NCBI GenBank assembly: GCA_043825855.1
Contig: JBDRRJ010000009.1
Coordinates: 17,866 to 81,865 of the forward strand
Origin: Pseudomonadota bacterium
Lineage (GTDB): Bacteria > Desulfobacterota > UBA8473
DNA length: 64,000 nt
Direction: 5' to 3'
In this document: positions 1 through 64,000 of the stretch, one piece after another
How positions within the stretch are numbered: the stretch's first letter is position 1
Layout: the number at the start of each line of letters is the position of its first letter
Translations under genes and position numbers: made by a program
Notes under the pieces: generated by a model
The model's input: the letters and a program-made list of their open reading frames with translations, nothing else
The model's database searches: none
Told to the model about the DNA's origin: nothing

Positions 1-449
1 TCTCCAAACGTAAACCCGCGCCCCGCTGTAGTGCCCTTTTTAAATGACCCTTTCTTCTCTCCATTTACGTGTCTCTTACGGAGAAACGTCTCGCTCCGGG
101 CGCCTTGTGTGATCTGTCCGCCCAATTGATGAATCGCCCCATATTCCTTGTTTGTTCCGATTGCCACGGCGGACGTTCCCTGAAGCTGATAGCGAATACT
201 CCCTCGCAGATGGCCTGATTCCGTCAGTATTTTGCTGTGCTTCTTGCGTTTCAGTGTTGACGCCTTCAGCGGAGCCCAGGGCTTACCGTCAGGGGACGGC
301 CCCTGGCTGTTGAATCGCTCTTCCGTCGATCGCAGCATGTATTCCCCGATGATTTTCATGACCGGCGAGAGGTTTTTGACCTTTCCTGCCAGGGCACCCA
401 GTGCGCTCTGCACGGCTTTGTCTTCATTTTGGATTCGGATTTCAAACAT
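1..449 (-). CDS. Mu G-like virion morphogenesis protein. Only the N-terminal ~149 aa are in the window; the ORF continues past the window edge and is not in the ORF track.
   Basis: Manual translation from the ATG at 449: MFEIRIQNEDKAVQSALGALAGKVKNLSPVMKIIGEYML...GTNKEYGAIHQLGG, with no stop before position 1. It lies downstream of gpF as in Mu. Confidence 0.55.
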   Translation of the reverse strand, partial: MFEIRIQNEDKAVQSALGALAGKVKNLSPVMKIIGEYMLRSTEERFNSQGPSPDGKPWAPLKASTLKRKKHSKILTESGHLRGSIRYQLQGTSAVAIGTNKEYGAIHQLGGQITQGARSETFLRKRHVNGEKKGSFKKGTTAGRGFTFG

Positions 450-590
450 ATATTTTTCCTTGACAATTTTCTTTGTCTATGCTTTAATTATCCTCACTAA
501 GGATTTGTTGCCGCTGTTCGGTTATAGGCTGCCGACGCCTTCCGGGAAACCGGATGATGAGCGAAGCGGGAGTGTCGCCCCGTCTGCGGT

Positions 591-1706
591 TCAACGAATC
601 CTTTCATATTTTTCGATCACCTGTTTCATTGCCCTTTCCGTGGTAGTTTCAAATAAACTCAGCATGAAATTTGCTGATTTGTCCCGAGTTCTTTTTATTC
701 CTACCCGATATAGTTTTTCTTTTTCCTTCAGGAAAATAAGCCGTTCCTCCGACTGGCGATACGCCTCGCCGGCATCAATTATCTTCGGGATCATCCTAAA
801 ATCATCCAATCCGATATCCCGATGGCTTTTCTTATTTTTTTTTAGGCTCTCAGGTGAGAGCCAAACTGTTTGCGTCTCGCTTCCCAACACTTCCCTGTCT
901 GCCGGAGTCAAGACTGCTACGGGAAAATCCTCATTAATCATGCCTTCAAAAAACCGCTGGAATGTCGGGCCTTTTAAAAAATTGTCCATCCACTGCCGAC
1001 CAATATCTGGCGGCAATGATTCAAATTTATCAGCCAGTACCCCATAATCCTTCTCGGCCGCCGTCCCTACATTATAGCCCCAACCTTTGTCAATCCCGAC
1101 TTGCTCTCCGGTCTTCGGATCTATGGGAGACGGTGGAGCTGTCCCCAGTCCTTCCTGATCCGCCTGTGCATAGTCCTCTTTCGTGGCAGCGAAAACCCTG
1201 CATTTACAGCCCCAGCCGTTAGGCGGGTAATGAGTCTTCCACCAGGGATCGTCCATTGAAAGCACGAGTCCATTCCATGCAAGATGCTGAGGCCGCGGCA
1301 CACGGCTGTCTCCATGCCTGTATTCCAGATAACCGTAAAACTTTTTAACGTCCGGATCCTGGAGCTGTTCCCAACGGCCTGCGGAGTAAGCCGTCCGGAT
1401 ATTGGTCGAGTAAATAACCTCGCTCCTCCAGTTGCGCCCTCCTTTGTAAGACCAGCCGTGCCTGGCTACAATGTTGTCAAAATCCTTGCGAAAATCCGCC
1501 AACGTGATGCCCTGGCTGATGGCCTTATCAACTGCATCTCTAAAATCAGCCAGCAGGTCGGCCTTGTATGCCCCTGCGATCATGAACCCTTTTGCGTGCT
1601 GATCCTTCCAGAGGTCGTCCCACTTCTGCGTAGGGATGTTCAGCTTTTTTTTAAAGAACGTTTCCTGCTCTATAAAGGGCAGCTTAAAGATGGCTTCTAT
1701 GGTCAT
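591..1706 (-). CDS. Phage head morphogenesis / minor head protein, Mu gpF (SPP1 gp7) family
   Basis: 371 aa with a gpF-like core (…YSAGRWEQL…HLAWNGLVLSMDDPWW…GCKCRV…). Adjacent to the portal gene. Confidence 0.85.
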   Translation of the reverse strand: MTIEAIFKLPFIEQETFFKKKLNIPTQKWDDLWKDQHAKGFMIAGAYKADLLADFRDAVDKAISQGITLADFRKDFDNIVARHGWSYKGGRNWRSEVIYSTNIRTAYSAGRWEQLQDPDVKKFYGYLEYRHGDSRVPRPQHLAWNGLVLSMDDPWWKTHYPPNGWGCKCRVFAATKEDYAQADQEGLGTAPPSPIDPKTGEQVGIDKGWGYNVGTAAEKDYGVLADKFESLPPDIGRQWMDNFLKGPTFQRFFEGMINEDFPVAVLTPADREVLGSETQTVWLSPESLKKNKKSHRDIGLDDFRMIPKIIDAGEAYRQSEERLIFLKEKEKLYRVGIKRTRDKSANFMLSLFETTTERAMKQVIEKYERIR

Positions 1707-3346
1707 CAGATACCCGTTTCATCCTTTACGTCGGCCATGCCGGCCATTTGTGCCACGGCCATCGCCCGTGCCATTAGCGCACCGAGATCCGCTGGATCCA
1801 TTTCTCCCCACAGATCAATTATGCGATCGCGCAGGTCAGCGAGGTCCCGAACGGATGGATCATCGACCAGGCTTTTGATTCTGGACATGAACTCCTCGTC
1901 AGTTATAGACATAGCCTCTTGTGCCAGGCGCTCAGAAATAAGGTCAGCATCGTCAATTTCGCCCCACAGTGGATTATCTCCTGTCCTTGCCATGAGGATA
2001 ACCCTCATCCCATGCCGGTCGTTCAACCCATGCCTAATTTTGGCCGCCAGCGGGGCATTATTTCCGGATGGATCGGGTTGAATATCATCAAGCGGCGTCT
2101 CACCTTTCTGCGGCATAGGTACCTTAAAACGGTCGGAAACATGTTCGGCAGACATTGGCTGCCTCATCTTGCGCAGATTGAGATATACCGTGCTGAGCTT
2201 TGCCAGATCCTCAGCGGGCTCATACATGAGCTTGAACCACGGCAAAGGCTTGTCCCAACCAAAGTTGTAGCCAACTAGCGGCCGTACAATTTGAAACCGG
2301 ATAGTCTTGCTCAGTGCCTCGGCATCTGCCTCGGTTAGATCGTGGCGCACCTTATCCTGCGCACTTTCATTGCCAAGCTTACCTGGTGTTCCTTCTGTAG
2401 TCGCTGTTTGGCCGAGAATGGCCTTAGATATCTCCTTGTTGCAGAAATCGGCCAGCGTCTCATAGATGCTGCTGCTTCCGCCACCGGACTGCTTCATGGC
2501 CTCCACAAACTCGATCTCGGTATTCTTCGAGATGATCCCGGCGGCATCCGATCCCAATGAGCGGATGGCTGCAAACAGGGCGTCTTTGTCTTCCCTTGAC
2601 GCACCGGCATCGTACTTACCAATTCGGAGCGGCATACCGAAGACCTCGGCAAATGCAACCCAGTCCTTCACATCATAATTCTTAAAGAGATACATCCATG
2701 CGCAGACCCGCAGTATTCCAGCCCGTGTATCATACCCGGATCGAGCTTTATAGCGGTGGTAGACCAGCTTCCAGGGCGGCATCTGTTCGCCGTTTACAGG
2801 CTCAGTCTCGGTGATGATCCTGGGTGCTTCGTAACTCTTTTTCCATATATTTCCTGTCAGGTCATAGAAGACGGCCTTTTTTGCGTGGATCCACTGGAGG
2901 TCATTGATTATGGCTGAAGATCTGTCAATGCCCCACATGATTTCGAGCATGGAGTATCCCTTGCCTATGGAGTCCAGCAGATCGAGCAAGGCATCCTCGA
3001 AGCTCGAAACGTTAAAAAGACAATCGGAGACAAAATCACGAATCTTTTTGTCCTCGGCAGACTCAGACCATGCCGTGATGTCATAGTCGAGACCGAGGAC
3101 TGCGTTTTTGCGTGTCTGAAGCTCTGAGAAGAGATGCGTGTCCTTCTCTTCCATCTCTTCAAATAATTCGGCCTGCCGATAAACGCTGCCACCGTCTGCC
3201 TCCTTGAAAATCGAACTGAGTCTCTGCGGTGTGAGCCCCTCGCTCGGATAGCTTGACCAGCGATCGCGGATGGTAGTGACTGCGATCTCACGGGTCTCAG
3301 GCCTTTTTTTAATCTCTATCTCTCTTCCAAACTGATCCAGTATCAT
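1706..3346 (-). CDS. Portal protein, Mu gp29-like (DUF935)
   Basis: 546 aa sitting between TerL and gpF. Size and position match Mu gp29. Confidence 0.8.
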   Translation of the reverse strand: MILDQFGREIEIKKRPETREIAVTTIRDRWSSYPSEGLTPQRLSSIFKEADGGSVYRQAELFEEMEEKDTHLFSELQTRKNAVLGLDYDITAWSESAEDKKIRDFVSDCLFNVSSFEDALLDLLDSIGKGYSMLEIMWGIDRSSAIINDLQWIHAKKAVFYDLTGNIWKKSYEAPRIITETEPVNGEQMPPWKLVYHRYKARSGYDTRAGILRVCAWMYLFKNYDVKDWVAFAEVFGMPLRIGKYDAGASREDKDALFAAIRSLGSDAAGIISKNTEIEFVEAMKQSGGGSSSIYETLADFCNKEISKAILGQTATTEGTPGKLGNESAQDKVRHDLTEADAEALSKTIRFQIVRPLVGYNFGWDKPLPWFKLMYEPAEDLAKLSTVYLNLRKMRQPMSAEHVSDRFKVPMPQKGETPLDDIQPDPSGNNAPLAAKIRHGLNDRHGMRVILMARTGDNPLWGEIDDADLISERLAQEAMSITDEEFMSRIKSLVDDPSVRDLADLRDRIIDLWGEMDPADLGALMARAMAVAQMAGMADVKDETGI

Positions 3347-3354
3347 TCTATTCT

Positions 3355-3450
3355 CCGTTCACCGTTCACATTTGTCGTTCACCGTTTTCCGTTCACCGTC
3401 CGCCGACAAAACGGACAACGGATAACGGATAACATATAACGATCAATACG
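3355..3450. repeat. Iteron-like array of 7-mers: CGTTCAC repeats followed by AACGGA(T/C) repeats, immediately upstream of the portal gene start. An inverted copy of the same element lies at 10414..10467.
   Basis: Sequence read directly: ccgttcaccgttcacatttgtcgttcaccgttttccgttcaccgtccgccgacaaaacggacaacggataacggataacatataacgatc. Confidence 0.6.
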
Positions 3451-5020
3451 CCCCTCTCTGAATAAATGCGCCTGGTATTCTTATATTGTGATCGTCATCG
3501 TCGCCTGCGGCAAAACGCCGCCTGAGAACAGTTTCGTATTCAACTGGACCCGCTTCGCCTTCATTTGTAGCAAACCAGGCTAACGCGCCAGCAACGCCGG
3601 AATCGCCGTGGCGTTGTTTGTTGTCCTTGCCCTTCATTTTGGTTTCAGGGAGTTTGGCAACGCCGCGGATAACCTTGAATGCACGATGATCCTCTATAAT
3701 GTCGGCGTCTTTCGGTAGCAGGATGGACCGATCCTCAAAGGCCGATTTGTAACGGGGCATATTATCCCGATACCAGGGCTCAGTGAGCATGATCTGGGCA
3801 ATCCGTTCTGCCCCGTATTTCTGCATGGCCACTTCCGCCAGGTACTGACCGTTTCCGCGTGCGTCCAGTGCACCGTAACGGAATCTGGGGAGACGATCGA
3901 CGATGTAAAAGAGTATCTGTTCCTGCTGCTTGAAGGGAATGTTTCGGAGTTCCACAACAAAGGGTGCCCTGAAATTTGCACTCTGTAATTCGCAGAGGGG
4001 AATAATGACCGTTAGATCGCCCGTTCTTCCGAAATCCTCTCCAAAATATGATGCACGTTTCTCATCTAAACCTTTAAGTAGTTCCTTAAGGTTCTCCTCA
4101 CACCAATCCTTCACTTCAGCGTATCGGAGATGGTCTGCCACCTCCGCAAATGATTTTGGCTGCTCATATCGGAGTATCGGAATATCCTCAGAAAGGCATG
4201 TTTCGATCAGGGCACGAGTCAGATAGACGCCGGTTCCCTGTGATGGTATACAAAAGAGTTCCTCGTCGGCATCATCGCCATAGGAATCGATGACCTCCTG
4301 ACGCCAGGCAGTTTCGCCTTCCGCTGTCCATTCCCTTTTCAACACCTCGCATATCCGCTTATAGAGACCGTCTTGTAATGCCTCATCCAAGTCGACACGA
4401 TGGAGACTATATGGTTTCTTTCCCGCCCGGATATCCTGGACAAGACCATTAAAATCGTTGGCATCCCCGAAGTGTGTGGATATGATCCGCACCTGACCGC
4501 CCCAGATGAGCAGCGCCATTGCCGCTTTGAGTAATCCGGCCAGATCGTCATGGAAAGCCGCCTCATCGAGCACCACACGTCCCTGCTTGCCGCGAAGGTT
4601 AGTAGGCCGGGATGAAAGCGCCGTAATGCGCCAGCCGGAGGCAAACGTGATCTGATAGGCGAGTATCTTTTTTTCCTGCACGACACCTTCAAATTCTTCC
4701 TCATCCGGTATCTCGACCTCTTCCATTTCAGATGCGGTTAGATTATAGGCACGTGCCCAGTTGGCGCAGTCATTGATGAATTCGATGGCCATGTCTTTTG
4801 TATAACCGATGTACCAGACGTTACGCTTTTCTCCCTTTCCCTTTTCAGATGCATAGAGGGCATCGTCTGCTGCCTCGGCCCACGAAATACCGATACGCCG
4901 GGATTTTTCCATAACCTTCACCGGAGACTGGTCTGCCACCCAACGGGTTTGATACGGTAACAATACGCCCGTGGCAGAGCGCGCTTGGTCAAAATCATTT
5001 TGGATGGTCGCTTCGGTCAT
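3443..5020 (-). CDS. Terminase large subunit, Mu gp28-like
   Basis: 525 aa with N-terminal ATPase-like and C-terminal nuclease-like regions. Sits between the gp27-like gene and the portal gene. Confidence 0.8.
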   Translation of the reverse strand: MTEATIQNDFDQARSATGVLLPYQTRWVADQSPVKVMEKSRRIGISWAEAADDALYASEKGKGEKRNVWYIGYTKDMAIEFINDCANWARAYNLTASEMEEVEIPDEEEFEGVVQEKKILAYQITFASGWRITALSSRPTNLRGKQGRVVLDEAAFHDDLAGLLKAAMALLIWGGQVRIISTHFGDANDFNGLVQDIRAGKKPYSLHRVDLDEALQDGLYKRICEVLKREWTAEGETAWRQEVIDSYGDDADEELFCIPSQGTGVYLTRALIETCLSEDIPILRYEQPKSFAEVADHLRYAEVKDWCEENLKELLKGLDEKRASYFGEDFGRTGDLTVIIPLCELQSANFRAPFVVELRNIPFKQQEQILFYIVDRLPRFRYGALDARGNGQYLAEVAMQKYGAERIAQIMLTEPWYRDNMPRYKSAFEDRSILLPKDADIIEDHRAFKVIRGVAKLPETKMKGKDNKQRHGDSGVAGALAWFATNEGEAGPVEYETVLRRRFAAGDDDDHNIRIPGAFIQRGAY

Positions 5021-5547
5021 ACAATCCCCAATATTTTCTTCCGGATCTGCTCGGCTTTTTCTTCCGAGAGCCCGTCTTTTTTGACTGATTTAACAATGTC
5101 ATCTGCGGTTTTAGTAATCTTTTTGGATACCTCCGCCTTAACTCTCTCCCTCAAAGCTGTGGATGACTGCAGCTTTGCAAAGTCCGATATAATCCTCGGC
5201 GTTTTGCTTATATCTATTCCTTCCTCAAGCAATAGTTCCAACAGCGTAGCTGCCATCTTCTTGGCTACTGCCTCTTCTAGCACCATGCCGTCACCGCCTG
5301 CCTCGGAAACCAATATCTTGCTCTTGTCCTCGATGATCAGGAGTTTTCGATATTCATTGAGAAAATCCTTGCCATACCGCCCGATGCTGGACCGTGATAT
5401 GTCGTACCCCTTACTTTTCAGATAGTCTGATATGTCCTCGTATATCTCGCCTTCTATAAGCAGCCGGTTGACCTCCCTGCGTATCTCAGGGGACAGTTCG
5501 TCCTCGACTTTGCTGTGTCGTCTAACCTTGGTATGTGGCCTGCCCAT
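5017..5547 (-). CDS. Mu gp27-like protein (DUF3486), putative small terminase / DNA-binding subunit
   Basis: 176 aa, basic N-terminus, and a 4-nt overlap with TerL. Confidence 0.5.
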   Translation of the reverse strand: MGRPHTKVRRHSKVEDELSPEIRREVNRLLIEGEIYEDISDYLKSKGYDISRSSIGRYGKDFLNEYRKLLIIEDKSKILVSEAGGDGMVLEEAVAKKMAATLLELLLEEGIDISKTPRIISDFAKLQSSTALRERVKAEVSKKITKTADDIVKSVKKDGLSEEKAEQIRKKILGIV

Positions 5548-5796
5548 CTACTCCAGCTCCTTTTCAACCTGAGCGATCTTGCCGCAAACGTCCAGATATT
5601 CCCGCCGGAGATCTCGCGCCTCTGTCGCCAGTGCGGCAATTCCTTCAAGATCAATATCGGCAATCGGCGATACTGAAGACGCCGCTAACAGATTTTTAAT
5701 CGACTTTATCTGGGTGTTGATCTGCAGGGCTAAATCAATCCTTTTCTGCTTCAGATCAAGGTACCTTCCTTTCAGTATCAGCCGTTCTTCACTCAT
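5548..5796 (-). CDS. Hypothetical phage protein (coiled-coil)
   Basis: 82-aa ORF that overlaps its neighbours inside the phage operon. Confidence 0.35.
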   Translation of the reverse strand: MSEERLILKGRYLDLKQKRIDLALQINTQIKSIKNLLAASSVSPIADIDLEGIAALATEARDLRREYLDVCGKIAQVEKELE

Positions 5797-6152
5797 AATT
5801 GCACTCCTTCCGCTAACTTTTTTAGCCTGACTTGTGGACAGTACTGGTTATTATGGATACTATCCACCAACCGGGTCATTGCCGTAGTATTCATGATCAC
5901 GACATCCTTCAAATCGCCTGCCAGGCATTGGTCTTTTTCCAATAGCTTGACGTTGTTTTTATACATTTCTACTACGTCCTCGTGCATCTCAACTACAGCT
6001 TCGTGTCGTTTCTGATATGTCCATACGAGGAAGACCGCAAAGAGCCATGGGCCGATAATAATAAGTAAAAGAATGAGACCAAGTGGCCAGACCCCAACCC
6101 TCTCAAGTAAGCTTGCTAGCGCTCCTAATACCGCAATATGTTCGACAGACAT
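5793..6152 (-). CDS. Phage membrane protein, possibly a lysis component (holin- or spanin-like)
   Basis: One strong TM segment (WPLGLILLLIIIGPWLFAVFLVW). Located between the endolysin and gp27-like genes, as Mu gp23-26 are. Confidence 0.35.
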   Translation of the reverse strand: MSVEHIAVLGALASLLERVGVWPLGLILLLIIIGPWLFAVFLVWTYQKRHEAVVEMHEDVVEMYKNNVKLLEKDQCLAGDLKDVVIMNTTAMTRLVDSIHNNQYCPQVRLKKLAEGVQL

Positions 6153-6161
6153 AAGCTCTCC

Positions 6162-6407
6162 TTATTTATCCAGCAACGCGTCTTTGCCTTCGTCTTCCTC
6201 AATGGCATCAATACTGTGATTCGGGTCTATTGTATCCAGCCCATAATCTATTATTTTTGATAGTGGTCTATACCAGGGTATCTTTCCGCCATGCTTTTTT
6301 TTCATCTTGCCAAGCCTTGAAGATATGGTTTCATCCGGATCACCTCCAAATAAGGTGTTTCCAAACTGGTCAATGCTTAACAGAATATTAAATAGCCATT
6401 TGCCCAT
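6162..6407 (-). CDS. Hypothetical phage protein
   Basis: 81-aa ORF in the lysis region. Confidence 0.3.
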   Translation of the reverse strand: MGKWLFNILLSIDQFGNTLFGGDPDETISSRLGKMKKKHGGKIPWYRPLSKIIDYGLDTIDPNHSIDAIEEDEGKDALLDK

Positions 6408-6425
6408 AATCCCCCCTCTTTTTTT

Positions 6426-6899
6426 TTATGCGAACCATTCATGGTTCCCAATTTTCATGACAACATTCATTCCGGCTGCCAGCCATTTGTTCTTTGTCGT
6501 TGAGGCTAATAGCGGGTTGAGATACTGCATAGCAGTCGTGTTTCTTGGGATTGATCCCTCTATCATCCCTCTAGCGATCTCGACACATTCACGTAGTGAT
6601 TTTGCTTTATGACATGCAAACTCAAAATTTTTCGCAATCCAGAGGAGGGGTTTTCTATTTGGATCATCTGGCAGATAGCATGAGAACTGATACGGCCACA
6701 GACATACACTCTTAATTGTTTCCCCATCCCAGTCCCGGTGGTCAACACGCTCAAGGATGGTTGACCCAACTCCGATTCTGCCTTCTCTCGGTTCACCTCT
6801 GGCCTCGGCAAAGATTGTTAGACCCATGATCTGATCGTCTGTCAAATGACCGAAGTCCTTGATGTTTGCTTTATATATTTTTTGATATTTCGTTTTCAT
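6426..6899 (-). CDS. Endolysin, SleB-like cell wall hydrolase (Hydrolase_2 family)
   Basis: Contains GLTIFAEARGEPREGRIGVGSTILERV…YQFSC, the diagnostic SleB/Hydrolase_2 motifs. Confidence 0.8.
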   Translation of the reverse strand: MKTKYQKIYKANIKDFGHLTDDQIMGLTIFAEARGEPREGRIGVGSTILERVDHRDWDGETIKSVCLWPYQFSCYLPDDPNRKPLLWIAKNFEFACHKAKSLRECVEIARGMIEGSIPRNTTAMQYLNPLLASTTKNKWLAAGMNVVMKIGNHEWFA

Positions 6900-7165
6900 T
6901 CTTCACCTACTATTTGGAGACAATTCCCCAGCAAACCGGCATCTTCAATGGCGCCGTCAACCTCCGGTGTCAATGTATTATCGGGTCTCTCTATGACAAT
7001 AAAAGGGGTGGTCTGGATCTGATAAAAAGATGCCTCGGCAAGCCCATCTATCGTGCTGATGTCAAATGTCTCTACTTTGTGCTTTTGTTGTTTGATATCT
7101 TTAGCGAGTTTTTTTGCGGAAGTACATTTAGGACAATCTGGTGAGATGAATATTTTGATATACAT
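6896..7165 (-). CDS. Glutaredoxin/thioredoxin-fold protein (CPKC active site), co-operonic with the endolysin
   Basis: 89 aa, SPDCPKCTSAKKL near the N-terminus, TTPFIVIE motif, 4-nt overlap with the endolysin gene. Confidence 0.6.
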   Translation of the reverse strand: MYIKIFISPDCPKCTSAKKLAKDIKQQKHKVETFDISTIDGLAEASFYQIQTTPFIVIERPDNTLTPEVDGAIEDAGLLGNCLQIVGEE

Positions 7166-7301
7166 AAAAAAACCACCCCCAGAAATTGGGCGCGGTTTTT
7201 ATAGATCCTATTTTACGGTTAATTTACTATTTGTCAAGTATTTTTTCCATATCTTGTGATATAATACATTAAGAATACAAGATATAGTGGTAACGGGTTG
7301 T

Positions 7302-7757
7302 TTAAATTCCTTTTGTTTCATATTCAAACTTTTCTATTAGCTTTCTTTTCCCGCCGATCAAAAACAATCTCTCATCCGGCCACTTTTCCATTATTGCCCT
7401 GTCAACGCTCTTGGCTATTTTGATCGCCTCGACAAATCCATATTCTTCAATCTTTGCAACCGCATCCCTGGGCAGGCTCACTTTCCAATCCTTTGTAAAA
7501 AGCAGAATCCCATTCGCCAGGCTGATTTTTTCCCGGCCGTCGAAGAGCTGCCCCTTGTTCTCCTTCATTAAGGAAACGATCTCTTTGTCGAGTTCGACAA
7601 GTTGTTCTTTCAATAATCCTAGCTCAGGCTCGTATCTCTCCCTAATTACAGCCATCTCCGCCTCGGCCTGTTTTTCCAGTGCGCCGATCCTATCCACAGT
7701 ATATTTAATATTACGCAGCATAATGTCTGCACACTCTTCCAGATACCTATCCATCAC
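7302..7757 (-). CDS. Probable Mu Gam-like host-nuclease inhibitor family protein
   Basis: 151 aa with an N-terminal coiled coil plus a C-terminal domain, in the early/semi-essential region as Mu gam is. Confidence 0.4.
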   Translation of the reverse strand: MMDRYLEECADIMLRNIKYTVDRIGALEKQAEAEMAVIRERYEPELGLLKEQLVELDKEIVSLMKENKGQLFDGREKISLANGILLFTKDWKVSLPRDAVAKIEEYGFVEAIKIAKSVDRAIMEKWPDERLFLIGGKRKLIEKFEYETKGI

Positions 7758-7816
7758 CCATCACCTCTATTATCCATTTAGACGCCTAAATGGTAAGTAC
7801 GCTTTCCGAATTACGA

Positions 7817-8422
7817 CTAACGACTCCCCAGATTCATCTGCATTTGTCCCAGCAGCTCTGCCAGCCCTATTTTTCTGATCTTTGATTCCATCCAGAGAGC
7901 CTTCAGTGCCCGCCTTCTGATTCTGCTCAGGTAATCCTCCAGTTCCGACCCTGCGCCGGCAAGGTAGTATCCGCCTCCATTTTTCGAGGTTGTTGAACAG
8001 ATGGGTACCCCATCTTTCCGTAAGAGAGTTATTACACTCCTAAGCCCCCTGGTATCGGAGATTTTATTCGAATAATCCTTCCCGAATACCTGAGAATAAA
8101 GATCACCCATATCTATCGCTTTCTCCCTGCCGATATGGCTGGATAGTACTGACAATACCGCCACCTTATGGGTATTTATGATGTTCGTTTCTTCTATTTT
8201 TTTTGACATCATGTTCTCCCTCCCTTGTTCGCACTTTATACAGTCCGGATACAAATACCCGTATGTTCCTGGTGTTTTATTTTTTTTCTGCCTTTTGATG
8301 CACACCTCTTTCGAGACCCGGGCATGATTCCGCTCACAATCGAAATATCCCTGGCCGTTTAATATCTGATCAATATTATCCATATAATTACCCAAATACC
8401 TTATATGCCCAGAAGTAACCAA
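7817..8422 (-). CDS. Hypothetical phage protein with an N-terminal Cys/His cluster (zinc-finger-like)
   Basis: CERNHARVSKEVCIKRQ…YPDCIKCEQG. The rest of the protein is not recognised. Confidence 0.35.
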   Translation of the reverse strand: MVTSGHIRYLGNYMDNIDQILNGQGYFDCERNHARVSKEVCIKRQKKNKTPGTYGYLYPDCIKCEQGRENMMSKKIEETNIINTHKVAVLSVLSSHIGREKAIDMGDLYSQVFGKDYSNKISDTRGLRSVITLLRKDGVPICSTTSKNGGGYYLAGAGSELEDYLSRIRRRALKALWMESKIRKIGLAELLGQMQMNLGSR

Positions 8423-8527
8423 TCCCTATCCCGATTACTAAGAGAACAAAAGCTAAAAAGAATTGTTTGAGCATATCCTTCCCGTTACCCTCCTCTATAT
8501 CAGGAGGGATTAAATACTCACGACGTT

Positions 8528-8722
8528 TCATACTTTTGTCTCCTCTATCTCCCTGTTAACGGTTTCCCACGGAATTCCCGTTATGGCATGTATCCTGGTC
8601 GTTTCCCGGACTGACAATCCCTTGTTTTTGCCTTTTTGGGTCATCTCCCTTGCCAGCGAGAGATCAACCATTTGAAACTCATCACCTTTAATTCTTTTTT
8701 TGAACATTAATATTCTTTTCAT
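8528..8722 (-). CDS. Small phage protein, possible HTH (Mor/C-like?)
   Basis: 64 aa; the stretch LSVRETTRIHAITGIPWETV looks helix-turn-helix-like. ATGA overlap with the upstream gene. Confidence 0.25.
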   Translation of the reverse strand: MKRILMFKKRIKGDEFQMVDLSLAREMTQKGKNKGLSVRETTRIHAITGIPWETVNREIEETKV

Positions 8723-9168
8723 GCGCTCTTTCCCTCCTCTTCGGCCCTTATCTTTTCCATGATTACAAGCATTCTTTTAAGCTTTCCGATATCCCTGCAC
8801 CATTCAAGTCTGTCTGTTCTGCATATAGTTTTGCAGAGACCCTGTGCTCGCTTTGCACCGTTTTCCATCTGGGCGGCAACCTCCATGATCCTTTCACGCA
8901 ATGCCTCAATCTGGCTTTCTTTTTGCCCTATCTTTGGGCTTTCTTTCCAGCCCATCGATATAAAATGATTTACAAGCTTTTCCAGTTTCCAGACAGGAAG
9001 ATCGGCTGCCGAAGCCACACACCAGGGCTGCGACCTGAGTATGTCTCTGTAGGTTTTGTCATCGAGTCCAAGCTCTTTTGCTGCAATATGGATTTTTGCA
9101 AGGAGACCGTTTCTCTGTCGCTGTAACTTATTTTGCGACTTTTCCCCGCCGCCTTTGATTACCTGCAT
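8719..9168 (-). CDS. GemA-like protein (Mu gp16, DUF1018)
   Basis: 149 aa; GLLAKIHIAAKELGLDDKTYRDIL is typical of the DUF1018/GemA N-terminus. Confidence 0.6.
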   Translation of the reverse strand: MQVIKGGGEKSQNKLQRQRNGLLAKIHIAAKELGLDDKTYRDILRSQPWCVASAADLPVWKLEKLVNHFISMGWKESPKIGQKESQIEALRERIMEVAAQMENGAKRAQGLCKTICRTDRLEWCRDIGKLKRMLVIMEKIRAEEEGKSA

Positions 9169-9176
9169 TATTCCCC

Positions 9177-9740
9177 CTACATCAACTCGATCTTAAATTT
9201 ATCTCTATCTGGTATGTTGTATAGATTCAGCGCTCCTCTGCCGTGTATACAAGGGCGTCTTCCAACCCTGGACAGATATCCATCCTTTTTGAGATTCCTT
9301 ATGATTCTACTTACATAACCCATATCTTTGTCTTCTACTCCTGCAATCCGCTGTATATCCGCCGAGGTAAAGGCTGATGCAGATACATATATTGCCTTGA
9401 TAATCCTGGTTAGCTTATCGCCTCTCTGTTTCTTGCGCCAGTTGCGGTTATATAAATACGTTGTCTGTTGTCCCTGCCTGTGCGTGTTCGCACGCAGACA
9501 GGCGTTGCCCGTTTTCGGTAGAGTAACGGTGGACGGTGAACGGTCGACCCTTATTATTTCTCCCCGATCGATAAAGTCAGGGATGGCGTTCCTGATCTGC
9601 GCCCTTTCTTTCCCTGTCGCTCCAAGCCCATCGCAGATATGAGGAACTGTGAACGGCCTTTTTCTGCCGGACATCCATTCCCTCATTCTTTTTGCCAGAC
9701 CGGTTTTAGGTGTTTTTACAGATGTCGTTTGCGAGTTCAT
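9177..9740 (-). CDS. Hypothetical phage early protein with a possible C-terminal winged-helix
   Basis: 187-aa ORF overlapping the MuB start. It contains an internal iteron-like stretch (aacggtggacggtgaacgg at about 9520-9545), so part of it may be regulatory rather than coding. Confidence 0.3.
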   Translation of the reverse strand: MNSQTTSVKTPKTGLAKRMREWMSGRKRPFTVPHICDGLGATGKERAQIRNAIPDFIDRGEIIRVDRSPSTVTLPKTGNACLRANTHRQGQQTTYLYNRNWRKKQRGDKLTRIIKAIYVSASAFTSADIQRIAGVEDKDMGYVSRIIRNLKKDGYLSRVGRRPCIHGRGALNLYNIPDRDKFKIELM

Positions 9741-10395
9741 CGGTTATCTCCTTTAATCCGCTTGCCTTCATTGCTCTTTCGATACCTATTGCCACAGTTA
9801 GCACAGGTCTCCAGTCGCCATGAGACCGGTGGTGTATTATTGACATAACCCCTGCCGATATCTCGACTCCAAGCGATTTCTGAAAAAAAAGGGCTATGTC
9901 CGGCTGAATCACCGGTGTAAACTCCATCTTCTGCCTGATCCTGCTGGCTATTCGGCGATGCCTCGTCACTTTCGTTTTAAGTTCATCTTCTCCAATCAGC
10001 AGGATAGGGCAGGAGTATCTCTCATTCAGCCCCCGCAACATCTCCAGTACTGGCATTGCCAACAGATCAGCCTCGTCAATTATCACCAGCCGTCTCTCTC
10101 TGCCCAGTTCATCCCCGATCAGGTTGAGGCACGTTTCTGAATTTCTTGGTTTAATTTTGCATAATTCGAAAGTGATTTCCCGAAGCAGCATTGATGCTGA
10201 TCTTATATTCAGTGGAGGCAGATATATAGCAGACGACGAGGCTGCATAGTGTTTGGCAGCCTCCGACTTTCCTCGGCCTGCAGGTCCTGTCACCATTGCA
10301 AGAGACGGCCCGATCATGCTCTCAGGGTCTTCCAGCTCTCTGCAGATACTATCAAAGGCGTTTATGTTCTTAGTGTTCACAAAGACATTCTTCAT
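9706..10395 (-). CDS. MuB-like AAA+ DNA transposition ATPase
   Basis: Walker A GPAGRGKSEAAKHYAA and Walker B LVIIDEADLL, sited immediately downstream of the transposase. Confidence 0.8.
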   Translation of the reverse strand: MKNVFVNTKNINAFDSICRELEDPESMIGPSLAMVTGPAGRGKSEAAKHYAASSSAIYLPPLNIRSASMLLREITFELCKIKPRNSETCLNLIGDELGRERRLVIIDEADLLAMPVLEMLRGLNERYSCPILLIGEDELKTKVTRHRRIASRIRQKMEFTPVIQPDIALFFQKSLGVEISAGVMSIIHHRSHGDWRPVLTVAIGIERAMKASGLKEITDELANDICKNT

Positions 10396-10413
10396 GTTGC
10401 GCTCCTTTACTCT

Positions 10414-10467
10414 TTGTTATCCGTTATCCGATGTCCGTTTTTATCGGTGAACCGTGAACGGTGAACG
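10414..10467. repeat. Inverted copy of the CCGTT-heptamer iteron element seen at 3355..3450, in the MuA-MuB intergenic region
   Basis: gttatccgttatccgatgtccgtttttatcggtgaaccgtgaacggtgaacg, which is approximately the reverse complement of the 3355-3450 element. Confidence 0.6.
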
Positions 10468-10471
10468 TATA

Positions 10472-12736
10472 TTATGAATAAGTCCCATATTTCCTCACCA
10501 TCTCCCAATACTCTCTCTGCCCTTCAGTCATTCTATTTTCATAATCGAGTTTAAAAGCCTGGTCAGATTCGTTTAGCTCACCGCCTGCGATTTCGTAGTC
10601 CACACAGAATGTGTATCTGGTCAGATCGTTCAGGAAGTATGTTGGTCTAACAGGCAGGGGTTTTATTCTGATGTTGTTTTTGCTTTTTTCTGCCTGAGCC
10701 TCCAGCTCTGCCATCTCTGCCTTCAGCTCTTCATCGGTCCATTCTCTGTTCAGCTCATACTGTTCGTCTGCCCTTTTCTTTTTATCCCTGCCTATAAGTG
10801 CGGCTGCTTTTTCTACAGATGATATTTTGGAGTGCTGTATAAAGTCTGGAATATTTGATGTGAGCTGTCTGTATTCTGCGATGCATTCCTTCCGGCGGCG
10901 GGCTTTCTCTTCAATCTTTTTCTCTGCTATGCCCTTGTTTTTCATGCTTGAGTATTCCACTAACTCTGCCTGGCAGAGATATTCACCCTTCGTGAATACA
11001 AGCAGCCATTCGGGATCCATCGGGTCATACCTGATCTCAACCTTTTCGCCTTTTTCAAGGTTGATGGGTATTAGAGCATCGTGCTCATACAGCTCGTTCC
11101 TGAATGTTATCCTGCCCCTGTCCACGCTCCTGGCATCCCTGGCAAGGAATATGAGGTCGGTGGTATCATTGTTTAGATATGTCGGCTGCCAGCCGTCCTG
11201 ACAGCACATCTTCAGGCAGTCCATAGGGGTTATTTCTCTGGGTTTTGGTCTCCATACCCATTCTTTTCTCACTCCCCTGTGGGCTTTAGTTTTGTTGTAG
11301 AAGTCCATTGCTTTATAAAGAATTACCCTGAACTCGCTGAAGGTGAGAAGTTTTCCGGCTTTTGCAAGTTTTTCGATCTCCTTCTGATCGACTTCCTGTT
11401 CTTCCTGGGATGCCGTCAGACGTTTCACGTATCCGGGAACCATGAACGTATTTCTTAATAACTGTTCAAATATGCTGAACGTCCCCTCGATCATTTTGGC
11501 TTTAGCATTTCGGACGATAGCCTTTCTGTGCATTCCGGGGATAATCACGCATGGATTGATCTCTTCAGGGTCTATGTCAACAGAACAGGCAGGGATATCT
11601 ATAACATTCTCGGCACTCATATGCAGTGATCGGATGTCTTTCATTATGCTCTGGATGTATTTTGATTCTTCCGGTTTGCCGTGGTCTGTGTAGATGGATC
11701 CAAATGCCCCGAATATCTTTACCCCGATACGCAGTGCCAGACCCATTAGCTGGCTGTCATACTTTCTGTCGACTGCGCCGCCATAGAAACACCGTGTCCT
11801 GAGATCCTGCCAGAAATATCCCTCTGGTCTGAATACCTCTCCGGTGTCGTCATCCACCACCCAGAAATCAAACCTATGCTGATCCCCGACGAGGATCTCA
11901 AACGGAGCGAGGTCGGAATAATTTCTGAGAACAGGTGGCAGGGTGTTGTCCAGGGCCCTGACTCCACCTCTTTGCAGGGCAAGAAGCTGAGGGGTGACCC
12001 TCTTCTTGAGCCACCAGAGTGCGCTCTCGTATCCGCCTATATCCCAGCCCCTCTTAGTTGCCTCTTCCTGCAGGATGGCATAAAGTTTCTTTTTGCCGTC
12101 TTTGGCGAGTTTTCTGTGTTCCTTCTTTAAACATAGTCCAACCCACCAGTCTATAGCCTCCGGAGTCCACGTCTTTGCCTGCTTGGGCTTGCTGTGTTTC
12201 AGCCCGGCAAGTCCGCCTTTTTCGTATTTCTGTATTTTTCTATATATAGTAGATATAGTGGTGTCGTGTTTTAGAGCTACAGCCTCGATCCACTCTCTCT
12301 TTTTCCATCCTCTGGGTACGTTGAGTGCTTCCTGAACTATCCGGCTCGATTTCTGCACTCCTTCGTCATGCAGTATATTTATATTTATAGCTGTGTTGCC
12401 TGACCATGCATCTGATCCGCCTGTGGAGGCTGATGACATCGACATGTCAGGGAGATATTTATTTGCAACCTCAATGGCTGCCTCCGGGGCAAGGGATGAT
12501 ATGAGAAGAGGGGATACGTCGTGTTCGGTGACGTATCTTTTTTGTGCATCAGGGGAAAGACATGAGAGGGCTATTTTGGTGATTACACCATTTTTACCCC
12601 CTCCATTCGGTGCAGGTACCTGTGATACTTTTTTGTAATAACCAGAGTTAATCCTTCTCTGAATTGTCTTTTCTGAGCAATTTTCGATGTCCACCACCTG
12701 TTTTTGAGTTAAATAGATGTCATCCATACGCAACAC
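10472..12736 (-). CDS. MuA-like DDE transposase (N-terminal DNA-binding domains, rve core, Mu transposase C-terminal)
   Basis: 754 aa sitting between Ner and B. It has HTH-like N-terminal domains and a DDE integrase-like core (…VGDQHRFDFWVVDD…). Confidence 0.85.
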   Translation of the reverse strand: MLRMDDIYLTQKQVVDIENCSEKTIQRRINSGYYKKVSQVPAPNGGGKNGVITKIALSCLSPDAQKRYVTEHDVSPLLISSLAPEAAIEVANKYLPDMSMSSASTGGSDAWSGNTAININILHDEGVQKSSRIVQEALNVPRGWKKREWIEAVALKHDTTISTIYRKIQKYEKGGLAGLKHSKPKQAKTWTPEAIDWWVGLCLKKEHRKLAKDGKKKLYAILQEEATKRGWDIGGYESALWWLKKRVTPQLLALQRGGVRALDNTLPPVLRNYSDLAPFEILVGDQHRFDFWVVDDDTGEVFRPEGYFWQDLRTRCFYGGAVDRKYDSQLMGLALRIGVKIFGAFGSIYTDHGKPEESKYIQSIMKDIRSLHMSAENVIDIPACSVDIDPEEINPCVIIPGMHRKAIVRNAKAKMIEGTFSIFEQLLRNTFMVPGYVKRLTASQEEQEVDQKEIEKLAKAGKLLTFSEFRVILYKAMDFYNKTKAHRGVRKEWVWRPKPREITPMDCLKMCCQDGWQPTYLNNDTTDLIFLARDARSVDRGRITFRNELYEHDALIPINLEKGEKVEIRYDPMDPEWLLVFTKGEYLCQAELVEYSSMKNKGIAEKKIEEKARRRKECIAEYRQLTSNIPDFIQHSKISSVEKAAALIGRDKKKRADEQYELNREWTDEELKAEMAELEAQAEKSKNNIRIKPLPVRPTYFLNDLTRYTFCVDYEIAGGELNESDQAFKLDYENRMTEGQREYWEMVRKYGTYS

Positions 12737-12831
12737 CTTATTATTATTAAAGAAAATTAGAAAAAGTTGCTCTCAAAAATGGCTGATTTCGATGTCCACC
12801 ACCTGTCCACCACCTATGGGAGGTGGTGGAC
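12682..12831. repeat. A 19-bp direct repeat, TTTCGATGTCCACCACCTG (12682-12700 and 12787-12805), plus a perfect 11-bp-stem hairpin GTCCACCACCT-atggg-AGGTGGTGGAC (12805-12831), around and upstream of the MuA start codon
   Basis: Read directly from the sequence. Copy 1 lies inside MuA codons 12-18 (QVVDIEN). Copy 2 and the hairpin lie in the leader between the 160-aa ORF and MuA. Confidence 0.6.
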
Positions 12832-12835
12832 ATTT

Positions 12836-13318
12836 TCATACTTCCTTCAATCCATCGAGAAGGGCTCTTCTCTTTTTGATCCCCTTATTGATTTTATCCC
12901 TCTGTTCCAGGAGTTTCTGTATGTCTGCCCTCAACGCTTCTTTGCCGGGCAGCACAAATACACCAGCTTTCATGCCCAGAAAATCAAGGAGCCCGGAGCT
13001 CTCCACGGAAATACAGAATGCAGGAGCAAAAATAGCCGGAAAGCGGTGGAGCTCTTTGCTCTCCGCAGTCCAGCTATCCAACATACTCTTGGTGATCTCA
13101 GTACCTGTAAGCTCGCTCATCCGGCCTGCTACGTGATACCGAGAGTATGGACATTTTTTGAGTTCGGCTGAAATCAATTCCCTGAATTCGATGTCTATGT
13201 TAAGGGAGCCTGCTTTGGGTAAACTATCCTCTTCCTGAGCCTTTTTCAGTATGTCAAAGAGGCTGAGTTGCTTGTCGTTGTTTTTGTCTATTCTTTTTCG
13301 TAACTTAGACATTGACAT
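12836..13318 (-). CDS. Hypothetical early protein between ner and A
   Basis: 160-aa basic protein with no recognised domain. Confidence 0.35.
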   Translation of the reverse strand: MSMSKLRKRIDKNNDKQLSLFDILKKAQEEDSLPKAGSLNIDIEFRELISAELKKCPYSRYHVAGRMSELTGTEITKSMLDSWTAESKELHRFPAIFAPAFCISVESSGLLDFLGMKAGVFVLPGKEALRADIQKLLEQRDKINKGIKKRRALLDGLKEV

Positions 13319-13415
13319 TGCTCAAAAAAAATTATAGAGTGCCCCTAACAGCCAGGACAATGATCAACCGCGCCCAGTATGATCGTATTGTCCCTTTTTG
13401 GCTGTTAGGGGGTTT

Positions 13416-13616
13416 TTATGCTGCTTTCTTAGGTGAAAAGAGCTTATCAATAGGGACCCCAAGCTCTCTGGCAATAGCCTCCTGGGTTGGCCTGGGATGT
13501 TTGCGCCCATAATATGTCTGAGATGTCCATGTCCTAGACCTGCCTATACGGATGGAAAGTTCGGTTATCGTTATTTCCTTTTCGATTAAAAGATGCCGTT
13601 TATCCTTAATGTTCAT
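13416..13616 (-). CDS. Ner-like DNA-binding protein (Mu Ner / Cro analogue)
   Basis: 66 aa; …TELSIRIGRSRTWTSQTYYGRKHPRPTQEAIARELGVPIDKLF aligns with Mu Ner …LSRQFGYAPTTLANALERHWPKGEQIIANALETKPEVIW. It is divergent from the c repressor. Confidence 0.55.
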   Translation of the reverse strand: MNIKDKRHLLIEKEITITELSIRIGRSRTWTSQTYYGRKHPRPTQEAIARELGVPIDKLFSPKKAA

Positions 13617-13747
13617 TTGTTGTCCTCTTAATAATTAACGTTTGACAACCACCAAAACCAATATAATCGCATAGCAATCAAAATAATTTAACTACCATTG
13701 GAGATAGAATACAAAAAGTCAGAAATGACAATAAGTTATCTCAACGT
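13617..13747. promoter_or_regulatory. Divergent c/ner switch region. Candidate plus-strand promoter with TTGACA (13642-13647) and TATAAT (13662-13667), although the spacer is only 14 nt.
   Basis: 131-bp AT-rich interval between divergent repressor genes. The hexamers were read directly; the spacing is suboptimal. Confidence 0.35.
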
Positions 13748-14344
13748 ATGTTTGCGGAAAACATTGGTATATCTCAGAGCTATCTATCGGAGCTTGAACA
13801 GAACAAAAAACCACCATCGGAACCAATTCTACTGGCCATAGAATATCGCTATGCTATACCAAAAGACTGGCTTCTCACTGGTGAAGGGGAGAAGGAAAAA
13901 ATTTCTGGCCCGCCATCCATAGCTGAACCCAGGGCGCCTTATATCCCTCCCATACCTGGTGTGATCCCCTTAAGAATAATCCCTGTTCTCGGCAGGGTTC
14001 CTGCAGGCTTTCCGGATCAGATACCGGAACAGGAAATCATAGAATATATAAAATGCCCCGATGGTCAATCAGGCTCTTATGCGCTGATCGTAAAGGGCGA
14101 AAACATGTCGCCGACAATAAAGGACGGTGACTATGTATTATTTATAAATAACGGTGATATCAAAAACGGGGATGTGATAGTTGTGAATAATGAGTGGGGT
14201 GATTCGATGATAAAACGTTATAGAGAGAAAGAAGGGGATATCCTGCTAACCAGCGACAACCCGGAATATCCAAGTTATAAGCCAAATGAGCAATACAGAA
14301 TCATAGGGAAAGTTGTAGGAGCTTGGCGGAATATAAAGGTGTAA
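13697..14344 (+). CDS. c repressor, CI/LexA-type: XRE-family HTH followed by an S24 peptidase (autocleavage) domain. The likely start is the non-ATG codon ATT at 13697; the ORF-track start at ATG 13748 truncates HTH helix 1.
   Basis: In-frame upstream translation gives TIGDRIQKVRNDNKLSQRMFAENIGISQSYLSELEQNKK, a complete XRE HTH. The C-terminus, LIVKGENMSPTIKDGDYVLFINNGDIKNGDVIVV…MIKRY, is LexA/S24-like. The only in-frame candidate start between the stop at 13664 and the ATG at 13748 is ATT. Confidence 0.75.
   Translation: MGDRIQKVRNDNKLSQRMFAENIGISQSYLSELEQNKKPPSEPILLAIEYRYAIPKDWLLTGEGEKEKISGPPSIAEPRAPYIPPIPGVIPLRIIPVLGRVPAGFPDQIPEQEIIEYIKCPDGQSGSYALIVKGENMSPTIKDGDYVLFINNGDIKNGDVIVVNNEWGDSMIKRYREKEGDILLTSDNPEYPSYKPNEQYRIIGKVVGAWRNIKV
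14281..14342. repeat. Copy 1 of a ~62-bp imperfect direct repeat, formed by the 3-prime end of the c repressor gene. Copy 2 is at 17171..17233.
   Basis: gccaaatgagcaatacagaatcatagggaaagttgtaggagcttggcggaatataaaggtgta compared with gccaaacgagcattattattatcataggaaaagttgtaggggcttggcggaatataaaagtgta. The last 42 nt match at 39 of 42 positions, and the upstream similarity crosses a reading-frame shift. Confidence 0.7.
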
Positions 14345-14365
14345 AGATTAAAAGAGGGATCAAAA

Positions 14366-14797
14366 ATGAAATCACTAGTTATTCAGTGGCTCGTTGGACT
14401 TACAATCTCCCTGGGTATTGGTCAAATAGTCACTTGGGGTTTCTTGAAATGCTTGCGATCGTGCATCAAAATACCGGAGGGTATATTTTCAAGCGAAAGA
14501 TTTAAGGGCGTTCCTCCTTGGCTCATTGGAACAATTGAACGGATATTTTTTACATTTATCGTTGCGTTTGATATTTCTGGATTCGCAACAGCAATGATCT
14601 TATGGATTGCGACCAAAATGCTTTCAGGTTGGCACCGGGCAGTGCCAGGTATTAGAGTTCGACTGAATGATGAAGAATATGAACTGAATCACAGAGACAT
14701 TGTACCGGTTTCTTTTTCTTCTCTTCTTGGAAATTTGGTTTCTATGTTTTTTGCTTTGATAGGCGGATTAATCTGTCAGGGGAGGATATGGTGGTAA
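14366..14797 (+). CDS. Four-TM membrane protein encoded immediately downstream of the c repressor and probably co-transcribed with it (RexB-like position and topology)
   Basis: 143 aa with four hydrophobic segments. An RBS (aagaggga) lies 8 nt upstream, and the gene starts only 21 bp after the repressor stop. Confidence 0.5.
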   Translation: MKSLVIQWLVGLTISLGIGQIVTWGFLKCLRSCIKIPEGIFSSERFKGVPPWLIGTIERIFFTFIVAFDISGFATAMILWIATKMLSGWHRAVPGIRVRLNDEEYELNHRDIVPVSFSSLLGNLVSMFFALIGGLICQGRIWW

Positions 14798-14996
14798 AAA
14801 TACACAAGCATTTAATTGAGTGGTTAATATGCAAAAGTTGGTGTTAGTTGGTACTATATAATTGTTTGTTCGACTCGAAGAAGAGGAATATATTATGACT
14901 ATCAGCACAAAGTTTTCGAGGAAATTAATTGATTTACCTTCAGTTTATGGAATATAAGGAATGCTGTCAATGTGGATAACTGAAAGGAGGAAGGCT

Positions 14997-15344
14997 ATGG
15001 TTTTGAAAGAGATATTAGAAAAAATTAGGCTGGTCGATATTCAAACTACTGTAAAGGACGTATTCAAGAGCAAACAGTTTGGATTAGTAAATATAGAAAA
15101 AAATATTTACAACCTCGACATGTCTGACGAGAAGGCAAAAAATTTTATTGCCATAAAAGTAGATGAAGCTCTTGAAAGAAAAGTAAAAGAAGCGGCAATA
15201 AAGCGTTTAGAGCCGATCGGTGACGCTATAGATTTATTGTCGGCATCTACTGCCACTTCAATCGTTGCTTCAACTATGACGACCGCCACTTTAGACATAA
15301 TTGCTCCTTTACCTAAAATAACTATTAAGGGTCATGAAGAATAA
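14997..15344 (+). CDS. Hypothetical cargo protein. Start moved from the ORF-track position to the ATG at 14997, which has a strong RBS (aaaggaggaagg).
   Basis: 115 aa (MVLKEILEKIR…) with no recognised domain. Confidence 0.4.
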   Translation: MVLKEILEKIRLVDIQTTVKDVFKSKQFGLVNIEKNIYNLDMSDEKAKNFIAIKVDEALERKVKEAAIKRLEPIGDAIDLLSASTATSIVASTMTTATLDIIAPLPKITIKGHEE

Positions 15345-15438
15345 TAAATACCGGCTACGTTTCGGCTACGAAAAATAGTTAAAAGTGTCTTTTTTGTGTC
15401 GTTCAATTTAAATGTTATAGGTCATAAGGAGACTAATT

Positions 15439-15722
15439 ATGGGAAAGAAAAGCGGAAGTTTTGATGAAAAAGGTATTGAAGAATTAGCCAAAGATAAACC
15501 CGTCGTATACAAAATTGAAGACGACAAAGGCAATACCCTCTATGCAGGTGTTGCAAAAAGAGGGAGAGTTGAAGAACGCATCAAAGAACATTTGCCCGGG
15601 GTCCTGTACGTGGTGGGGTGAAAGTTCGAATTCAGCAAAAACCGAGTATTATGGACGCGGAAAAAGCCGAGGCTAGAATAATAAAGAAACAACAACCACC
15701 TCAGAATAAGAAAGGCAAGTGA
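15439..15722 (+). pseudogene. Small GIY-YIG-family nuclease gene interrupted by a frameshift in a G4 run (15615-15618). Either a pseudogene, a programmed frameshift or a sequencing error.
   Basis: Frame 1 gives …PVVYKIEDDKGNTLYAGVAKRGRVEERIKEHLPGVLYVVG* (GIY-YIG motifs VYKI…LYAGVA…R…EH). Frame 3, read from 15615, continues …GVKVRIQQKPSIMDAEKAEARIIKKQQPPQNKKGK*, which matches the GIY-YIG C-terminal helix and the E/N residues. Confidence 0.45.
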
Positions 15723-15913
15723 CTTATAACAAATCACTTCACCGCAACCCAACTGCACTTCGCTTCGGTGAGTGTAGCGATAGGCCTTCTTATCAAAACG
15801 CCTATTGCTCCACTATTCGAGAAGGTCCATATATAGACCAGTGAGAAAGAAACAAATTACAACTGGGAAAATACAAATAATCAAAATAGTTAATATTGAT
15901 TAATCCATAGTGA

Positions 15914-16414
15914 ATGTCTATGCGGGATAGAATTTGGAATAATTTATACAATATTAAGTTCAAGGCTTTATATACTTGTGAATGTTCTAAAATAGCCGAG
16001 AGGGTTGGACGTTTTTTCTCTTTATTTATAGCTCTTGCCTCTGCTGGCAGTATTGCAACATGGGCAGTTTGGAAAGAAATACCTTCTGTGTGGGCATCTA
16101 TTATTGCAGTTTCCCAGGTATTACATATCACAAAGCATTACATCCCCTTTATCAAAAATGACAAATCGCTTCTTGAGTTGTCGTACGAATTTGAATCACT
16201 CTATATTGAATTTGAAAAACTTTGGTACTCCCTCGAAAATGAAAAAATAACCACTGACGAAGCAGAACAAAAATTTTATGAACTGCGTAACCAAGCATTG
16301 AATATTGAAAAAAATCATAAAGAAATCCATTGCCCAGATTTTAAGAGTTGGAAAGAAAAAGTTAATGAGGCAACAGAGAGTGCTATCAAAATCCATTTTT
16401 CAAAAGGAGATTAA
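15914..16414 (+). CDS. Two-TM membrane protein with a C-terminal helical domain, SLATT-like effector architecture
   Basis: 166 aa with two TM helices (FFSLFIALASAGSIATWAVW and IPSVWASIIAVSQVLHI) followed by a helical, charged C-terminal region. The size and topology match SLATT-domain effectors. Confidence 0.4.
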   Translation: MSMRDRIWNNLYNIKFKALYTCECSKIAERVGRFFSLFIALASAGSIATWAVWKEIPSVWASIIAVSQVLHITKHYIPFIKNDKSLLELSYEFESLYIEFEKLWYSLENEKITTDEAEQKFYELRNQALNIEKNHKEIHCPDFKSWKEKVNEATESAIKIHFSKGD

Positions 16415-16416
16415 TC

Positions 16417-16548
16417 ATGGCAAAAGGAAAACCTTCTCCCCCACCACCTAGGCCAAAACCAAATCGAACTTCGCCGCCGCCTTTTACGCATAGTGTACCA
16501 GATGCTCCAAAAATTCCACCACCTCCCCCACCCAAAAAAGGAAAATAA
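16417..16548 (+). CDS. Proline-rich basic micropeptide of 43 aa, translationally coupled to the 2-TM gene. It is below the ORF-track length cutoff.
   Basis: MAKGKPSPPPPRPKPNRTSPPPFTHSVPDAPKIPPPPPPKKGK. The ATG sits 2 nt after the upstream stop, with an RBS (aaaaggaga) 7 nt upstream. The peptide contains PPPP, PPP and PPPPPP runs. Confidence 0.4.
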   Translation: MAKGKPSPPPPRPKPNRTSPPPFTHSVPDAPKIPPPPPPKKGK

Positions 16549-17170
16549 TGGCATAACAATTGGAGTAACTTGAGACCGGGAAGCCCGGGATTCTTGCGAT
16601 CATGTCAGTGGCGGCGCACATTACTTCGAACAAAGGTGGTATAAGAATATATTGTTCAAAAATGTAAAAAGTAGTACAAAAATGTTCATTAGTAACCTAT
16701 CCATATCAATTCTTCCCATCCCCAAACAATAGATTACACAAAAAAATTGATTTATTTTCTATGGCTTCGTAAAAAGTCTATCTGCGGCTTTGTGCCGAAT
16801 CCTCCGTCGTTGCGGCATATTCCTAAGTACGCGCCTCACTCCTCAGGATTTGTGCGCCTTGTATCCGGGGTTTTATGCTTATTCTAAGGAGACTTCGGCA
16901 TGTTTTATGCGGTATATTATATATTGTGTTAGTCCGCTCGTCTCACTCAATGGCCCCGGAGAATTCGGGGCACGGAAGTTATAGGACAGGTAACTCTCAT
17001 GCAATGGTCAGACAAATCAGCCGTCGCGTTAGGAAGGGGATGTCGTACGACCGATTCACGTCTGTCTCAACTATGCTCCGCTACTGTCAGCGGGATGGCC
17101 CTGCTGGCGCTGGCCAGCTGGCAGATGAATGCGCTGTTCTTGTCCGGACAGTGGGCTACCTATATTTTAA

Positions 17171-17233
17171 GCCAAACGAGCATTATTATTATCATAGGAA
17201 AAGTTGTAGGGGCTTGGCGGAATATAAAAGTGT
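17171..17233. repeat. Copy 2 of the ~62-bp direct repeat, a remnant of a repressor 3-prime end, at the far side of the cargo cassette
   Basis: See 14281..14342. Only the final 13 codons (IGKVVGAWRNIKV) of ORF 16999..17247 resemble the repressor. Confidence 0.7.
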
Positions 17234-17287
17234 ATGAAAAAAAGTAATATAATTTACTTCTCAGTTTGAAGCGAAAAGGGAAATAAT

Positions 17288-20200
17288 ATGGCAGAAAAGA
17301 CTAAAAAAATTTGGCTATATGTGCTCGCTTTAGTTGCAATATTGATACTCGCTTTAGTTGTAACGTTAATCATTACAGGGGGGGCGCGACGAATACTTGT
17401 ATCCAGGGACAAAGTCGCGGTAGATCAAAGTACAGTATCGAATAATAAGCGTGCGGATATCTCTAGTGGAATTATCCATGCAAGCGAGCTTGCTTTTGCC
17501 CGTCAACCTCACAAAGGTTCCAGCGACCGTGAGGTGCGTGTCGGATTATACCAGAACAAACCAAAGATTTTCACAAGTGAGACAGGTCAGCCCTCGGGTT
17601 TATTCATTGAAATCCTCGAAGAGATTGCCCGAAGAGAGAGATGGAAATTGATTTATGTACCGGGTGAATGGTCTGAGTGTTTACGCGCTCTAGAAGAGGG
17701 TAGGATTGATTTGATGCCGGATGTCGCCTTTTCGCCGGAACGAGACGAGAAATATGATTTCCACGAAGAGGAGGTTATCGAAAGCTGGTCACAACTATAT
17801 ACCAACAAAGATAAACCTGTGAAGAATTTTTCCGACCTGAACGGACTGCGGCTTGCCCTGCTCAAAGGTTCAATTCAACAAAAGATTTTAGAAGAGATGA
17901 TAAAAGGGTTCGGCTATAAGGTTTCTATTGTTGAGGTTCATTCCTTCGAAGAAGCCTTTACCCATGCAGCCAATGGCGCTGTCGATGTGGTTGTTTCAAA
18001 CCACCTTTTTGGAGACTATTTTTATCAGGAATACGGGCTGGTAAAGACAACAATTATTTTCAACCCGGTGCCATTATATTTTGCAACAGCCTCTGGCGCC
18101 AACCATGATCTACTTGAGGCTATTGACCATAATTTACGGATAATGAAATCTGAACCCGGCTCTGTTTTCTATAAGATTTTGGCGCATTGGATGGAAAGAC
18201 CACCAAAGGTGGTTGTGCCGCGGTATCTCGTTCGAATCATGGGCGGCATCGGCGGGTGCCTCGCCTTGGCTTTCGTGTTCATTTTACTGCTTCGCAGTCA
18301 GGTGAAGATAAAAACAAGACATCTGTCCCAGACTAATGAAACGTTGCGCAAAAGCGAAGAAAAATATCGCACCCACTTTGAAAACGTATCTGATGTTATC
18401 TTCTCATTCGATAGGGAGTTCAGAATTCTCAACATATCACCCTCCCTGGAACGAATTTTGGGATACAAGCCTGAAGAATTCATCGGCAAGTCTTTTGCAG
18501 AGCTAAATATTCTATCACCCGAATACCTTGAGAAGGCCTTCTCCGATGGAATGCGAGTATTTGCCGGCGAGAATGTAGATTTATTAAACTATGAATTTAT
18601 TGCCAGGGATGGAACGAAAAAATATGTGGAAATTAGCGGTGGCCCTTTAATCCGCGACGGTCAGGTTGTAGCAGTGATTTCCGTCGCAAGGGACGTCACT
18701 GAGCGCAAACGGGCGGATGAACGTTTGGACGTGGAGGCCAAACGAGCCAAAATCCTTTTGGAATTATACCTCAAGGCCCCAAGCTTATCCGACAAAGAAC
18801 TCTACGATTATGTTCTGGACAAAGCAGTCGATCTCACGGGAAGCGCAATCGGATTTTTCCATCTGGTGGATGAAGATCAGAAGACGATTATTCTCACCAC
18901 ATGGAACTCTGAAGCCTTCAAGGGCTGTACCGCTGCTTATGACACTCACTATTCCGTTGAAGAGGCAGGAAACTGGGTAGATTGTGTGCGCCAGGGGAAA
19001 CCGATTATATACAACGATTTTTCTGTTTCCCCAAATCAGAAGGGGCTTCCGGAAGGGCATACACCCTTAAAACGGTTCATGAGCATTCCCGTAATCGAAG
19101 GCGGTAAGATACACTATATTTTTGGTGTGGGTAATAAATCAGGGGTTTATGAGGAACATGATGTTGTTCAGATTCAATTAGTTGCCAATGAACTATCCAA
19201 GATCATAAGGCAACGTAAGGCAGATAGAGCATTAAAAGAGAGTGAGAAGAGATATCGGGGTCTCTTCGATAATGTCTTAGACATGATTCATATCGTGGAC
19301 AAGAATGGAATAATAATTGATGCTAACCCCATAGAACTGAAAACTATGGGGTATACCAGAGATGAATATATCGGGAAGCGTCTGCCAGAGATAGTCCATC
19401 CTGATTTCCAGGAAACAACCAAAGAAAGGTTTGAAAGGATATTAAAAGGGCAAAATATTAAATTATATGAGACCGTTTTGGTAACGAAAGGTAGTGAAAA
19501 AATTTATGTGGAAGTAAACGCTGTTCCTCTGGCAGAGGGTAATGAAATAGTTGGAGCGAGGGAGGTTGTGAGAGACGTCACTGAGCGCAAACAGTTGTTA
19601 GATCAAGTCAAACAGAGATTAGAGCGCTTGGAAGCCCTGCGAGCCATAGACATGGCTATTACCGCTAGCCTCGACATCCGCGTTACCCTTAGCGTATTCT
19701 TGGAACAGGTCATTAATACTTTAGGTGTAGATGCGGCAGATGTCCTCCTTCTTAATACACAAATCCATAATAGGCTTGCATTTGTTGCCGGGCGTGGCTT
19801 TCAGACAACTGCCCTTCGACACACAAATTTACCTATAGGCGCCGGTTATGCGGGCAGGGTTGCCCAGGAAAGGAAAACCTTCTGCATTTCTGACCTGCAA
19901 AAGGAATCGCAGGATTTTTTAAAGCAATCCCCTCAACTCAGTAATGAAGATTTTGTCTCCTACTACGCCACACCACTTATTGCGAAAGGGCAAGTTAGGG
20001 GCGTCCTGGAAGTATTCAACCGCACGCCTCTTAAACCTGAACAGGAATGGCTGGATTTTTTGGAAGCTCTGGCTACACAAGCAGCTATTGCTGTAGATAA
20101 CGCCGAGCTTTTCGATGACCTACAGAAGAGCAACATTGATCTGCTTCATGCCTATGACGACACGTTGGAAGGATGGTCTAAGGCTCTGGATCTGCGCGAT

Positions 20201-20713
20201 AAGGAAACGGAGGGACATAGTCAACGTGTCACAGAGATGACTTTGCGATTGGCTGACCAAATGGGCATAAGAAACCGCGAACTGGTGAATGTGCGAAGAG
20301 GCGCACTGCTTCACGACATCGGCAAGATGGGTATTCCTGACCCCATCCTTCTCAAACCGGGTGCCCTGAATAAAGAAGAATGGGAAATCATGCACAAACA
20401 TCCGGTCTATGCTTACGAACTCCTCACCCCAATTTCTTATCTGAGACCGGCACTGGACATTCCCTACTGTCACCATGAAAAATGGGACGGCACGGGCTAC
20501 CCGCGCGGACTAAAGGGGAAACATATTCCACTGGCAGCGAGGATCTTTGCAGTTGTCGACGTCTGGGATGCGCTGTGCTCAGAGCGCCCTTACCGTCCTG
20601 CATGGCCGGAAGAGAAAGTCCATGAACACATCAAGGAGCAGACCGGTAAACACTTTGATCCGAAGGTGGTGGAGGCGTTCCTGGAACTCTCGAATGAATT
20701 CAAACCTGAGTAA
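17288..20713 (+). CDS. Membrane sensor protein: periplasmic solute-binding (SBP_bac_3-like) domain, TM, then PAS-GAF-PAS-GAF, ending in an HD-GYP phosphodiesterase domain
   Basis: 1141 aa. TM segments flank an SBP-like region. PAS motifs include NVSDVIFSFDREFRILNISP. The HD-GYP signatures are HDIGKMGIPD and HHEKWDGTGYPRGLKG. Confidence 0.9.
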   Translation: MAEKTKKIWLYVLALVAILILALVVTLIITGGARRILVSRDKVAVDQSTVSNNKRADISSGIIHASELAFARQPHKGSSDREVRVGLYQNKPKIFTSETGQPSGLFIEILEEIARRERWKLIYVPGEWSECLRALEEGRIDLMPDVAFSPERDEKYDFHEEEVIESWSQLYTNKDKPVKNFSDLNGLRLALLKGSIQQKILEEMIKGFGYKVSIVEVHSFEEAFTHAANGAVDVVVSNHLFGDYFYQEYGLVKTTIIFNPVPLYFATASGANHDLLEAIDHNLRIMKSEPGSVFYKILAHWMERPPKVVVPRYLVRIMGGIGGCLALAFVFILLLRSQVKIKTRHLSQTNETLRKSEEKYRTHFENVSDVIFSFDREFRILNISPSLERILGYKPEEFIGKSFAELNILSPEYLEKAFSDGMRVFAGENVDLLNYEFIARDGTKKYVEISGGPLIRDGQVVAVISVARDVTERKRADERLDVEAKRAKILLELYLKAPSLSDKELYDYVLDKAVDLTGSAIGFFHLVDEDQKTIILTTWNSEAFKGCTAAYDTHYSVEEAGNWVDCVRQGKPIIYNDFSVSPNQKGLPEGHTPLKRFMSIPVIEGGKIHYIFGVGNKSGVYEEHDVVQIQLVANELSKIIRQRKADRALKESEKRYRGLFDNVLDMIHIVDKNGIIIDANPIELKTMGYTRDEYIGKRLPEIVHPDFQETTKERFERILKGQNIKLYETVLVTKGSEKIYVEVNAVPLAEGNEIVGAREVVRDVTERKQLLDQVKQRLERLEALRAIDMAITASLDIRVTLSVFLEQVINTLGVDAADVLLLNTQIHNRLAFVAGRGFQTTALRHTNLPIGAGYAGRVAQERKTFCISDLQKESQDFLKQSPQLSNEDFVSYYATPLIAKGQVRGVLEVFNRTPLKPEQEWLDFLEALATQAAIAVDNAELFDDLQKSNIDLLHAYDDTLEGWSKALDLRDKETEGHSQRVTEMTLRLADQMGIRNRELVNVRRGALLHDIGKMGIPDPILLKPGALNKEEWEIMHKHPVYAYELLTPISYLRPALDIPYCHHEKWDGTGYPRGLKGKHIPLAARIFAVVDVWDALCSERPYRPAWPEEKVHEHIKEQTGKHFDPKVVEAFLELSNEFKPE

Positions 20714-21245
20714 TCTGTCATTGTGAGAATATCACATATTGAGTGGTGGATTTATGGAACACTTCTTTACATTATTGCCCTTCCTCATGCGTGGGTCATC
20801 GGAACAAATATGAAAAAATATCCTTATTGTGTAGAATTTGTTAAAGCAAATGCTGTAGGATATAGGCACTGTGGCCGAGATTTTAAGTAGGAATAGTCTC
20901 AAAATGTCTCAAATCATAATTTAACGCTGCGGGGAAAAGTCGCAGAATAAGTTTCATTTTAGGGGGGATCCAATGAAACAGCGTTGCGACAAAAAATCGC
21001 TCAAAAAATCCATTAAACCCTTATCAATCCCGATGATTCCCGCTTTTTCCCAGCGATTCCCTTAGTCGCATAATATATTTCATCCCATACTGTTTTAATT
21101 CGCTTTCATTTACTATATAAATGACAATCAAACACTGTCCTTTTCTTGTGTCCAGAAATAGCCATTGCAACTCTTTTTGGAATGCCAGCCCTTACCATGT
21201 CTCTAACCGCTGTCCTTCTAAAGTCATTAAATAACCTTTTGCCAA

Positions 21246-22481
21246 TTAAAGCCTTTCTCCAACTACATGCCATACTTCCATTTCTCCCTTACCTTTTACG
21301 TTCACAATACCACGAGGCTCACAGAGAAAGTCATTCTTGATTAATTCATAGGTTGCCTCAGTAATCTGAATTTGTCCATCTATGCCTTGTGATTCCATCC
21401 TACTGGCTGTATTTACTGCATCCCCCCAAAGATCGTATATAAATTTCTTCCGTCCGATAACACCAGCCACCACTGGACCAGAGTTAATACCGATACGGAA
21501 ATTTAGTTTCCTACCCTGAAATTCATGACTGTTGGTATAGGCTTGTACTTTGAGTGCCAGGTGAGTCAAAACGTGGGCATGATCGGCGCGCGGGCGGGGC
21601 ACGCCAGCAGCGACCATGTAACAATCTCCAATGGTTTTTATTTTTTCGAGGTTGTATTCCTCAACGAGTGAATCGAAGTAACTGAAGACATCATTCAATA
21701 GATTGACTAGTTCCTCGGGCATCATTTGGGTCGAAATAGGAGTAAAGTTTACTACATCGGCAAAGAGAATGCTCGCACTATGGTAATGATCAGCAATTGT
21801 ACGATTCTCATTTTTTAAAATATCAGCGATATCCTTTGGCAGGATATTCAATAACAAGTTCTCAGACTTCTCCTGCTCGCTTTCAAGCAACATAAGTGTG
21901 GCGTTTTTCTGTCTAACAAAGTACTGCAGGAGTATAAAAGCTACTGCTGAGGTGCAACCTATATTCATTACGAAGAAGATAATTATTGCAACTGGTGGCA
22001 GATTATTGGTTGGGCGCATAAAAGGTTCAAGAAAGGAACCGATGGCAACCAAGGCGAGATATGCCAAAAACCAGCCAACTGCTTCACGACGTCCTGCAAA
22101 GAGTAAAGCACCTAGAGGAGAAGTCAATGACCACAAGACAACAGCACTTGAATTTATGAATCCACCTAGCGCAATCATAAGCAGAAAAGGTAATAACAGA
22201 GAAAACAGGAGTTGGCTGGTACGGAAAAACTTGTAGCGACGCGTCCGAGCAAAGAAAACGACACTAAGATATGATAGAATTGCATAAGATAGAGGAATTG
22301 AACCAGCGAGCCTTTCCTCGAAAACTAGATAGGTATAACCCCACACAATTCCAGCAGAAGCCATCATCAGGGATGAAAAAACTAGTAATGTCTTCTGTAA
22401 ACGCAGGTCTTCGCTGTCATTCGGAACAGCACCGATGCGGGCGATGAATGAGATAAATTTCCGAAGGAAATATTTGTCCAT
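21246..22481 (-). CDS. Class III adenylate/guanylate cyclase with an N-terminal multi-TM sensor domain
   Basis: [11 protein letters not shown]…[16 protein letters not shown]…[11 protein letters not shown]…[16 protein letters not shown], preceded by about six TM helices. Confidence 0.85.
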
Positions 22482-22675
22482 ATGCCTGACCTCGCAAATC
22501 TACTTGCTACTCACTTTGTAACCTCTTATTGATTCGGGAATTGTGCCTAATTCTGCAACCGCAAGTGAGCTTCCTTTATTTTAACACCGGCACCTTCCTC
22601 CAATCCGTAACCGGGGAAAGCTTCATTTATTTTGAATTAGCGTGGTATATCCTATTGTACTTCACACCTTCATGT

Positions 22676-23467
22676 TTAACCAGGAAAACATAACCCCCCA
22701 TTTACACTAAGAGTCTGGCCAGTAATCTGATCAGAAGCCTCTGATGCTAGGAATAGAGCGGCTTCTGCAACATCATTTGCACTTATGGGGAATGGCTGTT
22801 TTTCCATTGCCATTTGAAATATCTTTGCTCCGGGTCCACGGGAAAGTGCAGGTGCAATGCTTGGTGTGTCTTTTGTTACTGTGGTTGAAATGGTATTAAT
22901 CCTTATCCCCCACCTTGCAAATTCGCTAGCCAGAACTTTAGTAGTCAAAACCAGAGCTGCTGCTGCTCCGCCATGTAGAGATTCCCCTGGAGTAGGCCAA
23001 CGGCCTGCATCAGTTCCTAAAAGTACGATCTTTCCTTTTTTCATTTCAATCATATGTTTGAGAACAGCTTTGACACAGTACAACCGGCTGAAATATTGAC
23101 TGTTGATAAAATGTATATAGTTAACAGGCTCGGTCTCTCTAAAGAACATAGGTACCGTGACGACTTTTCCATCGCTGATAAGCCCTCCACTGGCAACCAA
23201 TATGTCTATCTTGGGCATCTTCTCCAATACACTATCTACCATATCTTTAACCTCATTATAGATAATTATATTGGCTTTTTCGAAGATTGCATGCCTTCCC
23301 ATATCCTTTATCTTATTTACTACCTCCATACCAGTGTCAGCGGAGTTACCATTAATGACAATATCGGCTCCATTCTCTGCGAATTTAAGAGCGATAGTCC
23401 TTCCTATACCCTTGGTGGAGCCTGTAATCAAAGCGACTTTGCCCTTTAAATTCGAAATTCTTTCCAT
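22676..23467 (-). CDS. SDR-family oxidoreductase
   Basis: GKVALITGSTKGIGRTIA Rossmann motif; 263 aa. Confidence 0.85.
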   Translation of the reverse strand: MERISNLKGKVALITGSTKGIGRTIALKFAENGADIVINGNSADTGMEVVNKIKDMGRHAIFEKANIIIYNEVKDMVDSVLEKMPKIDILVASGGLISDGKVVTVPMFFRETEPVNYIHFINSQYFSRLYCVKAVLKHMIEMKKGKIVLLGTDAGRWPTPGESLHGGAAAALVLTTKVLASEFARWGIRINTISTTVTKDTPSIAPALSRGPGAKIFQMAMEKQPFPISANDVAEAALFLASEASDQITGQTLSVNGGLCFPG

Positions 23468-23818
23468 GTTCTAACTTCCTTTCAATTAAAATCATTCTCT
23501 ATTTGATCCATTGATTTTATTATTTCGTATAGTTTATCTTCCATAAGATTATCAGATTTGGCTTCCAGATTGATGCGTAATAACAGTTTGGTGTTAGGAG
23601 GCATTAAGTTTTCTTAATAACCTGCAATATCCTTTGTTTATTTCTTGCCTCTCTGTTTATCTCCCCAGAGAAAGAGTACTTGTGAATAAGTTTGGTGACG
23701 TGCAGCCTTTTCTACGGCAATCACATCCCGCCCAAGAGTAGCTACGTCTTTTATAGTAACATTTGAATATCGGATAGACCATTGACATAATGAGGGAATA
23801 GATAACTACCCCTCATAT

Positions 23819-25669
23819 TTAATCCCATAAGTCTTGAATAACACCGTCCAAGCCTAGCTTACGAAGAGTCTCCTGTAGTGGTTTGCTCGTTTTTTCGTCC
23901 CAGCCCATTGAACGATAATACGTCTGCCGCGCCTGTTTATAGGCTGGGCCTAACGCAACCCCTTCAGCCAGACCATCCACAGGAGGTGATGAAAGACGCG
24001 GTGACACCTTATCGTCTTTATCCGGTTCCAATCCGTGGCGGAGATTGAAAGCTCTTTGGAGATTGGCGAGCCGGTAGCTGGCCTTAAAAAGCTCCTCAAT
24101 TGTAACATCCCAGCCTGTTGCCAGCTTAATCGCCTCTACGACAACTCCGTATTTTCCGGAAATCCAGAACCAGCACATACCCAGCATATCCTTTAATTCA
24201 TCTTTACTAATATACTTTGCCCCGGCTGTTGAAATTGCATCCCCATCCCATGACGGTATTAGACCCACGCCGACCTCTTCGTCCGGTAATGGACCGCCCA
24301 TAGTAGAGCCTGTATCGCCCCACATCTGCCCGAGAATTAGGGGCCAATGACCACGGGAGTCGTGAACGTGAGGAGCAACTCCTTTAACCCAAACGGCCAT
24401 GTTAGGCGCATCACCTCCAATTCTTTCAGCAGCTCGCTTCACTCCGTCTGCCAAAACCTCACCAAAACCACGTCGGTGAGCGATATCTTCGAGCAATTGT
24501 GCAATAGCTTCAGCATTGCCCCACTTCAGCTCCAGCCCTCCAGTCTCCTTTGGTCCGATAACCCCTTTCTCGTAACACTCAATAGCCATAGAAACGGCAA
24601 AACCGCATTCCTTAGCATCCATACCCAATGAATCATTTAAGGTACTCAATTTTATCCCTGTAGCTACGTCCTCGATACCCTGCAAACATGTCCAGGCGCT
24701 TAGAGACTCAAACTCAGGTTCATGTCCCACATAGCCCGCCAGAGGACCCTCGAGAACCTCGATATCGGCACAGTGACCCCATGTACAACGCCAGCATGAA
24801 TAGGGCTTGCGCTTGAATTTGGCACGAATGTTCTTGGGGTAACAATTTTCGATCGCAGGCCAGATAGTTGTGGTTAAATTCTTAATTCCAATGCAGCTTC
24901 TCCTATACGTACCAGGAAAATAACCATGGGTGCCCTGCATGCTGACCATGGTTCCCAGCAAGGATTTCTCAGCAGTCTCTGTGAAATCTCCCCGTGCTAG
25001 GGCTCCGAGCTTTTGTTTATCCGCTCCTTCCATGCTCGTTTTCTTGCCGAATACAGAAATAGCTTTTAGCTTTTTGGAACCCATAACGGCACCGGGCCCA
25101 TTGCTGGACGCAACGTGACCACGATCGCAAAAAATACCGGAGAATCGGACAAGATTCTCGCCTGATGGACCGATGCAGGCTACACTGGCTTTCTTTTGGC
25201 CCAGTTCTTTCTTAAGTCGTTTCTCTGTCTCAAACGTACCAAGACCCAACAAATGATCAGCAGACCGCAACTCTGCCTCGCCATCATGTATCCAGAGATA
25301 CTTCCATTCAAGTGATTTGCCTTGGATAATGATTATCTCGTAGCCGGCAAGCCGCATACGAGCTCCAAAGAACCCGTTGGCCTGAGAGCATGCCAGCATA
25401 TTGTTTACTGCGCCTTTGGTTACACTCGACACGGTACCGGAACCTGGAATGCTGGTGCCGCTAAGGGGCCCGGCAGACAATACCAAACGGTTCTCTGCAT
25501 CAAAAGGACCGACACCGGGCGGCACCTCGTCGTAAAGTATCTTGGTCCCAACCCCGCTGCCCCCAATGTATTGGCGGAGCAATTCCGGGGCAAACTGCTC
25601 CTTGCTTATCTTGCATGTGCTCAAATCGACACGCAAGATTCTTCCAGCGTAAGGAATTTCCTTCGTCAT
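23819..25669 (-). CDS. Aldehyde:ferredoxin oxidoreductase (AOR family, tungsten/molybdopterin enzyme)
   Basis: 616 aa. The N-terminus, MTKEIPYAGRILRVDLSTCKISKEQFAPELLRQYIGGSGVGTKILYDEV, is characteristic of AOR. Confidence 0.85.
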   Translation of the reverse strand: MTKEIPYAGRILRVDLSTCKISKEQFAPELLRQYIGGSGVGTKILYDEVPPGVGPFDAENRLVLSAGPLSGTSIPGSGTVSSVTKGAVNNMLACSQANGFFGARMRLAGYEIIIIQGKSLEWKYLWIHDGEAELRSADHLLGLGTFETEKRLKKELGQKKASVACIGPSGENLVRFSGIFCDRGHVASSNGPGAVMGSKKLKAISVFGKKTSMEGADKQKLGALARGDFTETAEKSLLGTMVSMQGTHGYFPGTYRRSCIGIKNLTTTIWPAIENCYPKNIRAKFKRKPYSCWRCTWGHCADIEVLEGPLAGYVGHEPEFESLSAWTCLQGIEDVATGIKLSTLNDSLGMDAKECGFAVSMAIECYEKGVIGPKETGGLELKWGNAEAIAQLLEDIAHRRGFGEVLADGVKRAAERIGGDAPNMAVWVKGVAPHVHDSRGHWPLILGQMWGDTGSTMGGPLPDEEVGVGLIPSWDGDAISTAGAKYISKDELKDMLGMCWFWISGKYGVVVEAIKLATGWDVTIEELFKASYRLANLQRAFNLRHGLEPDKDDKVSPRLSSPPVDGLAEGVALGPAYKQARQTYYRSMGWDEKTSKPLQETLRKLGLDGVIQDLWD

Positions 25670-25891
25670 TACAAACCTCCTCTCAGGTTATAATGGTCTG
25701 GTAGTTCTGGGATATAAAAAACTCCATGGGATACTCAAATCTACCTTTTATTTAAACCTTAAAGAATGTGAATTTCGTTTCAAATATAGAAATCAAAGTA
25801 TCTATGTTATACAACTAAATGTTTTCAAAAAAGATCATCTGTTTTAGTCAAGATCCTTATAGTATTTGATTATGGCATTACATTAGGTGTT

Positions 25892-26692
25892 TTATCCCAC
25901 CATGCTCCATCCCCCGCTTACACTCAGAATCTGACCAGTTATATGACCTGCAACTTCGTTTGAGGCGAGAAAAAGCACAGCGTTTGCTATATCCGTGGCC
26001 TTTCCAATCTTGCGAAGGGGGTATGCCATTGAAAGCTTTTGAATTTTTTCAGGGGTAAACATCGCATCGGAATTTTTCCACCCACTCATATCCCCAATCT
26101 CATCTTGTGATGGTATCGTTGCTCCAGGGCATACCACATTGGTTCTTATCCCAAAACGACCATTTTCCCTGGCTACTGATTTCATAAAGCCGTTAACGGC
26201 AGCCTTGACTCCTCCGTAGACAGCCGCTTTATACTCACCTTGACGACTAGCATCGGAACTGATGCTGACAATTGCCCCACCTTTCTTTGCTGCTATCATA
26301 TAATCAAGGGCAGTTTTGGTACAGTTTAGTACGCTTATATAATTGATTTTTACTTCTTTTTCCCAAACATCTGGCGTAGTTTCGGTAAAAAGCACCACAT
26401 TACCCCAGCCTACATTGTTTACTAGAACATCTATCTGTCCAAGCTCATCATTGGCCTTTTTAAACATAGCCTGCACATCATCCAGATTTGTTACGTCACA
26501 TTTAGTCGTAGTAGTTTTCCCTCCGCCTTTAAAGGCATTTGCTTCTTGGACAACCTTTTCAGCCTGTGCTGTATCTATGTCCCCGATCATTAAATTTGCG
26601 CCCTCTTTAGCAAAAGCCAAGGATATGCCTCTGCCAATATTAGAACCTCCTCCGGTAACTATCACGGTTTTCCCTTTGTAACCTAAATCCAT
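25892..26692 (-). CDS. SDR-family oxidoreductase
   Basis: GKTVIVTGGGSNIGRGISLAFAKEGA; 266 aa. Confidence 0.85.
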   Translation of the reverse strand: MDLGYKGKTVIVTGGGSNIGRGISLAFAKEGANLMIGDIDTAQAEKVVQEANAFKGGGKTTTTKCDVTNLDDVQAMFKKANDELGQIDVLVNNVGWGNVVLFTETTPDVWEKEVKINYISVLNCTKTALDYMIAAKKGGAIVSISSDASRQGEYKAAVYGGVKAAVNGFMKSVARENGRFGIRTNVVCPGATIPSQDEIGDMSGWKNSDAMFTPEKIQKLSMAYPLRKIGKATDIANAVLFLASNEVAGHITGQILSVSGGWSMVG

Positions 26693-28106
26693 CTTAATTC
26701 CTCCTTTATGTATGGTTGTTTTGACTAGTCTGCATTCAGTGTCACTATTAATCTAATATAGTCTTGATTAGAATAGAGAGTTCAAAAGTGGTATAAGTCT
26801 AGTTATGACAATGAAAAAAAATATGTAAAACGTTCAAGAATTTCTGAGGCAAAAAATAAATATCTGTCTTACCAAAATTCCTTTGTTTAAACTTGGCCCT
26901 CTTCAGATTTATCACCCGAGGGGTGGATTCGATAGCAACAAAATTGAGAACCTCCCTTGCTACCGGTTTTATATTGTAAAGTTTTAGCCTTTCGAGTACG
27001 GGCCCAAACTCTGCTTTCGGAAATCCTTGTGCCAGCTCTGATAGAAGTGATCAGACTTTAACGGCAATTTTGTGGTAATTAGGCAAAAACTTTACAAAGA
27101 TCAAACTTTCCTTCTGTCGTCTAAAACTCCCGCATCTTTAGGTATAGTCTCTTCTTTCACCAACTCTACATTGGCTTTAAGACGTATAACCTCTTTTAAT
27201 TTATGTGGGGTATTAGCTTACCCCATTGATATTCCAGAAGCTTATCCCTTGGCATTGTTTCTATTTCCACGTTCCAGAAGTCTTGATTATTTGCCATCTG
27301 TACCTCTTCTTATTCTTTTAGTTTTCGGTTAATGTCTCTCCCCGAAAGTTTTGGAATTATCTCATTTACCCATATTATCTTTACTGCCTGTCTTTACCTA
27401 AACTGTGGTTCCCAATTCTCAAAAAAAGCTAATCCTATTGAAAATGCAGTTTTTTGTGGTGGAGGTAATCATTTTTATATTTAATCGGGGGCTTCTCCAC
27501 TCAGTTATCGGATTAAACTCTTAGTTATCGAAAAGGATTATAGCATTGGGACTTACAGGAGCAAGTAAAGAGAAAACTATGAGGAGTAAAAGAAGGATAT
27601 TTTATTATTAAATACTCAGGAAGAAAGACTGAAAGCGGAATGAGGAAGGTTTTTCTAAATGTTTTATAGATTTCAGCCCAAACATCTTAGTAGCTCCCCT
27701 TATTCTAGCGATCAAAAAAATTTTGTATTAAGCACCTCCCTTTTTTGTTTATTCATTTTTATATAAAAGACGCAGCATTGTCAAACTTTTTATTGTTAAT
27801 AGGTTAAGGGGATATCGATATATATGATAGACACAACAAGTGTTGTATTATGTCGTAAATTGGGTTTTTGTTTAGGTCTCTTTTTTAGCATGCTACTATA
27901 AAATTCAGACTTTTTCAGAGTTTATAAACCCAAATAACAAAGCAAAAAACTGGTTGAGATTTTTATAATTTTAACTTATCATTACTTAAGTCATGAAATT
28001 TATTACCAAGATATCGCATTACCTTAATATTTAGTCAGTCTCTTAGCCTAAAACTTTTTAGTCTAAAGTTGAAAGGAAGATTAAAATTCACAAAAAAGAC
28101 GTTATT

Positions 28107-29393
28107 ATGAAAAACTTTGTGACTAAAATATACTCTGTTGTTTTGCTCTCTTTCATCATTCTAAATGGGTGTGCTCAGACAGTTCAGAAAGTGCCAAAGC
28201 CAAATATTCAATCTCCCTTGGAGGGCAAAGTTAGAATCGTGATAACCAGACAAGCTGACGACGATTTTTGTGGAGATTGGATCAGAGTTCTTGAGAATGG
28301 GAAGGTAATAGGCGATTTAGGATGTGGAGGGTCAATCATTTGGGATCGGCCTGTGGGGGAAACTACACTTACAGCACAGCATTATTCAGCCGGCATGTTA
28401 ACGTTCCGGTATTCGCCATATGTTTTGAATGCCACGAAGAGCGAAATTTATAAACTATACATTAGCGCTCTACATCGAGAAACCATCAAAACCTTTAGAA
28501 CTGAGGTGTCTGTCCCACCTTCAGAAAAAAGTAGCCCCCAGGAAATCATGGTTAAAAAAATGCCGGTGTCTGCGGACGTAAGTTCGAGTTCCCATATTGA
28601 AATACCACGTCAAATAGAGAAGTGGGCTTTGATCATTGGGATTTCAGATTACAAGGATACGAACATTCCTGGGCTTAGGTATTCGGCAGATGACGCAACG
28701 GCATTTTATAATTGGACTATTTCGCCCAATGGTGGCAAGTATGCCCCTTCAAGAGTGAAGCTTTTACTGAATCAAGATGCTACCGGAAAAAATATTAGAA
28801 ATGCTCTTTTTGTATGGTTAAGACAAGCACTTGAAGAAGATATGGTCACCATTTACTTTGCAGGTCATGGTTCTCCTGAATCACCAGATTCATCCTCTAA
28901 TCTCTTTCTTCTCCCATACGATGCTCAGTATAATGACGTTGCCACTACAGGTTTTCCCATGTGGGATATTGAGACAGCATTAAAAAGGTTCATCAAAGCC
29001 AAGAAAGTTGTCGTTGTTGCCGATGCCTGTCATTCGGGAGGTATAGGACACCCCTTTGAAGTTGCACGCAGGTCAAACAGGGCAATAAAGATTAACCCGA
29101 TTAGTTCAGGATTGCAGAATCTCTCTAAGATTGGCGATGGAGTATGTGTCATCAGTGCTTCTGACGAGAAGCAGCTGTCACAGGAAAGTCAGAATTGGGG
29201 TGGAGGGCATGGTGTCTTTACTTATTTCTTGATCGAAGCTCTGAAAGGAAAGGCTGATTACAACGATGATGGTCTTGTTACTCTTGGAGAATTGATACCG
29301 TACTTATCTGAGCAGGTTAGAAGGGCAACAAAAAATGCCCAGGCTCCAACAGTAGCGGGTAAGTTCGATCCTGCTTTAACAATTGGGAGATGA
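28107..29393 (+). CDS. Caspase-domain (peptidase C14) lipoprotein
   Basis: Signal peptide with a lipobox-like LNGCAQ. The caspase His-Gly dyad appears in YFAGHGSPE and the catalytic Cys in VVVADACHSGGIG. Confidence 0.75.
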   Translation: MKNFVTKIYSVVLLSFIILNGCAQTVQKVPKPNIQSPLEGKVRIVITRQADDDFCGDWIRVLENGKVIGDLGCGGSIIWDRPVGETTLTAQHYSAGMLTFRYSPYVLNATKSEIYKLYISALHRETIKTFRTEVSVPPSEKSSPQEIMVKKMPVSADVSSSSHIEIPRQIEKWALIIGISDYKDTNIPGLRYSADDATAFYNWTISPNGGKYAPSRVKLLLNQDATGKNIRNALFVWLRQALEEDMVTIYFAGHGSPESPDSSSNLFLLPYDAQYNDVATTGFPMWDIETALKRFIKAKKVVVVADACHSGGIGHPFEVARRSNRAIKINPISSGLQNLSKIGDGVCVISASDEKQLSQESQNWGGGHGVFTYFLIEALKGKADYNDDGLVTLGELIPYLSEQVRRATKNAQAPTVAGKFDPALTIGR

Positions 29394-29455
29394 CCAAACC
29401 CATAGAAGAATAAATATACACATGAAAAATAGTATCGAAACGCTCATCAAATAAT

Positions 29456-29478
29456 AAGGTTCTATAAAATAGAACCTT
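29456..29478 (-). terminator. Perfect 9-bp-stem hairpin between convergent genes (AAGGTTCTA-taaaa-TAGAACCTT). It is followed by a T-rich tract on the minus strand and an A-run on the plus strand.
   Basis: Read directly from the sequence. Confidence 0.35.
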
Positions 29479-29529
29479 AAAAAACTTAGAATCTGATGAG
29501 CATCTCCTTTATTCCCACCAGATTTCCAA

Positions 29530-30213
29530 TTAATAACCGCCTTTTCTCTGCATTAAGTCCTTTGGAAAACCTTTTGGCATCGCTGGCATCTTAAACTTTT
29601 GAGGTGTCTCAGTGATCAGGGTTTTTGCTCCGCTTCCATACCCGATAAGAACCATTTCGTGATCTTTTGATTTAGATTTGATCATGCCATAAGGAGAAAC
29701 GTTCTGATTAACCCATGTATCAACCAGAATATTTTCATCCTTATACTGAGTATGTTTTGTTGAAAATGTCCCGGCAGGTACTTTAATCTTTTCTTTTCCT
29801 TTGTCAATTATTTTGCCTGTCGGTTTCTGGGCTTTGGCTGTATAAGGTTGCTGCATCATCTGAACAGGCATCTCCATGGCCGGCTCATTTCCCCTTTTGA
29901 TAATCATTCTTTTAATATTGTTTTGGTCACTTGGATCTCCAGAAACGAGCGTCTTAGTGATGATTTGTCCTTCCCGTTTTCCTTCAATAATGGTTTCATA
30001 CCAATATGCATTTCCCTCTTTCCCAACGATGGCAACCTTCATCTTTGAAGGTGCATTACCACTTGTTGTAATCTGATACTCTGACCATTTACCCACTACG
30101 GGCTTAAAGTCTCCATAAAACATGTTCCCACTAGTATTTCCATACTGAGCATATGCAATATTGAGAGGGAGTAAGACCAATAGGGTTAAAACAACAATAA
30201 CTATTTTTTTCAT
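29530..30213 (-). CDS. Secreted hypothetical protein with an N-terminal signal peptide
   Basis: MKKIVIVVLTLLVLLPLNIAYAQ, followed by a hydrophilic domain. Confidence 0.5.
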   Translation of the reverse strand: MKKIVIVVLTLLVLLPLNIAYAQYGNTSGNMFYGDFKPVVGKWSEYQITTSGNAPSKMKVAIVGKEGNAYWYETIIEGKREGQIITKTLVSGDPSDQNNIKRMIIKRGNEPAMEMPVQMMQQPYTAKAQKPTGKIIDKGKEKIKVPAGTFSTKHTQYKDENILVDTWVNQNVSPYGMIKSKSKDHEMVLIGYGSGAKTLITETPQKFKMPAMPKGFPKDLMQRKGGY

Positions 30214-30341
30214 AAATTCCTCCTTTTAGTAAAAAAACTTTTATCTGTAATGCCAAAATATTATTGATAACGGCATATTAACTTATGCACTACGCCATAA
30301 TGTTATTATATAATTTATTTATATTTTCAAACTTTAAAACC

Positions 30342-30800
30342 CTATCTCCTCAAATAAAAGTAAAGGCAGAGATTTCCCTTTATTTCCATTATCCCCATAA
30401 TAACAGAATCATCAACTTTTCTGAAGTGGTCAATCATGGGTATATAGTTATAAATCATGGAAGTCGAAATCTTACCCCTATAATCTATCGTTTCTAAAAT
30501 AGAGGTGGCACCGGGAAAACCGAACTTTATTCCAAAAAGTGAAAAAACCCACGCCTGAACCTTATTTTTACTTAAAAATCTTTTCCCATATAGTTTAATG
30601 GGTAAATACCTTAAGAGTGTTTCGAATTTACTTCCTGTCCCTTCTGTAAAAAGATACCCTAACCGCCATTCTCCCATCATCTCATCTATAGTTATGGGTT
30701 CTAATTCTGCAAATAATTCATCTAATTCTTTACATGAAAGTACGCCTGATTTGTTAATGATTTTTTCAAATTTATTCATATCTATTTTAGAGCCAGCCAT
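30342..30800 (-). CDS. GXWXG-domain / DUF4334-like protein
   Basis: GEWRLGYLF motif with about 100 residues following it. Confidence 0.45.
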   Translation of the reverse strand: MAGSKIDMNKFEKIINKSGVLSCKELDELFAELEPITIDEMMGEWRLGYLFTEGTGSKFETLLRYLPIKLYGKRFLSKNKVQAWVFSLFGIKFGFPGATSILETIDYRGKISTSMIYNYIPMIDHFRKVDDSVIMGIMEIKGNLCLYFYLRR

Positions 30801-30985
30801 TTAAACTTACTTCTTTTCTATCCTTTAATTTGGATACAATAAGTTATTCTACTGTTCTTTATATCATTTCATTTTAAAGATCATATAGAAATCATAAAAT
30901 TATTTATACTGACTATTCCTTCTGCATTTCATGCAGAGTTTGAAGGATATTCACCGGTGGTATCTTTAAAATAGTTGTTATACTA

Positions 30986-33505
30986 TTAAATTGTTGCAGT
31001 AACAGGCGCCTTAAATCTCCCCAATCTCAAAGCATTTGAGACTACGGTAACAGATGAGAGCCCCATAGCAGCGGCAGCAAAGATTGGGTTTAAGAGTATT
31101 CCGAAAAAGGGGAAAAGAACACCAGCAGCAACGGGAATCAGAATAGTATTGTATGCAAATGCCCAGAAAAGGTTCTGTTTGACGTTCCTTATAGTAGCCT
31201 TGCTCAAGGCAATTGCTGTAACTACACCCTGTAAATCTCCACTGATAAGGGTGATATCCGCTGCTTCCATGGCAATATCTGTACCTGTACCAATAGCAAT
31301 ACCTATATCTGCCTGCGCCAAAGCAGGGGCGTCATTAATCCCGTCCCCAACCATGGCCACTTTTTTCCCTTCTTGCTGCAACTTTTTAACTTCACTGGCC
31401 TTACCTTCGGGAAGAACTTCTGCAAGAACCCTTTTTATACCTATCTGTTCAGCTATAGCACTGGCGGTTCTCTGGTTATCTCCTGTTATCATTATTACTT
31501 CAAGTCCCAGCTTATACAATCTGGCAACAGCCTTCTTTGAATTGTCCTTCAGGGTGTCTGCTACCGCAATAATACCTCCGGGGTTTCCATCAATAGCCAC
31601 ATACATAGGGGTCTTCCCCTGGTTGGAGATGTACTCTGCCTTTTCCACGAGATCTCCAATTTCGATTTTCCTGTCTTTCATAAGCTTTATATTACCCAGC
31701 AATACCTTTTTGCCGTTTATAGTAGCCTCAATGCCATAGCCTGGAATTGCATTAAAATCAGACGGTATCTCTGTAATTAGCTTTTGTTCCTTTGCTTTAG
31801 TAACGATTGCCTCACCGAGTGGATGTTCTGACCCTCTTTCAGCTGAGGCCGAAAGAGCTAGTATGTCCTCTGGTTTAAAACCTTTACTGGCTACAACATC
31901 GGTTACAGACGGCTCACCTTTTGTCAGAGTGCCTGTTTTATCAAGAACAATAGCGTTCAACTTGTGGGCGGTTTCCAGTGCTTCCCCGCTTCTGATAAGC
32001 ACACCATTCTCAGCCCCTTTACCAGTTCCTACCATTATAGAAGTGGGAGTTGCCAGACCAAGAGCGCAGGGACAGGCAATGATAAGAACTGCCACGAAGT
32101 TTAGCATGGCATATGTTAAGACGGGAGCGGGGCCGAAGAGATACCAAACAATAAAGGTCAGTATAGCAATCCCTATTACAACTGGTACAAAGTAGCTTGC
32201 AATTATATCTGCCATACGTGCAATGGGAGGTTTTGAGCCCTGAGCTTCTTCAACCATCTTTATTACCTGAGAGAGCATAGTATCTTTTCCTACCTTTTCA
32301 GCTTCAAACTGAAAAGTTCCGCTCTTATTTATAGTAGCGCCTATTACTTTGTCACCAGCCTCTTTCTCCACGGGGATGGACTCTCCTGTAATCATGGATT
32401 CGTCCAGGGAGGAGTAACCTTCTTTGATGATACCATCCACAGGGACCTTCTCTCCAGGTCTTACAACCAGAACATCACCCACTTCAACCTCTTCAATAGG
32501 AATATCAAGCTCTTCCCCATCCTTTATTACTCGTGCGGTTTTTGCCTGGAGTCCCATGAGTTTCTTTATTGCTTCTGAAGTCTGTCCCTTAGCTCTAGCT
32601 TCCAATAAGCGGCCGAGAAGGATAAGCACAATGATGGCACCAGCCGTATCGAAGTAGACCGTAGCTATCAATCCTTTTGCGCTAAACAATTCCGGGAAAA
32701 AGATGGCTATTACACTGTATGCATATGCTGAAGAGGTTCCCACAGCAATCAGGGTATTCATATCCGTGGTTCTATGCTTTGCAGTTTTCCAAGTACCTAC
32801 ATAAAACTGCCAGCCCACCCAGAACTGTATGGGGGTTTGAAAAAGAAGCTGGAGAATAAAGTTGGTCTGTCTGTCCCATGTCCACAATTTACTCAGACCA
32901 AGGGGGTCCCAATAGGCTAGAAGGAAGACGGGAATCACCAGAATCACGCCTACCAATAGTTTGTTTCTAAGTTTTTTAAATTCTGCTTCCCGGAGAGCCT
33001 TCTCCCTTTCGACAACATCCTTCTCTTCCACTTCCAGCACCTTGTAACCCGCATCAGTAACTGCCCTTTTCAGTTCTTTTACGGAAACTATTTCCGGGAA
33101 ATATTCAACGGTGGCTTTCTCCGTGGCTAAATTTACAGTGGCTTTAATAACCCCCTGCTCATTGTTCAACGCCTTTTCCACTCTGGATACACATGATGCG
33201 CAGGTCATTCCCTGAATGGGAAGGGTGATTTTTCCCAGGCCGACGTTGTAGCCCAAATCCTTAATAGTATTAGTTAAGCCCATAATGTTCACTTTAGACG
33301 GATTATACGTAACTGTCACCTTCTCAGTAGCAAAATTGACACGAGCATCTGATACCCCTTCCAATTCGCCAAGACTTTTTTCAATATTGGCCGCACAGCT
33401 GGCACAGCTCATATCTAAGATGCGTATATCAGACTTTATCAGAGATTCCTTTGTCATTCGTTCTTTCTTCTCCATCTTTCTTTCTTCCTCCGTTTCTTGA
33501 AGCAT
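30986..33505 (-). CDS. copA: Copper-translocating P1B-type ATPase with two N-terminal heavy-metal-associated domains
   Basis: Two CxxC metal-binding motifs ([14 protein letters not shown] and [14 protein letters not shown]), the transmembrane CPC motif, DKTGTLT and [10 protein letters not shown]. Confidence 0.95.
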
Positions 33506-33745
33506 TGTTTTAGAAATGCATGGAGCTTGCCCTCTGTAATAGTCAAACTTACCACACAGAAGAATTCATGGACGGTTAAAAAACCTCACCCTAAAAACCG
33601 GAAAATGAGATTTTTTGTTATCTTACCACATCTATAAAGAATAACAATAATACAGGTTGCAATTATTGATATTCTATCGACTATATAAAGATGACCAACG
33701 GGGCAGAAAAAGGAATTTGGACAACAGCCTGTTCATACGTGACTC

Positions 33746-34942
33746 TTATCGCTTTTTCATAGGTGGGGGAATAAATTGGTCATTGTTATCTTTTTGTGAT
33801 TTGAAAAGAAAATACTTCGGTACCCTTGGAATTAACCATTTAATGTAACTTTTATATGTTTTTTGAAGAGTAGGGACTTCAAGATATTTATCTATAACAT
33901 CAACATTACCAGTAAGCATCTTAAAAAAGATTCCAGGAAAACCATGCATTATTCTTGAAAGCATTAACGCATATTTTAAATTATCAGCAAATTCCCGTTT
34001 GCAAATTGATTCATAGTCTTTTAATGAACTTAGCCTATTATTTCTTAATAGAATGCCAGATATTACTTCTACTGCTATCTGTCCAGATCTTATTGCATAT
34101 GAAATGCCTTCCCCGTAAAATGGGTCTACAAATCCTCCGGCATCACCACTTAAAACAATTCTTGAACTTGTAATATCTCGCTTTATTCCTCCTAGAGGGA
34201 TTAAGTGACCTCTCAACTCATATTTACCCTCAAAGCCGTTAACTTGTAAAAAATCCATCATAGTATTTTTAGGGTGAGGTAAATCCTTTGCTAATCCACC
34301 TATACCCACAGAGTAGTATTTTTCATGCGGGAATATCCATCCATAACCCATATTAGCCACACCAAAGTGAATGTCTATAGCATGGTGTATATATTTATCA
34401 ATTGTTTCATTATCCTCTTCAATTTCTGTAACTATACATATACAATATTCATCCTTTTTGTCTCTTTTTCTTATTTTATTTTTTAATCTCCCCTGAGAAC
34501 CCTCCGCTATAATGACAAATTTCGATTTATACACGTTATCCTTGGTGAAAACCTCTACATAATCATTATTCTCTTTGTAATCAATGATTTTCTCCCCTAT
34601 TATTGTTTCGATACCAGTTTCTTTAGCTTTTTTGAGCAGGTAATCATCCAATATACTCCTGGTCACCAGAGTTGCCATTCGATTTTTTTTATGTCTTTCA
34701 ATAACCTGTCCTCTAAAATGCACCCTTGCTCCATATATCTCTCTTTCATGGATATGTTGAGGAAGATCAAAATCAAGGTATGACATTGCCTGTTCAGAAA
34801 AAGCACCCCCACAGGGCTTATACCTTGGAAATGTTTCTTTTTCTATTAAAAGAGTTTCCAGGCCTAACTTTCCTGCAAGTCTTCCTGCTGCTGATCCGGA
34901 AGGACCACCGCCTATAATGATCAAATCATACATTTTATTCAT
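33746..34942 (-). CDS. FAD-dependent geranylgeranyl reductase family oxidoreductase
   Basis: YDLIIIGGGPSGSAAGRLAGKLG…PCGG with a GGR-like C-terminal region. Confidence 0.7.
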   Translation of the reverse strand: MNKMYDLIIIGGGPSGSAAGRLAGKLGLETLLIEKETFPRYKPCGGAFSEQAMSYLDFDLPQHIHEREIYGARVHFRGQVIERHKKNRMATLVTRSILDDYLLKKAKETGIETIIGEKIIDYKENNDYVEVFTKDNVYKSKFVIIAEGSQGRLKNKIRKRDKKDEYCICIVTEIEEDNETIDKYIHHAIDIHFGVANMGYGWIFPHEKYYSVGIGGLAKDLPHPKNTMMDFLQVNGFEGKYELRGHLIPLGGIKRDITSSRIVLSGDAGGFVDPFYGEGISYAIRSGQIAVEVISGILLRNNRLSSLKDYESICKREFADNLKYALMLSRIMHGFPGIFFKMLTGNVDVIDKYLEVPTLQKTYKSYIKWLIPRVPKYFLFKSQKDNNDQFIPPPMKKR

Positions 34943-35189
34943 AATTAGTTAGTAGTAGTTGAATACTGTAAAATTCAATAGAAGAAACAAAAAACAGTAT
35001 AAAATTGAGATGCCTGCCTGAAGTCGAACTTAAAAGGGGTATTGTTGAAAGCTAAGTTATTTCATAGTACCGATACACGTTACTAATAAAAACTACAAGT
35101 TAAAGCTGTCATTTTGCAGAGATCGTATTTGTTAAATTGGGTATGGGTAAAATATAATATCATTACTGGAAAGCTGGAGAAGCTTGTGG

Positions 35190-35339
35190 TTAGGTTCCCT
35201 GAAGTTTTGCCAATGCCTCACTTATTTTTTCGATCTCCCTTTCCAGCGTTTTCTGCCTTTTGGATATGCTTAAGATATAAATAAAAATAATTAGCCATGT
35301 AATACCAAAGGCAGCAAAGAGATAAAAGGTGCCGGTCAT
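35190..35339 (-). CDS. ccmD: CcmD heme exporter small membrane protein (49 aa, below the ORF-track cutoff)
   Basis: Manual translation: MTGTFYLFAAFGITWLIIFIYILSISKRQKTLEREIEKISEALAKLQGT. It has one TM helix and lies 20 nt downstream of ccmC. Confidence 0.55.
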   Translation of the reverse strand: MTGTFYLFAAFGITWLIIFIYILSISKRQKTLEREIEKISEALAKLQGT

Positions 35340-35359
35340 TGAATCATCCTCTCTTTTAT

Positions 35360-36055
35360 TTAGTATTCGAAATGAGTTTGATCTTCCATGAGATCCCTCA
35401 TCTCCTCAACTTTGAATCTCATCTTCTCAAGCTTAATCCTGCTTATAAGGAGCAATAAGAAAAGAAGGAAAAAAGCGACAAATGAAATTAATAACGTATG
35501 TTGCATCGGTGTTGAGATATTTATGCCCTTTTTTGTAATAATTAATGGGTGTATAGTTCTCCATAGCCTGATAGCCAAAAAAGTAATAGGAACGTTAATA
35601 AACCCGAAAATTCCAAATATTGCGGAAAAGTTTGATCGCTGATTTTCTCCTGCCACCCTTCGAAGCATGAGGTATGCGACGTAAGTAAACCAAAGAATCA
35701 AGGTTGTCGTTAATCTTGGGTCCCACGTCCACCATACGTTCCAGATGGGTTTTGCCCATATGGGTCCGGTTAACAAAACAATAGTGCAGAATATGACCCC
35801 TATTTCTGCAGAAGAAGAGGCAATTATATCCCATTTATGATTTCTTCTGGACAGGTAAAGAATACTGGCTATAAAAGTTATGAAAAAGGCAAAAAAAGCT
35901 AAAAAAGCAGAAGGTAAATGGAAGTAGAAAATCTTCTGCACAATACCCATGGTTTTTTCGACAGGGGCATAAAGAAATATAGCATAAAGAGCCAGAAGCA
36001 TCATAAAAAAGGTAATGAACTGAAGTGTTTTAAGAAGAGCTCGGTTATCTGTCAA
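35360..36055 (-). CDS. ccmC: CcmC heme exporter protein
   Basis: Trp-rich WWD motif, WNVWWTWDPRLT; 231 aa multi-TM. Confidence 0.85.
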   Translation of the reverse strand: MTDNRALLKTLQFITFFMMLLALYAIFLYAPVEKTMGIVQKIFYFHLPSAFLAFFAFFITFIASILYLSRRNHKWDIIASSSAEIGVIFCTIVLLTGPIWAKPIWNVWWTWDPRLTTTLILWFTYVAYLMLRRVAGENQRSNFSAIFGIFGFINVPITFLAIRLWRTIHPLIITKKGINISTPMQHTLLISFVAFFLLFLLLLISRIKLEKMRFKVEEMRDLMEDQTHFEY

Positions 36056-36058
36056 TAT

Positions 36059-36736
36059 TTATTCCTCCATGATGAAACCAAAAGTTAAATAAGCGAGCAG
36101 GAGAAAGATCAGATCAAATGCAATCAAAATCTTTAGCCACGAATATATCTCCTGTATTGTTCCTCCCCAGAGAATTATGCCGGTTGACTTGACTAATGCA
36201 ATAATCATGGGAACGGAGATAGGAAACACTAGAATTGACAGCATTACATCCCTTGCTTTTGTAGCCGCAGACATGGCGGAAAAGATTGTGCCTATGGTAG
36301 CAAACCCCAATGTTCCCAAAAAAATGATCAATACGAGAGGTAACATAAATGCTATGATATTTATGTTATATAGAATTATAAATAAGGCTAGGGTAAATAT
36401 CTCCATAACGACCATAAAGATGAAGACCCCGATCATCTTTCCCAGATATATTCCCCATGGGCTTATCGGGCAGAGAAGCAGACCATGGAGAGTTCCCTTG
36501 TCCCGTTCCATACCGAAAGACCTGCCTAATCCTGTCAGGCCTGAAAATATAAATGCTACCCAGAGTATACCCGAGGCATTTTCCTTTAAATTTTTTGATC
36601 CCATATCGAAGGCAAAGTTAAAGATAACCAGGACCAGAAAGGAAAAGAGACACATCGAGAGGAACATCTCTTTGGTGCGGAGTTCAGATGTGATGTCTTT
36701 CGATACGATGGCCCACACTTTTTGAATAAAAGTCAT
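36059..36736 (-). CDS. ccmB: CcmB heme exporter permease
   Basis: 225-aa six-TM ABC-2-type permease between ccmA and ccmC. Confidence 0.8.
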   Translation of the reverse strand: MTFIQKVWAIVSKDITSELRTKEMFLSMCLFSFLVLVIFNFAFDMGSKNLKENASGILWVAFIFSGLTGLGRSFGMERDKGTLHGLLLCPISPWGIYLGKMIGVFIFMVVMEIFTLALFIILYNINIIAFMLPLVLIIFLGTLGFATIGTIFSAMSAATKARDVMLSILVFPISVPMIIALVKSTGIILWGGTIQEIYSWLKILIAFDLIFLLLAYLTFGFIMEE

Positions 36737-36775
36737 AAGGACAAGACCTGGTTTATTTTGAAAAGGGATACTTTT

Positions 36776-37531
36776 TCAAAACTCTATGTTCGGAGATGTT
36801 TGTTCTCCTGTATGTTTAAAATAGATATCTTTAAAGTCATTTTGAATTATTTTAGATATTTCTTCCTTATAAACAAGATTCCCTGATTTTAAGATTGCTG
36901 CCTGGGTGCACAATTCCAACCCTCTGTCCAAATCATGAGATGTCATGACGATGGTTCTCCCCTGATCCCGAAATTTTTTCAGGATTTGCTTGAAATCCTC
37001 GACACCATGTTGGTCCATGCCGGTAAAGGGTTCATCGAGAAATAGTATCAATGGGTCATGGATTATTGCCCTAGCTACAGAAAGGCGCTGCTGCATTCCA
37101 CGCGAAAAGGTCTGTACATGATCGTTAATGTATTCTTTCAACCCTACCAGTCCCGAAACCTCTTTAATCCTCTCTTCCAGATTCATTACATTATACATTT
37201 TCCCGTAGAATTTCAGGTTTTCGTAGGCAGATAAATTATTGTACAGAAATGTATTGTGTGAAATGACCCCGATTACTTTATGGAGAGCTTCTCTGTCGTA
37301 TCCGGCATCAAACCCTGCTACCCGAACATTGCCTGAGGTCGGTCGCATCAGAGAACACAGTATTTGAATTAATGTTGTTTTCCCTGCTCCATTGGGACCA
37401 AACAGTGCCAGAAAATCCCCCTTTTTTAAAGAGAGGTCAATATTGCGCAGGACTGTTTTAAAACCGAATTTTTTAACCAGCCCTTTTGCTTCAACTATAT
37501 AGTTATCTTCTTTTTGCAATTGAATCGACAC
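36776..37531 (-). CDS. ccmA: CcmA-type ABC transporter ATP-binding protein
   Basis: Walker A GPNGAGKTT, signature motif and Walker B; cluster context. Confidence 0.8.
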   Translation of the reverse strand: MSIQLQKEDNYIVEAKGLVKKFGFKTVLRNIDLSLKKGDFLALFGPNGAGKTTLIQILCSLMRPTSGNVRVAGFDAGYDREALHKVIGVISHNTFLYNNLSAYENLKFYGKMYNVMNLEERIKEVSGLVGLKEYINDHVQTFSRGMQQRLSVARAIIHDPLILFLDEPFTGMDQHGVEDFKQILKKFRDQGRTIVMTSHDLDRGLELCTQAAILKSGNLVYKEEISKIIQNDFKDIYFKHTGEQTSPNIEF

Positions 37532-37783
37532 CTTTAAAAAACTAATTCATTTTAAAAAAAGTATCCAGTTTACCAAAACCTTTATACAGCCCCCCAAGGG
37601 CTTTGAAGGAGTCTCCCTTTTCACTTCGGCATAATTTTTTTGACCCTACTAAGCTCGCTTCATTGAAAATTAACAAACTCGCCCTTCGGGCTTAGACATG
37701 TTAATTTTCTGTATTACGCTCGCTAAGGTAGGTTCCCCAAAAAACTTATAAATTCGTTCTAAGGAAACTTCTTCAAAACTCTA

Positions 37784-38182
37784 TTACTCATACTTCGATG
37801 CGCACTTCGGCATGATTGTAGTTGCTATGAACTGCCCATCGCTCTTATATGTCCCCTCTACGACAACTTCTCTTCCAGGTTTAAAAGAATCAGGCACAAC
37901 CCCCCTGTAATCAACGAGGAGGCTTGATTTATCATCCTCCATTTTAAAAAACAGCCTTAAATCCTTGGGGTCCCATTGTACAGAATCAATGGATACGTTT
38001 CCCCCGACACGGACAGTTTGATTCTGGATTTCTGATGATTTGGCCAATACCTCGCTTACCGTCAGATAGTAAGTCATGGTGTCTCTCAAACCGGTATAAA
38101 TGAGATACCCGATCACAGAAACGATAATAAATGAAATTATAATGGGTTTAAGTCTTCTTTTCTTTTCCACATTTTTTTCCAT
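37784..38182 (-). CDS. ccmE: CcmE heme chaperone, the variant that carries CxxxY (CASKY) in place of the canonical HxxxY heme-binding motif
   Basis: N-terminal TM plus an OB-fold region (VRVGGNVSIDSVQW) and C-terminal …IMPKCASKYE. Confidence 0.8.
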   Translation of the reverse strand: MEKNVEKKRRLKPIIISFIIVSVIGYLIYTGLRDTMTYYLTVSEVLAKSSEIQNQTVRVGGNVSIDSVQWDPKDLRLFFKMEDDKSSLLVDYRGVVPDSFKPGREVVVEGTYKSDGQFIATTIMPKCASKYE

Positions 38183-38259
38183 TTATTTTTTTTGAAAGTG
38201 CTTTTAGAACTTTGCAAACCTGTCAAGAGCTTTGGAAAATGTGTCATCTTTCAAAGCTG

Positions 38260-39471
38260 TCACTTCAACTGTCTTGTTATTTCCGTTGCCTTTTTTAGTA
38301 ATTCAGTCCGCTTTACCTGATACTCTTCAGAGTCAATTCCACCTGATTCTGAAAGGTCATCTAATTCAGCTATGGCCCGCAAAACTACCTGCTTTTGTTC
38401 ATGCAGGTCTGTTTTGTTTATTTCGAGAGTCGGTTCATCCTCTTTATGCTGATCTTTCCGCCTCCTTAAGAAAGGAATGGTAACCCCGACTCCTATCAAC
38501 AGTACCAATAGTCCTGCAATAACCCACTTGAAAATGTTTTGCGTACCGGGAAGGTTGCTGAATTTTATAACAACCTGAGACCCTTTAGCAAAGTTTTTCC
38601 CTGAGAGGCGGGAAAAACGCCCTGCTGAATCTCCCATGGTTCCTTTGAATTCCATCTGATCACTCTTAGCTCCAATCCCTTTGGCGGGAAAGAAGAAATC
38701 GATACTGTCCGTCTTAACAGGGATACCTTTTATAAATTGATAAGTAGCCCCACTGTAATTAACTGCATAAGAAAATATGATTTTCCTTATACCCGGTTTA
38801 AAATCCATGGTGTCAGAGAAGCCTTCTTCTGTCTTAACAACAAACCAGGACATTAAACCGTCTATATAACTGATATTGGTTGCCTCTTTTGGTAAAGAAA
38901 TTTGAAGTGTTTCCTTCTTTCCTGGTTCAAGTTCTTTATTACCAACATATACCATATTCCCCTGGTTTTCAACTATCATCAGTTCCTTTATCCAAAGCGA
39001 ATCCCCTTTAATTTCTGAAAATATATGATGCATTTTGACATATAAATCTGTGTCCTTATCTGTCGTCTCATAGACGGTCAGATTAATGGCGAGAGTTTTT
39101 TTGTCCTCAAAGACTAAGGGTTGGCTGAAGTACTCTACTCCCTTATAATTGGTTAAAAGGAAGTATACTATTTTTTTGTCTACATCTATATCCTTAAATG
39201 AAATGAAACCACCGGGTTTAGTTTTTGCACGACTGACTTCCGACTCTTTTTCGTCAACAAACTGGTAAAGTACTATTTCGAGGCCTTCCATGCCTTTCTT
39301 ACCCAATGTATCATTGGTGACCTGTCCTTTGATAATACCTGATGACAAATCTTCGGCCATCGTAACAACAGGGAGCGAAAGAAAGAGTAACAGCAAGACT
39401 GTTGTGTATATTGAGTTATATATTTGCTTCATTGGCGCTTCCTGAAAGATAAGCGATTTCCGGGCACTCAT
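38260..39471 (-). CDS. Hypothetical exported protein in the ccm cluster, with an N-terminal signal peptide, a C-terminal TM anchor and a cytoplasmic coiled-coil tail. The true start is possibly the Met at 39432.
   Basis: MKQIYNSIYTTVLLLLFLSLPVVTMA signal; …WVIAGLLVLLIGVGVTIPFLRRRK TM near the C-terminus. No CcmH CxxC motif. Confidence 0.4.
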   Translation of the reverse strand: MSARKSLIFQEAPMKQIYNSIYTTVLLLLFLSLPVVTMAEDLSSGIIKGQVTNDTLGKKGMEGLEIVLYQFVDEKESEVSRAKTKPGGFISFKDIDVDKKIVYFLLTNYKGVEYFSQPLVFEDKKTLAINLTVYETTDKDTDLYVKMHHIFSEIKGDSLWIKELMIVENQGNMVYVGNKELEPGKKETLQISLPKEATNISYIDGLMSWFVVKTEEGFSDTMDFKPGIRKIIFSYAVNYSGATYQFIKGIPVKTDSIDFFFPAKGIGAKSDQMEFKGTMGDSAGRFSRLSGKNFAKGSQVVIKFSNLPGTQNIFKWVIAGLLVLLIGVGVTIPFLRRRKDQHKEDEPTLEINKTDLHEQKQVVLRAIAELDDLSESGGIDSEEYQVKRTELLKKATEITRQLK

Positions 39472-39480
39472 CTGTCTCTA

Positions 39481-39699
39481 TTATTTTTTAGTCTGTCTTG
39501 TCCGTATCGCAGAAATTTCCTCTTCAATCTCTTTTTCAATATCTGCTTCAGACAGAACCGTTTCACCTCTTTTATTTGACGCGAGTTTATTAGTCTTTAC
39601 AGTAGGAGACCCTTTTAATCTATTTGGCTTTAACAGAGGATATATTATCCAGCAGCCTGCCGCTATGAGTAAACCTATAATCACAATATATTCCAGCAT
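39481..39699 (-). CDS. Small single-TM protein immediately downstream of ccmF (trimmed to the Met at 39699)
   Basis: MLEYIVIIGLLIAAGCWIIYPLL…, 72 aa. Confidence 0.3.
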   Translation of the reverse strand: MLEYIVIIGLLIAAGCWIIYPLLKPNRLKGSPTVKTNKLASNKRGETVLSEADIEKEIEEEISAIRTRQTKK

Positions 39700-39709
39700 A
39701 TAGAGTCTC

Positions 39710-41662
39710 CTACAGACCAGCCCCCTCAGTTTTTTTTCTGCGATCCGGTAAAGTTGCAATAGCAGCCCCCAAAGCCATTACTATTCCGCCGATCCAGAGC
39801 CAGAGCACAAGAGGATTTATCATAACTTTAAAAGCTGCCTCATCTTCGTCATATCCGGCCAAAATGACATAGAAGTCTTCCTTTAAGTTTGTATGAATTG
39901 CTACATCCGTGGTTAACTGATCCTGCCCTTTGTATAAGCTCTTTTCGGGCGCTAAAACCCCAACTTTATGATTCCCCTTAAAAAGTGTAAGTATTGCAGC
40001 AACTGTAAGCTTGTTTTCACTATTATAATTATTGAGCGTATCATACCTCAATGTGTATCCCTTTAGATCAAAAGATTCTCCCTTTTTTAATGTTATCTGT
40101 TTTTCCATATTAAAGGCACTGCCAGTGACAGCCACAAATATCAAAACAACCCCCAGGTGAACGAGATAACCGCCGTATCGTCTTTTATTCCTTGCTACCA
40201 GATTCCACAATGCCTTTGGGTATTTTTCGCCTGATGATGTGTGTCGTGTTCTGGTACCATTAAGTAACTTAAGAAAAAGGGTAACCAGGGCAAAAATTGA
40301 TAGGGAAAATGATGCCAGTACATAAAGAGAACCTATCCCCAAAAGATAGAGAACAATAGCCCCTGTCATGGAGAAAATAAAAGGTAAAAGCAACTTTTTC
40401 AGGAAGTTCTTGGCGGATGATTTGCTCCAGGTAATTAAGGGGCATACTCCTGCCAGCAGTAATAGTAGTAAAGCAACAGGGGGAACAACAGTATTAAAAA
40501 AAGGGGGACCTATTGTAATTTTTACACCACGAATTGCTTCGTATATAACAGGTAAAAGTGTTCCCCAGAGTATTGCAAAAGCCATCCCGACGAGAAGGAG
40601 ATTGTTATACAGGAAGGTGCTTTCTTTGGAGAGCGGGGATTCCATAAGGTTTTTGCTTTTTAGCTCAGGCAGTCGATAGATTAGGAAAATTAAAGATATT
40701 ACAGTTACTATGCCTAAAAATAACAGAAAGAGCCAACCAAGTGATGATTGTCCAAAGGCATGGACTGAAGAAAGAACCCCACTCCTGGTTATAAAGGTTC
40801 CAAAAATAGTTAGGAGAAAAGTGAATATGATCAAAAGAATATTCCATATCTTCAGCATACCACGTTTTTCCTGGATCATTACCGAATGCAGGTAGGCTGT
40901 TCCGATGAGCCAGGGTATTAACGAGGCATTTTCAACCGGGTCCCATCCCCAGTAGCCTCCCCATCCCAGCTCCACATAAGCCCACTGAGCGCCCAATACG
41001 TTTCCCACTGTCAAAAATAACCATGAAAAAATTGCCCATTTTCTGGTAGTTCTTATCCAGACGTTTCCCAGTTGCCCTGTAATTAATGCTGCTATAGCAA
41101 ATGCGAACGGGACAGAAAATCCGACATAGCCTAAAAATAGAGTAGGTGGGTGAAATATCATGCCGGGGTTTTGGAGCAAAGGGTTTAACCCTTGACCGTC
41201 AAACGGCACTGGGCTTATGGTCTTGAATGGATTGGACACAAAGACCATCAGGAGCGTGAAAAAAAAAGTAATTATCATCAATACTGAAAGAACATAGGGA
41301 AGAAGCTCGAGGTTTTTCTCCCTGTTCTGGAAAATCACTATTGCCGCATAAATAGAAAGAAGCCATGCCCAGAAAAGCAGGGAGCCTGCCTGCCCAGCAT
41401 AAAAGGCAGTTACTGTATAAATCATTGGAAGAGTGCTATTTGTGTATCTCGCTACGTATTCGACCTGAAAATCCCTTGTCACCAGGGAATATATCATAGC
41501 GATAGAGGCTAAAGTCAGAAACCCGAATACAGTGATAGCAGCATTTTTTGAACTGACAATCAACTCTTCTTTCCGGCCTCTAATCCCTATAATCGAGGTT
41601 AATGCCGAATAGCCGGCAAATAAGAATGCAATTAAAAGAGAATAAAATCCTATTTCAGTCAT
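39710..41662 (-). CDS. ccmF: CcmF cytochrome c-type biogenesis protein (heme lyase component)
   Basis: 650-aa polytopic protein with a WGGYWGWDPVENASLIPW WWD domain. Confidence 0.9.
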   Translation of the reverse strand: MTEIGFYSLLIAFLFAGYSALTSIIGIRGRKEELIVSSKNAAITVFGFLTLASIAMIYSLVTRDFQVEYVARYTNSTLPMIYTVTAFYAGQAGSLLFWAWLLSIYAAIVIFQNREKNLELLPYVLSVLMIITFFFTLLMVFVSNPFKTISPVPFDGQGLNPLLQNPGMIFHPPTLFLGYVGFSVPFAFAIAALITGQLGNVWIRTTRKWAIFSWLFLTVGNVLGAQWAYVELGWGGYWGWDPVENASLIPWLIGTAYLHSVMIQEKRGMLKIWNILLIIFTFLLTIFGTFITRSGVLSSVHAFGQSSLGWLFLLFLGIVTVISLIFLIYRLPELKSKNLMESPLSKESTFLYNNLLLVGMAFAILWGTLLPVIYEAIRGVKITIGPPFFNTVVPPVALLLLLLAGVCPLITWSKSSAKNFLKKLLLPFIFSMTGAIVLYLLGIGSLYVLASFSLSIFALVTLFLKLLNGTRTRHTSSGEKYPKALWNLVARNKRRYGGYLVHLGVVLIFVAVTGSAFNMEKQITLKKGESFDLKGYTLRYDTLNNYNSENKLTVAAILTLFKGNHKVGVLAPEKSLYKGQDQLTTDVAIHTNLKEDFYVILAGYDEDEAAFKVMINPLVLWLWIGGIVMALGAAIATLPDRRKKTEGAGL

Positions 41663-41800
41663 ATTTTCCTATTTAGTCTATTCTGAAAAATTCCTTTTTT
41701 CATTTTTTATGGCGAACTATTTAGTTTGTACCTTCTGGGAATTTTTATAGTTCCTTTTGCTTATCATATCAAGAAGTTATTTATGTGAAGAAGATGTCTA

Positions 41801-43036
41801 TCAGGTTTTTTTTCTGCCATCCTTAAGTACTATGCCAAGCCGGCCCATCTCTTCCCTTATCCTGTCTGCCGGTTTCCAAATCTCTTTTTCTCTCAATTCA
41901 TTTCTAACCGTCAGGAGCAATTCCATCAAAGAAGTCAGTAGATTTTTATCCTCTTTTGATGTCTCCAATGCCTTGCTTATAATCCTGATCTGCATATCAA
42001 CCAGTCTTTCGTAGGCGTTAATTAGCTTATCGAATGTTTCTCCACCCGCCTTTGCCTTATGAATTTTATTCAATAGCTCATTAGTGACCCCTGCGGCAGA
42101 AGCGATGTCTCCTCTTTCTTCCAGGGTTCTAAGAAACTTTTTTTCCATCTCTGAAATCTTTGTCAATAAAGATTCACCCGTCGACGCTGAGGAAAGCAAA
42201 ACGGCTGTCTGTTTAATTTTTTCTCCGGATGGGGCTAATTCGTCAAATCCAAAAATCGAATCATTTGAGAAAGTTTTGTCACACCCCTTTCTTCGTATAA
42301 TAACCTGTCCCACCCCGTTAACTGAACAGGTTCTCTGGTCCAGATCTATAATACAGGCTGTGTGTTCATCTAAACCCAGTATAGTCGTTGAATCGGGTAA
42401 CTGGTCTTCCAAAACATTTAACCTTGGCGCACCCATATAACAAAACCTGGTGTCATGATTCCCTCCTTCAGAGTTATTCCAGTGAGGGATGACAACAATA
42501 TCCAGTCCCAAATCTCCAAGTAAATCAAGACCGTCCATCCAAAAGGGGGCTTCACCCACCTTGTAAATTTCATATATGGGGATAGAATATCTGCCCACAC
42601 AGATCGATGCAGCGCTTGCAAAAACCAGATGGCTGCCCTTATAAAGACTCGTCTTGATGGCATCTCCCACAGCGTTTCCCAACCAGTTTTTAAGAGCATA
42701 GGTAGGGCTGCCGGGACCTGAAAATATAAAATGGGCATTCATTATCTTATGGGCTGCCTCTTTTAACTCCAGGGGGGTTGCTCTGGAAAAGTCCATAAAT
42801 AAAACAGGCTCCATCTTTACCCTAAAGTGTTTTTCAAAATACTCTCCTGCTTTCTGTGATAATACGTCTGAATTAAGCTGAAACCCTGCCGGGGTATCGA
42901 GAAAGAGTGCCCTTACAGGTTTTTCCTCGATCCTGTTCAGGATTTTCTTGTGCACCCTCACCATGGAACTGGTCATCTCTCCTGATCCCATGATGGTTAT
43001 TGTTCCTTTTTTATTGCTTTGATAATCCTTTGACAA
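41801..43036 (-). CDS. Peptidase S51-like (cyanophycinase / dipeptidase E fold) protein with a ~130-aa C-terminal coiled-coil extension
   Basis: AHFIFSGPGSPTYALKNWLGN…LYKGSHLVFASAASICVG parallels peptidase E IIIVGGGNTFQLL…ALYIGWSAGANLAC. Confidence 0.4.
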   Translation of the reverse strand: MSKDYQSNKKGTITIMGSGEMTSSMVRVHKKILNRIEEKPVRALFLDTPAGFQLNSDVLSQKAGEYFEKHFRVKMEPVLFMDFSRATPLELKEAAHKIMNAHFIFSGPGSPTYALKNWLGNAVGDAIKTSLYKGSHLVFASAASICVGRYSIPIYEIYKVGEAPFWMDGLDLLGDLGLDIVVIPHWNNSEGGNHDTRFCYMGAPRLNVLEDQLPDSTTILGLDEHTACIIDLDQRTCSVNGVGQVIIRRKGCDKTFSNDSIFGFDELAPSGEKIKQTAVLLSSASTGESLLTKISEMEKKFLRTLEERGDIASAAGVTNELLNKIHKAKAGGETFDKLINAYERLVDMQIRIISKALETSKEDKNLLTSLMELLLTVRNELREKEIWKPADRIREEMGRLGIVLKDGRKKT

Positions 43037-43261
43037 AGCTTTATCCTTTAAAAATTATGGCTATAAATCTCAATAAAGCCACTAAGCGGTTGGCATCGGG
43101 ATAGACCTGGATGTCCAGGTGTATGAAGGCGCATTATCTTACGATCTTGTGAGCTGATCATTAGCCTTGTGAAAAGTCAACCGGCGTTTGATCTTTTCTT
43201 TGAGGCAAGAAGCAGGATCATGACATTTGATCCATTTCCGTTCTGATAGATGTTGACAGAC

Positions 43262-43894
43262 TTATGGTGCAGCCCAGTCTTTACCCAGGTACAGGGGAAG
43301 CTCTCCGCAACATACAGGTCCTATATTTACCTTCCATCCTGTTAGCCGTTCTATTTCCTTTGTTAAAGGTTCGGCAAATCCAGGTATGATTATCTCCCTA
43401 TGGTTGAGTTTTTCACTCATGTTGTTATCCTCAATCATATTCTTAACACGTTCCGGAGTGAATGTCTTAAGAATTACTGCCATATCCATTGTATCTCCTT
43501 TTGTGTCCATAAACAAAACATAAAAAGGTTTGACCGTTGTGGAAAGTATGGCAGAAAGAGCTACTTGGGTAAGCTCAGAATTGCCAGAGATTAAAAGAGT
43601 AGAGTCTTTGTCCGGCATATTGAACTCAACCAGACCGACTTCTGCCGGGACGGGAAGCTGCATAAGCTCAATTTCCGGGATGATCTTTTCGGAATTCAAG
43701 GCAGTACTGAATGCATAAGCCATATTCCCGGAAATATAAGGACAAACCTCAGGTTTATACTCATATGTCCGTAACCTTTCCAGCAATTCTTTGCAGGTTT
43801 CAAAACCGCATTCTCCGCAGTCGATTTGAGGCAAGTATTTGTAATAGTCGATTTGGTTAAAATATAAGATGGCTTTTAACATGATTCTATTCAA
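43262..43894 (-). CDS. Fe-S cluster-binding domain protein with the CGECGFETC motif (similar to the N-terminal domain of the corrinoid/Fe-S protein)
   Basis: DCGECGFETCKELL…VCPY cysteine pattern. The remainder is not recognised. Confidence 0.4.
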   Translation of the reverse strand: MNRIMLKAILYFNQIDYYKYLPQIDCGECGFETCKELLERLRTYEYKPEVCPYISGNMAYAFSTALNSEKIIPEIELMQLPVPAEVGLVEFNMPDKDSTLLISGNSELTQVALSAILSTTVKPFYVLFMDTKGDTMDMAVILKTFTPERVKNMIEDNNMSEKLNHREIIIPGFAEPLTKEIERLTGWKVNIGPVCCGELPLYLGKDWAAP

Positions 43895-44410
43895 ATATTA
43901 CCTGATAATTCCAAAGTTTTTTCATGATTCTCACCCTTGTGCAATATATAAACAAATATAACAAAATCGTATATAATTCAATGAAAAACTGTCTGAAGAG
44001 TTTTGGTGAACAACTCTCATTTAGCCGTAGTCATTGTTTTAATAGGGTCTAATCTTAAACGTTCGGTTATCTTGAAAAGTATGGCGACGGTTTATACCCT
44101 TATGTACGTATTATAAGGAAAACATTAACGGTTATTCCAGGATAAAAGGACAAAAAACAGACTTTAATTAAGTATGACCAAGCTATTATTGAGCAATAAA
44201 AAAATGTATTTTGGATAAAAAATTATGTATAATAAACAAACTGTAAATTGAAAAACAATAACTTAGCAAAATATTTAAACTTTCTTTCTCTCGTGAGCGT
44301 TTTTCTAATTTTTTTCAGATGTAAAGTAACTCTTCTATTTCTTCAGATGTCTAAATAAACAAGTTATCAAAAATTGAAGTTTAAATATGATGGAGAAAGG
44401 AGATAACAAA

Positions 44411-45025
44411 ATGAAAAAGTTACTTTTAGGGACAATCCTTTTAACGTTGGTCATTGTTGCTCCTGCCCGTACAATGGCTGAGATAGATGTAAGAGTTGGG
44501 ATTTCTTTACCGCCTCTCATCTTATTTGGGTCAGCTCCGGATGTGGTAGTGCTGCCAGAGACGGACAATGTATATGTTGTGCCCAGCATAGGTGTAGACC
44601 TGTTTTTCTGGAGTGGCTGGTGGTGGCGTCCATGGGAAGGTCGCTGGTATCGCTCACGTTATTATGACAGGGGATGGGCTTATTATGACAGAGTACCGGT
44701 ATTCTATTTTGATGTAGAACCGGGTTGGAGAAATCACTACAGAGACCATAGTTGGTATAATCACCGCTGGGAACATAAACGGATTCCTAATCAAGAACTT
44801 CAACGGAACTGGAAAAACTGGCAAAAAAACCGTTATTGGGAAAGGCAGAGAACCTGGGACATCCAAAAGTATAGACCTCAACCGCAACAACGGAGACAGG
44901 AACTGAGAAATCAAAGGCAACAGCAATATCAGCAGAGATCTGAGGTTCGTCAGGAAAGACAGAGACGGGAACGAAGAGAACAAAGGCCTGATGTTCAGCG
45001 ACAATACCAGGATCGACAAAGATAA
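44411..45025 (+). CDS. Secreted Trp/Arg/Tyr-rich protein with a short Gln/Arg-rich tail; paralogue of 45893..47032. Start trimmed to MKKLLLG, which has an RBS (aaaggaga).
   Basis: Signal peptide, then a conserved core: …VYVVPSIGVDLFFWSGWWWRPWEGRWYRSRYYDRGWAYYDRVPVFYFDVEPGWRNHYRDHSWYNHRW…. Confidence 0.6.
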   Translation: MKKLLLGTILLTLVIVAPARTMAEIDVRVGISLPPLILFGSAPDVVVLPETDNVYVVPSIGVDLFFWSGWWWRPWEGRWYRSRYYDRGWAYYDRVPVFYFDVEPGWRNHYRDHSWYNHRWEHKRIPNQELQRNWKNWQKNRYWERQRTWDIQKYRPQPQQRRQELRNQRQQQYQQRSEVRQERQRRERREQRPDVQRQYQDRQR

Positions 45026-45154
45026 CTTTGGGCATAGGCAAGGAAATTACAAAATACGACATCGATGCTGACCATTTCAGTAATGCCTTTATTAATGAGG
45101 CTATGGACCGGTATTACTTTAACAATATTTTTCTGTGGGTGTGATTCAGGGTGA

Positions 45155-45778
45155 TTACTTGTTTTGGATGTTGGCTATCCGGTCATTCCATGATGGATGG
45201 CTATCCCAAAATCCGCCACCCTCGGCAGAGTCTTTTTGGAGAGTTTTAAGGATTTGAATTTGTCTCTCAATGGAAATACCAAAGTGAGTAACAAGGACAT
45301 CGGAAGCCAGCTGATCGGCTTCCCGCTCCTGGGGTTTGCTGTAATTACTGGTAACTGCAGGATTGACAGCGTAATTTAACAAACCTGCGCCGGGAACAAA
45401 AATATCAACGATCATCATAACTCCTGTGGTAGCTATACTTACAGCCTGTTTTTTCTGGACATGGTTCAGTTTTATATGAGCCATTTCATGAACAATGACG
45501 AAGGTTAGGGTATCGTCATCATACCTGAAAAGACCTTCAGAAAGATTCACGTTATTATTTGCGTCAACAAAAGCATTAGGAGCTTTACCACCGTAAAAAT
45601 ACAGTTTGCATTCCTCTGTGATTTCCATGTCGTGGAGTGCTTTATTAAATATCTCCACACTTGGACGATCTTTAATATATTGAGGGACTATGTAAGGTTG
45701 ACGCGGGGAAGCGCAACCGATGAAAAGGGTAATGATTATAAGTGTTAATCCTATTCGTTTCATGTTATTATTATACAC
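45155..45778 (-). CDS. M48-family zinc metallopeptidase lipoprotein
   Basis: Lipobox LFIGCASP and HEMAHIKLNH (HExxH…H). Confidence 0.7.
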   Translation of the reverse strand: MYNNNMKRIGLTLIIITLFIGCASPRQPYIVPQYIKDRPSVEIFNKALHDMEITEECKLYFYGGKAPNAFVDANNNVNLSEGLFRYDDDTLTFVIVHEMAHIKLNHVQKKQAVSIATTGVMMIVDIFVPGAGLLNYAVNPAVTSNYSKPQEREADQLASDVLVTHFGISIERQIQILKTLQKDSAEGGGFWDSHPSWNDRIANIQNK

Positions 45779-45892
45779 TCTATTCAGGTTTTACAAAAGT
45801 TTTTAGTTTAAAACCTCTTTTTCGCAAAAGCATTTTTCTGGGATTTTTTTATAAATAAAAGTTTAAAAGTTATGGAGAAAGGAAATAACAAA

Positions 45893-47032
45893 ATGAAAAG
45901 GTTATTTTTGGGGACAATCCTTTTATCATTGGTAATTATCGTTGCTGCCTGTGTAGTGCCTGGAGCGAGTTTAAGAGTTGCAGTTCCTTTGCCGCCGTAC
46001 ATTGCATTCAGGTCAGCTCCGGATGTTATAGTGTTGCCAGATACGGATGATGTGTACGTTGTGCCCGATATCGATATAGACCTGTTTTTCTGGGGTGGCT
46101 GGTGGTGGCGTCCATGGGACGGTCGCTGGTATCGCTCACTTTATTATGACCGGGGATGGGCTTACTATGCCAGAGTTCCGATCTTCTATTTTGACATCGA
46201 TCCGGGTTGGAGAAGTCATTACAGAAACCATAGTTGGTTTAATTACCGCTGGGACTATAAACGGATCCCTCAACGGGAACTTCAACAGAACTGGAAAACC
46301 TGGCAGAAAAATCGATATTGGGAAAAGCAGAGAACCTGGGACATACAAAAGTATGAACCCCGACCGCTACAACAAAGACAGGAACTGAGAAATCAAAGGC
46401 AACAGCAATATCAGCAGAGACCTGAGATTCAGCAAGAAAGACAGAGATTGGAACTAAGAGATCAAAAGCAGGAGCAATATCAACAAAGGCCTGAAGTTCA
46501 GCAAGAACAACAGAGGCAGGAGCTGAGAAATCAAAAGGAAGAAGAGCAACGCAGAATTGAGATTCAGCAAGAAAGACAGCGACAGGAGCTACGAGAGCGA
46601 AAGGAAGAAGATCAACGAAGACTAGAGATGCAGCAAGAACAACAGAGACCCGAGGTTGGGCAAGAACGACAAAGGGAGGAATTAAAAGATCAAAGGCAAG
46701 AACAGTATCAACAAAGACCTGATGTTCAACAGGAACGGCAGAGGCAGGAACTAAAAGATCAAAAGCAGAAGCAATATCAACAGAGGCCTGAGGTTCAGCA
46801 ACAAGAAAAGAAACAGGAGTTACTTAAACAAAGAGAAGAAGAAAAACGAAGAATTGAGATGCAGCAGGAACGACAGAAGCAGGAGCTACGTAAGCAAAGG
46901 GAAGAAGTTAAACAGAAACCTGAAGTTAGGCAAAAACTAGAGAAAGAGAAAGTAAAAGATAAAGATCAAGAGCAACAGGAAGAGGAAGATCTACAGAAGC
47001 CAGAGCTTAAGCGAAATTTGCGGCAGAGATAA
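45893..47032 (+). CDS. Secreted Trp/Arg/Tyr-rich protein with a long Gln/Arg/Glu-rich tandem-repeat tail; paralogue of 44411..45025
   Basis: Same signal peptide plus W-rich core (…DIDLFFWGGWWWRPWDGRWYRSLYYDRGWAYYARVPIFYFDIDPGW…), followed by about nine 25-26-aa repeats of the form QQRPEVQQE.QRQELRNQKEE. Confidence 0.6.
   Translation: MKRLFLGTILLSLVIIVAACVVPGASLRVAVPLPPYIAFRSAPDVIVLPDTDDVYVVPDIDIDLFFWGGWWWRPWDGRWYRSLYYDRGWAYYARVPIFYFDIDPGWRSHYRNHSWFNYRWDYKRIPQRELQQNWKTWQKNRYWEKQRTWDIQKYEPRPLQQRQELRNQRQQQYQQRPEIQQERQRLELRDQKQEQYQQRPEVQQEQQRQELRNQKEEEQRRIEIQQERQRQELRERKEEDQRRLEMQQEQQRPEVGQERQREELKDQRQEQYQQRPDVQQERQRQELKDQKQKQYQQRPEVQQQEKKQELLKQREEEKRRIEMQQERQKQELRKQREEVKQKPEVRQKLEKEKVKDKDQEQQEEEDLQKPELKRNLRQR
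46380..46960 (+). repeat. In-frame tandem repeats of about 75-78 bp that encode the Gln/Arg/Glu-rich tail
   Basis: Units such as caacagcaatatcagcagagacctgagattcagcaagaaagacagagattggaactaagagatcaaaag recur with variation. Confidence 0.5.
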
Positions 47033-47402
47033 AAGCAAAAGTACGAGCAGAGACAAAGAAAAACCTTACCTTTCCCTTTTATAGCCCCCTTCACAGGGGG
47101 CTACCTCCTTAAAACTAACCTCGATATCTTATATCTACTATTGTTTTAATGGAATTTAGTCGGTTTATCCCAGCTTGTGCAGGGAGCATATTATGTTCCA
47201 GCCAACCCCATTTTCTTATTGACATGCATAATCTTTGATTGTTATATATATGAAAAACCTTACAAACAAGATAGACAAAACCTTAAGTTAATTTCTTAAC
47301 AACTATTTAAGGTATTTTGATATAAAATCATACCAATAAACTAACCTAAATAATCTAACTGTAAGAATCTAGCATAAATTATTATTCAGCAATAACTTTC
47401 AA

Positions 47403-48305
47403 ATGAAAAATTCAGATAATAAAATAACAGTTTACGGTTCATCGCAAATACAAAAGAAAATATTCACAATACGTAACGAACAAGTTATCGTAGATCGTGA
47501 TCTAGCAGAATTGTATCAAGTCCCTACTAAACGTCTTAATGAGCAAGTGAAAAGAAATATAGAGAGATTCCCCGATACTTTTAGATTTCAGCTTGATGAT
47601 AACGAAAAAATTGAACTGGTCGCAAATTGCGACCGGTTCGAAAATCTTAAACATTCTTCCGTAAATCCATACGTTTTTACAGAGCAAGGCGTGGCTATGC
47701 TTTCAGCAGTATTGAAAAGCGAAATCGCAGTAGCAGTAAGCATACAAATTATAAATGCTTTTGTTGCTATGCGGAAATTCCTTGTTACAAACGCCGGGGT
47801 TTTTCAGCGGTTAGATAAATTAGAAATTAAGCAAATTGAAACAGATCAAAAATTTGAAAAAGTATTTAATGCGTTACAAAAAAAAGACTATGAACCTAAA
47901 CAAGGGATCTTTTTCGACGGACAAATTTTTGATGCTTACAAGTTTGTCTCATCTCTTATTCGCAAAGCTGAAAAAACCATTCTGTTAATTGATAACTATA
48001 TCGATGAAACTGTCCTGGATTTGTTTACCAAGAAGAAAAAGGATGTTTCTGTAACAATATTAACAGCTAATCTTAACAAATCTCTAACACTTGATGGAAA
48101 GAAATTCAACAAACAGTATCCGCGTATAACCATAAAAGAATTTAACAAAGCACACGATAGATTTTTGATTGTTGATGACAGCGTTGTTTACCACTTTGGC
48201 GCTTCATTGAAGGATTTGGGTAATAAGTGGTTTGCTTTTTCAAAGATGGATAAATCCGTACTTGAATTATTAGAAAACCTTAAAAAGGTTGATGCTGATG
48301 ATTGA
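47403..48305 (+). CDS. ORF6N (KilA-N superfamily) domain protein with an uncharacterised C-terminal domain
   Basis: …VYGSSQIQKKIFTIRNEQVIVDRDLAELYQVPTKRLNEQVKRNIERFPDTFRFQL…NPYVFTEQGVAMLSAVLKS. Confidence 0.6.
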   Translation: MKNSDNKITVYGSSQIQKKIFTIRNEQVIVDRDLAELYQVPTKRLNEQVKRNIERFPDTFRFQLDDNEKIELVANCDRFENLKHSSVNPYVFTEQGVAMLSAVLKSEIAVAVSIQIINAFVAMRKFLVTNAGVFQRLDKLEIKQIETDQKFEKVFNALQKKDYEPKQGIFFDGQIFDAYKFVSSLIRKAEKTILLIDNYIDETVLDLFTKKKKDVSVTILTANLNKSLTLDGKKFNKQYPRITIKEFNKAHDRFLIVDDSVVYHFGASLKDLGNKWFAFSKMDKSVLELLENLKKVDADD

Positions 48306-48337
48306 GTGGAAGGAAAATGAAGTCGGTAAAATTCCGT

Positions 48338-48465
48338 CTGACTGGGGTGGCCGACTAAAGCCATAGGTTTAATACTTTCAAAGAAAAAGAAAGAATAATA
48401 TAGGAGAGCAAAGGGGGAAGGGCGCTTTTTTAGTTTAAGACTGGTCGTATTGGGTTAAAGGATAC
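48338..48465. repeat. Repeat family R1, copy 1 (~125 bp). Other copies are at 50262..50300 (partial) and 50682..50803.
   Basis: ctgactggggtggccgactaaagccataggtttaatactttcaaagaaaaagaaagaataatataggagagcaaagggggaagggcgcttttttagtttaagactggtcgtattgggttaaagg, about 88% identical to copy 3. Confidence 0.65.
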
Positions 48466-48597
48466 AATGTAGAAATGGAAGATTGAATTATAAAATCCCT
48501 TTTGATAAACTCTGAAAAATTACCGAATTATTGAGCATATGTAATTGTCCAATTTTTCTGGATATCATTCCAAAAGTGATATTATCCAGCTAATTAT

Positions 48598-49083
48598 GTG
48601 GTAAAGTACAGAAAACTAGATACTAACTTGTTATACGGGATGAAGATGAAGAAGGCACAACCACAATGGCGATGGGAAGATGGCGTTGTGGATGATCGGA
48701 AAGAACACATTGAGCTTCGCCACGGGAACGCAATGGAAACCCCATATGAGGACTGGTTGCCCGTTGCTCGAATTGGAAAACCAAAGGAAAAGGTCTTCCC
48801 CGTGCAATGGTTGGTCAAACTGGACTCTCCGGAAGATCAGGTCATGTTGGCCGATGCACGCCGGGAACTGGACTTTTATTTGGTCGAGAAAGGTGAACCC
48901 GACCCCTGGGCCTATGCTTATTACCACTGTAATACGGGGGCGAACATGTACTCGCGCATACATTGGTCGTTTTTCCCCGACGGACGGGACGGTAAGCGGG
49001 TGTCAAGCCTTGTAATAGAACTCTCGGCCAAACAGGCGGAAGAACTGTTCGGAAAACCGCAGAAGACGAATGCAGGGAAGTGA
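48598..49083 (+). CDS. Hypothetical protein, relatively GC-rich compared with its neighbours
   Basis: 161-aa ORF with no recognised domain. Confidence 0.35.
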   Translation: MVKYRKLDTNLLYGMKMKKAQPQWRWEDGVVDDRKEHIELRHGNAMETPYEDWLPVARIGKPKEKVFPVQWLVKLDSPEDQVMLADARRELDFYLVEKGEPDPWAYAYYHCNTGANMYSRIHWSFFPDGRDGKRVSSLVIELSAKQAEELFGKPQKTNAGK

Positions 49084-49295
49084 GTTATGGACTATGGCAA
49101 CCGATGATGGGGCTACTACCGCATTCGATTGTAGCCTGAGGAGATCGAGAAGCACAAATAGATCCTATCTGAAGTGATTGCTGAGGCCTATGCGACAGGT
49201 GGTTAGAAATAAAAGCCGAACCAAACGTTGGAGACTATGCGGTAAACCGCGCTCCTCAACACTATCGTTATATGGTTCCTAAAACTAGATGAACT

Positions 49296-50006
49296 ATGAA
49301 CACTGAAAAACTATATGCGCGCCTTGTCCAGATTTGGGAGAGTACTTTCGAGGACGACTACGATACCCTGGTGCCTCTCGTTCCTGTGCCACCGAAGGCA
49401 CATTGTCTCCTTTTTGTTGGTTTGAATCCCTCCTTCAATCCCAGTGCTATTCGCAGATTGCTACCCGCGGAAAAGCGAATCGAACCTAGCACTTACTTCC
49501 ATTGGAGGAACAGACGAACATTCGACCCACAGGTTGACGTCTGCTTGCACGAACATGCTAAGAAAGAATATGTGTATTTCTCGCGCTTTCACAAGCTTTC
49601 GTCCATAGTCGGAGTCGACTGGGACCATATTGATATCTGCTTTTATCGTGAGACCTCTCAAGCCAAAACGCGAAGTAGAATAATCGAGAAGGAATCGACT
49701 CACAAACTAACGGACTTTGGAGAAAAGCAATTCAATCTGTCTATGCAGCTGATTGCGGAGGCAGAACCAAGATGCATCATCGTGGCCAACGCTCTTGCAA
49801 GTAACATCTACAGAATTAAGAACAGACTGAAGTTCTCGCCATCGCGCGGATGTTACCCACAGGTGATCTGCGGTAGGGAGTTGCCAGTTTTCCTTTCGTC
49901 CATGCTCACAGGCCAGAGAGCTTTGGACAACTACTCATTTGAGCGTCTCGCTTGGCACGTTTGTCGTGAGCTGGGCATACCAATGAATTATAGCGGAACC
50001 ACATAA
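49296..50006 (+). CDS. Possible UDG-superfamily (Mug/TDG-like) DNA glycosylase-fold protein
   Basis: CLLFVGLNPSFNPS resembles the Mug motif VVFCGINPGLSSA. Later segments (CIIVANALASNIY…, …VICGRELPVFLSS…) parallel the Mug β4/β5 region. Weak call. Confidence 0.3.
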   Translation: MNTEKLYARLVQIWESTFEDDYDTLVPLVPVPPKAHCLLFVGLNPSFNPSAIRRLLPAEKRIEPSTYFHWRNRRTFDPQVDVCLHEHAKKEYVYFSRFHKLSSIVGVDWDHIDICFYRETSQAKTRSRIIEKESTHKLTDFGEKQFNLSMQLIAEAEPRCIIVANALASNIYRIKNRLKFSPSRGCYPQVICGRELPVFLSSMLTGQRALDNYSFERLAWHVCRELGIPMNYSGTT

Positions 50007-50261
50007 CCATTCATTCCAGACCAACACTGGGGACTAGCGTTGATTGGATAGTCAAGGACACCCCAGCCCAGCACACTTTTTGAGAAATTTCGCCTCTTGG
50101 GTACAGCTTTACAAAAGGAGTTCAAAAAAGAAAAAACACTGGATTTTACCTGCTATTTGAGGTATAAGTAAGTGGATGGTTAATTAAACAGTGATGATTT
50201 TGTAAACCCTAAACACAGAGGGGTAATTATGAGGGCGTCTTTCTTTAGTTTCTGAGATTGC

Positions 50262-50300
50262 AGAGAGCAAAGAGGAAGGGCGCTTTTTTGTTTATGGCTG
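50262..50300. repeat. Repeat family R1, partial copy 2
   Basis: agagagcaaagaggaagggcgcttttttgtttatggctg. Confidence 0.5.
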
Positions 50301-50312
50301 GGCTATTCGTTT

Positions 50313-50552
50313 ATGAAGACCAAAACAAAATACACTGATGAACCTATTGGTGAGCTAAGAGTTGTTAAGGATTTTCTCCCCTCACCAGACCAGTTGGTAT
50401 TGAAAGAAGACAACGTCAAGGTTACAATCTCGCTTAAAAAATCGAGCATTGATTTTTTCAAAGAACAGGCAAAGGAACACAGAACATCCTATCAGAAAAT
50501 GATAAGGGAGGTTGTCGACTGGTACGCCTCAAATTATCGAAAGAACCCATAA
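50313..50552 (+). CDS. BrnA-like (COG3514/DUF4415) antitoxin-family protein, apparently orphan because no BrnT/DUF497 partner lies upstream
   Basis: …YTDEPIGELRVVKDFLPSPDQL…KVTISLKKSSIDFFKEQAKEHRTSYQKMIREVVDWYASNY. Confidence 0.5.
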   Translation: MKTKTKYTDEPIGELRVVKDFLPSPDQLVLKEDNVKVTISLKKSSIDFFKEQAKEHRTSYQKMIREVVDWYASNYRKNP

Positions 50553-50681
50553 CATCAGCTTGGATAAGAGTGCTCATTCCGTTGCACTCTATTCGTACCT
50601 GTCAAGCTCCGGAAGATTTTATGTACCAATTGACCAAAGACGAGTTCGAAAACTCGAAATCGCAAATTGCGATATCAAGCT

Positions 50682-50803
50682 CTGACTGGGATGGCAGACG
50701 AAAGCCATAGGTTTTATACTTGCAGAGAAAAAGAAATAATAATTTAGGGGAGCAAAGAGGGGGGCTTTTTTGGTTTAAGCCTGGTTTGTTCGGTTAAAGA
50801 ATA
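50682..50803. repeat. Repeat family R1, copy 3
   Basis: ctgactgggatggcagacgaaagccataggttttatacttgcagagaaaaagaaataataatttaggggagcaaagaggggggcttttttggtttaagcctggtttgttcggttaaag. Confidence 0.65.
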
Positions 50804-51146
50804 AAAATAGACATATCGCTGCATACTTTGATCTTGGTTAGGAAGAAATCAATGCCATAAACCAATTACTACAAGTAGAAAAGTAAGGAATTAACAAAAT
50901 AGATTCAAACATCACAGGCTTCAACCTTTGGATAAATTCAGGCGAAAGTTAAGGGCAGGGAGTTTTTCGCTGTCGCATTCATTTAATACCCGACAAATCA
51001 GCTGATGTTGATTAGCCAAGAGGTGGAGCGAGAAATTTATGTCCTGTAAAGTAAATTACTAATCAATCCAATAATTCGCTACATAGGACATTGGCGCTAT
51101 TTTGCCTCTTTATGTGAGGTTAACCTTTAGATGTTAAGGGAAAATA

Positions 51147-52352
51147 ATGAAAGCAGAACTAATCTTAAAATTGTTTGACGCTTTTAATATCCAAAGATGG
51201 AATGACCAGGTTAGACCCACAGATTTGGTTGAAATCGATAAGCATGGGCACAAAATGGCAATCGCTTATTGTCTTGCTATGTGTGAAAGTGAAATTAATG
51301 GGGCTAAAATTAGTTGGGAAGATATAATTAAAGGAGGTGTTTATGAATTACTTCGTCGTACAGCACTCTCAGATATAAAATCTCCGGTTTATAGACTTAT
51401 CAAGAACGAATTTCCTGATGCATACAGAGAAATGAACTCTTGGGCATGGAGTGAATTGGAATTATGCCTTGAAGATGGAGAAATGAAAACGGAAATTGAG
51501 TCATATTTGGTGAATGGTCACACTCTTGAAAATACTGCTTGCAGGATTTTAGATGCAGCACATGTTTTTGCAAGCTATTGGGAATGGCAAATCATTCGAA
51601 ACCTAAACCCAGCTTCTCCCTATATTGTTATATTGGATGAAAGGGTAAATAACGACCTCGAAGAGCATATGGATTTAGTGGGAATAAAGAAATTGGTATC
51701 TAGACAAAAGCTACTTCGCTTTATTGACATTGTTGGTAGATTACGATTTCAGGTTCGTTGGGGGCAAACATTAAGGCTTCCCAAGACTTCTGTGTTGGGG
51801 CACAGTATGTTTGTTGCATGTCTAACCTATTTTTTGACAAGGCAATTTAATGCATGTGAAGAACGAATAAAAAACAATTTTTTCGGGGGCCTATTTCATG
51901 ATCTCCCTGAGTCAGTAACAAGAGACATTATTTCGCCAGTAAGAAAAGGAGTAAAGGGATTGGAGGGTGTTATAAAAAAAATCGAAACCAGTTTAATGGA
52001 GAAAGAAGTCTTTCAATATTTAGATACCGCATGTAAAGACGAAATGTCTTATTATACAACTGACGAATATTGCTGCAAGATTAAAATTGACAGCGCAGTG
52101 TCCAAAAAATCTATTGATGAAATTAACAGAGAATACAACCAAAACAAATATCACCCTATAGATGGAGAACTTATTGAGGTTGCAGACAAGCTATCTGCTT
52201 ACGTAGAAGCTAGGCTTGCATTAAAAAATGGCTTCCAATCCGAACACCTTAAACATGGTGAAGAGTCCTTAAGTAGTCAATATAATGAATTTCGCATTGC
52301 CGGGATAGATGTTGGTGCCCTTTTTAAAAAAGTAAATGACCTAACAAAATAG
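51147..52352 (+). CDS. Tandem HD-domain protein: an N-terminal degenerate (pseudo) HD domain plus a C-terminal intact YfbR-like HD phosphohydrolase (5-prime-deoxynucleotidase-type) domain
   Basis: C-terminal half: RW…LGHSMFVA…GGLFHDLPESVTRDIISPV…ELIEVADKLSAYVEA (H, HD, E, D, D all present). The N-terminal half aligns to it (RW…HGHKMAIA…GGVYELLRRTALSDIKSPV), but HD has been replaced by YE. Confidence 0.65.
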   Translation: MKAELILKLFDAFNIQRWNDQVRPTDLVEIDKHGHKMAIAYCLAMCESEINGAKISWEDIIKGGVYELLRRTALSDIKSPVYRLIKNEFPDAYREMNSWAWSELELCLEDGEMKTEIESYLVNGHTLENTACRILDAAHVFASYWEWQIIRNLNPASPYIVILDERVNNDLEEHMDLVGIKKLVSRQKLLRFIDIVGRLRFQVRWGQTLRLPKTSVLGHSMFVACLTYFLTRQFNACEERIKNNFFGGLFHDLPESVTRDIISPVRKGVKGLEGVIKKIETSLMEKEVFQYLDTACKDEMSYYTTDEYCCKIKIDSAVSKKSIDEINREYNQNKYHPIDGELIEVADKLSAYVEARLALKNGFQSEHLKHGEESLSSQYNEFRIAGIDVGALFKKVNDLTK

Positions 52353-52488
52353 CACCTTTAATCAAGAAAGAGTCAAGTAAAGATTTTAATGATACTAGAA
52401 TACTTCATTGCATAGAGTCATAAAGTAATCCATCGTTTTGTGAATTTTAGATGTCATCAGAATTATAGACAAAAAGAATAGAGCTAAT

Positions 52489-53616
52489 ATGAAAAACATA
52501 TTCTTCCTTTATATTCCTCCAAACAATAACGAAGCAATAATCCACTACCAAGACACAATTATAAACAAAGTCCCACAAGAGCAAATATTTAGATTAGTTG
52601 ACCAAAATTTAAAAAACTACTTGAGACATGTCTTTCAAGACAAACGAATTGCTGTTTGGGGATCACGAAATACTCCCTCCAACAAATCGAAGTTTGAAAA
52701 AATGGAAGCAGGTGACAATATCCTTATTGTCGAAGGTGAAACAGTAAAACTGTTAGGTTATATCGCTGCAACAACGATCAATCAGGATCTGTCAAGAGAG
52801 CTGTGGAAAAATATAGACGGTAGATATTCAGAAGGATGGGATCTGATTTACTTTATTTCAAACCCCTTAGAGATTGATCTCCCTTTCGCAGAAATAAATA
52901 AACTCTTAGAGTATGAACCAACGTATCGGCTACATGGATTTACAATCGTTGGTAAAGAAAAGCTCAAAGAGTTTTACAAGCAGTATGATGATTTATACTC
53001 AATTCTGCAGCGCATCAAATCGGGTGATCGGGTTATTCGCCGGGATCAGGAAATATTAACCGAAGTTCCTCATGAGGTGCACGAAGACCTAAAATCTTAT
53101 GGTGAATCAGAAATATCACAGCATTTAGAGATGCAGTGGAAATTGATTAATTTGGGGAAAAAGACCGGATCAAAGGTCTGGGTTCCAAAGAATGATCAGA
53201 AAAAAATTGTCGATACATATGGTTATACCGATTTTGAGCAGGAATTTTCTTCTGGGATAGACTTACAAGCAAAGTATGTCGAAAATATCGATGTGATTTG
53301 GAAAGAGGAATTCAGGATAGATGCTGCCTTTGAAATAGAGCACTCAACGGGTATTTATTCAGGGCTACTCAGATTTTCTGATTTAAAGATTGTGGCACCC
53401 AATAGCCAGTATCCATTGTTCATTGTTGCCCCAATTTCACAGCGAAACAGATTAAAAGAGCAGATTAATCGACCAACCTTTAAAAAGATGGATTTTATAC
53501 ATAATGTCAAATATTTGTCATATGAGATTGTTAGTGAGATTGACAAATTTTTTGAAAAATCTAACAGTGGTTTAACTGTAGAACTTCTAATTGGCAAATC
53601 TGAAATCATAACATAA
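52489..53616 (+). CDS. Two-domain protein: N-terminal EVE/PUA-like domain and a C-terminal nuclease-like (candidate PD-(D/E)xK) domain. Putative modification-dependent nuclease.
   Basis: N-terminus: …RIAVWGSRNTPSNKSKFEKMEAGDNILIVEGETVKLLGYIAAT, matching the EVE pattern W-G-v-R-N…M…GD.vl…iG. C-terminus: …IDVIWKEEFRIDAAFEIEHSTG…LFIVAP, with D…ExE on alternating β/α elements. Confidence 0.4.
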   Translation: MKNIFFLYIPPNNNEAIIHYQDTIINKVPQEQIFRLVDQNLKNYLRHVFQDKRIAVWGSRNTPSNKSKFEKMEAGDNILIVEGETVKLLGYIAATTINQDLSRELWKNIDGRYSEGWDLIYFISNPLEIDLPFAEINKLLEYEPTYRLHGFTIVGKEKLKEFYKQYDDLYSILQRIKSGDRVIRRDQEILTEVPHEVHEDLKSYGESEISQHLEMQWKLINLGKKTGSKVWVPKNDQKKIVDTYGYTDFEQEFSSGIDLQAKYVENIDVIWKEEFRIDAAFEIEHSTGIYSGLLRFSDLKIVAPNSQYPLFIVAPISQRNRLKEQINRPTFKKMDFIHNVKYLSYEIVSEIDKFFEKSNSGLTVELLIGKSEIIT

Positions 53617-53734
53617 TTCTCTAATGTTGACCCTTTACAAGATTTGGAGAACAGATATTACACAAACTGCTATGCAGTTTGATAGTAGATATGAATATAA
53701 ATTAAGAGGGTCTAAGAAATAGCGACAGCGCCTA

Positions 53735-53778
53735 TTTAATTTGACACACAAAAAAGATGGGATTTTCTCTATTGTAAA
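53735..53778. repeat. Repeat family R2, copy a: TTTAATTTGACACACAAAAAAGATGGGATTTTCTCTATTGTAAA. It contains TTGACA and sits upstream of the zinc-ribbon ORF.
   Basis: Read directly. The other copies are at 54129..54171 and 60108..60146. Confidence 0.6.
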
Positions 53779-53836
53779 TAATGAAATTGAAAATTAAAAG
53801 ATTGGAAGCTACCAATTACAGAAAAAGGGGGATAAA

Positions 53837-54058
53837 ATGGCGAATCTCTCAGGGCCACAACCAGAAATAAAATACTGTCCAATTTGTAAGTCCAATCTAA
53901 GAAATGTACCAAGAAATGAAATGAAATCCAAAGGCCATGTTAGAAAAGACGGCACGGTGTCCAAGCACACACATACATATGACTGTAGTAGTTGTAGAAA
54001 TCGATTTGTAATAAACCAAAACAGACTAAAAATACAACAAAGTCTATTACTGTTTTGA
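53837..54058 (+). CDS. Small zinc-ribbon protein (CPIC…CSSC)
   Basis: 73 aa with an RBS (aaaaaggggga). KYCPICKSNL…YDCSSCRNRF. Confidence 0.4.
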   Translation: MANLSGPQPEIKYCPICKSNLRNVPRNEMKSKGHVRKDGTVSKHTHTYDCSSCRNRFVINQNRLKIQQSLLLF

Positions 54059-54128
54059 ACCATTTTTCGATAGAAATGACCCACGTAAAAGAAGGGAGAG
54101 ACACTAGAAATTGTAGGTACAGCAAACA

Positions 54129-54171
54129 TTTAATTTGATACACAAAAAGAAGGGATTTTCTCTATTGTAAA
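54129..54171. repeat. Repeat family R2, copy b
   Basis: tttaatttgatacacaaaaagaagggattttctctattgtaaa. Confidence 0.6.
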
Positions 54172-54410
54172 GACAGGAGTTCGGTAAGCTTTTTGGCCAG
54201 ATCCCTCTCTCTTCAAACTCTAACCAATTAGAAAGGAAACCCCTCCGACTATTTTTCAGCCCATTTCAAAATAGTCTTGACTATTTTTCAACTTGTCGAG
54301 AGAAGCGAAGTCTACCGTACGGTGCCAAATGGAGACCAGTATATACTCATCGCTCCGGCATATCAGTGGCTTTCAAGTTTACCTTAGTTTGACTGGGGAG
54401 AGTTTTTCTT

Positions 54411-54650
54411 TTGATTAAACATTCTTGTAGAGTAACCGCATATTCCGGCTATAAAGCAAATGAAAGACCGCTGTCTTTTACCGTTGATAATCAAAGGCTT
54501 GGAGTCCGGGATATTGTATGCAGGTGGTCGGAGCCGGAGAAGGATTTCTTTAAAGTAATTGCTGATGATGGTAAAGAATACACCCTTAGCTGGAATCGGA
54601 AATCGGATATGTGGCTTATTGAAGAGATTTCTGAAAAACAGTGCGAATAA
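54411..54650 (+). CDS. Small conserved hypothetical protein (79 aa), paralogue of 60156..60362. The track start is a TTG.
   Basis: The shared core VTAYSGYKANERPLSFTVDNQRLGVRDIVCRWSEPEKDFFKVIADD is about 88% identical at the DNA level to the 60-kb copy. Confidence 0.4.
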   Translation: MIKHSCRVTAYSGYKANERPLSFTVDNQRLGVRDIVCRWSEPEKDFFKVIADDGKEYTLSWNRKSDMWLIEEISEKQCE

Positions 54651-54894
54651 TTTACCGGGTTCTGCAAAAAATACTATGTCTTGTTTTTACATTTAAACCT
54701 ATTTATGTAAAGTTAGTGCCCTTTTATTTACATTGAATCCCTATAATGTAAACAAGATGCTTAACCCTTTGAATGGGACATGGAAAAATAGTTTTCTTGG
54801 TTAAATATACAGGAACAACTAAAAAATTTAACCCGTAAGTCAAATTATCACAAATAACTTGACTTGAACTCCAAATTATCATATAAGAGAACCT

Positions 54895-56049
54895 ATGGGC
54901 AAGACACTCATAATAGAAAGAATTCAAGACATTAAACTGCCTTCCGATAGATCGGCTTTCCTCTGGGGTCCCAGAAAGACAGGCAAGACTACCCTTTTAA
55001 AACAGAAATTTCCTGATGCCTGTTGGATAGATCTTCTGGATCATGATATTTATTTAGCCCTCAGCCGGAAACCCACCAGCCTGAAACAGATTCTGGAAGC
55101 GCAATCTTCCAGACTTGTTGTCATTGATGAGGTGCAAAAGATCCCAAGTCTCATGGATGAAATCCACTGGCTTATGGAAAACAGAGACTACCAGTTTATA
55201 CTTTCAGGCTCAAGCGCAAGGAAACTGATAAGGTCAACAGTGAATCTCCTTGGCGGCAGGGCATGGCGTTTTGAGCTTTATCCCCTTGTCACTCATGAAC
55301 TCAAGGAAAAATTTCATCTGGAAAAAGCCCTTCTTCACGGACTCCTGCCTTCCCATTACCTATCAACCAACAGTGAAATGGATTTAAAGTCCTATGTCTT
55401 TGATTATCTGAAAGAGGAGATACAGGCAGAGGCCCTTACCCGTAATATACCCGCCTTTTCCAGATTTCTGGATTCTGCCGCAGCTACGAATGGTATGCTG
55501 CTTAACTATTCAAATGCTGCCAGAGAAGCGGGTGTCTCGGTTAAGACCATAAGGGAATATTACCAGATACTCGAAGATACGCTTATAGGATGTCAATTAC
55601 CCTCATGGAAGAAATCAAAAAAGAGGAGATTGATTGAGACATCCAAGTTTTATTTTTTTGATACAGGGATTGTCTCCGCAATTTTACAATACAGGACGCT
55701 TCATCCAGCTACTGATAATTTCGGACGAGCCTTTGAGCATTTCATCTTCCAAGAATGCAGGGCATACAGGCATTACAGCCGTTTGGATTTTCCGATTCAT
55801 TTTTGGAGGACCGCCGGAGGATCGGAAGTAGATCTTATCCTTGGTGATGCTGAAATTGCGATAGAAATTAAATCATCTGAAAATGCGGGTGATAGGACAA
55901 AGGGTATTCATCTGTTCAAAGAGGAATTCAAATGCAAAAATGCCTTCATTGTCTCAAGAGACCCTGTTCCAAGGAAAATAACCTCAGATATAACAGTGTT
56001 GCCATGGAAGACCTTCTGTGAAATGCTCTGGAATGGTGATATTATTTGA
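54895..56049 (+). CDS. AAA+ ATPase of the COG1373 type (ATPase domain plus DUF4143)
   Basis: Walker A GPRKTGKTT, Walker B VVIDEVQ, and a C-terminal DUF4143-like region (…FYFFDTGI…). Confidence 0.75.
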   Translation: MGKTLIIERIQDIKLPSDRSAFLWGPRKTGKTTLLKQKFPDACWIDLLDHDIYLALSRKPTSLKQILEAQSSRLVVIDEVQKIPSLMDEIHWLMENRDYQFILSGSSARKLIRSTVNLLGGRAWRFELYPLVTHELKEKFHLEKALLHGLLPSHYLSTNSEMDLKSYVFDYLKEEIQAEALTRNIPAFSRFLDSAAATNGMLLNYSNAAREAGVSVKTIREYYQILEDTLIGCQLPSWKKSKKRRLIETSKFYFFDTGIVSAILQYRTLHPATDNFGRAFEHFIFQECRAYRHYSRLDFPIHFWRTAGGSEVDLILGDAEIAIEIKSSENAGDRTKGIHLFKEEFKCKNAFIVSRDPVPRKITSDITVLPWKTFCEMLWNGDII

Positions 56050-56081
56050 CTCGACTCCTTGCAGGCTTCATTTGCGCTCCT

Positions 56082-57422
56082 TTACTTCCTTAGCTCCGCT
56101 AAAATGGTTAATCTTTCAACTGGAATACGTTTCTTAATGTCCTCCACAACCATCCTGGCGCTCTGAACCGCGCCGCTCACACCGGGGTACTCTGCTGGCT
56201 CAACACCATCCCCTACATTGTAGAGATTTTCCACTAAAGTCGTTTGTGGCATACGATAATCGGGCCAGCTCCTGATTACGGGCCACTCCCCGCTGAAACA
56301 GGACACGTGCAGGATCTCTGCATGGGCATCGAATCCGGGGATGTTGTCCTTCAGGTCCATAATGAGCAGGTCGATTTCTTTCTTGAAGTCCACAGGCCCC
56401 AGGCAATTCTCCGGCGCAGAGAAACCATGTATATAGTATCTGCCCGGTGGCGAATGTTCGGGGCAGGTTTGATTGGAATTGAATATGATATTGAGTCTGC
56501 GAGCCTCTGTGATCAAAAGGGTTCCGGGACAATCTATAAGAGGCCTGTCGCTGGATAGGGCAACCCCTGTTACCGGAATGGGCCGCAGGAAATTAGCCAT
56601 CTGCATCAGGTATCCACGGTCGAAGTTTTCTTCGCCGGTCAACTGTACCGTCTTCTTTGGCCCGGCATTGCTGATTACCACACCGGCTTCTATCTCGGCC
56701 TGCTCTCCATTCTTCTCAACCACCACTCCCCGGACCTTCCCTTCCGTCACTGTGATCCGCTTGACAGAACACTGCGTCCACACCTCACCGCCCTTCGCCC
56801 GAATGGCCTGGGCCAGCGAATTCATAAGACTCTCGGCGCCGTCAGGGGGATAACCGAACTGGGTTGGATTACTTGTCTTTAAAAAACGAAAAAATTTCCC
56901 GGCTGAAATCTCATGGCTGTTTACGGTATGCCAGGCTGTAATCAATGCCCGAAATATGCCCAGGATCCTGGGATTCTGAGTATACTGCATCAGCCAGTCC
57001 CGAAAAGATATCATGGTCGAAGGCTCATGCCACGAGATGGCCTTCTGAATGGCATCAAGCACTCTTTTTGCCTCTGTCTCATCCTCGGCAGCAGCAGAAA
57101 TCAGATATTTCAATCTTCCCCGCACGGGTATTTCATAATCCTTTCCCCCGACCCTGTAATGGGATTGGGGATCAGGGCAACGAAGCTTGTACTCCGCACC
57201 TATCTCCCGGAAAATCTCCGGTACGACCCCCTCGGCCGGCAACCAGAGCGCCCCTGTAGGTAACATATAGCCCTTGTAATCCATACTGGAGAATCGACCA
57301 CCCAGTCGAGGCAGCTTCTCAACCAGCAGGGTTTTATAACCGGCACAAGTTAAAAGGGCTGTCGCCGATAATCCACCTATGCCTGACCCTATAACAATCG
57401 CGTCATACGTCTTGTTAGCCAT
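56082..57422 (-). CDS. FAD/NAD(P)-binding oxidoreductase (phytoene-desaturase-like fold). Start trimmed to MANKTYD.
   Basis: YDAIVIGSGIGGLSATALLTCAGYKTLLVEK…GGR dinucleotide-binding motif. Confidence 0.7.
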   Translation of the reverse strand: MANKTYDAIVIGSGIGGLSATALLTCAGYKTLLVEKLPRLGGRFSSMDYKGYMLPTGALWLPAEGVVPEIFREIGAEYKLRCPDPQSHYRVGGKDYEIPVRGRLKYLISAAAEDETEAKRVLDAIQKAISWHEPSTMISFRDWLMQYTQNPRILGIFRALITAWHTVNSHEISAGKFFRFLKTSNPTQFGYPPDGAESLMNSLAQAIRAKGGEVWTQCSVKRITVTEGKVRGVVVEKNGEQAEIEAGVVISNAGPKKTVQLTGEENFDRGYLMQMANFLRPIPVTGVALSSDRPLIDCPGTLLITEARRLNIIFNSNQTCPEHSPPGRYYIHGFSAPENCLGPVDFKKEIDLLIMDLKDNIPGFDAHAEILHVSCFSGEWPVIRSWPDYRMPQTTLVENLYNVGDGVEPAEYPGVSGAVQSARMVVEDIKKRIPVERLTILAELRK

Positions 57423-57585
57423 CAGACACCTCCAGAGCATCTACCGGACAATAATCTATGCAAACCAAACATTCGGTGCAGTCATCATTTACCTCCGCTT
57501 TGCCCCATGCCCAAAGTGCTTCCACAGGGCAATAGGGCATACAACTGCCACACCCCACACATTTCGCTTCATTGACATTAACCAT
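57415..57585 (-). CDS. 2x[4Fe-4S] ferredoxin (56 aa, below the ORF-track cutoff), with its stop overlapping the start of the oxidoreductase gene
   Basis: Manual translation: MVNVNEAKCVGCGSCMPYCPVEALWAWGKAEVNDDCTECLVCIDYCPVDALEVSDG. It has two CxxCxxCxxxCP motifs. Confidence 0.65.
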   Translation of the reverse strand: MVNVNEAKCVGCGSCMPYCPVEALWAWGKAEVNDDCTECLVCIDYCPVDALEVSDG

Positions 57586-57721
57586 ATCGCCTTATATCCT
57601 TTCAAAAGATTAAATGGAGAGGTTCTTGCATCTTGCCAAAATCTCTTAGACTTGTTTGTCGGAACAATAAAGCCTTAAGAATCACTTTCAAAGGCTATTT
57701 CTAATTCACGATCATGAGAAA

Positions 57722-58135
57722 TCAGGGGAGCGCAATTCGTTCCTTTATAAAATCGACGATTTCATATCCCTGAGTCCCTGGTCCAAATACCCCTGAAACG
57801 CCTTTATCCATAAGAAGCTGTGCATCTTTGCCAAAGATCCTGCCGCCGCCAATGACCAAGACCCTCTGCATGTCCTTTCTCTTTAACTGATCAACAATTT
57901 CAGGCAAAAAAAGGAGATGCGTATCACCTGACGATGCGCTCAGACCGATCACATCAACATCTTCCTGTAAAGCAACTTCCACGACTTCTTCAGTCTTTTG
58001 GAAGACGTGCATAATAACTTCCATGCCCGCACGCTGCAGCAGCGTTGCCACCAGGAAATACCCCTTGTCATGGCTTTCCAAGTCGAATTTGGTCATGAGC
58101 ACACGGATCTTCCTTTGTTTTTGATTTTGTTCCAT
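57722..58135 (-). CDS. Cobalamin (B12)-binding domain protein, small subunit of a split acyl-CoA mutase. Start trimmed to MEQNQ.
   Basis: DxHxxG motif (DLESHDKG) and GG…G Rossmann motifs. 1-nt overlap with the large-subunit stop. Confidence 0.8.
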   Translation of the reverse strand: MEQNQKQRKIRVLMTKFDLESHDKGYFLVATLLQRAGMEVIMHVFQKTEEVVEVALQEDVDVIGLSASSGDTHLLFLPEIVDQLKRKDMQRVLVIGGGRIFGKDAQLLMDKGVSGVFGPGTQGYEIVDFIKERIALP

Positions 58136-59766
58136 TACCAAACCTCCCACCCGAATACTTCTTTCAAAACCCCGCATATCTCACCCATTGTAGCCCCGCA
58201 TTTCGCTGCATCAATCATCCGTGGCGTCATATCTGCTTCCTCATCCAGGGCTGCGTCCTTGAGCCTGGAGAGACCATCATCCACCAATGTCTGATTCCGT
58301 TCCTTCTTGAACTTCTTCACTCTATCGATGATGATCTGTTCATCTTCATGATACTCATGCCCCATCGCGATCTCATCGTCCGGTTCCTCTTCTTTAAACT
58401 TGTTTACACCAACAACAATACGCTTTCCTGTCCAGACGTCATTAGAATACTCATAGGCATTCTGGGCAACCTCCGACTTTATCATGCCACTTCTGACAGC
58501 CTTACACCAACCGCCGTGATCTTCAACCCGTTTTATGCAATCCCACGTCTTTTCTTCGATCTCATTGGTCAGGGACTCAACAAAATATGAGCCCGCCAGG
58601 GGATCCACCACATTGGTGACATTGCTTTCATAACGCAAAATTTGATGAATCCTGAGAGATTGTTTAGCCGCCCTTTCACTGGGTATGGAAGCCGCCTCAT
58701 CATAGCAATCCAGAGAAAGTGCGTTTACGCCTCCCAGAACAGCGGCCAGACCCTGGATGGTAACCCTGGCAATATTGTTTAACGGTTGTTGGAGGGTCAG
58801 TGATGATCCGGAGGTCTGTACAAATATCTTTGCCCTCTGAGATTTAGGGTTTTTGGATCCAAATCGATCCCCTATGATTTTGCTCCACATCCTTCGCATT
58901 GCCCGTAGTTTACAGATCTCTTCAAAAAAATCGTTTTCGCCATTCACGTGGAAGCTGACCACAGAGGCAACTTCATCGACTGTGACACCTCTTTTGATGC
59001 ATTCCTCAATAGAGGCTATGGCGCGAGACAGGCCGAACCCCAACTCCTGTATGGCGTTGGCGCCCGCTTCCCGTATTTGGGATGTGTCCAGATTAAAATT
59101 GATGTGGGGTGTGTTTCTAACAGAATACTTGATCATGTCCGCACGAATTCGAAGGGCCCCTTCAGGTGAATACTCACGTCGGTTTTGGAGGAACCCCTCA
59201 TCCACGCAGGCCACGATATCACCGCGCATCCGTTCGATCGGGAATCCCTGATCCATTGCCTGAGCCATCCATAAGGCATACATACCGGGGGCCGAAGAAT
59301 GAGCGATGAGACTCAGATGGAGTTTTTCGAGGGGAAGCCCGTCAAGAAGTTTCCTGAAATCTTCCCTGGTGGATAGGGAGACACCACAACGGCCAACCAA
59401 GCCCCTCGCCAAAGGATCATCGGCGTCAATGGCCGCAGAGCAGCCCGGGACATCTGGGATCATATTGAAGGCAGTAATATCGAAGGCATCATATCCGCTG
59501 GAGCCTTCCTTGAACAGCATTTCCATCCTTTCTCTCGTCGCCTCAATGGTCTCAAAGCCAAACAACTGCAAAACCATCCAGGGTTGCGTGCGGTACATCT
59601 CGGGATATATGCCACGGACAAACGGGCTCTTGCCAGGATCACCAATATCCCGCTCATAATCAAAATGCTTCAAATCCTCTGGCGTATAAACAGATTTTAC
59701 CCTTATTTTTGATCTGGTGTAAAAAGAAGTGTCTTCCTTCTCTTTTGATATGTCTTTTATCTCCAT
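58135..59766 (-). CDS. Methylmalonyl-CoA mutase family protein, catalytic (substrate-binding TIM-barrel) subunit
   Basis: 543 aa with a typical MCM alpha N-terminal domain (…KSPFVRGIYPEMYRTQPWMV…). Confidence 0.8.
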   Translation of the reverse strand: MEIKDISKEKEDTSFYTRSKIRVKSVYTPEDLKHFDYERDIGDPGKSPFVRGIYPEMYRTQPWMVLQLFGFETIEATRERMEMLFKEGSSGYDAFDITAFNMIPDVPGCSAAIDADDPLARGLVGRCGVSLSTREDFRKLLDGLPLEKLHLSLIAHSSAPGMYALWMAQAMDQGFPIERMRGDIVACVDEGFLQNRREYSPEGALRIRADMIKYSVRNTPHINFNLDTSQIREAGANAIQELGFGLSRAIASIEECIKRGVTVDEVASVVSFHVNGENDFFEEICKLRAMRRMWSKIIGDRFGSKNPKSQRAKIFVQTSGSSLTLQQPLNNIARVTIQGLAAVLGGVNALSLDCYDEAASIPSERAAKQSLRIHQILRYESNVTNVVDPLAGSYFVESLTNEIEEKTWDCIKRVEDHGGWCKAVRSGMIKSEVAQNAYEYSNDVWTGKRIVVGVNKFKEEEPDDEIAMGHEYHEDEQIIIDRVKKFKKERNQTLVDDGLSRLKDAALDEEADMTPRMIDAAKCGATMGEICGVLKEVFGWEVW

Positions 59767-60107
59767 TTCTTTTTCTCCTAATTATCCGAAAAACCATCGA
59801 GCTCTAAAAACATCCAAAACCGCTAAAAATATCATGGCATCAACTAAAATTAAGTGTGTCCTGACGGCTTTTTTAAACAGCACTGAAAACCTCTGCTATT
59901 AAATTATATTTAATCTAAACTGTCAAGGGGGAATAACTGAGGCTTGAAAAATAGGATATCGTGAAAAAGAAGAGACTTGAACCTGGGAATTTCCGTAAAG
60001 AGATTCAAAGACTTCAACATTGTTTAACAAACAACATGATGGCCTTGGCTGGGGAAACTGATGCTATCTAAATTAAATAGGGTCAATTATATAGGGTCTG
60101 CGAATAT

Positions 60108-60146
60108 TTGAATTGATACTTAAAAAGATGGGATTTTCTCTATTGT
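60108..60146. repeat. Repeat family R2, copy c, immediately upstream of the small paralogous ORF
   Basis: ttgaattgatacttaaaaagatgggattttctctattgt. Confidence 0.55.
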
Positions 60147-60155
60147 GTCGACAAA

Positions 60156-60362
60156 ATGACTGGATATTATACCAATGTAACTGCATACTCTGGCTATAAA
60201 GCGAATGAAAGACCATTGTCTTTTACTATTGATGATCAAAGGCTTGAAGTTCGGGATATTGTATGCAGGTGGGCAGAGCCGGAGAAGGATTTCTTTAAGG
60301 TAATTGCTGATGATCATATAATAAAGAATCATAATGCCAAGATAAAAGACCTGACCCCTTGA
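60156..60362 (+). CDS. Small conserved hypothetical protein (68 aa), paralogue of 54411..54650 with a divergent and probably truncated C-terminus
   Basis: MTGYYTNVTAYSGYKANERPLSFTIDDQRLEVRDIVCRWAEPEKDFFKVIADD…. Confidence 0.35.
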   Translation: MTGYYTNVTAYSGYKANERPLSFTIDDQRLEVRDIVCRWAEPEKDFFKVIADDHIIKNHNAKIKDLTP

Positions 60363-60436
60363 CACATGATATCTCTCCCATTTCTTAAACGTTCACTTTA
60401 CCATGGAAGAAGATTTTCCCGAATTCAAAGCATCCA

Positions 60437-60952
60437 TTAAACAAACTCCCACCGGCACCAAAAATCATCAGCCCGTGGATCCGGCGGGCAGACAAGACAT
60501 TTGATCTTTACGTCCGGATCAATGGCTTCGGCAAAATTATTACGTTCCGTTAACCCGACCTTCTTACAAGGAAATATCTGTTGGCCATGTTTTAGCCTTA
60601 CCTCCTGGTTAGGGCAGTGGATACAGGTTTGAATGACCTTACCCGGAGAGATTTCCTCAATTTTAAACTCAAAGGCGGGATTAAAATAAGCGGTGAGAAA
60701 AAGGTTTGCGCGTGCTACGGCAAGAGGACCTTTCTCGGTAATATTCAGGGTTTTCTTTATCCTCCTGGCCTCTGCCAGTGACTGTTTTCCCCATACCAAT
60801 TCATCAAATCTGGTAGCAGTTTCCAGACCAAAATTCTTCTCGACAATTTGAAACCATAACCCATCTACCGTTAACCAATTCTTACCCAGCATCTTAATGA
60901 TATCAATCAAGGCATCTTTCGGCAGATTCTCTATTTCATCAAGAGCGTTCAT
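60437..60952 (-). CDS. Hypothetical cytosolic protein (start trimmed to MNALDEIENL, which has an aggaggg RBS)
   Basis: 171 aa with a Cys cluster near the C-terminus (CIHCPNQ…CLVCPPD). Family not recognised. Confidence 0.35.
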   Translation of the reverse strand: MNALDEIENLPKDALIDIIKMLGKNWLTVDGLWFQIVEKNFGLETATRFDELVWGKQSLAEARRIKKTLNITEKGPLAVARANLFLTAYFNPAFEFKIEEISPGKVIQTCIHCPNQEVRLKHGQQIFPCKKVGLTERNNFAEAIDPDVKIKCLVCPPDPRADDFWCRWEFV

Positions 60953-61333
60953 ATGAGCCCTCCTTCTGTTTGGATATACCCGTCGCCAACCCCCCCAGAC
61001 TTCTTCCCCGCCAATAGAACCAGCCCTTTCACATTGCCCCTGTTTATCTGGATCGGCTTTAGCGATCAATGATCTTGGTTTGCGTAGGCGGAATCCAAAC
61101 TGATGAAACATCCGTTCGTATTGGCGTCGGCAGAGTTTGGTTTGGCAGCGCTTATGCAGAGAATAGCAGAGAAGCTTTCTAACCCAGAGACCTTGGAAAA
61201 AACCACGTCAACTATCACCCCTAATTCTAACCCCTGAGGAACTGAGAACGCTGGGGCTCTTCTTGGATCCTGTTTTCCTTTGATTTCGGTTAAATGGACA
61301 TTGTATTTAACTGGCCAGGGAGATCATATAACG

Positions 61334-62974
61334 CTATTTTTCGGTCTTTCCGATCCTCCTGCGTTCATCATCTCTCACCTCGCGTCTTAAAAGCTTCCCA
61401 ACTTTGGATTTGGGGAGCATATCCCTGAACTCTATGTAATGCGGGATCTTATAAGGAGCCAACCTTTCCCGGCACCACTTGATCATTTCAGTGCCGCTCA
61501 CCCCTCTTACATCCTCTTTAGGAACAATAATTGCCTTAATACGTTCCCCGGTTCTGACATCGGGAACCCCCACGACGCACGCCTCTACTACTGCCTCATG
61601 GTCCTGAAGCACGGCTTCAATCTCGGAGGCAGAAACCCTGTAATCTTTGTATTTGATCAGGTCGGATTTCCTGTCCACATAATAAAGCTCACCGTTATCA
61701 ATTCTTAGGAAGTCGCCCGTTCTGTACCACTTTTCCCCGTTTTTCTGAATAAATGATTGAGCCGTTTCTTCTTGATTCATCCAATAATCCATCATAAAAG
61801 GTGATTTTGACAGAAGTTCACCCGTTTCCCCCTGCAAAACAGGCTCCAGACTTTCCGTATCAACAATCATTAATCCCTTGGAAGGTATGGGGCCGCCAAG
61901 ACATTTGGCCGAAGGTTCCTTATCCAGGGGGCTACAGGCAAGGAGCCCTGCCTCTGTAGAGCCATATATCTGGTAGATGGGGAGGTTGGTTAGTGTCCTG
62001 AAACTGTCAAAGGTTTCCTCCGGGAGCACGTCCCCGCCGCTCCAGCAAAATCTCAGGGACGACAGATCATAAGATTGGAGCCGGTCATTTTCCATAATCA
62101 TCCGGTAAAGTGTTGGGGTACCAAGAAATAATGTGACTTTGTGTTTCTGGATTGCCTCCAGAATGGCATCTATAACCGGCTGGGGCATGACAATGGTAGG
62201 GATGCCCAGTAATAAGTACATTAAAAACTTAGCTTGTCCCAAAAGATGAAACAGAGGAAGGACGACGATGAACACATCATTTCTCTCCAAAATATGAGAT
62301 CTTACTACTCCGTACATGTCTGTCAACAAACACATCAGTGTATCATGGGTGCTCGGCACACCCTTGGGCCGTGCGGTAGTTCCCCCGGTATACAGAATAG
62401 TGGCGAGATGTTCCTTTGGATTGATCTCTAATTTTGGAGGATTGGGCGGATATTTTCTCAACAGATCCCTGAAAAAATAGATCCCTTTTCCCTTTGAAAT
62501 CGTACCGTAAGGAACGATTTTAAAAAGCTTTCCGGCCCAGCGTTTGTACATTGGGACCAGATCTGCCAGATTTGTAATGATGATATTTCTCAGACAGGTA
62601 TTTTGGGACACCGCGAAAACATAGCCATAGTTGGTATCCTGGCAGATAATCGTTTCCGCCCCTGAATTATTAATTTGATAAGAAATCTCATAGGGCGTGT
62701 AGATGGGGGACGTAGGGACCACAACACCACCGATTTTCAATATTGCAAGGTATGCAATGATCCACTGGGGGCAATTGGGAAGGTAAAGCATCACCCTATC
62801 GTTGTCCTTTACCCCCAATTCGGTCAAAGCCCTGGCAAACCTATTGACCATCTTATTTAATCGGGCATAAGAAAATTCTTCTCCCAGATAGGTTAAAGAA
62901 GGCATATCCGAGTAGTTTTCAAATGTTTTCTCCAACCCAGGGAGCAGACCCTCGGACATTGACATATCTCTCAT
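61334..62974 (-). CDS. AMP-dependent synthetase/ligase (acyl-CoA ligase)
   Basis: AMP-binding motif YTGGTTARPKG plus the C-terminal conserved Lys region; 546 aa. Confidence 0.85.
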   Translation of the reverse strand: MRDMSMSEGLLPGLEKTFENYSDMPSLTYLGEEFSYARLNKMVNRFARALTELGVKDNDRVMLYLPNCPQWIIAYLAILKIGGVVVPTSPIYTPYEISYQINNSGAETIICQDTNYGYVFAVSQNTCLRNIIITNLADLVPMYKRWAGKLFKIVPYGTISKGKGIYFFRDLLRKYPPNPPKLEINPKEHLATILYTGGTTARPKGVPSTHDTLMCLLTDMYGVVRSHILERNDVFIVVLPLFHLLGQAKFLMYLLLGIPTIVMPQPVIDAILEAIQKHKVTLFLGTPTLYRMIMENDRLQSYDLSSLRFCWSGGDVLPEETFDSFRTLTNLPIYQIYGSTEAGLLACSPLDKEPSAKCLGGPIPSKGLMIVDTESLEPVLQGETGELLSKSPFMMDYWMNQEETAQSFIQKNGEKWYRTGDFLRIDNGELYYVDRKSDLIKYKDYRVSASEIEAVLQDHEAVVEACVVGVPDVRTGERIKAIIVPKEDVRGVSGTEMIKWCRERLAPYKIPHYIEFRDMLPKSKVGKLLRREVRDDERRRIGKTEK

Positions 62975-63047
62975 ATATGTACCTCTACCAGTTTTTCGTT
63001 TTCACGGCCAACCGTGTTGCCATCACTATTCATGGTATGTCTATTAA

Positions 63048-63815
63048 TCACATCCCTCCAAAATAGGCATCGAGCGCATCCGGGGTGTTTAAAAAGTCCT
63101 CTTGGCTTCCTTCAAAAACCATCCCCCCGCTTTCCAGGACATAACAGTAATCAATGATTGGCAAAACCGGCCTCGCATATTGTTCAAAGAGCAAAACGGT
63201 GAGCCCCAGTTCCTTATTAATCTCCTTTATCGCATTGGAGAGCCTTTCCTCCACAGCCGGAGCCAAACCCAGCAAAGGTTCATCTAGCATTAACAGCTTC
63301 GGCTGAGCCATGAGGGCCCTACCAATTGCAAGCATTTGCTGCTCCCCGCCACTTAAAAACCCTCCGCTTCGTTTCCTGAGTTTGAAGAGTTCCGGGAACA
63401 GGTCAAATACATAAGCCAGGGTCCTTTTCGCCTCTTCTTTGCGTGCCAGGAATCCGCCTATTTTCAGGTTCTGCAATGCACTGCTCTCAGGGAAGATACG
63501 TCGCCTTTCCGGACAGAGGATCAGACCTTTTTTTGCCCTTGCGCTGGGTTTTAAATTTAAAACAGATTCCCCGTTGAACTTAATTTCACCATACCAGCTG
63601 ATTCGCTCTCCTCCTCTCATCGCTTCTTTCTTTCTCATGTGCACAATCAAGCCTGAAGCAGAGCGAGCCAGAGTTGTTTTACCTGCGCTGTTGGCCCCAA
63701 AGACCCCGGTAATATTACCTGTCAGGCAACTCAAGCTGATGTTATTAACAGCAAGGGCGTTCTCATAAAAAACCATCAGATTTTCAATTTCCAATAAGGC
63801 CTTCTGTTTGGTCAT
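63048..63815 (-). CDS. Branched-chain amino acid ABC transporter ATP-binding protein (LivF-like)
   Basis: Walker A GANSAGKTT, signature LSGGEQQMLAIGRAL and Walker B LLMLDEP. Confidence 0.85.
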   Translation of the reverse strand: MTKQKALLEIENLMVFYENALAVNNISLSCLTGNITGVFGANSAGKTTLARSASGLIVHMRKKEAMRGGERISWYGEIKFNGESVLNLKPSARAKKGLILCPERRRIFPESSALQNLKIGGFLARKEEAKRTLAYVFDLFPELFKLRKRSGGFLSGGEQQMLAIGRALMAQPKLLMLDEPLLGLAPAVEERLSNAIKEINKELGLTVLLFEQYARPVLPIIDYCYVLESGGMVFEGSQEDFLNTPDALDAYFGGM

Positions 63816-64000
63816 GAAGATTTCTTTTCCTTTCCCAGATAGGCCGTTCGAACCGAGTCAAGGTTCATTACATCTTTCGGCAGACCATCAGCGAGTTTCT
63901 TGCCGAAGTTCATTACCAGTACTCTGTCCGCGACCTGGAAGAGTTCCCGGATACGATGCTCAATCATAACCAGGGTAATGCCCTTCATCCTGAGTCTTTC
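63812..64000 (-). CDS. ABC transporter ATP-binding protein (LivG-like), C-terminal fragment only. The N-terminus lies beyond the window end.
   Basis: Manual translation: …MKGITLVMIEHRIRELFQVADRVLVMNFGKKLADGLPKDVMNLDSVRTAYLGKEKKSS*. ATGA overlap with the LivF-like start. Confidence 0.55.
   Translation of the reverse strand, partial: ERLRMKGITLVMIEHRIRELFQVADRVLVMNFGKKLADGLPKDVMNLDSVRTAYLGKEKKSS

Follow-up and report, generated by a model that had tools for sequence, protein, structure and literature searches.

Gene content of the locus

Four open reading frames, here termed genes A to D, lie between positions 49296 and 53616 of the window, the 64,000-nucleotide stretch of DNA from a Pseudomonadota bacterium that was analyzed (GCA_043825855.1, JBDRRJ010000009.1:17866-81865). 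All four were found on the plus strand where the original prediction had placed them, and the features considered here are as follows.

47403-48305, plus strand: ORF6N plus PLD-like protein; PADLOC candidate defense family PDC-S05 (E = 1.2e-121), Pfam ORF6N (E = 5.6e-31)
49296-50006, plus strand: gene A (236 aa), divergent member of the UDG superfamily carrying a GLNPS motif
50313-50552, plus strand: gene B (79 aa), short antitoxin-like ORF whose DUF6364 and BrnA matches stay below threshold
51147-52352, plus strand: gene C (401 aa), tandem pseudo-HD (aa 1-185) and catalytic YfbR-like HD phosphohydrolase (aa 186-401)
52489-53616, plus strand: gene D (375 aa), predicted to be a modification-dependent (Type IV-like) restriction endonuclease acting on its own
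52489-53028, plus strand: N-terminal domain of D (aa 1 to ~180), PUA-superfamily reader of the YTH/EVE type
53116-53616, plus strand: C-terminal domain of D (aa ~210 to 375), NmeDI_C PD-(D/E)XK cleavage domain
54895-56049, plus strand: AAA_14 plus DUF4143 ATPase; PADLOC candidate defense family PDC-S01 (E = 5.7e-56), Pfam DUF4143 (E = 1.4e-33) and AAA_14 (E = 4.8e-21)

The PDC-S05 and PDC-S01 genes identified by PADLOC flank D on either side. GC content is 47.7% in A, 36.5% in C, 35.6% in D, and 33.3% in the ORF6N gene, compared to 49 to 52% in core genes (two sampled, on the downstream side). No tRNA genes were found in the window, and Rfam gave no match between 47 and 56.5 kb. C and D share a strand, as originally described, but are separated by 136 bp rather than 137 bp; their GC contents are similar, and no terminator is predicted between them. 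Promoter and terminator scans gave hits at chance level and are therefore uninformative on a C-D operon. The two genes could conceivably be cotranscribed or form a lineage-specific partnership.

Gene D resembles a modified-base reader fused to a nuclease

An EVE/PUA-like domain had been proposed for the N terminus of D, and this assignment is borne out. The sequences W57-G58-S59-R60-N61 and M72-E73-A74-G75-D76 are both present; W57, G58, S59, M72, G75, and D76 are invariant in the D family, as are the aromatic residues W106, W117, Y121, and F122, which together with W57 are candidates for an aromatic cage around a flipped modified base. Structure searches recovered a PUA-superfamily fold (EVE/YTH/SRA/ASCH) for this domain and a PD-(D/E)XK fold for the C-terminal domain, in agreement with the nuclease that had been predicted there from a D...ExE pattern. 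That pattern corresponds to D268...E282-x-E284, and E250, D268, E282, and E284 are invariant, so that the fused nuclease domain has its catalytic residues intact. The AlphaFold model of D has a pLDDT of 76.6, with moderate confidence in the C-terminal domain (block pLDDT of 48 to 89).

The fold comparison was the only search of the PDB that gave matches: sequence searches with D as a single sequence, with the family profile, and with the N-terminal domain alone found none, and the reader region had no Pfam match. The D family carries Pfam PF27126 (NmeDI_C), a name taken from precomputed annotations. The GenBank record begins D at M72, which gives a protein of 304 aa; residues 1 to 71 are nevertheless conserved in homologs. 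No methyltransferase gene adjoins D in the window. Judging from the modeled folds, D appears to join a modified-base reader to a nuclease of the restriction type; no cognate methyltransferase accompanies it.

The original prediction knew of no described system with this composition, but the architecture of D has been described in kind. Fusions of YTH-like domains with PD-(D/E)XK nucleases have been noted (PMC7641849), and restriction enzymes that combine a PUA reader with a nuclease have been characterized (PMC6765204, PMC7897488). Known reader-nucleases, including the EVE-HNH enzymes VcaM4I and TspA15I, the SRA-HNH enzyme ScoA3IV, and the MspJI-type fusions of SRA with PD-(D/E)XK, are likewise single chains with an N-terminal PUA reader and a C-terminal nuclease. 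Like D, they lack a cognate methyltransferase and are found in defense islands, and VcaM4I appears among the fold matches of D. The differences lie in the domains themselves. The nuclease of D is NmeDI_C PD-(D/E)XK, whereas that of VcaM4I, TspA15I, and ScoA3IV is HNH, and the reader is nearest to the YTH-like domain of Thermococcus gammatolerans McrB rather than to any EVE or SRA domain of Pfam. In T. gammatolerans McrB (PDB 6p0g and 6p0f), the N-terminal YTH reader precedes an AAA+ GTPase motor in the same fusion protein and cleavage requires McrC, while D has its own nuclease and no motor, and similarity between the two proteins is undetectable at the sequence level. D is thus probably a further member of an already described class, a predicted Type IV enzyme that cuts methylated DNA.

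The YTH/EVE-like domain would probably recognize a methylated base, m6A or 5mC/5hmC, flipped out of duplex DNA. The NmeDI_C domain resembles the separable cleavage domains found in FokI and BspD6I and would probably cut at a distance after dimerizing, and cleavage would depend on the modification. With a reader and a cleavage domain in one chain, D would therefore work as a Type IV restriction enzyme without a partner.

Distribution and neighborhoods of the D family

The D family comprises 1545 cluster representatives, about 60% identical, from many phyla. The genes around D relatives include HNH_2, ResIII, HEPN_Swt1 plus DUF499, UvrD, Type I HsdR, and Type III-like restriction-modification genes; no relatives were found on viral contigs. 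DNA methyltransferases are absent from the 25 commonest families among 125 nearest-neighbor ORFs at 36 D-family loci; PUA-nuclease restriction enzymes have likewise been reported to have no methyltransferase gene beside them (PMC6765204). Three proteins recur as partners of the family: a TPR protein, an unannotated HExxH protein, and a MazG-like NTP pyrophosphohydrolase. The last of these is encoded immediately beside or overlapping D homologs at 5 of ~37 loci (L002, L003, L006, L012, and L035), so some coupling of this nuclease family to nucleotide hydrolysis may exist. The closest relatives of D have a TPR-X cassette upstream in place of the HD gene, and a search of the window for a remnant of this cassette found none.

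Gene C encodes a tandem pseudo-HD/HD protein

Over aa 192 to 371, the C-terminal half of C matches the Pfam YfbR-like family with 81.8 bits (cutoff, 25.9) and HD_3 with 77.1 bits. The catalytic residues that this copy had been said to retain (H219, H251-D252, E255, D260, and D347) are invariant among 26 family members, as is the RW substrate motif (R204-W205), and all of them line up with their counterparts (RW, H, HD, E, D, D) in Escherichia coli YfbR (PDB 2paq). The protein had been described as an internal duplication of a YfbR-type HD domain. This duplication is real, because profile-profile alignment of the N-terminal half with the C-terminal half by hhalign covers 142 columns with 90% probability and an E value of 1.6e-6. 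The same alignment confirms that the HD dyad is missing from the N-terminal copy but places E67-L68, not the proposed Y66-E67, opposite H251-D252; D347 stands opposite H139. The register in which YE replaces HD was consequently rejected.

For the NCBIfam 5'-deoxynucleotidase equivalog PRK03826, C reaches 48.9 bits (cutoff, 122), which is below equivalog level. YfbR and OxsA, with which C was aligned, are single-domain HD phosphohydrolases whose catalytic residues the C-terminal half of C retains, while C is twice their length and has the degenerate N-terminal copy in addition. By comparison with YfbR, the C-terminal half most likely dephosphorylates deoxynucleotides. No solved structure was found for the N-terminal half. 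This half lacks the metal ligands yet is strongly conserved and is therefore probably an intramolecular partner with a structural or ligand-binding role. With thousands of members, the ~400-aa family would, as far as its sequences tell, offer a clean example of a fused pseudoenzyme partner.

The family has more than 4955 members, found mainly beside housekeeping genes such as those for LysM/M23 peptidase, glutamate dehydrogenase, PlsY, MalQ, and Dtd, and in Kuenenia in a purA-uppS-cdsA-phoH-ybeY-recO context. The original prediction had named conserved housekeeping positions of the HD protein as an observation that would speak against it, and for the wider family this is largely what is seen. 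C and its relatives at 68 to 81% identity form a separate sub-branch in variable contexts that are rich in nucleases (SNase, NucS_C, DUF4145, and ATPase genes) or carry an integrase; a relative at 47% identity lies beside integrase, PLD, and AAA_15/21 genes.

Genes A and B

A UDG-like gene had been predicted upstream, and A does have the UDG alpha/beta fold, with a motif-1 loop and the GLNPS motif. A second UDG motif is not recognizable. The fold is shared with the UDG superfamily (families 2 to 6, UdgX, and SMUG), but A matched no UDG sequence model in Pfam or NCBIfam and no UDG in sequence searches of the PDB. A is a divergent UDG-fold protein whose family is small (70 cluster representatives) and has no Pfam model.

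B had been described as an orphan BrnA-like gene. It is indeed without an adjoining toxin, as no toxin-like ORF that could be a BrnT partner was found between 49950 and 51200, but the BrnA assignment is weak: the BrnA_antitoxin match scores 17.3 bits (cutoff, 26.1) and the DUF6364 match 21.9 bits (cutoff, 27.3). B was rejected as the antitoxin of a BrnT/BrnA type II toxin-antitoxin pair.

The four genes do not travel together

The original prediction proposed that A to D could form one modified-DNA-sensing system in which hydrolysis by the HD protein is coupled to the nuclease, and it held that failure of the HD and EVE-nuclease genes to co-occur elsewhere would count against it. No homolog of the HD gene, A, or B was found within 10 kb of D relatives at any of 80 genome loci, and none of D, A, or B was found at 80 metagenome loci with HD relatives. 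The C-D pair was not repeated in any of the close relatives examined (D at 71 to 86% and C at 78 to 81% identity), and the nearest relatives of each gene (71 to 86% identity) sit in different neighborhoods. Because the genes do not co-occur in other genomes, we conclude that the locus contains no multigene module, only one probable restriction enzyme. A multigene defense system that senses DNA modification would have been notable; the linkage test removes that reading. The TPR protein, the HExxH protein, and the MazG-like hydrolase are better partner candidates for the D family than the HD gene.

We therefore consider it likely that the region from ~47.4 to 56.0 kb is a variable island between core metabolic genes, low in GC and mosaic in composition, in which several single-gene elements were acquired independently, D acts alone as a Type IV enzyme, and C, A, and B came to lie beside it by chance of insertion. 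D is probably the only clear restriction element of the island.

The C sub-branch could instead be a stand-alone gene of defense or mobile elements, for example a dNTP- or dNMP-depleting enzyme, that works independently of D. The separate branching, the variable contexts of its members, and the position of C in a low-GC island are consistent with such a role. We think it unlikely, given that the single PADLOC match of C is at chance level (E = 0.03), that the HD family is nearly absent from plasmids (1 of 72,556) and was not found on viral contigs, and that the catalytic residues are the same as in members from housekeeping contexts.

A lineage-specific two-gene system of C and D is very unlikely. 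Here, the HD protein would clear modified dNMPs or dNTPs that restriction sets free from DNA, so that the host genome does not take up the mark attacked by D, or it would deplete the pool in step with cleavage. The arrangement of the two genes is compatible with this, and the MazG-like enzyme that abuts D homologs is functionally analogous; the MazG-like protein DCTPP1 accepts 5-methyl-dCTP and related nucleotides as substrates (PMC4491611, PMC7162842). Against it stand the absence of co-occurrence, the TPR-X cassette in the place of the HD gene, the mainly housekeeping character of the HD family, and the neighbors of the closest HD relatives (ORFs of 299 to 304 aa upstream and 276 aa downstream; L087 and L093), which show no relationship either to one another or to the window. 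An extension of this idea, to which we give equally little weight, is that Type IV enzymes of the D family repeatedly recruit a hydrolase that sanitizes the nucleotide pool, a role taken by a MazG-like enzyme in at least four lineages and by the tandem HD protein here. By breaking down modified dNTPs or dNMPs from restricted DNA, this enzyme would keep the chromosome from ever gaining the mark under attack, and the C-D pair would be a non-orthologous replacement of the hydrolase partner.

The nuclease domain of D is homologous to that of R.NmeDI, a Type II enzyme of Neisseria meningitidis that recognizes RCCGGY, cuts 12/7 on both sides, and acts on unmodified sites; its gene, nmeDIR, is overlapped by the C5-methyltransferase gene nmeDIM (PMC2095814). 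The PADLOC model has 351 positions, corresponding to the 351-aa R.NmeDI, and only positions 177 to 323, the C-terminal cleavage domain, align with D, whose N-terminal domain differs from the recognition domain of R.NmeDI; neither full-length homology nor an adjoining C5-methyltransferase was found for D. Plasmid homologs of the D nuclease domain are annotated as "type II restriction endonuclease," but the least probable reading, that D is a conventional Type II-like endonuclease acting on unmodified DNA with the host protected by a methyltransferase encoded elsewhere, is rejected because D has a reader of the type that binds modified bases and because methyltransferase genes do not recur next to members of its family.

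As a candidate Type IV family, the D family is unusually well conserved, and its specificity, whether for m6A or for 5mC/5hmC, could serve as an epigenetic reagent.

A mosaic defence-type island around genes A to D

Genes A to D lie in a mosaic island of defence type. ORF calling recovered the four genes of the original prediction, all on the + strand. Two candidate defence families of PADLOC, PDC-S05 and PDC-S01, have full-length matches that flank the island.

Genes A to D and the flanking PADLOC matches (window coordinates)
47403-48305, PDC-S05 match (ORF6N + PLD-like), PADLOC E 1.2e-121, full-length
49296-50006, +, gene A, UDG-like ORF of 236 aa
50313-50552, +, gene B, BrnA-like ORF of 79 aa
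51147-52352, +, gene C, tandem HD ORF of 401 aa
52489-53616, +, gene D, reader-nuclease ORF of 375 aa
54895-56049, PDC-S01 match (AAA_14 + DUF4143), PADLOC E 5.7e-56, full-length

The island is bordered on one side by cytochrome-c maturation, CdhD-like, and M48 peptidase genes and on the other by central-metabolism genes. The GC content of the A to D stretch is below that of the core genes sampled, which were taken from the downstream side only (oxidoreductase and methylmalonyl-CoA mutase genes, 49 to 52%). Values within the island spread from 33% in the ORF6N gene through 35.6% in D and 36.5% in C to 48 to 51% in A and the ORF preceding it, which indicates that the region is compositionally mosaic.

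Gene D encodes a predicted PUA-reader-nuclease of a known kind

Model matches, conserved residues, a structure prediction, and the architecture of its relatives support the original reading that D joins an EVE/PUA-like reader domain to a nuclease of the PD-(D/E)XK type. D had no match in local Pfam, NCBIfam, or PDB sequence searches. The PADLOC REase_II model PDLC03534 (351 positions) aligned with residues 211 to 351 (E value of 2.6e-14), and 1545 relatives were found in the protein database. The best 120 of these are full length, share 57 to 86% identity with D, and all carry Pfam PF27126, for which the name NmeDI_C was taken from a second tool; they come from Syntrophales, Nitrospirota, Parcubacteria, Omnitrophica, Marinimicrobia, Ignavibacteriales, and other groups. 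In an alignment of 26 homologues, mean column identity was 71%, and the invariant residues include W57-G58-S59, M72, G75-D76, W106, W117, E250, D268, E282, and E284. The AlphaFold model (mean pLDDT of 76.6) consists of two domains, with blocks mostly at 73 to 94 in the N-terminal domain and at 48 to 89 in the C-terminal domain, joined by a disordered linker (residues 187 to 209). In GenBank, D is annotated from M72 (P0005, 304 aa), without window positions 52489-52701. The reader domain would thereby lose its first 71 residues, although these are kept from position 1 in homologues.

The same nuclease domain follows a bona fide Pfam EVE domain in more distant relatives, including proteins from Bathyarchaeia (28.1 bits) and Methanothrix (30.1 bits).

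EVE + NmeDI_C-like fusions (coordinates within each locus)
L059, 9518-10534, Bathyarchaeia (archaea)
L071, 9485-10579, Methanothrix (archaea)
L044, 9524-10651, Planctomycetia MAG

Other NmeDI_C-like relatives, of 420 to 540 aa, have N-terminal regions without a Pfam match. Given this variety of N-terminal regions, the NmeDI_C-like nuclease is a shuffled module. R.NmeDI itself, a Type II enzyme of 351 aa, cleaves to both sides of RCCGGY (12/7 nt), and its gene overlaps that of its own methyltransferase (PMC2095814). Lutz et al. showed fusions of PUA readers with nucleases to be modification-dependent restriction enzymes, beside which methyltransferase neighbours are rare (PMC6765204). According to Bell et al., binding of m6A in DNA has been reported for the YTH domain of T. 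gammatolerans. The architecture of D is of an already known kind, and we predict that D is a new member of the PUA-reader-nuclease class of Type IV restriction enzymes.

Genes A, C, and D do not form a recurring unit

According to the original prediction, A, C, and D could form a modified-DNA-sensing restriction system in which hydrolysis by the HD protein is coupled to the nuclease. Of the findings that it had named as speaking against this, two were observed: separate occurrence of the genes elsewhere and a largely housekeeping setting of the HD family. One genome per species was scanned; of the 584 D relatives obtained, 80 loci with flanks of up to 10 kb were retained, and 32 of the 80 have a full-length D match by the criterion of the script, all within L001 to L037. 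No tblastn match to C, A, B, or the other small ORFs of the island was found in any of the 80. Conversely, D, A, and B were absent from all 80 HD-family loci on metagenome contigs (810 kb in all).

Close relatives gave the same picture. The relative with 86% identity to D (P0002) lies among Bro-N, a methyltransferase fragment, and small ORFs, and that with 73% (P0014) has a Type III-like restriction-modification system and an HNH gene nearby. The closest relatives of C (P0122, P0123, and P0124, with 81, 79, and 78% identity) have unrelated neighbours, with no NmeDI_C gene among them. Among 125 nearest-neighbour ORFs at 36 D-family loci, we counted TPR (10), HNH_2 (6), MazG-like (4), ResIII (4), HEPN_Swt1 (3), UvrD (3), and DUF499 (2) proteins; neither DNA methyltransferase nor HD families were among the 25 commonest. 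The 136 nearest neighbours of HD-family genes are recurrently of housekeeping type (LysM/M23, glutamate dehydrogenase, PlsY, 4-alpha-glucanotransferase, and D-Tyr-tRNA deacylase), and the Kuenenia homologue of C adjoins purA, uppS, cdsA, phoH, ybeY, and recO. By neighbourhood, the HD family is largely housekeeping, which argues against C as part of the proposed system. Of 72,556 plasmids, one carries the HD family and 180 carry the NmeDI_C domain; neither was found in viral contigs. A wrong fold had also been named as counting against the prediction, and the predicted folds are not of that kind. The individual observations are confirmed, and the interpretation as a whole is only partly supported.

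Recurrent partners of the D family

Two other proteins may be the real partners of the D nuclease family: a TPR protein and X, a protein of 224 to 268 aa with a HECGH motif and no Pfam or PADLOC match. X directly precedes D in three of its four nearest relatives, with a gap of 14 bp in the two where it was read, and a fragment of X is left at the locus of the closest one (L092, 1862-2287). The TPR-X-D cassette, with or without a second TPR gene, surrounds P0004 (82% identity to D), P0008 (77%), and P0015 (71%), and in P0008 a Type I HsdR gene comes next. The 655-aa TPR neighbours in more distant genomes (L003, L006, L008, L018, L020, and L035) contain the X domain. The window contains neither X nor the TPR-X cassette.

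In 5 of about 37 full-length loci, the gene directly adjoining the D homologue encodes a MazG-like NTP pyrophosphohydrolase (all-alpha, Pfam PF12643), and in many of these it lies on the same strand, overlapping or at a distance of 20 bp at most. This is far above chance for a gene present roughly once per genome.

Neighbours of D homologues (coordinates within each locus)
L081, 6309-9988, TPR protein (296 aa), X, D, TPR protein; close relative of D
L091, 635-4334, same cassette; close relative of D
L184, 4308-7125, same cassette; close relative of D
L002, 9652-10008, MazG-like gene, overlaps or abuts D homologue
L012, 7749-8201, MazG-like gene, overlaps or abuts D homologue
L003, 11146-11496, MazG-like gene, 12 to 20 bp after D homologue
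L006, 10187-10537, MazG-like gene, 12 to 20 bp after D homologue
L035, about 11284-11589, MazG-like gene, about 170 bp downstream, opposite strand

L003 and L006 are 92% identical and were counted as one event. The MazG-like protein DCTPP1 removes 5-methyl-dCTP and related nucleotides (PMC4491611, PMC7162842). Together with the adjacency, this leaves a low probability for the broader idea that a nucleotide hydrolase can partner the D-family nuclease, for which the evidence comes from MazG-like proteins and not from the HD family.

Gene C is a member of a large tandem HD family

Pfam YfbR-like (81.8 bits) and HD_3 matched residues 192 to 371 of C, and the best PDB sequence matches, OxsA and YfbR, cover its C-terminal half only. 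The score against the NCBIfam 5'-deoxynucleotidase equivalog, 48.9 bits, is under the 122-bit cut-off. More than 4955 relatives of about 400 aa were found, Kuenenia and Desulfocurvibacter proteins among them, and the tandem architecture is a trait of this whole family rather than peculiar to the window. The proposed HD duplication with loss of the HD dyad in the N-terminal copy was borne out by profile-profile comparison of the two halves (90% probability, E value of 1.6e-6, 142 columns), which pairs H35 with H219, E67-L68 with H251-D252, D76 with D260, and H139 with D347; the dyad is replaced by E-L and not, as proposed, by Y-E. In 26 C-family sequences (members 42 to 81% identical to C), the YfbR residues R204-W205, H219, H251-D252, E255, D260, and D347 are invariant. 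So are R17-W18, E29, D31, K32, K36, E67, R70-R71, D76, K78, P80, H139, and E146 in the N-terminal half, where H35 is kept in more than 90%. Conservation of the degenerate copy (residues 1 to 185, window 51147-51701) is at least equal to that of the catalytic copy, which speaks for a conserved role in ligand binding or at an interface and against a decaying duplicate.

Proposed mechanism

Going beyond the folds, D would bind duplex DNA via its YTH/EVE-like domain, and the invariant tryptophans would line a pocket that receives the flipped-out methylated base. Two D molecules would then pair their FokI/BspD6I-like PD-(D/E)XK domains, and D268, E282, E284, and probably E250 would cut away from the mark, like R.NmeDI and MspJI-type enzymes. 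Host DNA would escape cleavage for want of the mark. The C-terminal half of C most likely dephosphorylates deoxynucleotides, and its degenerate N-terminal half may stand in for the other subunit of a YfbR-like dimer or serve as a ligand-binding site. A would be a DNA glycosylase-like protein.

Other genes of the region

The UDG-fold family of A comprises only 70 cluster representatives and has no sequence model. Among three loci with A relatives (L097, L098, and L099), one is on a plasmid-like contig with ParA/ParB, replication protein (RPA), relaxase, and MazE-like genes, and another has its A relative directly upstream of hicAB. For B, both the DUF6364 and the BrnA scores were below threshold, and no toxin partner gene was found.

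A 73-aa ORF just downstream of D (53837-54058) has two CxxC pairs and weak matches to zinc-ribbon and IS1/IS1595 N-terminal zinc-binding domains and may be a transposase remnant. Two paralogous proteins (44387-45025 and 45872-47032), separated by an M48-family peptidase gene (45155-45778, - strand), both begin like a signal peptide, have an N-terminal domain rich in W, Y, and R, and continue with long repeats rich in Q, E, and R, which differ in length between the two.

Follow-up and report, generated by a model that had tools for sequence, protein, structure and literature searches.

A short repeat ahead of three small genes and its apparent origin at the 3′ end of trpC

A repeat that precedes three small genes in the 64-kb stretch of DNA analysed here (the window) is most likely an ordinary kind of genome scar and not a new regulatory element. 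This repeat, R2, is a motif of 41–45 bp, present in three copies (a, b and c) in direct orientation on the plus strand. Sequence comparison shows that it derives from the 3′ end and flank of trpC, the sequence directly 3′ of that gene in this lineage. Our best explanation, which we hold with moderate confidence, is that the copies are what remains, as junctions or anchors, of a series of single-crossover insertions into a hotspot 3′ of trpC. If true, this corrects a tempting misannotation: the repeat before the three small genes is not a promoter. It would also pin an insertion hotspot to the trpC stop-codon region, where uncultured sulfate-reducer-like bacteria accumulate and swap defence genes without a visible mobility gene, and would provide a concrete site for asking how "integrase-less" defence islands arise. 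Since the general phenomenon (att-like direct repeats, displaced gene ends, defence hotspots) is already well known, the finding is useful context rather than a surprise.

Copy a lies at positions 53734–53778, copy b at 54128–54171 and copy c at 60106–60146. The segments that they bound measure 394 bp (a–b) and 5.98 kb (b–c). The three copies had been noticed in a preliminary description of this DNA, and they are real: a 20-mer from the core gives exactly three matches at up to three mismatches and none in 100 shuffles. A profile search of the whole 64 kb found no further copies. The 25-bp core, AAAAAGAWGGGATTTTCTCTATTGT, is 92–100% identical between copies; over the adjoining 16 nt on the left, identity is 69–94%. 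Farther left, flank identity is only 34–57%. The preliminary description placed additional upstream similarity between copies a and b, but these two align over the 45-mer alone. It is a and c whose similarity reaches left (81 nt at 78%; 53695–53775 versus 60066–60146), and to a lesser extent b and c (55 nt at 82%). The TTGACA attributed to the motif is present in copy a; copies b and c read TTGATA.

The trpC origin becomes apparent when R2 is read on the minus strand. Its right end is the trpC stop codon and last codons, together with the first 13 flanking bases. The core reads ...(L)Q-stop, followed by AGAAAATCCC(A/T)TCTTTTT, and trpC codons with their stop make up the right third of the motif. 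In copy a, the equivalent of the stop codon is CTA at 53769–53771, with 7 nt of trpC-like sequence (TTGTAAA). Copy b continues directly into a decayed trpC 3′ end of 72 nt (54162–54236, minus strand), in which tblastn recovers the stop and approximately 24 codons (...RERDLAKKLTELLSLQ, then stop) with a 2-nt deletion. In copy c, the 45-mer extends to 60146, and approximately 9–13 nt of trpC-like sequence follow, which takes the whole to 60155. The intact TrpC of the source metagenome-assembled genome (MAG; MFH2011304.1) is on a different contig, and the fragment in the window is therefore a relic. The intact trpC genes of L049, L088 and L091, three relatives, terminate with the same core and trpC end, and ATGGG(AT)TTCTCTATTG is kept at the trpC gene end in all lineages.

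One copy of R2 was found outside the window, in the related MAG L101. The gene order there begins with the intact trpC, continues through an AbiEii-like gene and a DUF4143 ATPase, and ends with a decayed second trpC end of 89 nt and the R2 45-mer (CATTTAATTTGATACGCAAAAAGATGGGATTTTCTCTATT). The two trpC ends (L101 positions 7703–7791 and 10086–10174) are direct repeats of 89 nt, 81% identical, which bracket both defence genes. The displaced end and R2 are 2.3 kb from the intact trpC, behind the inserted defence genes. The trpC fragment in the window is orthologous to this displaced fragment at 10086–10174 (blastn, 87.5% over 112 nt), and the two have common derived substitutions that are absent from every intact gene. 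The trpC flank is variable across lineages: the cargo just 3′ of the gene differs among six of them, and AbiE, PDC-S01-type ATPases, a PIN gene and a BglII-like REase are among the cargo in L049, L098, L099, L101 and L105–L107. No genome among the relatives examined has an intact trpC directly followed by a full R2; the site holds varied cargo. The collection scans for R2 required ...CTATTGT, and the L101 variant is CTATTCT, so other copies may have been missed. An IS1595-like remnant adjoins R2 in L101.

We propose that single crossovers would bring foreign DNA, largely phage-defence genes, into a hotspot at the trpC stop codon, with the anchor duplicated each time. Either site-specific or homology-driven (Campbell-type) recombination could be responsible, on a circular intermediate with its own trpC end or flank. 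Anchor copies would then flank the insert on both sides, and the older copy would be pushed outward. The zinc-ribbon gene downstream of copy a, small ORF b and the truncated small ORF c would be cargo or neighbours brought by the inserts; the two intact genes among them (zinc-ribbon and ORF b) have their own ribosome-binding sites (RBS). Direct R2 repeats could recombine and so release or exchange the 394-bp and 5.98-kb segments. We infer a single crossover, with the 25-bp core as the recognition or crossover segment and repeats that are still recombinogenic; the conservation of the core could instead reflect another function. Some observations count against insertion scars. No tyrosine or serine recombinase was detected when all larger ORFs of the 64-kb window were scanned against Pfam, NCBIfam and PADLOC, and none was called in the L101 island. 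The only transposase in the window is a Mu-type enzyme of a Mu-like prophage (10472–12736), 40 kb away. In this genome the R2 array and the intact trpC are not neighbours, which calls for at least one later rearrangement. The 394 bp between a and b make a very small insert. It is the middle copy that has the long trpC fragment, and a and c keep only their short trpC-like stretches, an arrangement that the simplest serial displacement would not predict. A bolder proposal, to which we assign a low probability, is that these Desulfobacterota-like bacteria have a platform for cassette exchange in the trpC 3′ flank, with the 25-bp core as its recombination site. A recombinase encoded elsewhere in the genome and acting in trans would capture, stack and release small defence and accessory cassettes (the zinc-ribbon gene, PDC-S01 ATPases, AbiE modules) between direct R2 copies, in an integron-like manner with an unrelated site and enzyme. 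The conserved small ORF, fragments of which bracket cargo in another genome, L092, would be a second anchor.

The preliminary description had read R2 as a promoter or operator. A cis-regulatory role for the small genes at its right, as an alternative-sigma promoter or an operator, now appears improbable. R2 does resemble such an element in being an AT-rich stretch of about 45 bp that is 5′ of ORFs, with a core better conserved than its surroundings and TTGACA in one copy. Each of the three copies in the window precedes a small ORF, as had been described, and shares its strand. It differs in having no usable −10 box or dyad and in its inconsistent position relative to starts. A consensus scan of both strands found no sigma-70-type site in any of the three copies, in agreement with the earlier remark that a well-spaced −10 is missing; the TATTGT nearest to the TTGACA of copy a is 23 nt away. 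By inspection, the −24/−12 spacing is unsuitable for sigma-54, and no clear dyad symmetry was seen in R2. The distance to the start codon is 58 nt for a, 239 nt for b and 9 nt for c. The trpC pseudogene fragment lies between copy b and its ORF, and the ORF at copy c is truncated and has no RBS. In L101, the sole outside copy (n=1), R2 lies against the trpC fragment and points towards the 3′ end of the convergent ATPase gene, so the association with gene starts is absent there. More distant members of the small-ORF family have no R2 upstream, and the trpC codons and stop in the right third of the motif also speak against regulation. A sigma-70 promoter was rejected on the missing −10 at usable spacing, the unequal start distances and the L101 copy without a following gene start. 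A structured RNA, riboswitch or sRNA was rejected as well: R2 has no Rfam match by E-value or gathering threshold, and no stable fold (z-scores of −1.0 to +1.1 on both strands; shuffled sequence folds just as well).

The preliminary description also offered the end of a copied mobile unit, which is closer to the truth than a promoter or operator. R2 does appear to mark junctions of inserted DNA, but the copies are old and diverged and originate from the trpC flank. A terminus of a transposable element in the strict sense (IS, MITE or Tn7-like), targeting the site after trpC, is very unlikely. R2 is a short repeated element with a sharp right boundary beside a conserved gene end, and an IS1595-like remnant abuts it in L101. 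However, it includes host trpC codons, which are also found in genomes without the rest of R2. No inverted copy of either half occurs in the 64 kb, even at 5–7 mismatches, and there is no visible target-site duplication, subterminal hairpin or adjacent transposase. The zinc-ribbon ORF faintly resembles the N-terminus of IS1 InsA (E 0.006), but its product belongs to a stand-alone family. Passive relics are a possibility that we take seriously without favouring it. R2 would then be left over from old segmental duplications or imports from related genomes, its core conserved only because it belonged until recently to the functional trpC 3′ region of each donor, and would be inert today, neither a recombination site nor a regulator. 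The trpC origin, the conservation of the ATGGG(AT) block beside intact trpC in all lineages, the absence of a nearby recombinase and the truncated ORF c without an RBS are all consistent with this. Between copy b and L101, however, the 45-mer is identical at 43 of 44 positions, whereas the adjoining neutral trpC pseudo-fragment is approximately 85% identical with an indel, thus suggesting constraint after displacement. In addition, random deletion would not predict that two independent copies have their ends no more than 6 nt from the stop codon. Least credible of all is an assembly artefact, in which a metagenome contig was misjoined at short repeats. The source is a MAG, with repeats of 45–140 nt at the junctions. 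Nevertheless, the order over all three copies recurs in a second, Logan assembly of the run (L078, 20.8 kb), diverged repeat copies would not collapse, and the R2–trpC′ junction is independently present in L101.

Among known systems, the insertion scars that we favour can be compared with genomic islands that are bounded by attL and attR direct repeats, insert at a gene 3′ end and bring a substitute for that end. The classical case of att repeats at a gene 3′ end involves integrases that target tRNA or tmRNA genes. As in such islands, direct repeats of the target 3′ end surround the insert in L101, the displaced copy degenerates, and reuse of one site lengthens the array. In contrast to them, the target of R2 is a protein-coding gene, no integrase lies within 64 kb and divergence between the copies is strong. 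What copies a and c contain is the downstream flank, not the gene end, and the intact target is on another contig. Integron cassette arrays (attI/attC) also have short direct repeats, each followed by a small gene, and one cassette here would be just 394 bp. R2 has neither an IntI gene nor an attC-type imperfect palindrome or hairpin (fold z about 0), and the b–c segment contains a block of several genes that lie on both strands. With no folded site and no integrase in the window, R2 as an attC was rejected.

The defence hotspots described by Hochhauser, Millman and Sorek (2023, PMC10121019) show that defence cargo at dedicated sites is a known pattern. The trpC flank is similar in that one core-gene flank holds differing defence cargo (AbiE, PDC-S01 ATPases, restriction enzymes, PDC-S05). 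In E. coli, hotspot cargo is usually on recognisable mobile elements (PMC10121019), whereas no mobility gene is beside the trpC-flank cargo.

Judged by their codon-level conservation, the small ORFs at copies b and c are long-separated members of a real family of approximately 80 aa. ORF b (54411–54650, plus strand, 79 aa) is a full-length member that starts with TTG and has an RBS of its own, GGGGAGAG. ORF c (60156–60362, plus strand, 68 aa) has an ATG start, which copy c abuts. Its family homology runs to codon 53 (60156–60314), with unrelated sequence beyond, and it represents what truncation has left of a second, diverged member. The repeat between the two (54432–54569 versus 60177–60314) is 90% identical over 138 nt. 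The preliminary description had correctly placed the end of this similarity after ...IADD and had suspected that one copy was truncated or recombined. Over codons 8–53, dS is 0.44 and dN/dS is 0.085, far from a value near 1, which argues that both are genuine coding sequences. The conserved, unnamed, all-beta family counts 188 homologs with 14 invariant residues. Homology under purifying selection covers the full length of ORF b and codons 1–53 only of ORF c. ORF c is no closer to ORF b than to proteins of other metagenomes. This, the dS and the diverged flanks show that the R2 copies are old, with a conserved core, and not a recent self-copy. L092 has three full or partial copies of the small ORF around AbiE and radical-SAM cargo. 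A full-length copy followed by older truncated copies that keep the conserved part, as in the window and L092, recalls the orphan modules of rhs and cdi loci. The part retained here is N-terminal, however, and the 80-aa all-beta protein is not a toxin.

The region around R2 is a defence island with PDC-S05, REase and PDC-S01 genes. To the left of copy a is a low-GC accessory and defence segment (45872–53616, plus strand) with PDC-S05 (47403–48305), a BrnA-like gene, an HD-domain protein and a type II REase-like/NmeDI_C gene (52489–53616). The cargo between copies a and b is the zinc-ribbon gene (CPIC...CSSC; 53837–54058, plus strand, 73 aa), which has a strong RBS of its own, AAGGGGGATAAAATG. 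Its product belongs to a conserved family of 63 aa, and the window copy has 10 extra codons by read-through. Between copies b and c, an AAA_14/DUF4143 ATPase (54895–56049, plus strand) matches the PADLOC defence candidate PDC-S01. It is followed by a minus-strand cluster (56082–59766) of an FAD oxidoreductase, a ferredoxin, a B12-binding subunit and a large subunit like that of methylmalonyl-CoA mutase. The GC content of this cluster is 50–52%, versus 43–48% in its neighbours.

R2 is a direct repeat of 41-45 bp with three copies, all on the forward strand (R2a, 53734-53778; R2b, 54128-54171; R2c, 60106-60146). A 20-mer of the core matched at 53759, 54152, and 60130 with 0, 0, and 3 mismatches and had 0 matches in 100 shuffles. 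A profile derived from the copies gave these three matches and no others in the 64-kb window. The repeated motif reported in the preliminary description is real. The relaxed form of the core is AAAAAGAWGGGATTTTCTCTATT; relaxed searches revealed no inverted partner and no further copies in the window, and viral contigs, plasmids, and phages held no match. Pairwise identity climbs from left to right across the copies, from 41-57% over the far-left 44 nt to 69-94% in the segment ATTTAATTTGAYACAC and 96-100% in the 25-nt core AAAAAGAWGGGATTTTCTCTATTGT. The similarity that reaches further upstream links copy c to copy a (81 nt, 78%) and to copy b (55 nt, 82%), and not a to b as originally described.

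The repeat originates from the end of trpC. A 17-mer core scan of the genome contig collection gave 69 matches, approximately the number expected by chance, of which one alone (contig L049) could be extended. The metagenome contig collection gave 13 matches to a 20-mer; the only real ones (L088 and L091) are of the same lineage as L049, Deltaproteobacteria MAG CG_4_8_14_3_um_filter_43_13. The match extends to the right of the R2 core and not to the left, and the core-matching sequence of this MAG forms the terminus of an intact trpC gene, which is part of a trpE-G-D-C operon. Read on the minus strand, window positions 54165-54212 encode RERDLAKKLTELLSLQ, with a stop codon at 54162-54164, and the DNA similarity of the fragment adjoining R2b to trpC reaches 54236. 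Thus trpC supplies the right-hand part of the R2 core: its final codons, its stop codon, and the initial 13 nt of its 3' flank. Copies R2a and R2c retain 7 and ~13 nt of trpC; the long fragment belongs to the middle copy, R2b. There is no intact trpC in the window. The TrpC of the source MAG (MFH2011304.1) is encoded on a different, 243-kb contig; its accession is ~440 from those of the window proteins MFH2011743 and MFH2011749, which places it in the same MAG.

The trpC end was displaced, as is seen in a Thermodesulfobacteriota MAG (L101, GCA_040757775.1). Here trpE-G-D-C, with trpC at 7001-7792, is followed by an AbiEii-like gene and a 426-aa AAA_14/DUF4143 ATPase. At 10086-10174 the terminal 89 nt of trpC recur in decayed form (81% identical to 7703-7791), followed directly by the R2 45-mer, CATTTAATTTGATACGCAAAAAGATGGGATTTTCTCTATT, and, beyond R2, by a BglII-like endonuclease. 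This is the familiar outcome of insertion at a gene 3' end, which duplicates the end of the gene and moves the older copy outward. Window positions 54127-54236 match the trpC-fragment/R2 stretch of L101 at 87.5% over 112 nt. The displaced fragments of the window and L101 have derived changes in common that are absent from every intact trpC (for example, GGTAAGC, and TCAAACTCTAACCRATTAGAAAGG for ATAAGACTYTCNCCKATGAGAAAGG), and the two pseudo-fragments are therefore orthologous. The left flank in L101 differs from those of the window copies, probably because of an IS1595-like transposase N-terminus remnant (…KKYVKRSRISEAK…) at 10231-10338, ~20 nt left of the 45-mer. This remnant also occurs in the window, at 26760-26866 on the minus strand.

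The 3' flank of trpC is a hotspot. The gene-end motif ATGGG(AT)TTCTCTATTG is kept in all lineages compared, and beyond it two 'alleles' of the flank can be told apart, one of R2 type and the other, 'p', reading AAATAAAGGGTA... The cargo directly 3' of trpC is a DUF4143 ATPase in L049, a 73-aa gene and AbiEii in L098, a 70-aa ORF and then an MCP gene in L099, and a PIN-domain pair in L106. Defence cargo at dedicated hotspots is a known pattern (PMC10121019). The low-GC block left of R2a contains an ORF6N+PLD gene (47403-48305; PADLOC PDC-S05 match, E 1e-121), a BrnA-like antitoxin gene (50313-50552), a gene for a 401-aa HD/YfbR-like protein (51147-52352), and a type II REase/NmeDI_C-like gene (52489-53616). 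Att-like junction repeats with a displaced gene end at a defence-island hotspot are already known as a kind of feature, of which R2 in the window is a further, new example. Defence-island content was observed over 45872-56049, with a GC content of 33-38% across most of the block, and includes an ATPase gene with a PDC-S01 match to the right of the 79-aa small ORF (54895-56049). Directly upstream of this ATPase gene is a 30-nt imperfect direct repeat with TTGACT-17-TATAAG (54821-54881), which is likely its promoter or operator.

R2 was earlier taken to be a promoter or operator. Promoter and terminator scans found no sigma-70-type sites and no terminators in any copy. Manual inspection showed no fit to sigma-54 spacing, the TTG being 3 nt too distant from the GG, and in L101 R2 precedes no gene start. 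The promoter or operator assignment is not supported. Rfam gave nothing for R2 at E<=1 or at the gathering threshold, and single-strand folding of every copy, on either strand, gave nothing better than shuffles. No tRNA or tmRNA target gene lies in the window. The other early suggestion, that R2 is the end of a copied mobile unit, was partly right: R2 is a junction repeat of inserted DNA; the copies, however, are old. A simple pairing as attL/attR, whether of a with b or of b with c, was not adopted, as all three copies share the left arm and the gene fragment is in b only. We also rejected the formation of copy c by Campbell insertion into the small ORF next to R2b, which predicts a truncated copy on the left; the opposite is seen.

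The data establish the origin of R2, the displacement event, the hotspot, and the age of the copies; the mechanism, and likewise any present activity of R2, is inferred. We propose a single crossover by which circular DNA would enter the trpC stop-codon region, duplicating R2 as an anchor. The nearly invariant 25-bp core would be the recognition/crossover segment of a putative recombinase, or the longest perfect match available to RecA. Every R2 copy would then be the trpC-distal junction of one insert, and the genes on its right would be cargo. This proposal has weak points. Neither a tyrosine nor a serine recombinase is encoded in the window; an intact trpC is present elsewhere in the source genome; and the outer copies keep so little of trpC, with the long fragment in the middle one. 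The main rival is that the R2 copies are purely passive relics. Against this, the R2 sequences of the window and L101 agree at 43/44 positions, whereas identity falls to ~85% in the adjoining pseudo-fragment, which also has an indel, a contrast that mildly favours continued constraint on R2.

Small ORFs follow R2b (ORF b, 54411-54650, 79 aa) and R2c (ORF c, 60156-60362, 68 aa). Their duplication was described correctly: a shared stretch of 138 nt (54432-54569 and 60177-60314) is 90% identical and breaks off after ...IADD. ORF b spans the full length of a conserved ~80-aa family in which 14 residues are invariant; its 188 matches come chiefly from MAGs of Desulfobacteraceae and Thermodesulfobacteriota. 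Pfam contains no match to it, and its structure model (six beta strands, pLDDT 74) has no significant match among PDB folds. The neighbours of the family vary among genomes and give no functional clue; upstream of the homologs in L001-L008 and L092-L097 there is no R2 and no shared motif. In ORF c, homology to the family covers the ATG to codon 53; the remainder is unrelated. ORF b has its own ribosome-binding site (GGGGAGAG-N8-TTG); ORF c, 9 nt from R2c, has none. The two differ by 13 transitions and 1 transversion, and over codons 8-53 dS is 0.44 and dN 0.038 (dN/dS 0.085). ORF c is up to 93% identical to other-metagenome proteins over 46 aa and 81% identical to ORF b. Given this dS, and since ORF c is no closer to b than to those proteins, they are two long-separated genes, one now truncated; a recent in-place duplication is ruled out on the same grounds. 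A diversity-generating retroelement (TR/VR) was also rejected for the 138-nt repeat, in which changes fall mostly at third codon positions and are not adenine-specific; no reverse transcriptase was identified nearby. Contig L092 carries the small ORF three times, once in full and twice in part (in all, 285-674, 1904-2052, and 4084-4344; 87-93% identical mutually), and these copies flank radical-SAM and AbiEii cargo. An independent protein (P0022) shows the fragment junction ...SWN|TEVSGL* again, and together these suggest that the small ORF is itself a recombination hotspot. Between the trpC fragment and ORF b lies a perfect hairpin with a 9-bp stem, GACTATTTT(N12)AAAATAGTC (54262-54291).

The zinc-ribbon ORF (53837-54058) belongs to a conserved stand-alone 63-aa family, 60-84% identical across distant phyla, including KSB1 and Acetivibrio. 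In the window copy the stop codon position is lost, giving a 10-codon read-through tail, and the ORF has a ribosome-binding site of its own, AAGGGGGATAAAATG. The Wadjet genes JetC/JetD are close to the member in L103. Both there and in L104, the zinc-ribbon gene is preceded by an 82-aa gene, and the pair may be a two-gene module; the window copy is without that partner.

The genes for the FAD oxidoreductase, ferredoxin, B12-binding subunit, and mutase cluster (56082-59766) have a GC content of 50-52%, and DUF6125, acyl-CoA ligase, and ABC genes to their right 43-48%. Between the two groups is a gap of 670 nt, in which R2c lies. Because of this GC contrast and the gap, the 'mutase operon' may be a separately acquired block. 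An ORF-like stretch (VKKKRLEPGNFRKEIQRLQHCLTNNMMALAGETDAI*) on the plus strand at 59962-60073, which stops where the R2c left flank starts, may represent the end of a gene since lost. The left 14 kb (1-14344) is a Mu-like transposable prophage with Mu F-like, portal, terminase, gp27, Gam, and GemA genes, a MuB-like AAA protein (9706-10395), MuA transposase (10472-12736), and an S24/HTH repressor (13748-14344); it is unrelated to the R2 site. A non-coding element of ~200 nt at 50120-50320 is 85.6% identical to L101 11739-12015, and in the window it has partial copies at 48404-48479 and 44124-44157. Relative to R2, its side is the same in the two genomes. It has no match in Rfam. Its 3' end is an intrinsic terminator on the plus strand with a 16-bp stem (GAGGGCGTCTTTCTTT...AAGGGCGCTTTTTT; fold z -2.2), and the element could be either a gene for a small RNA or one more recurrent junction of the island.
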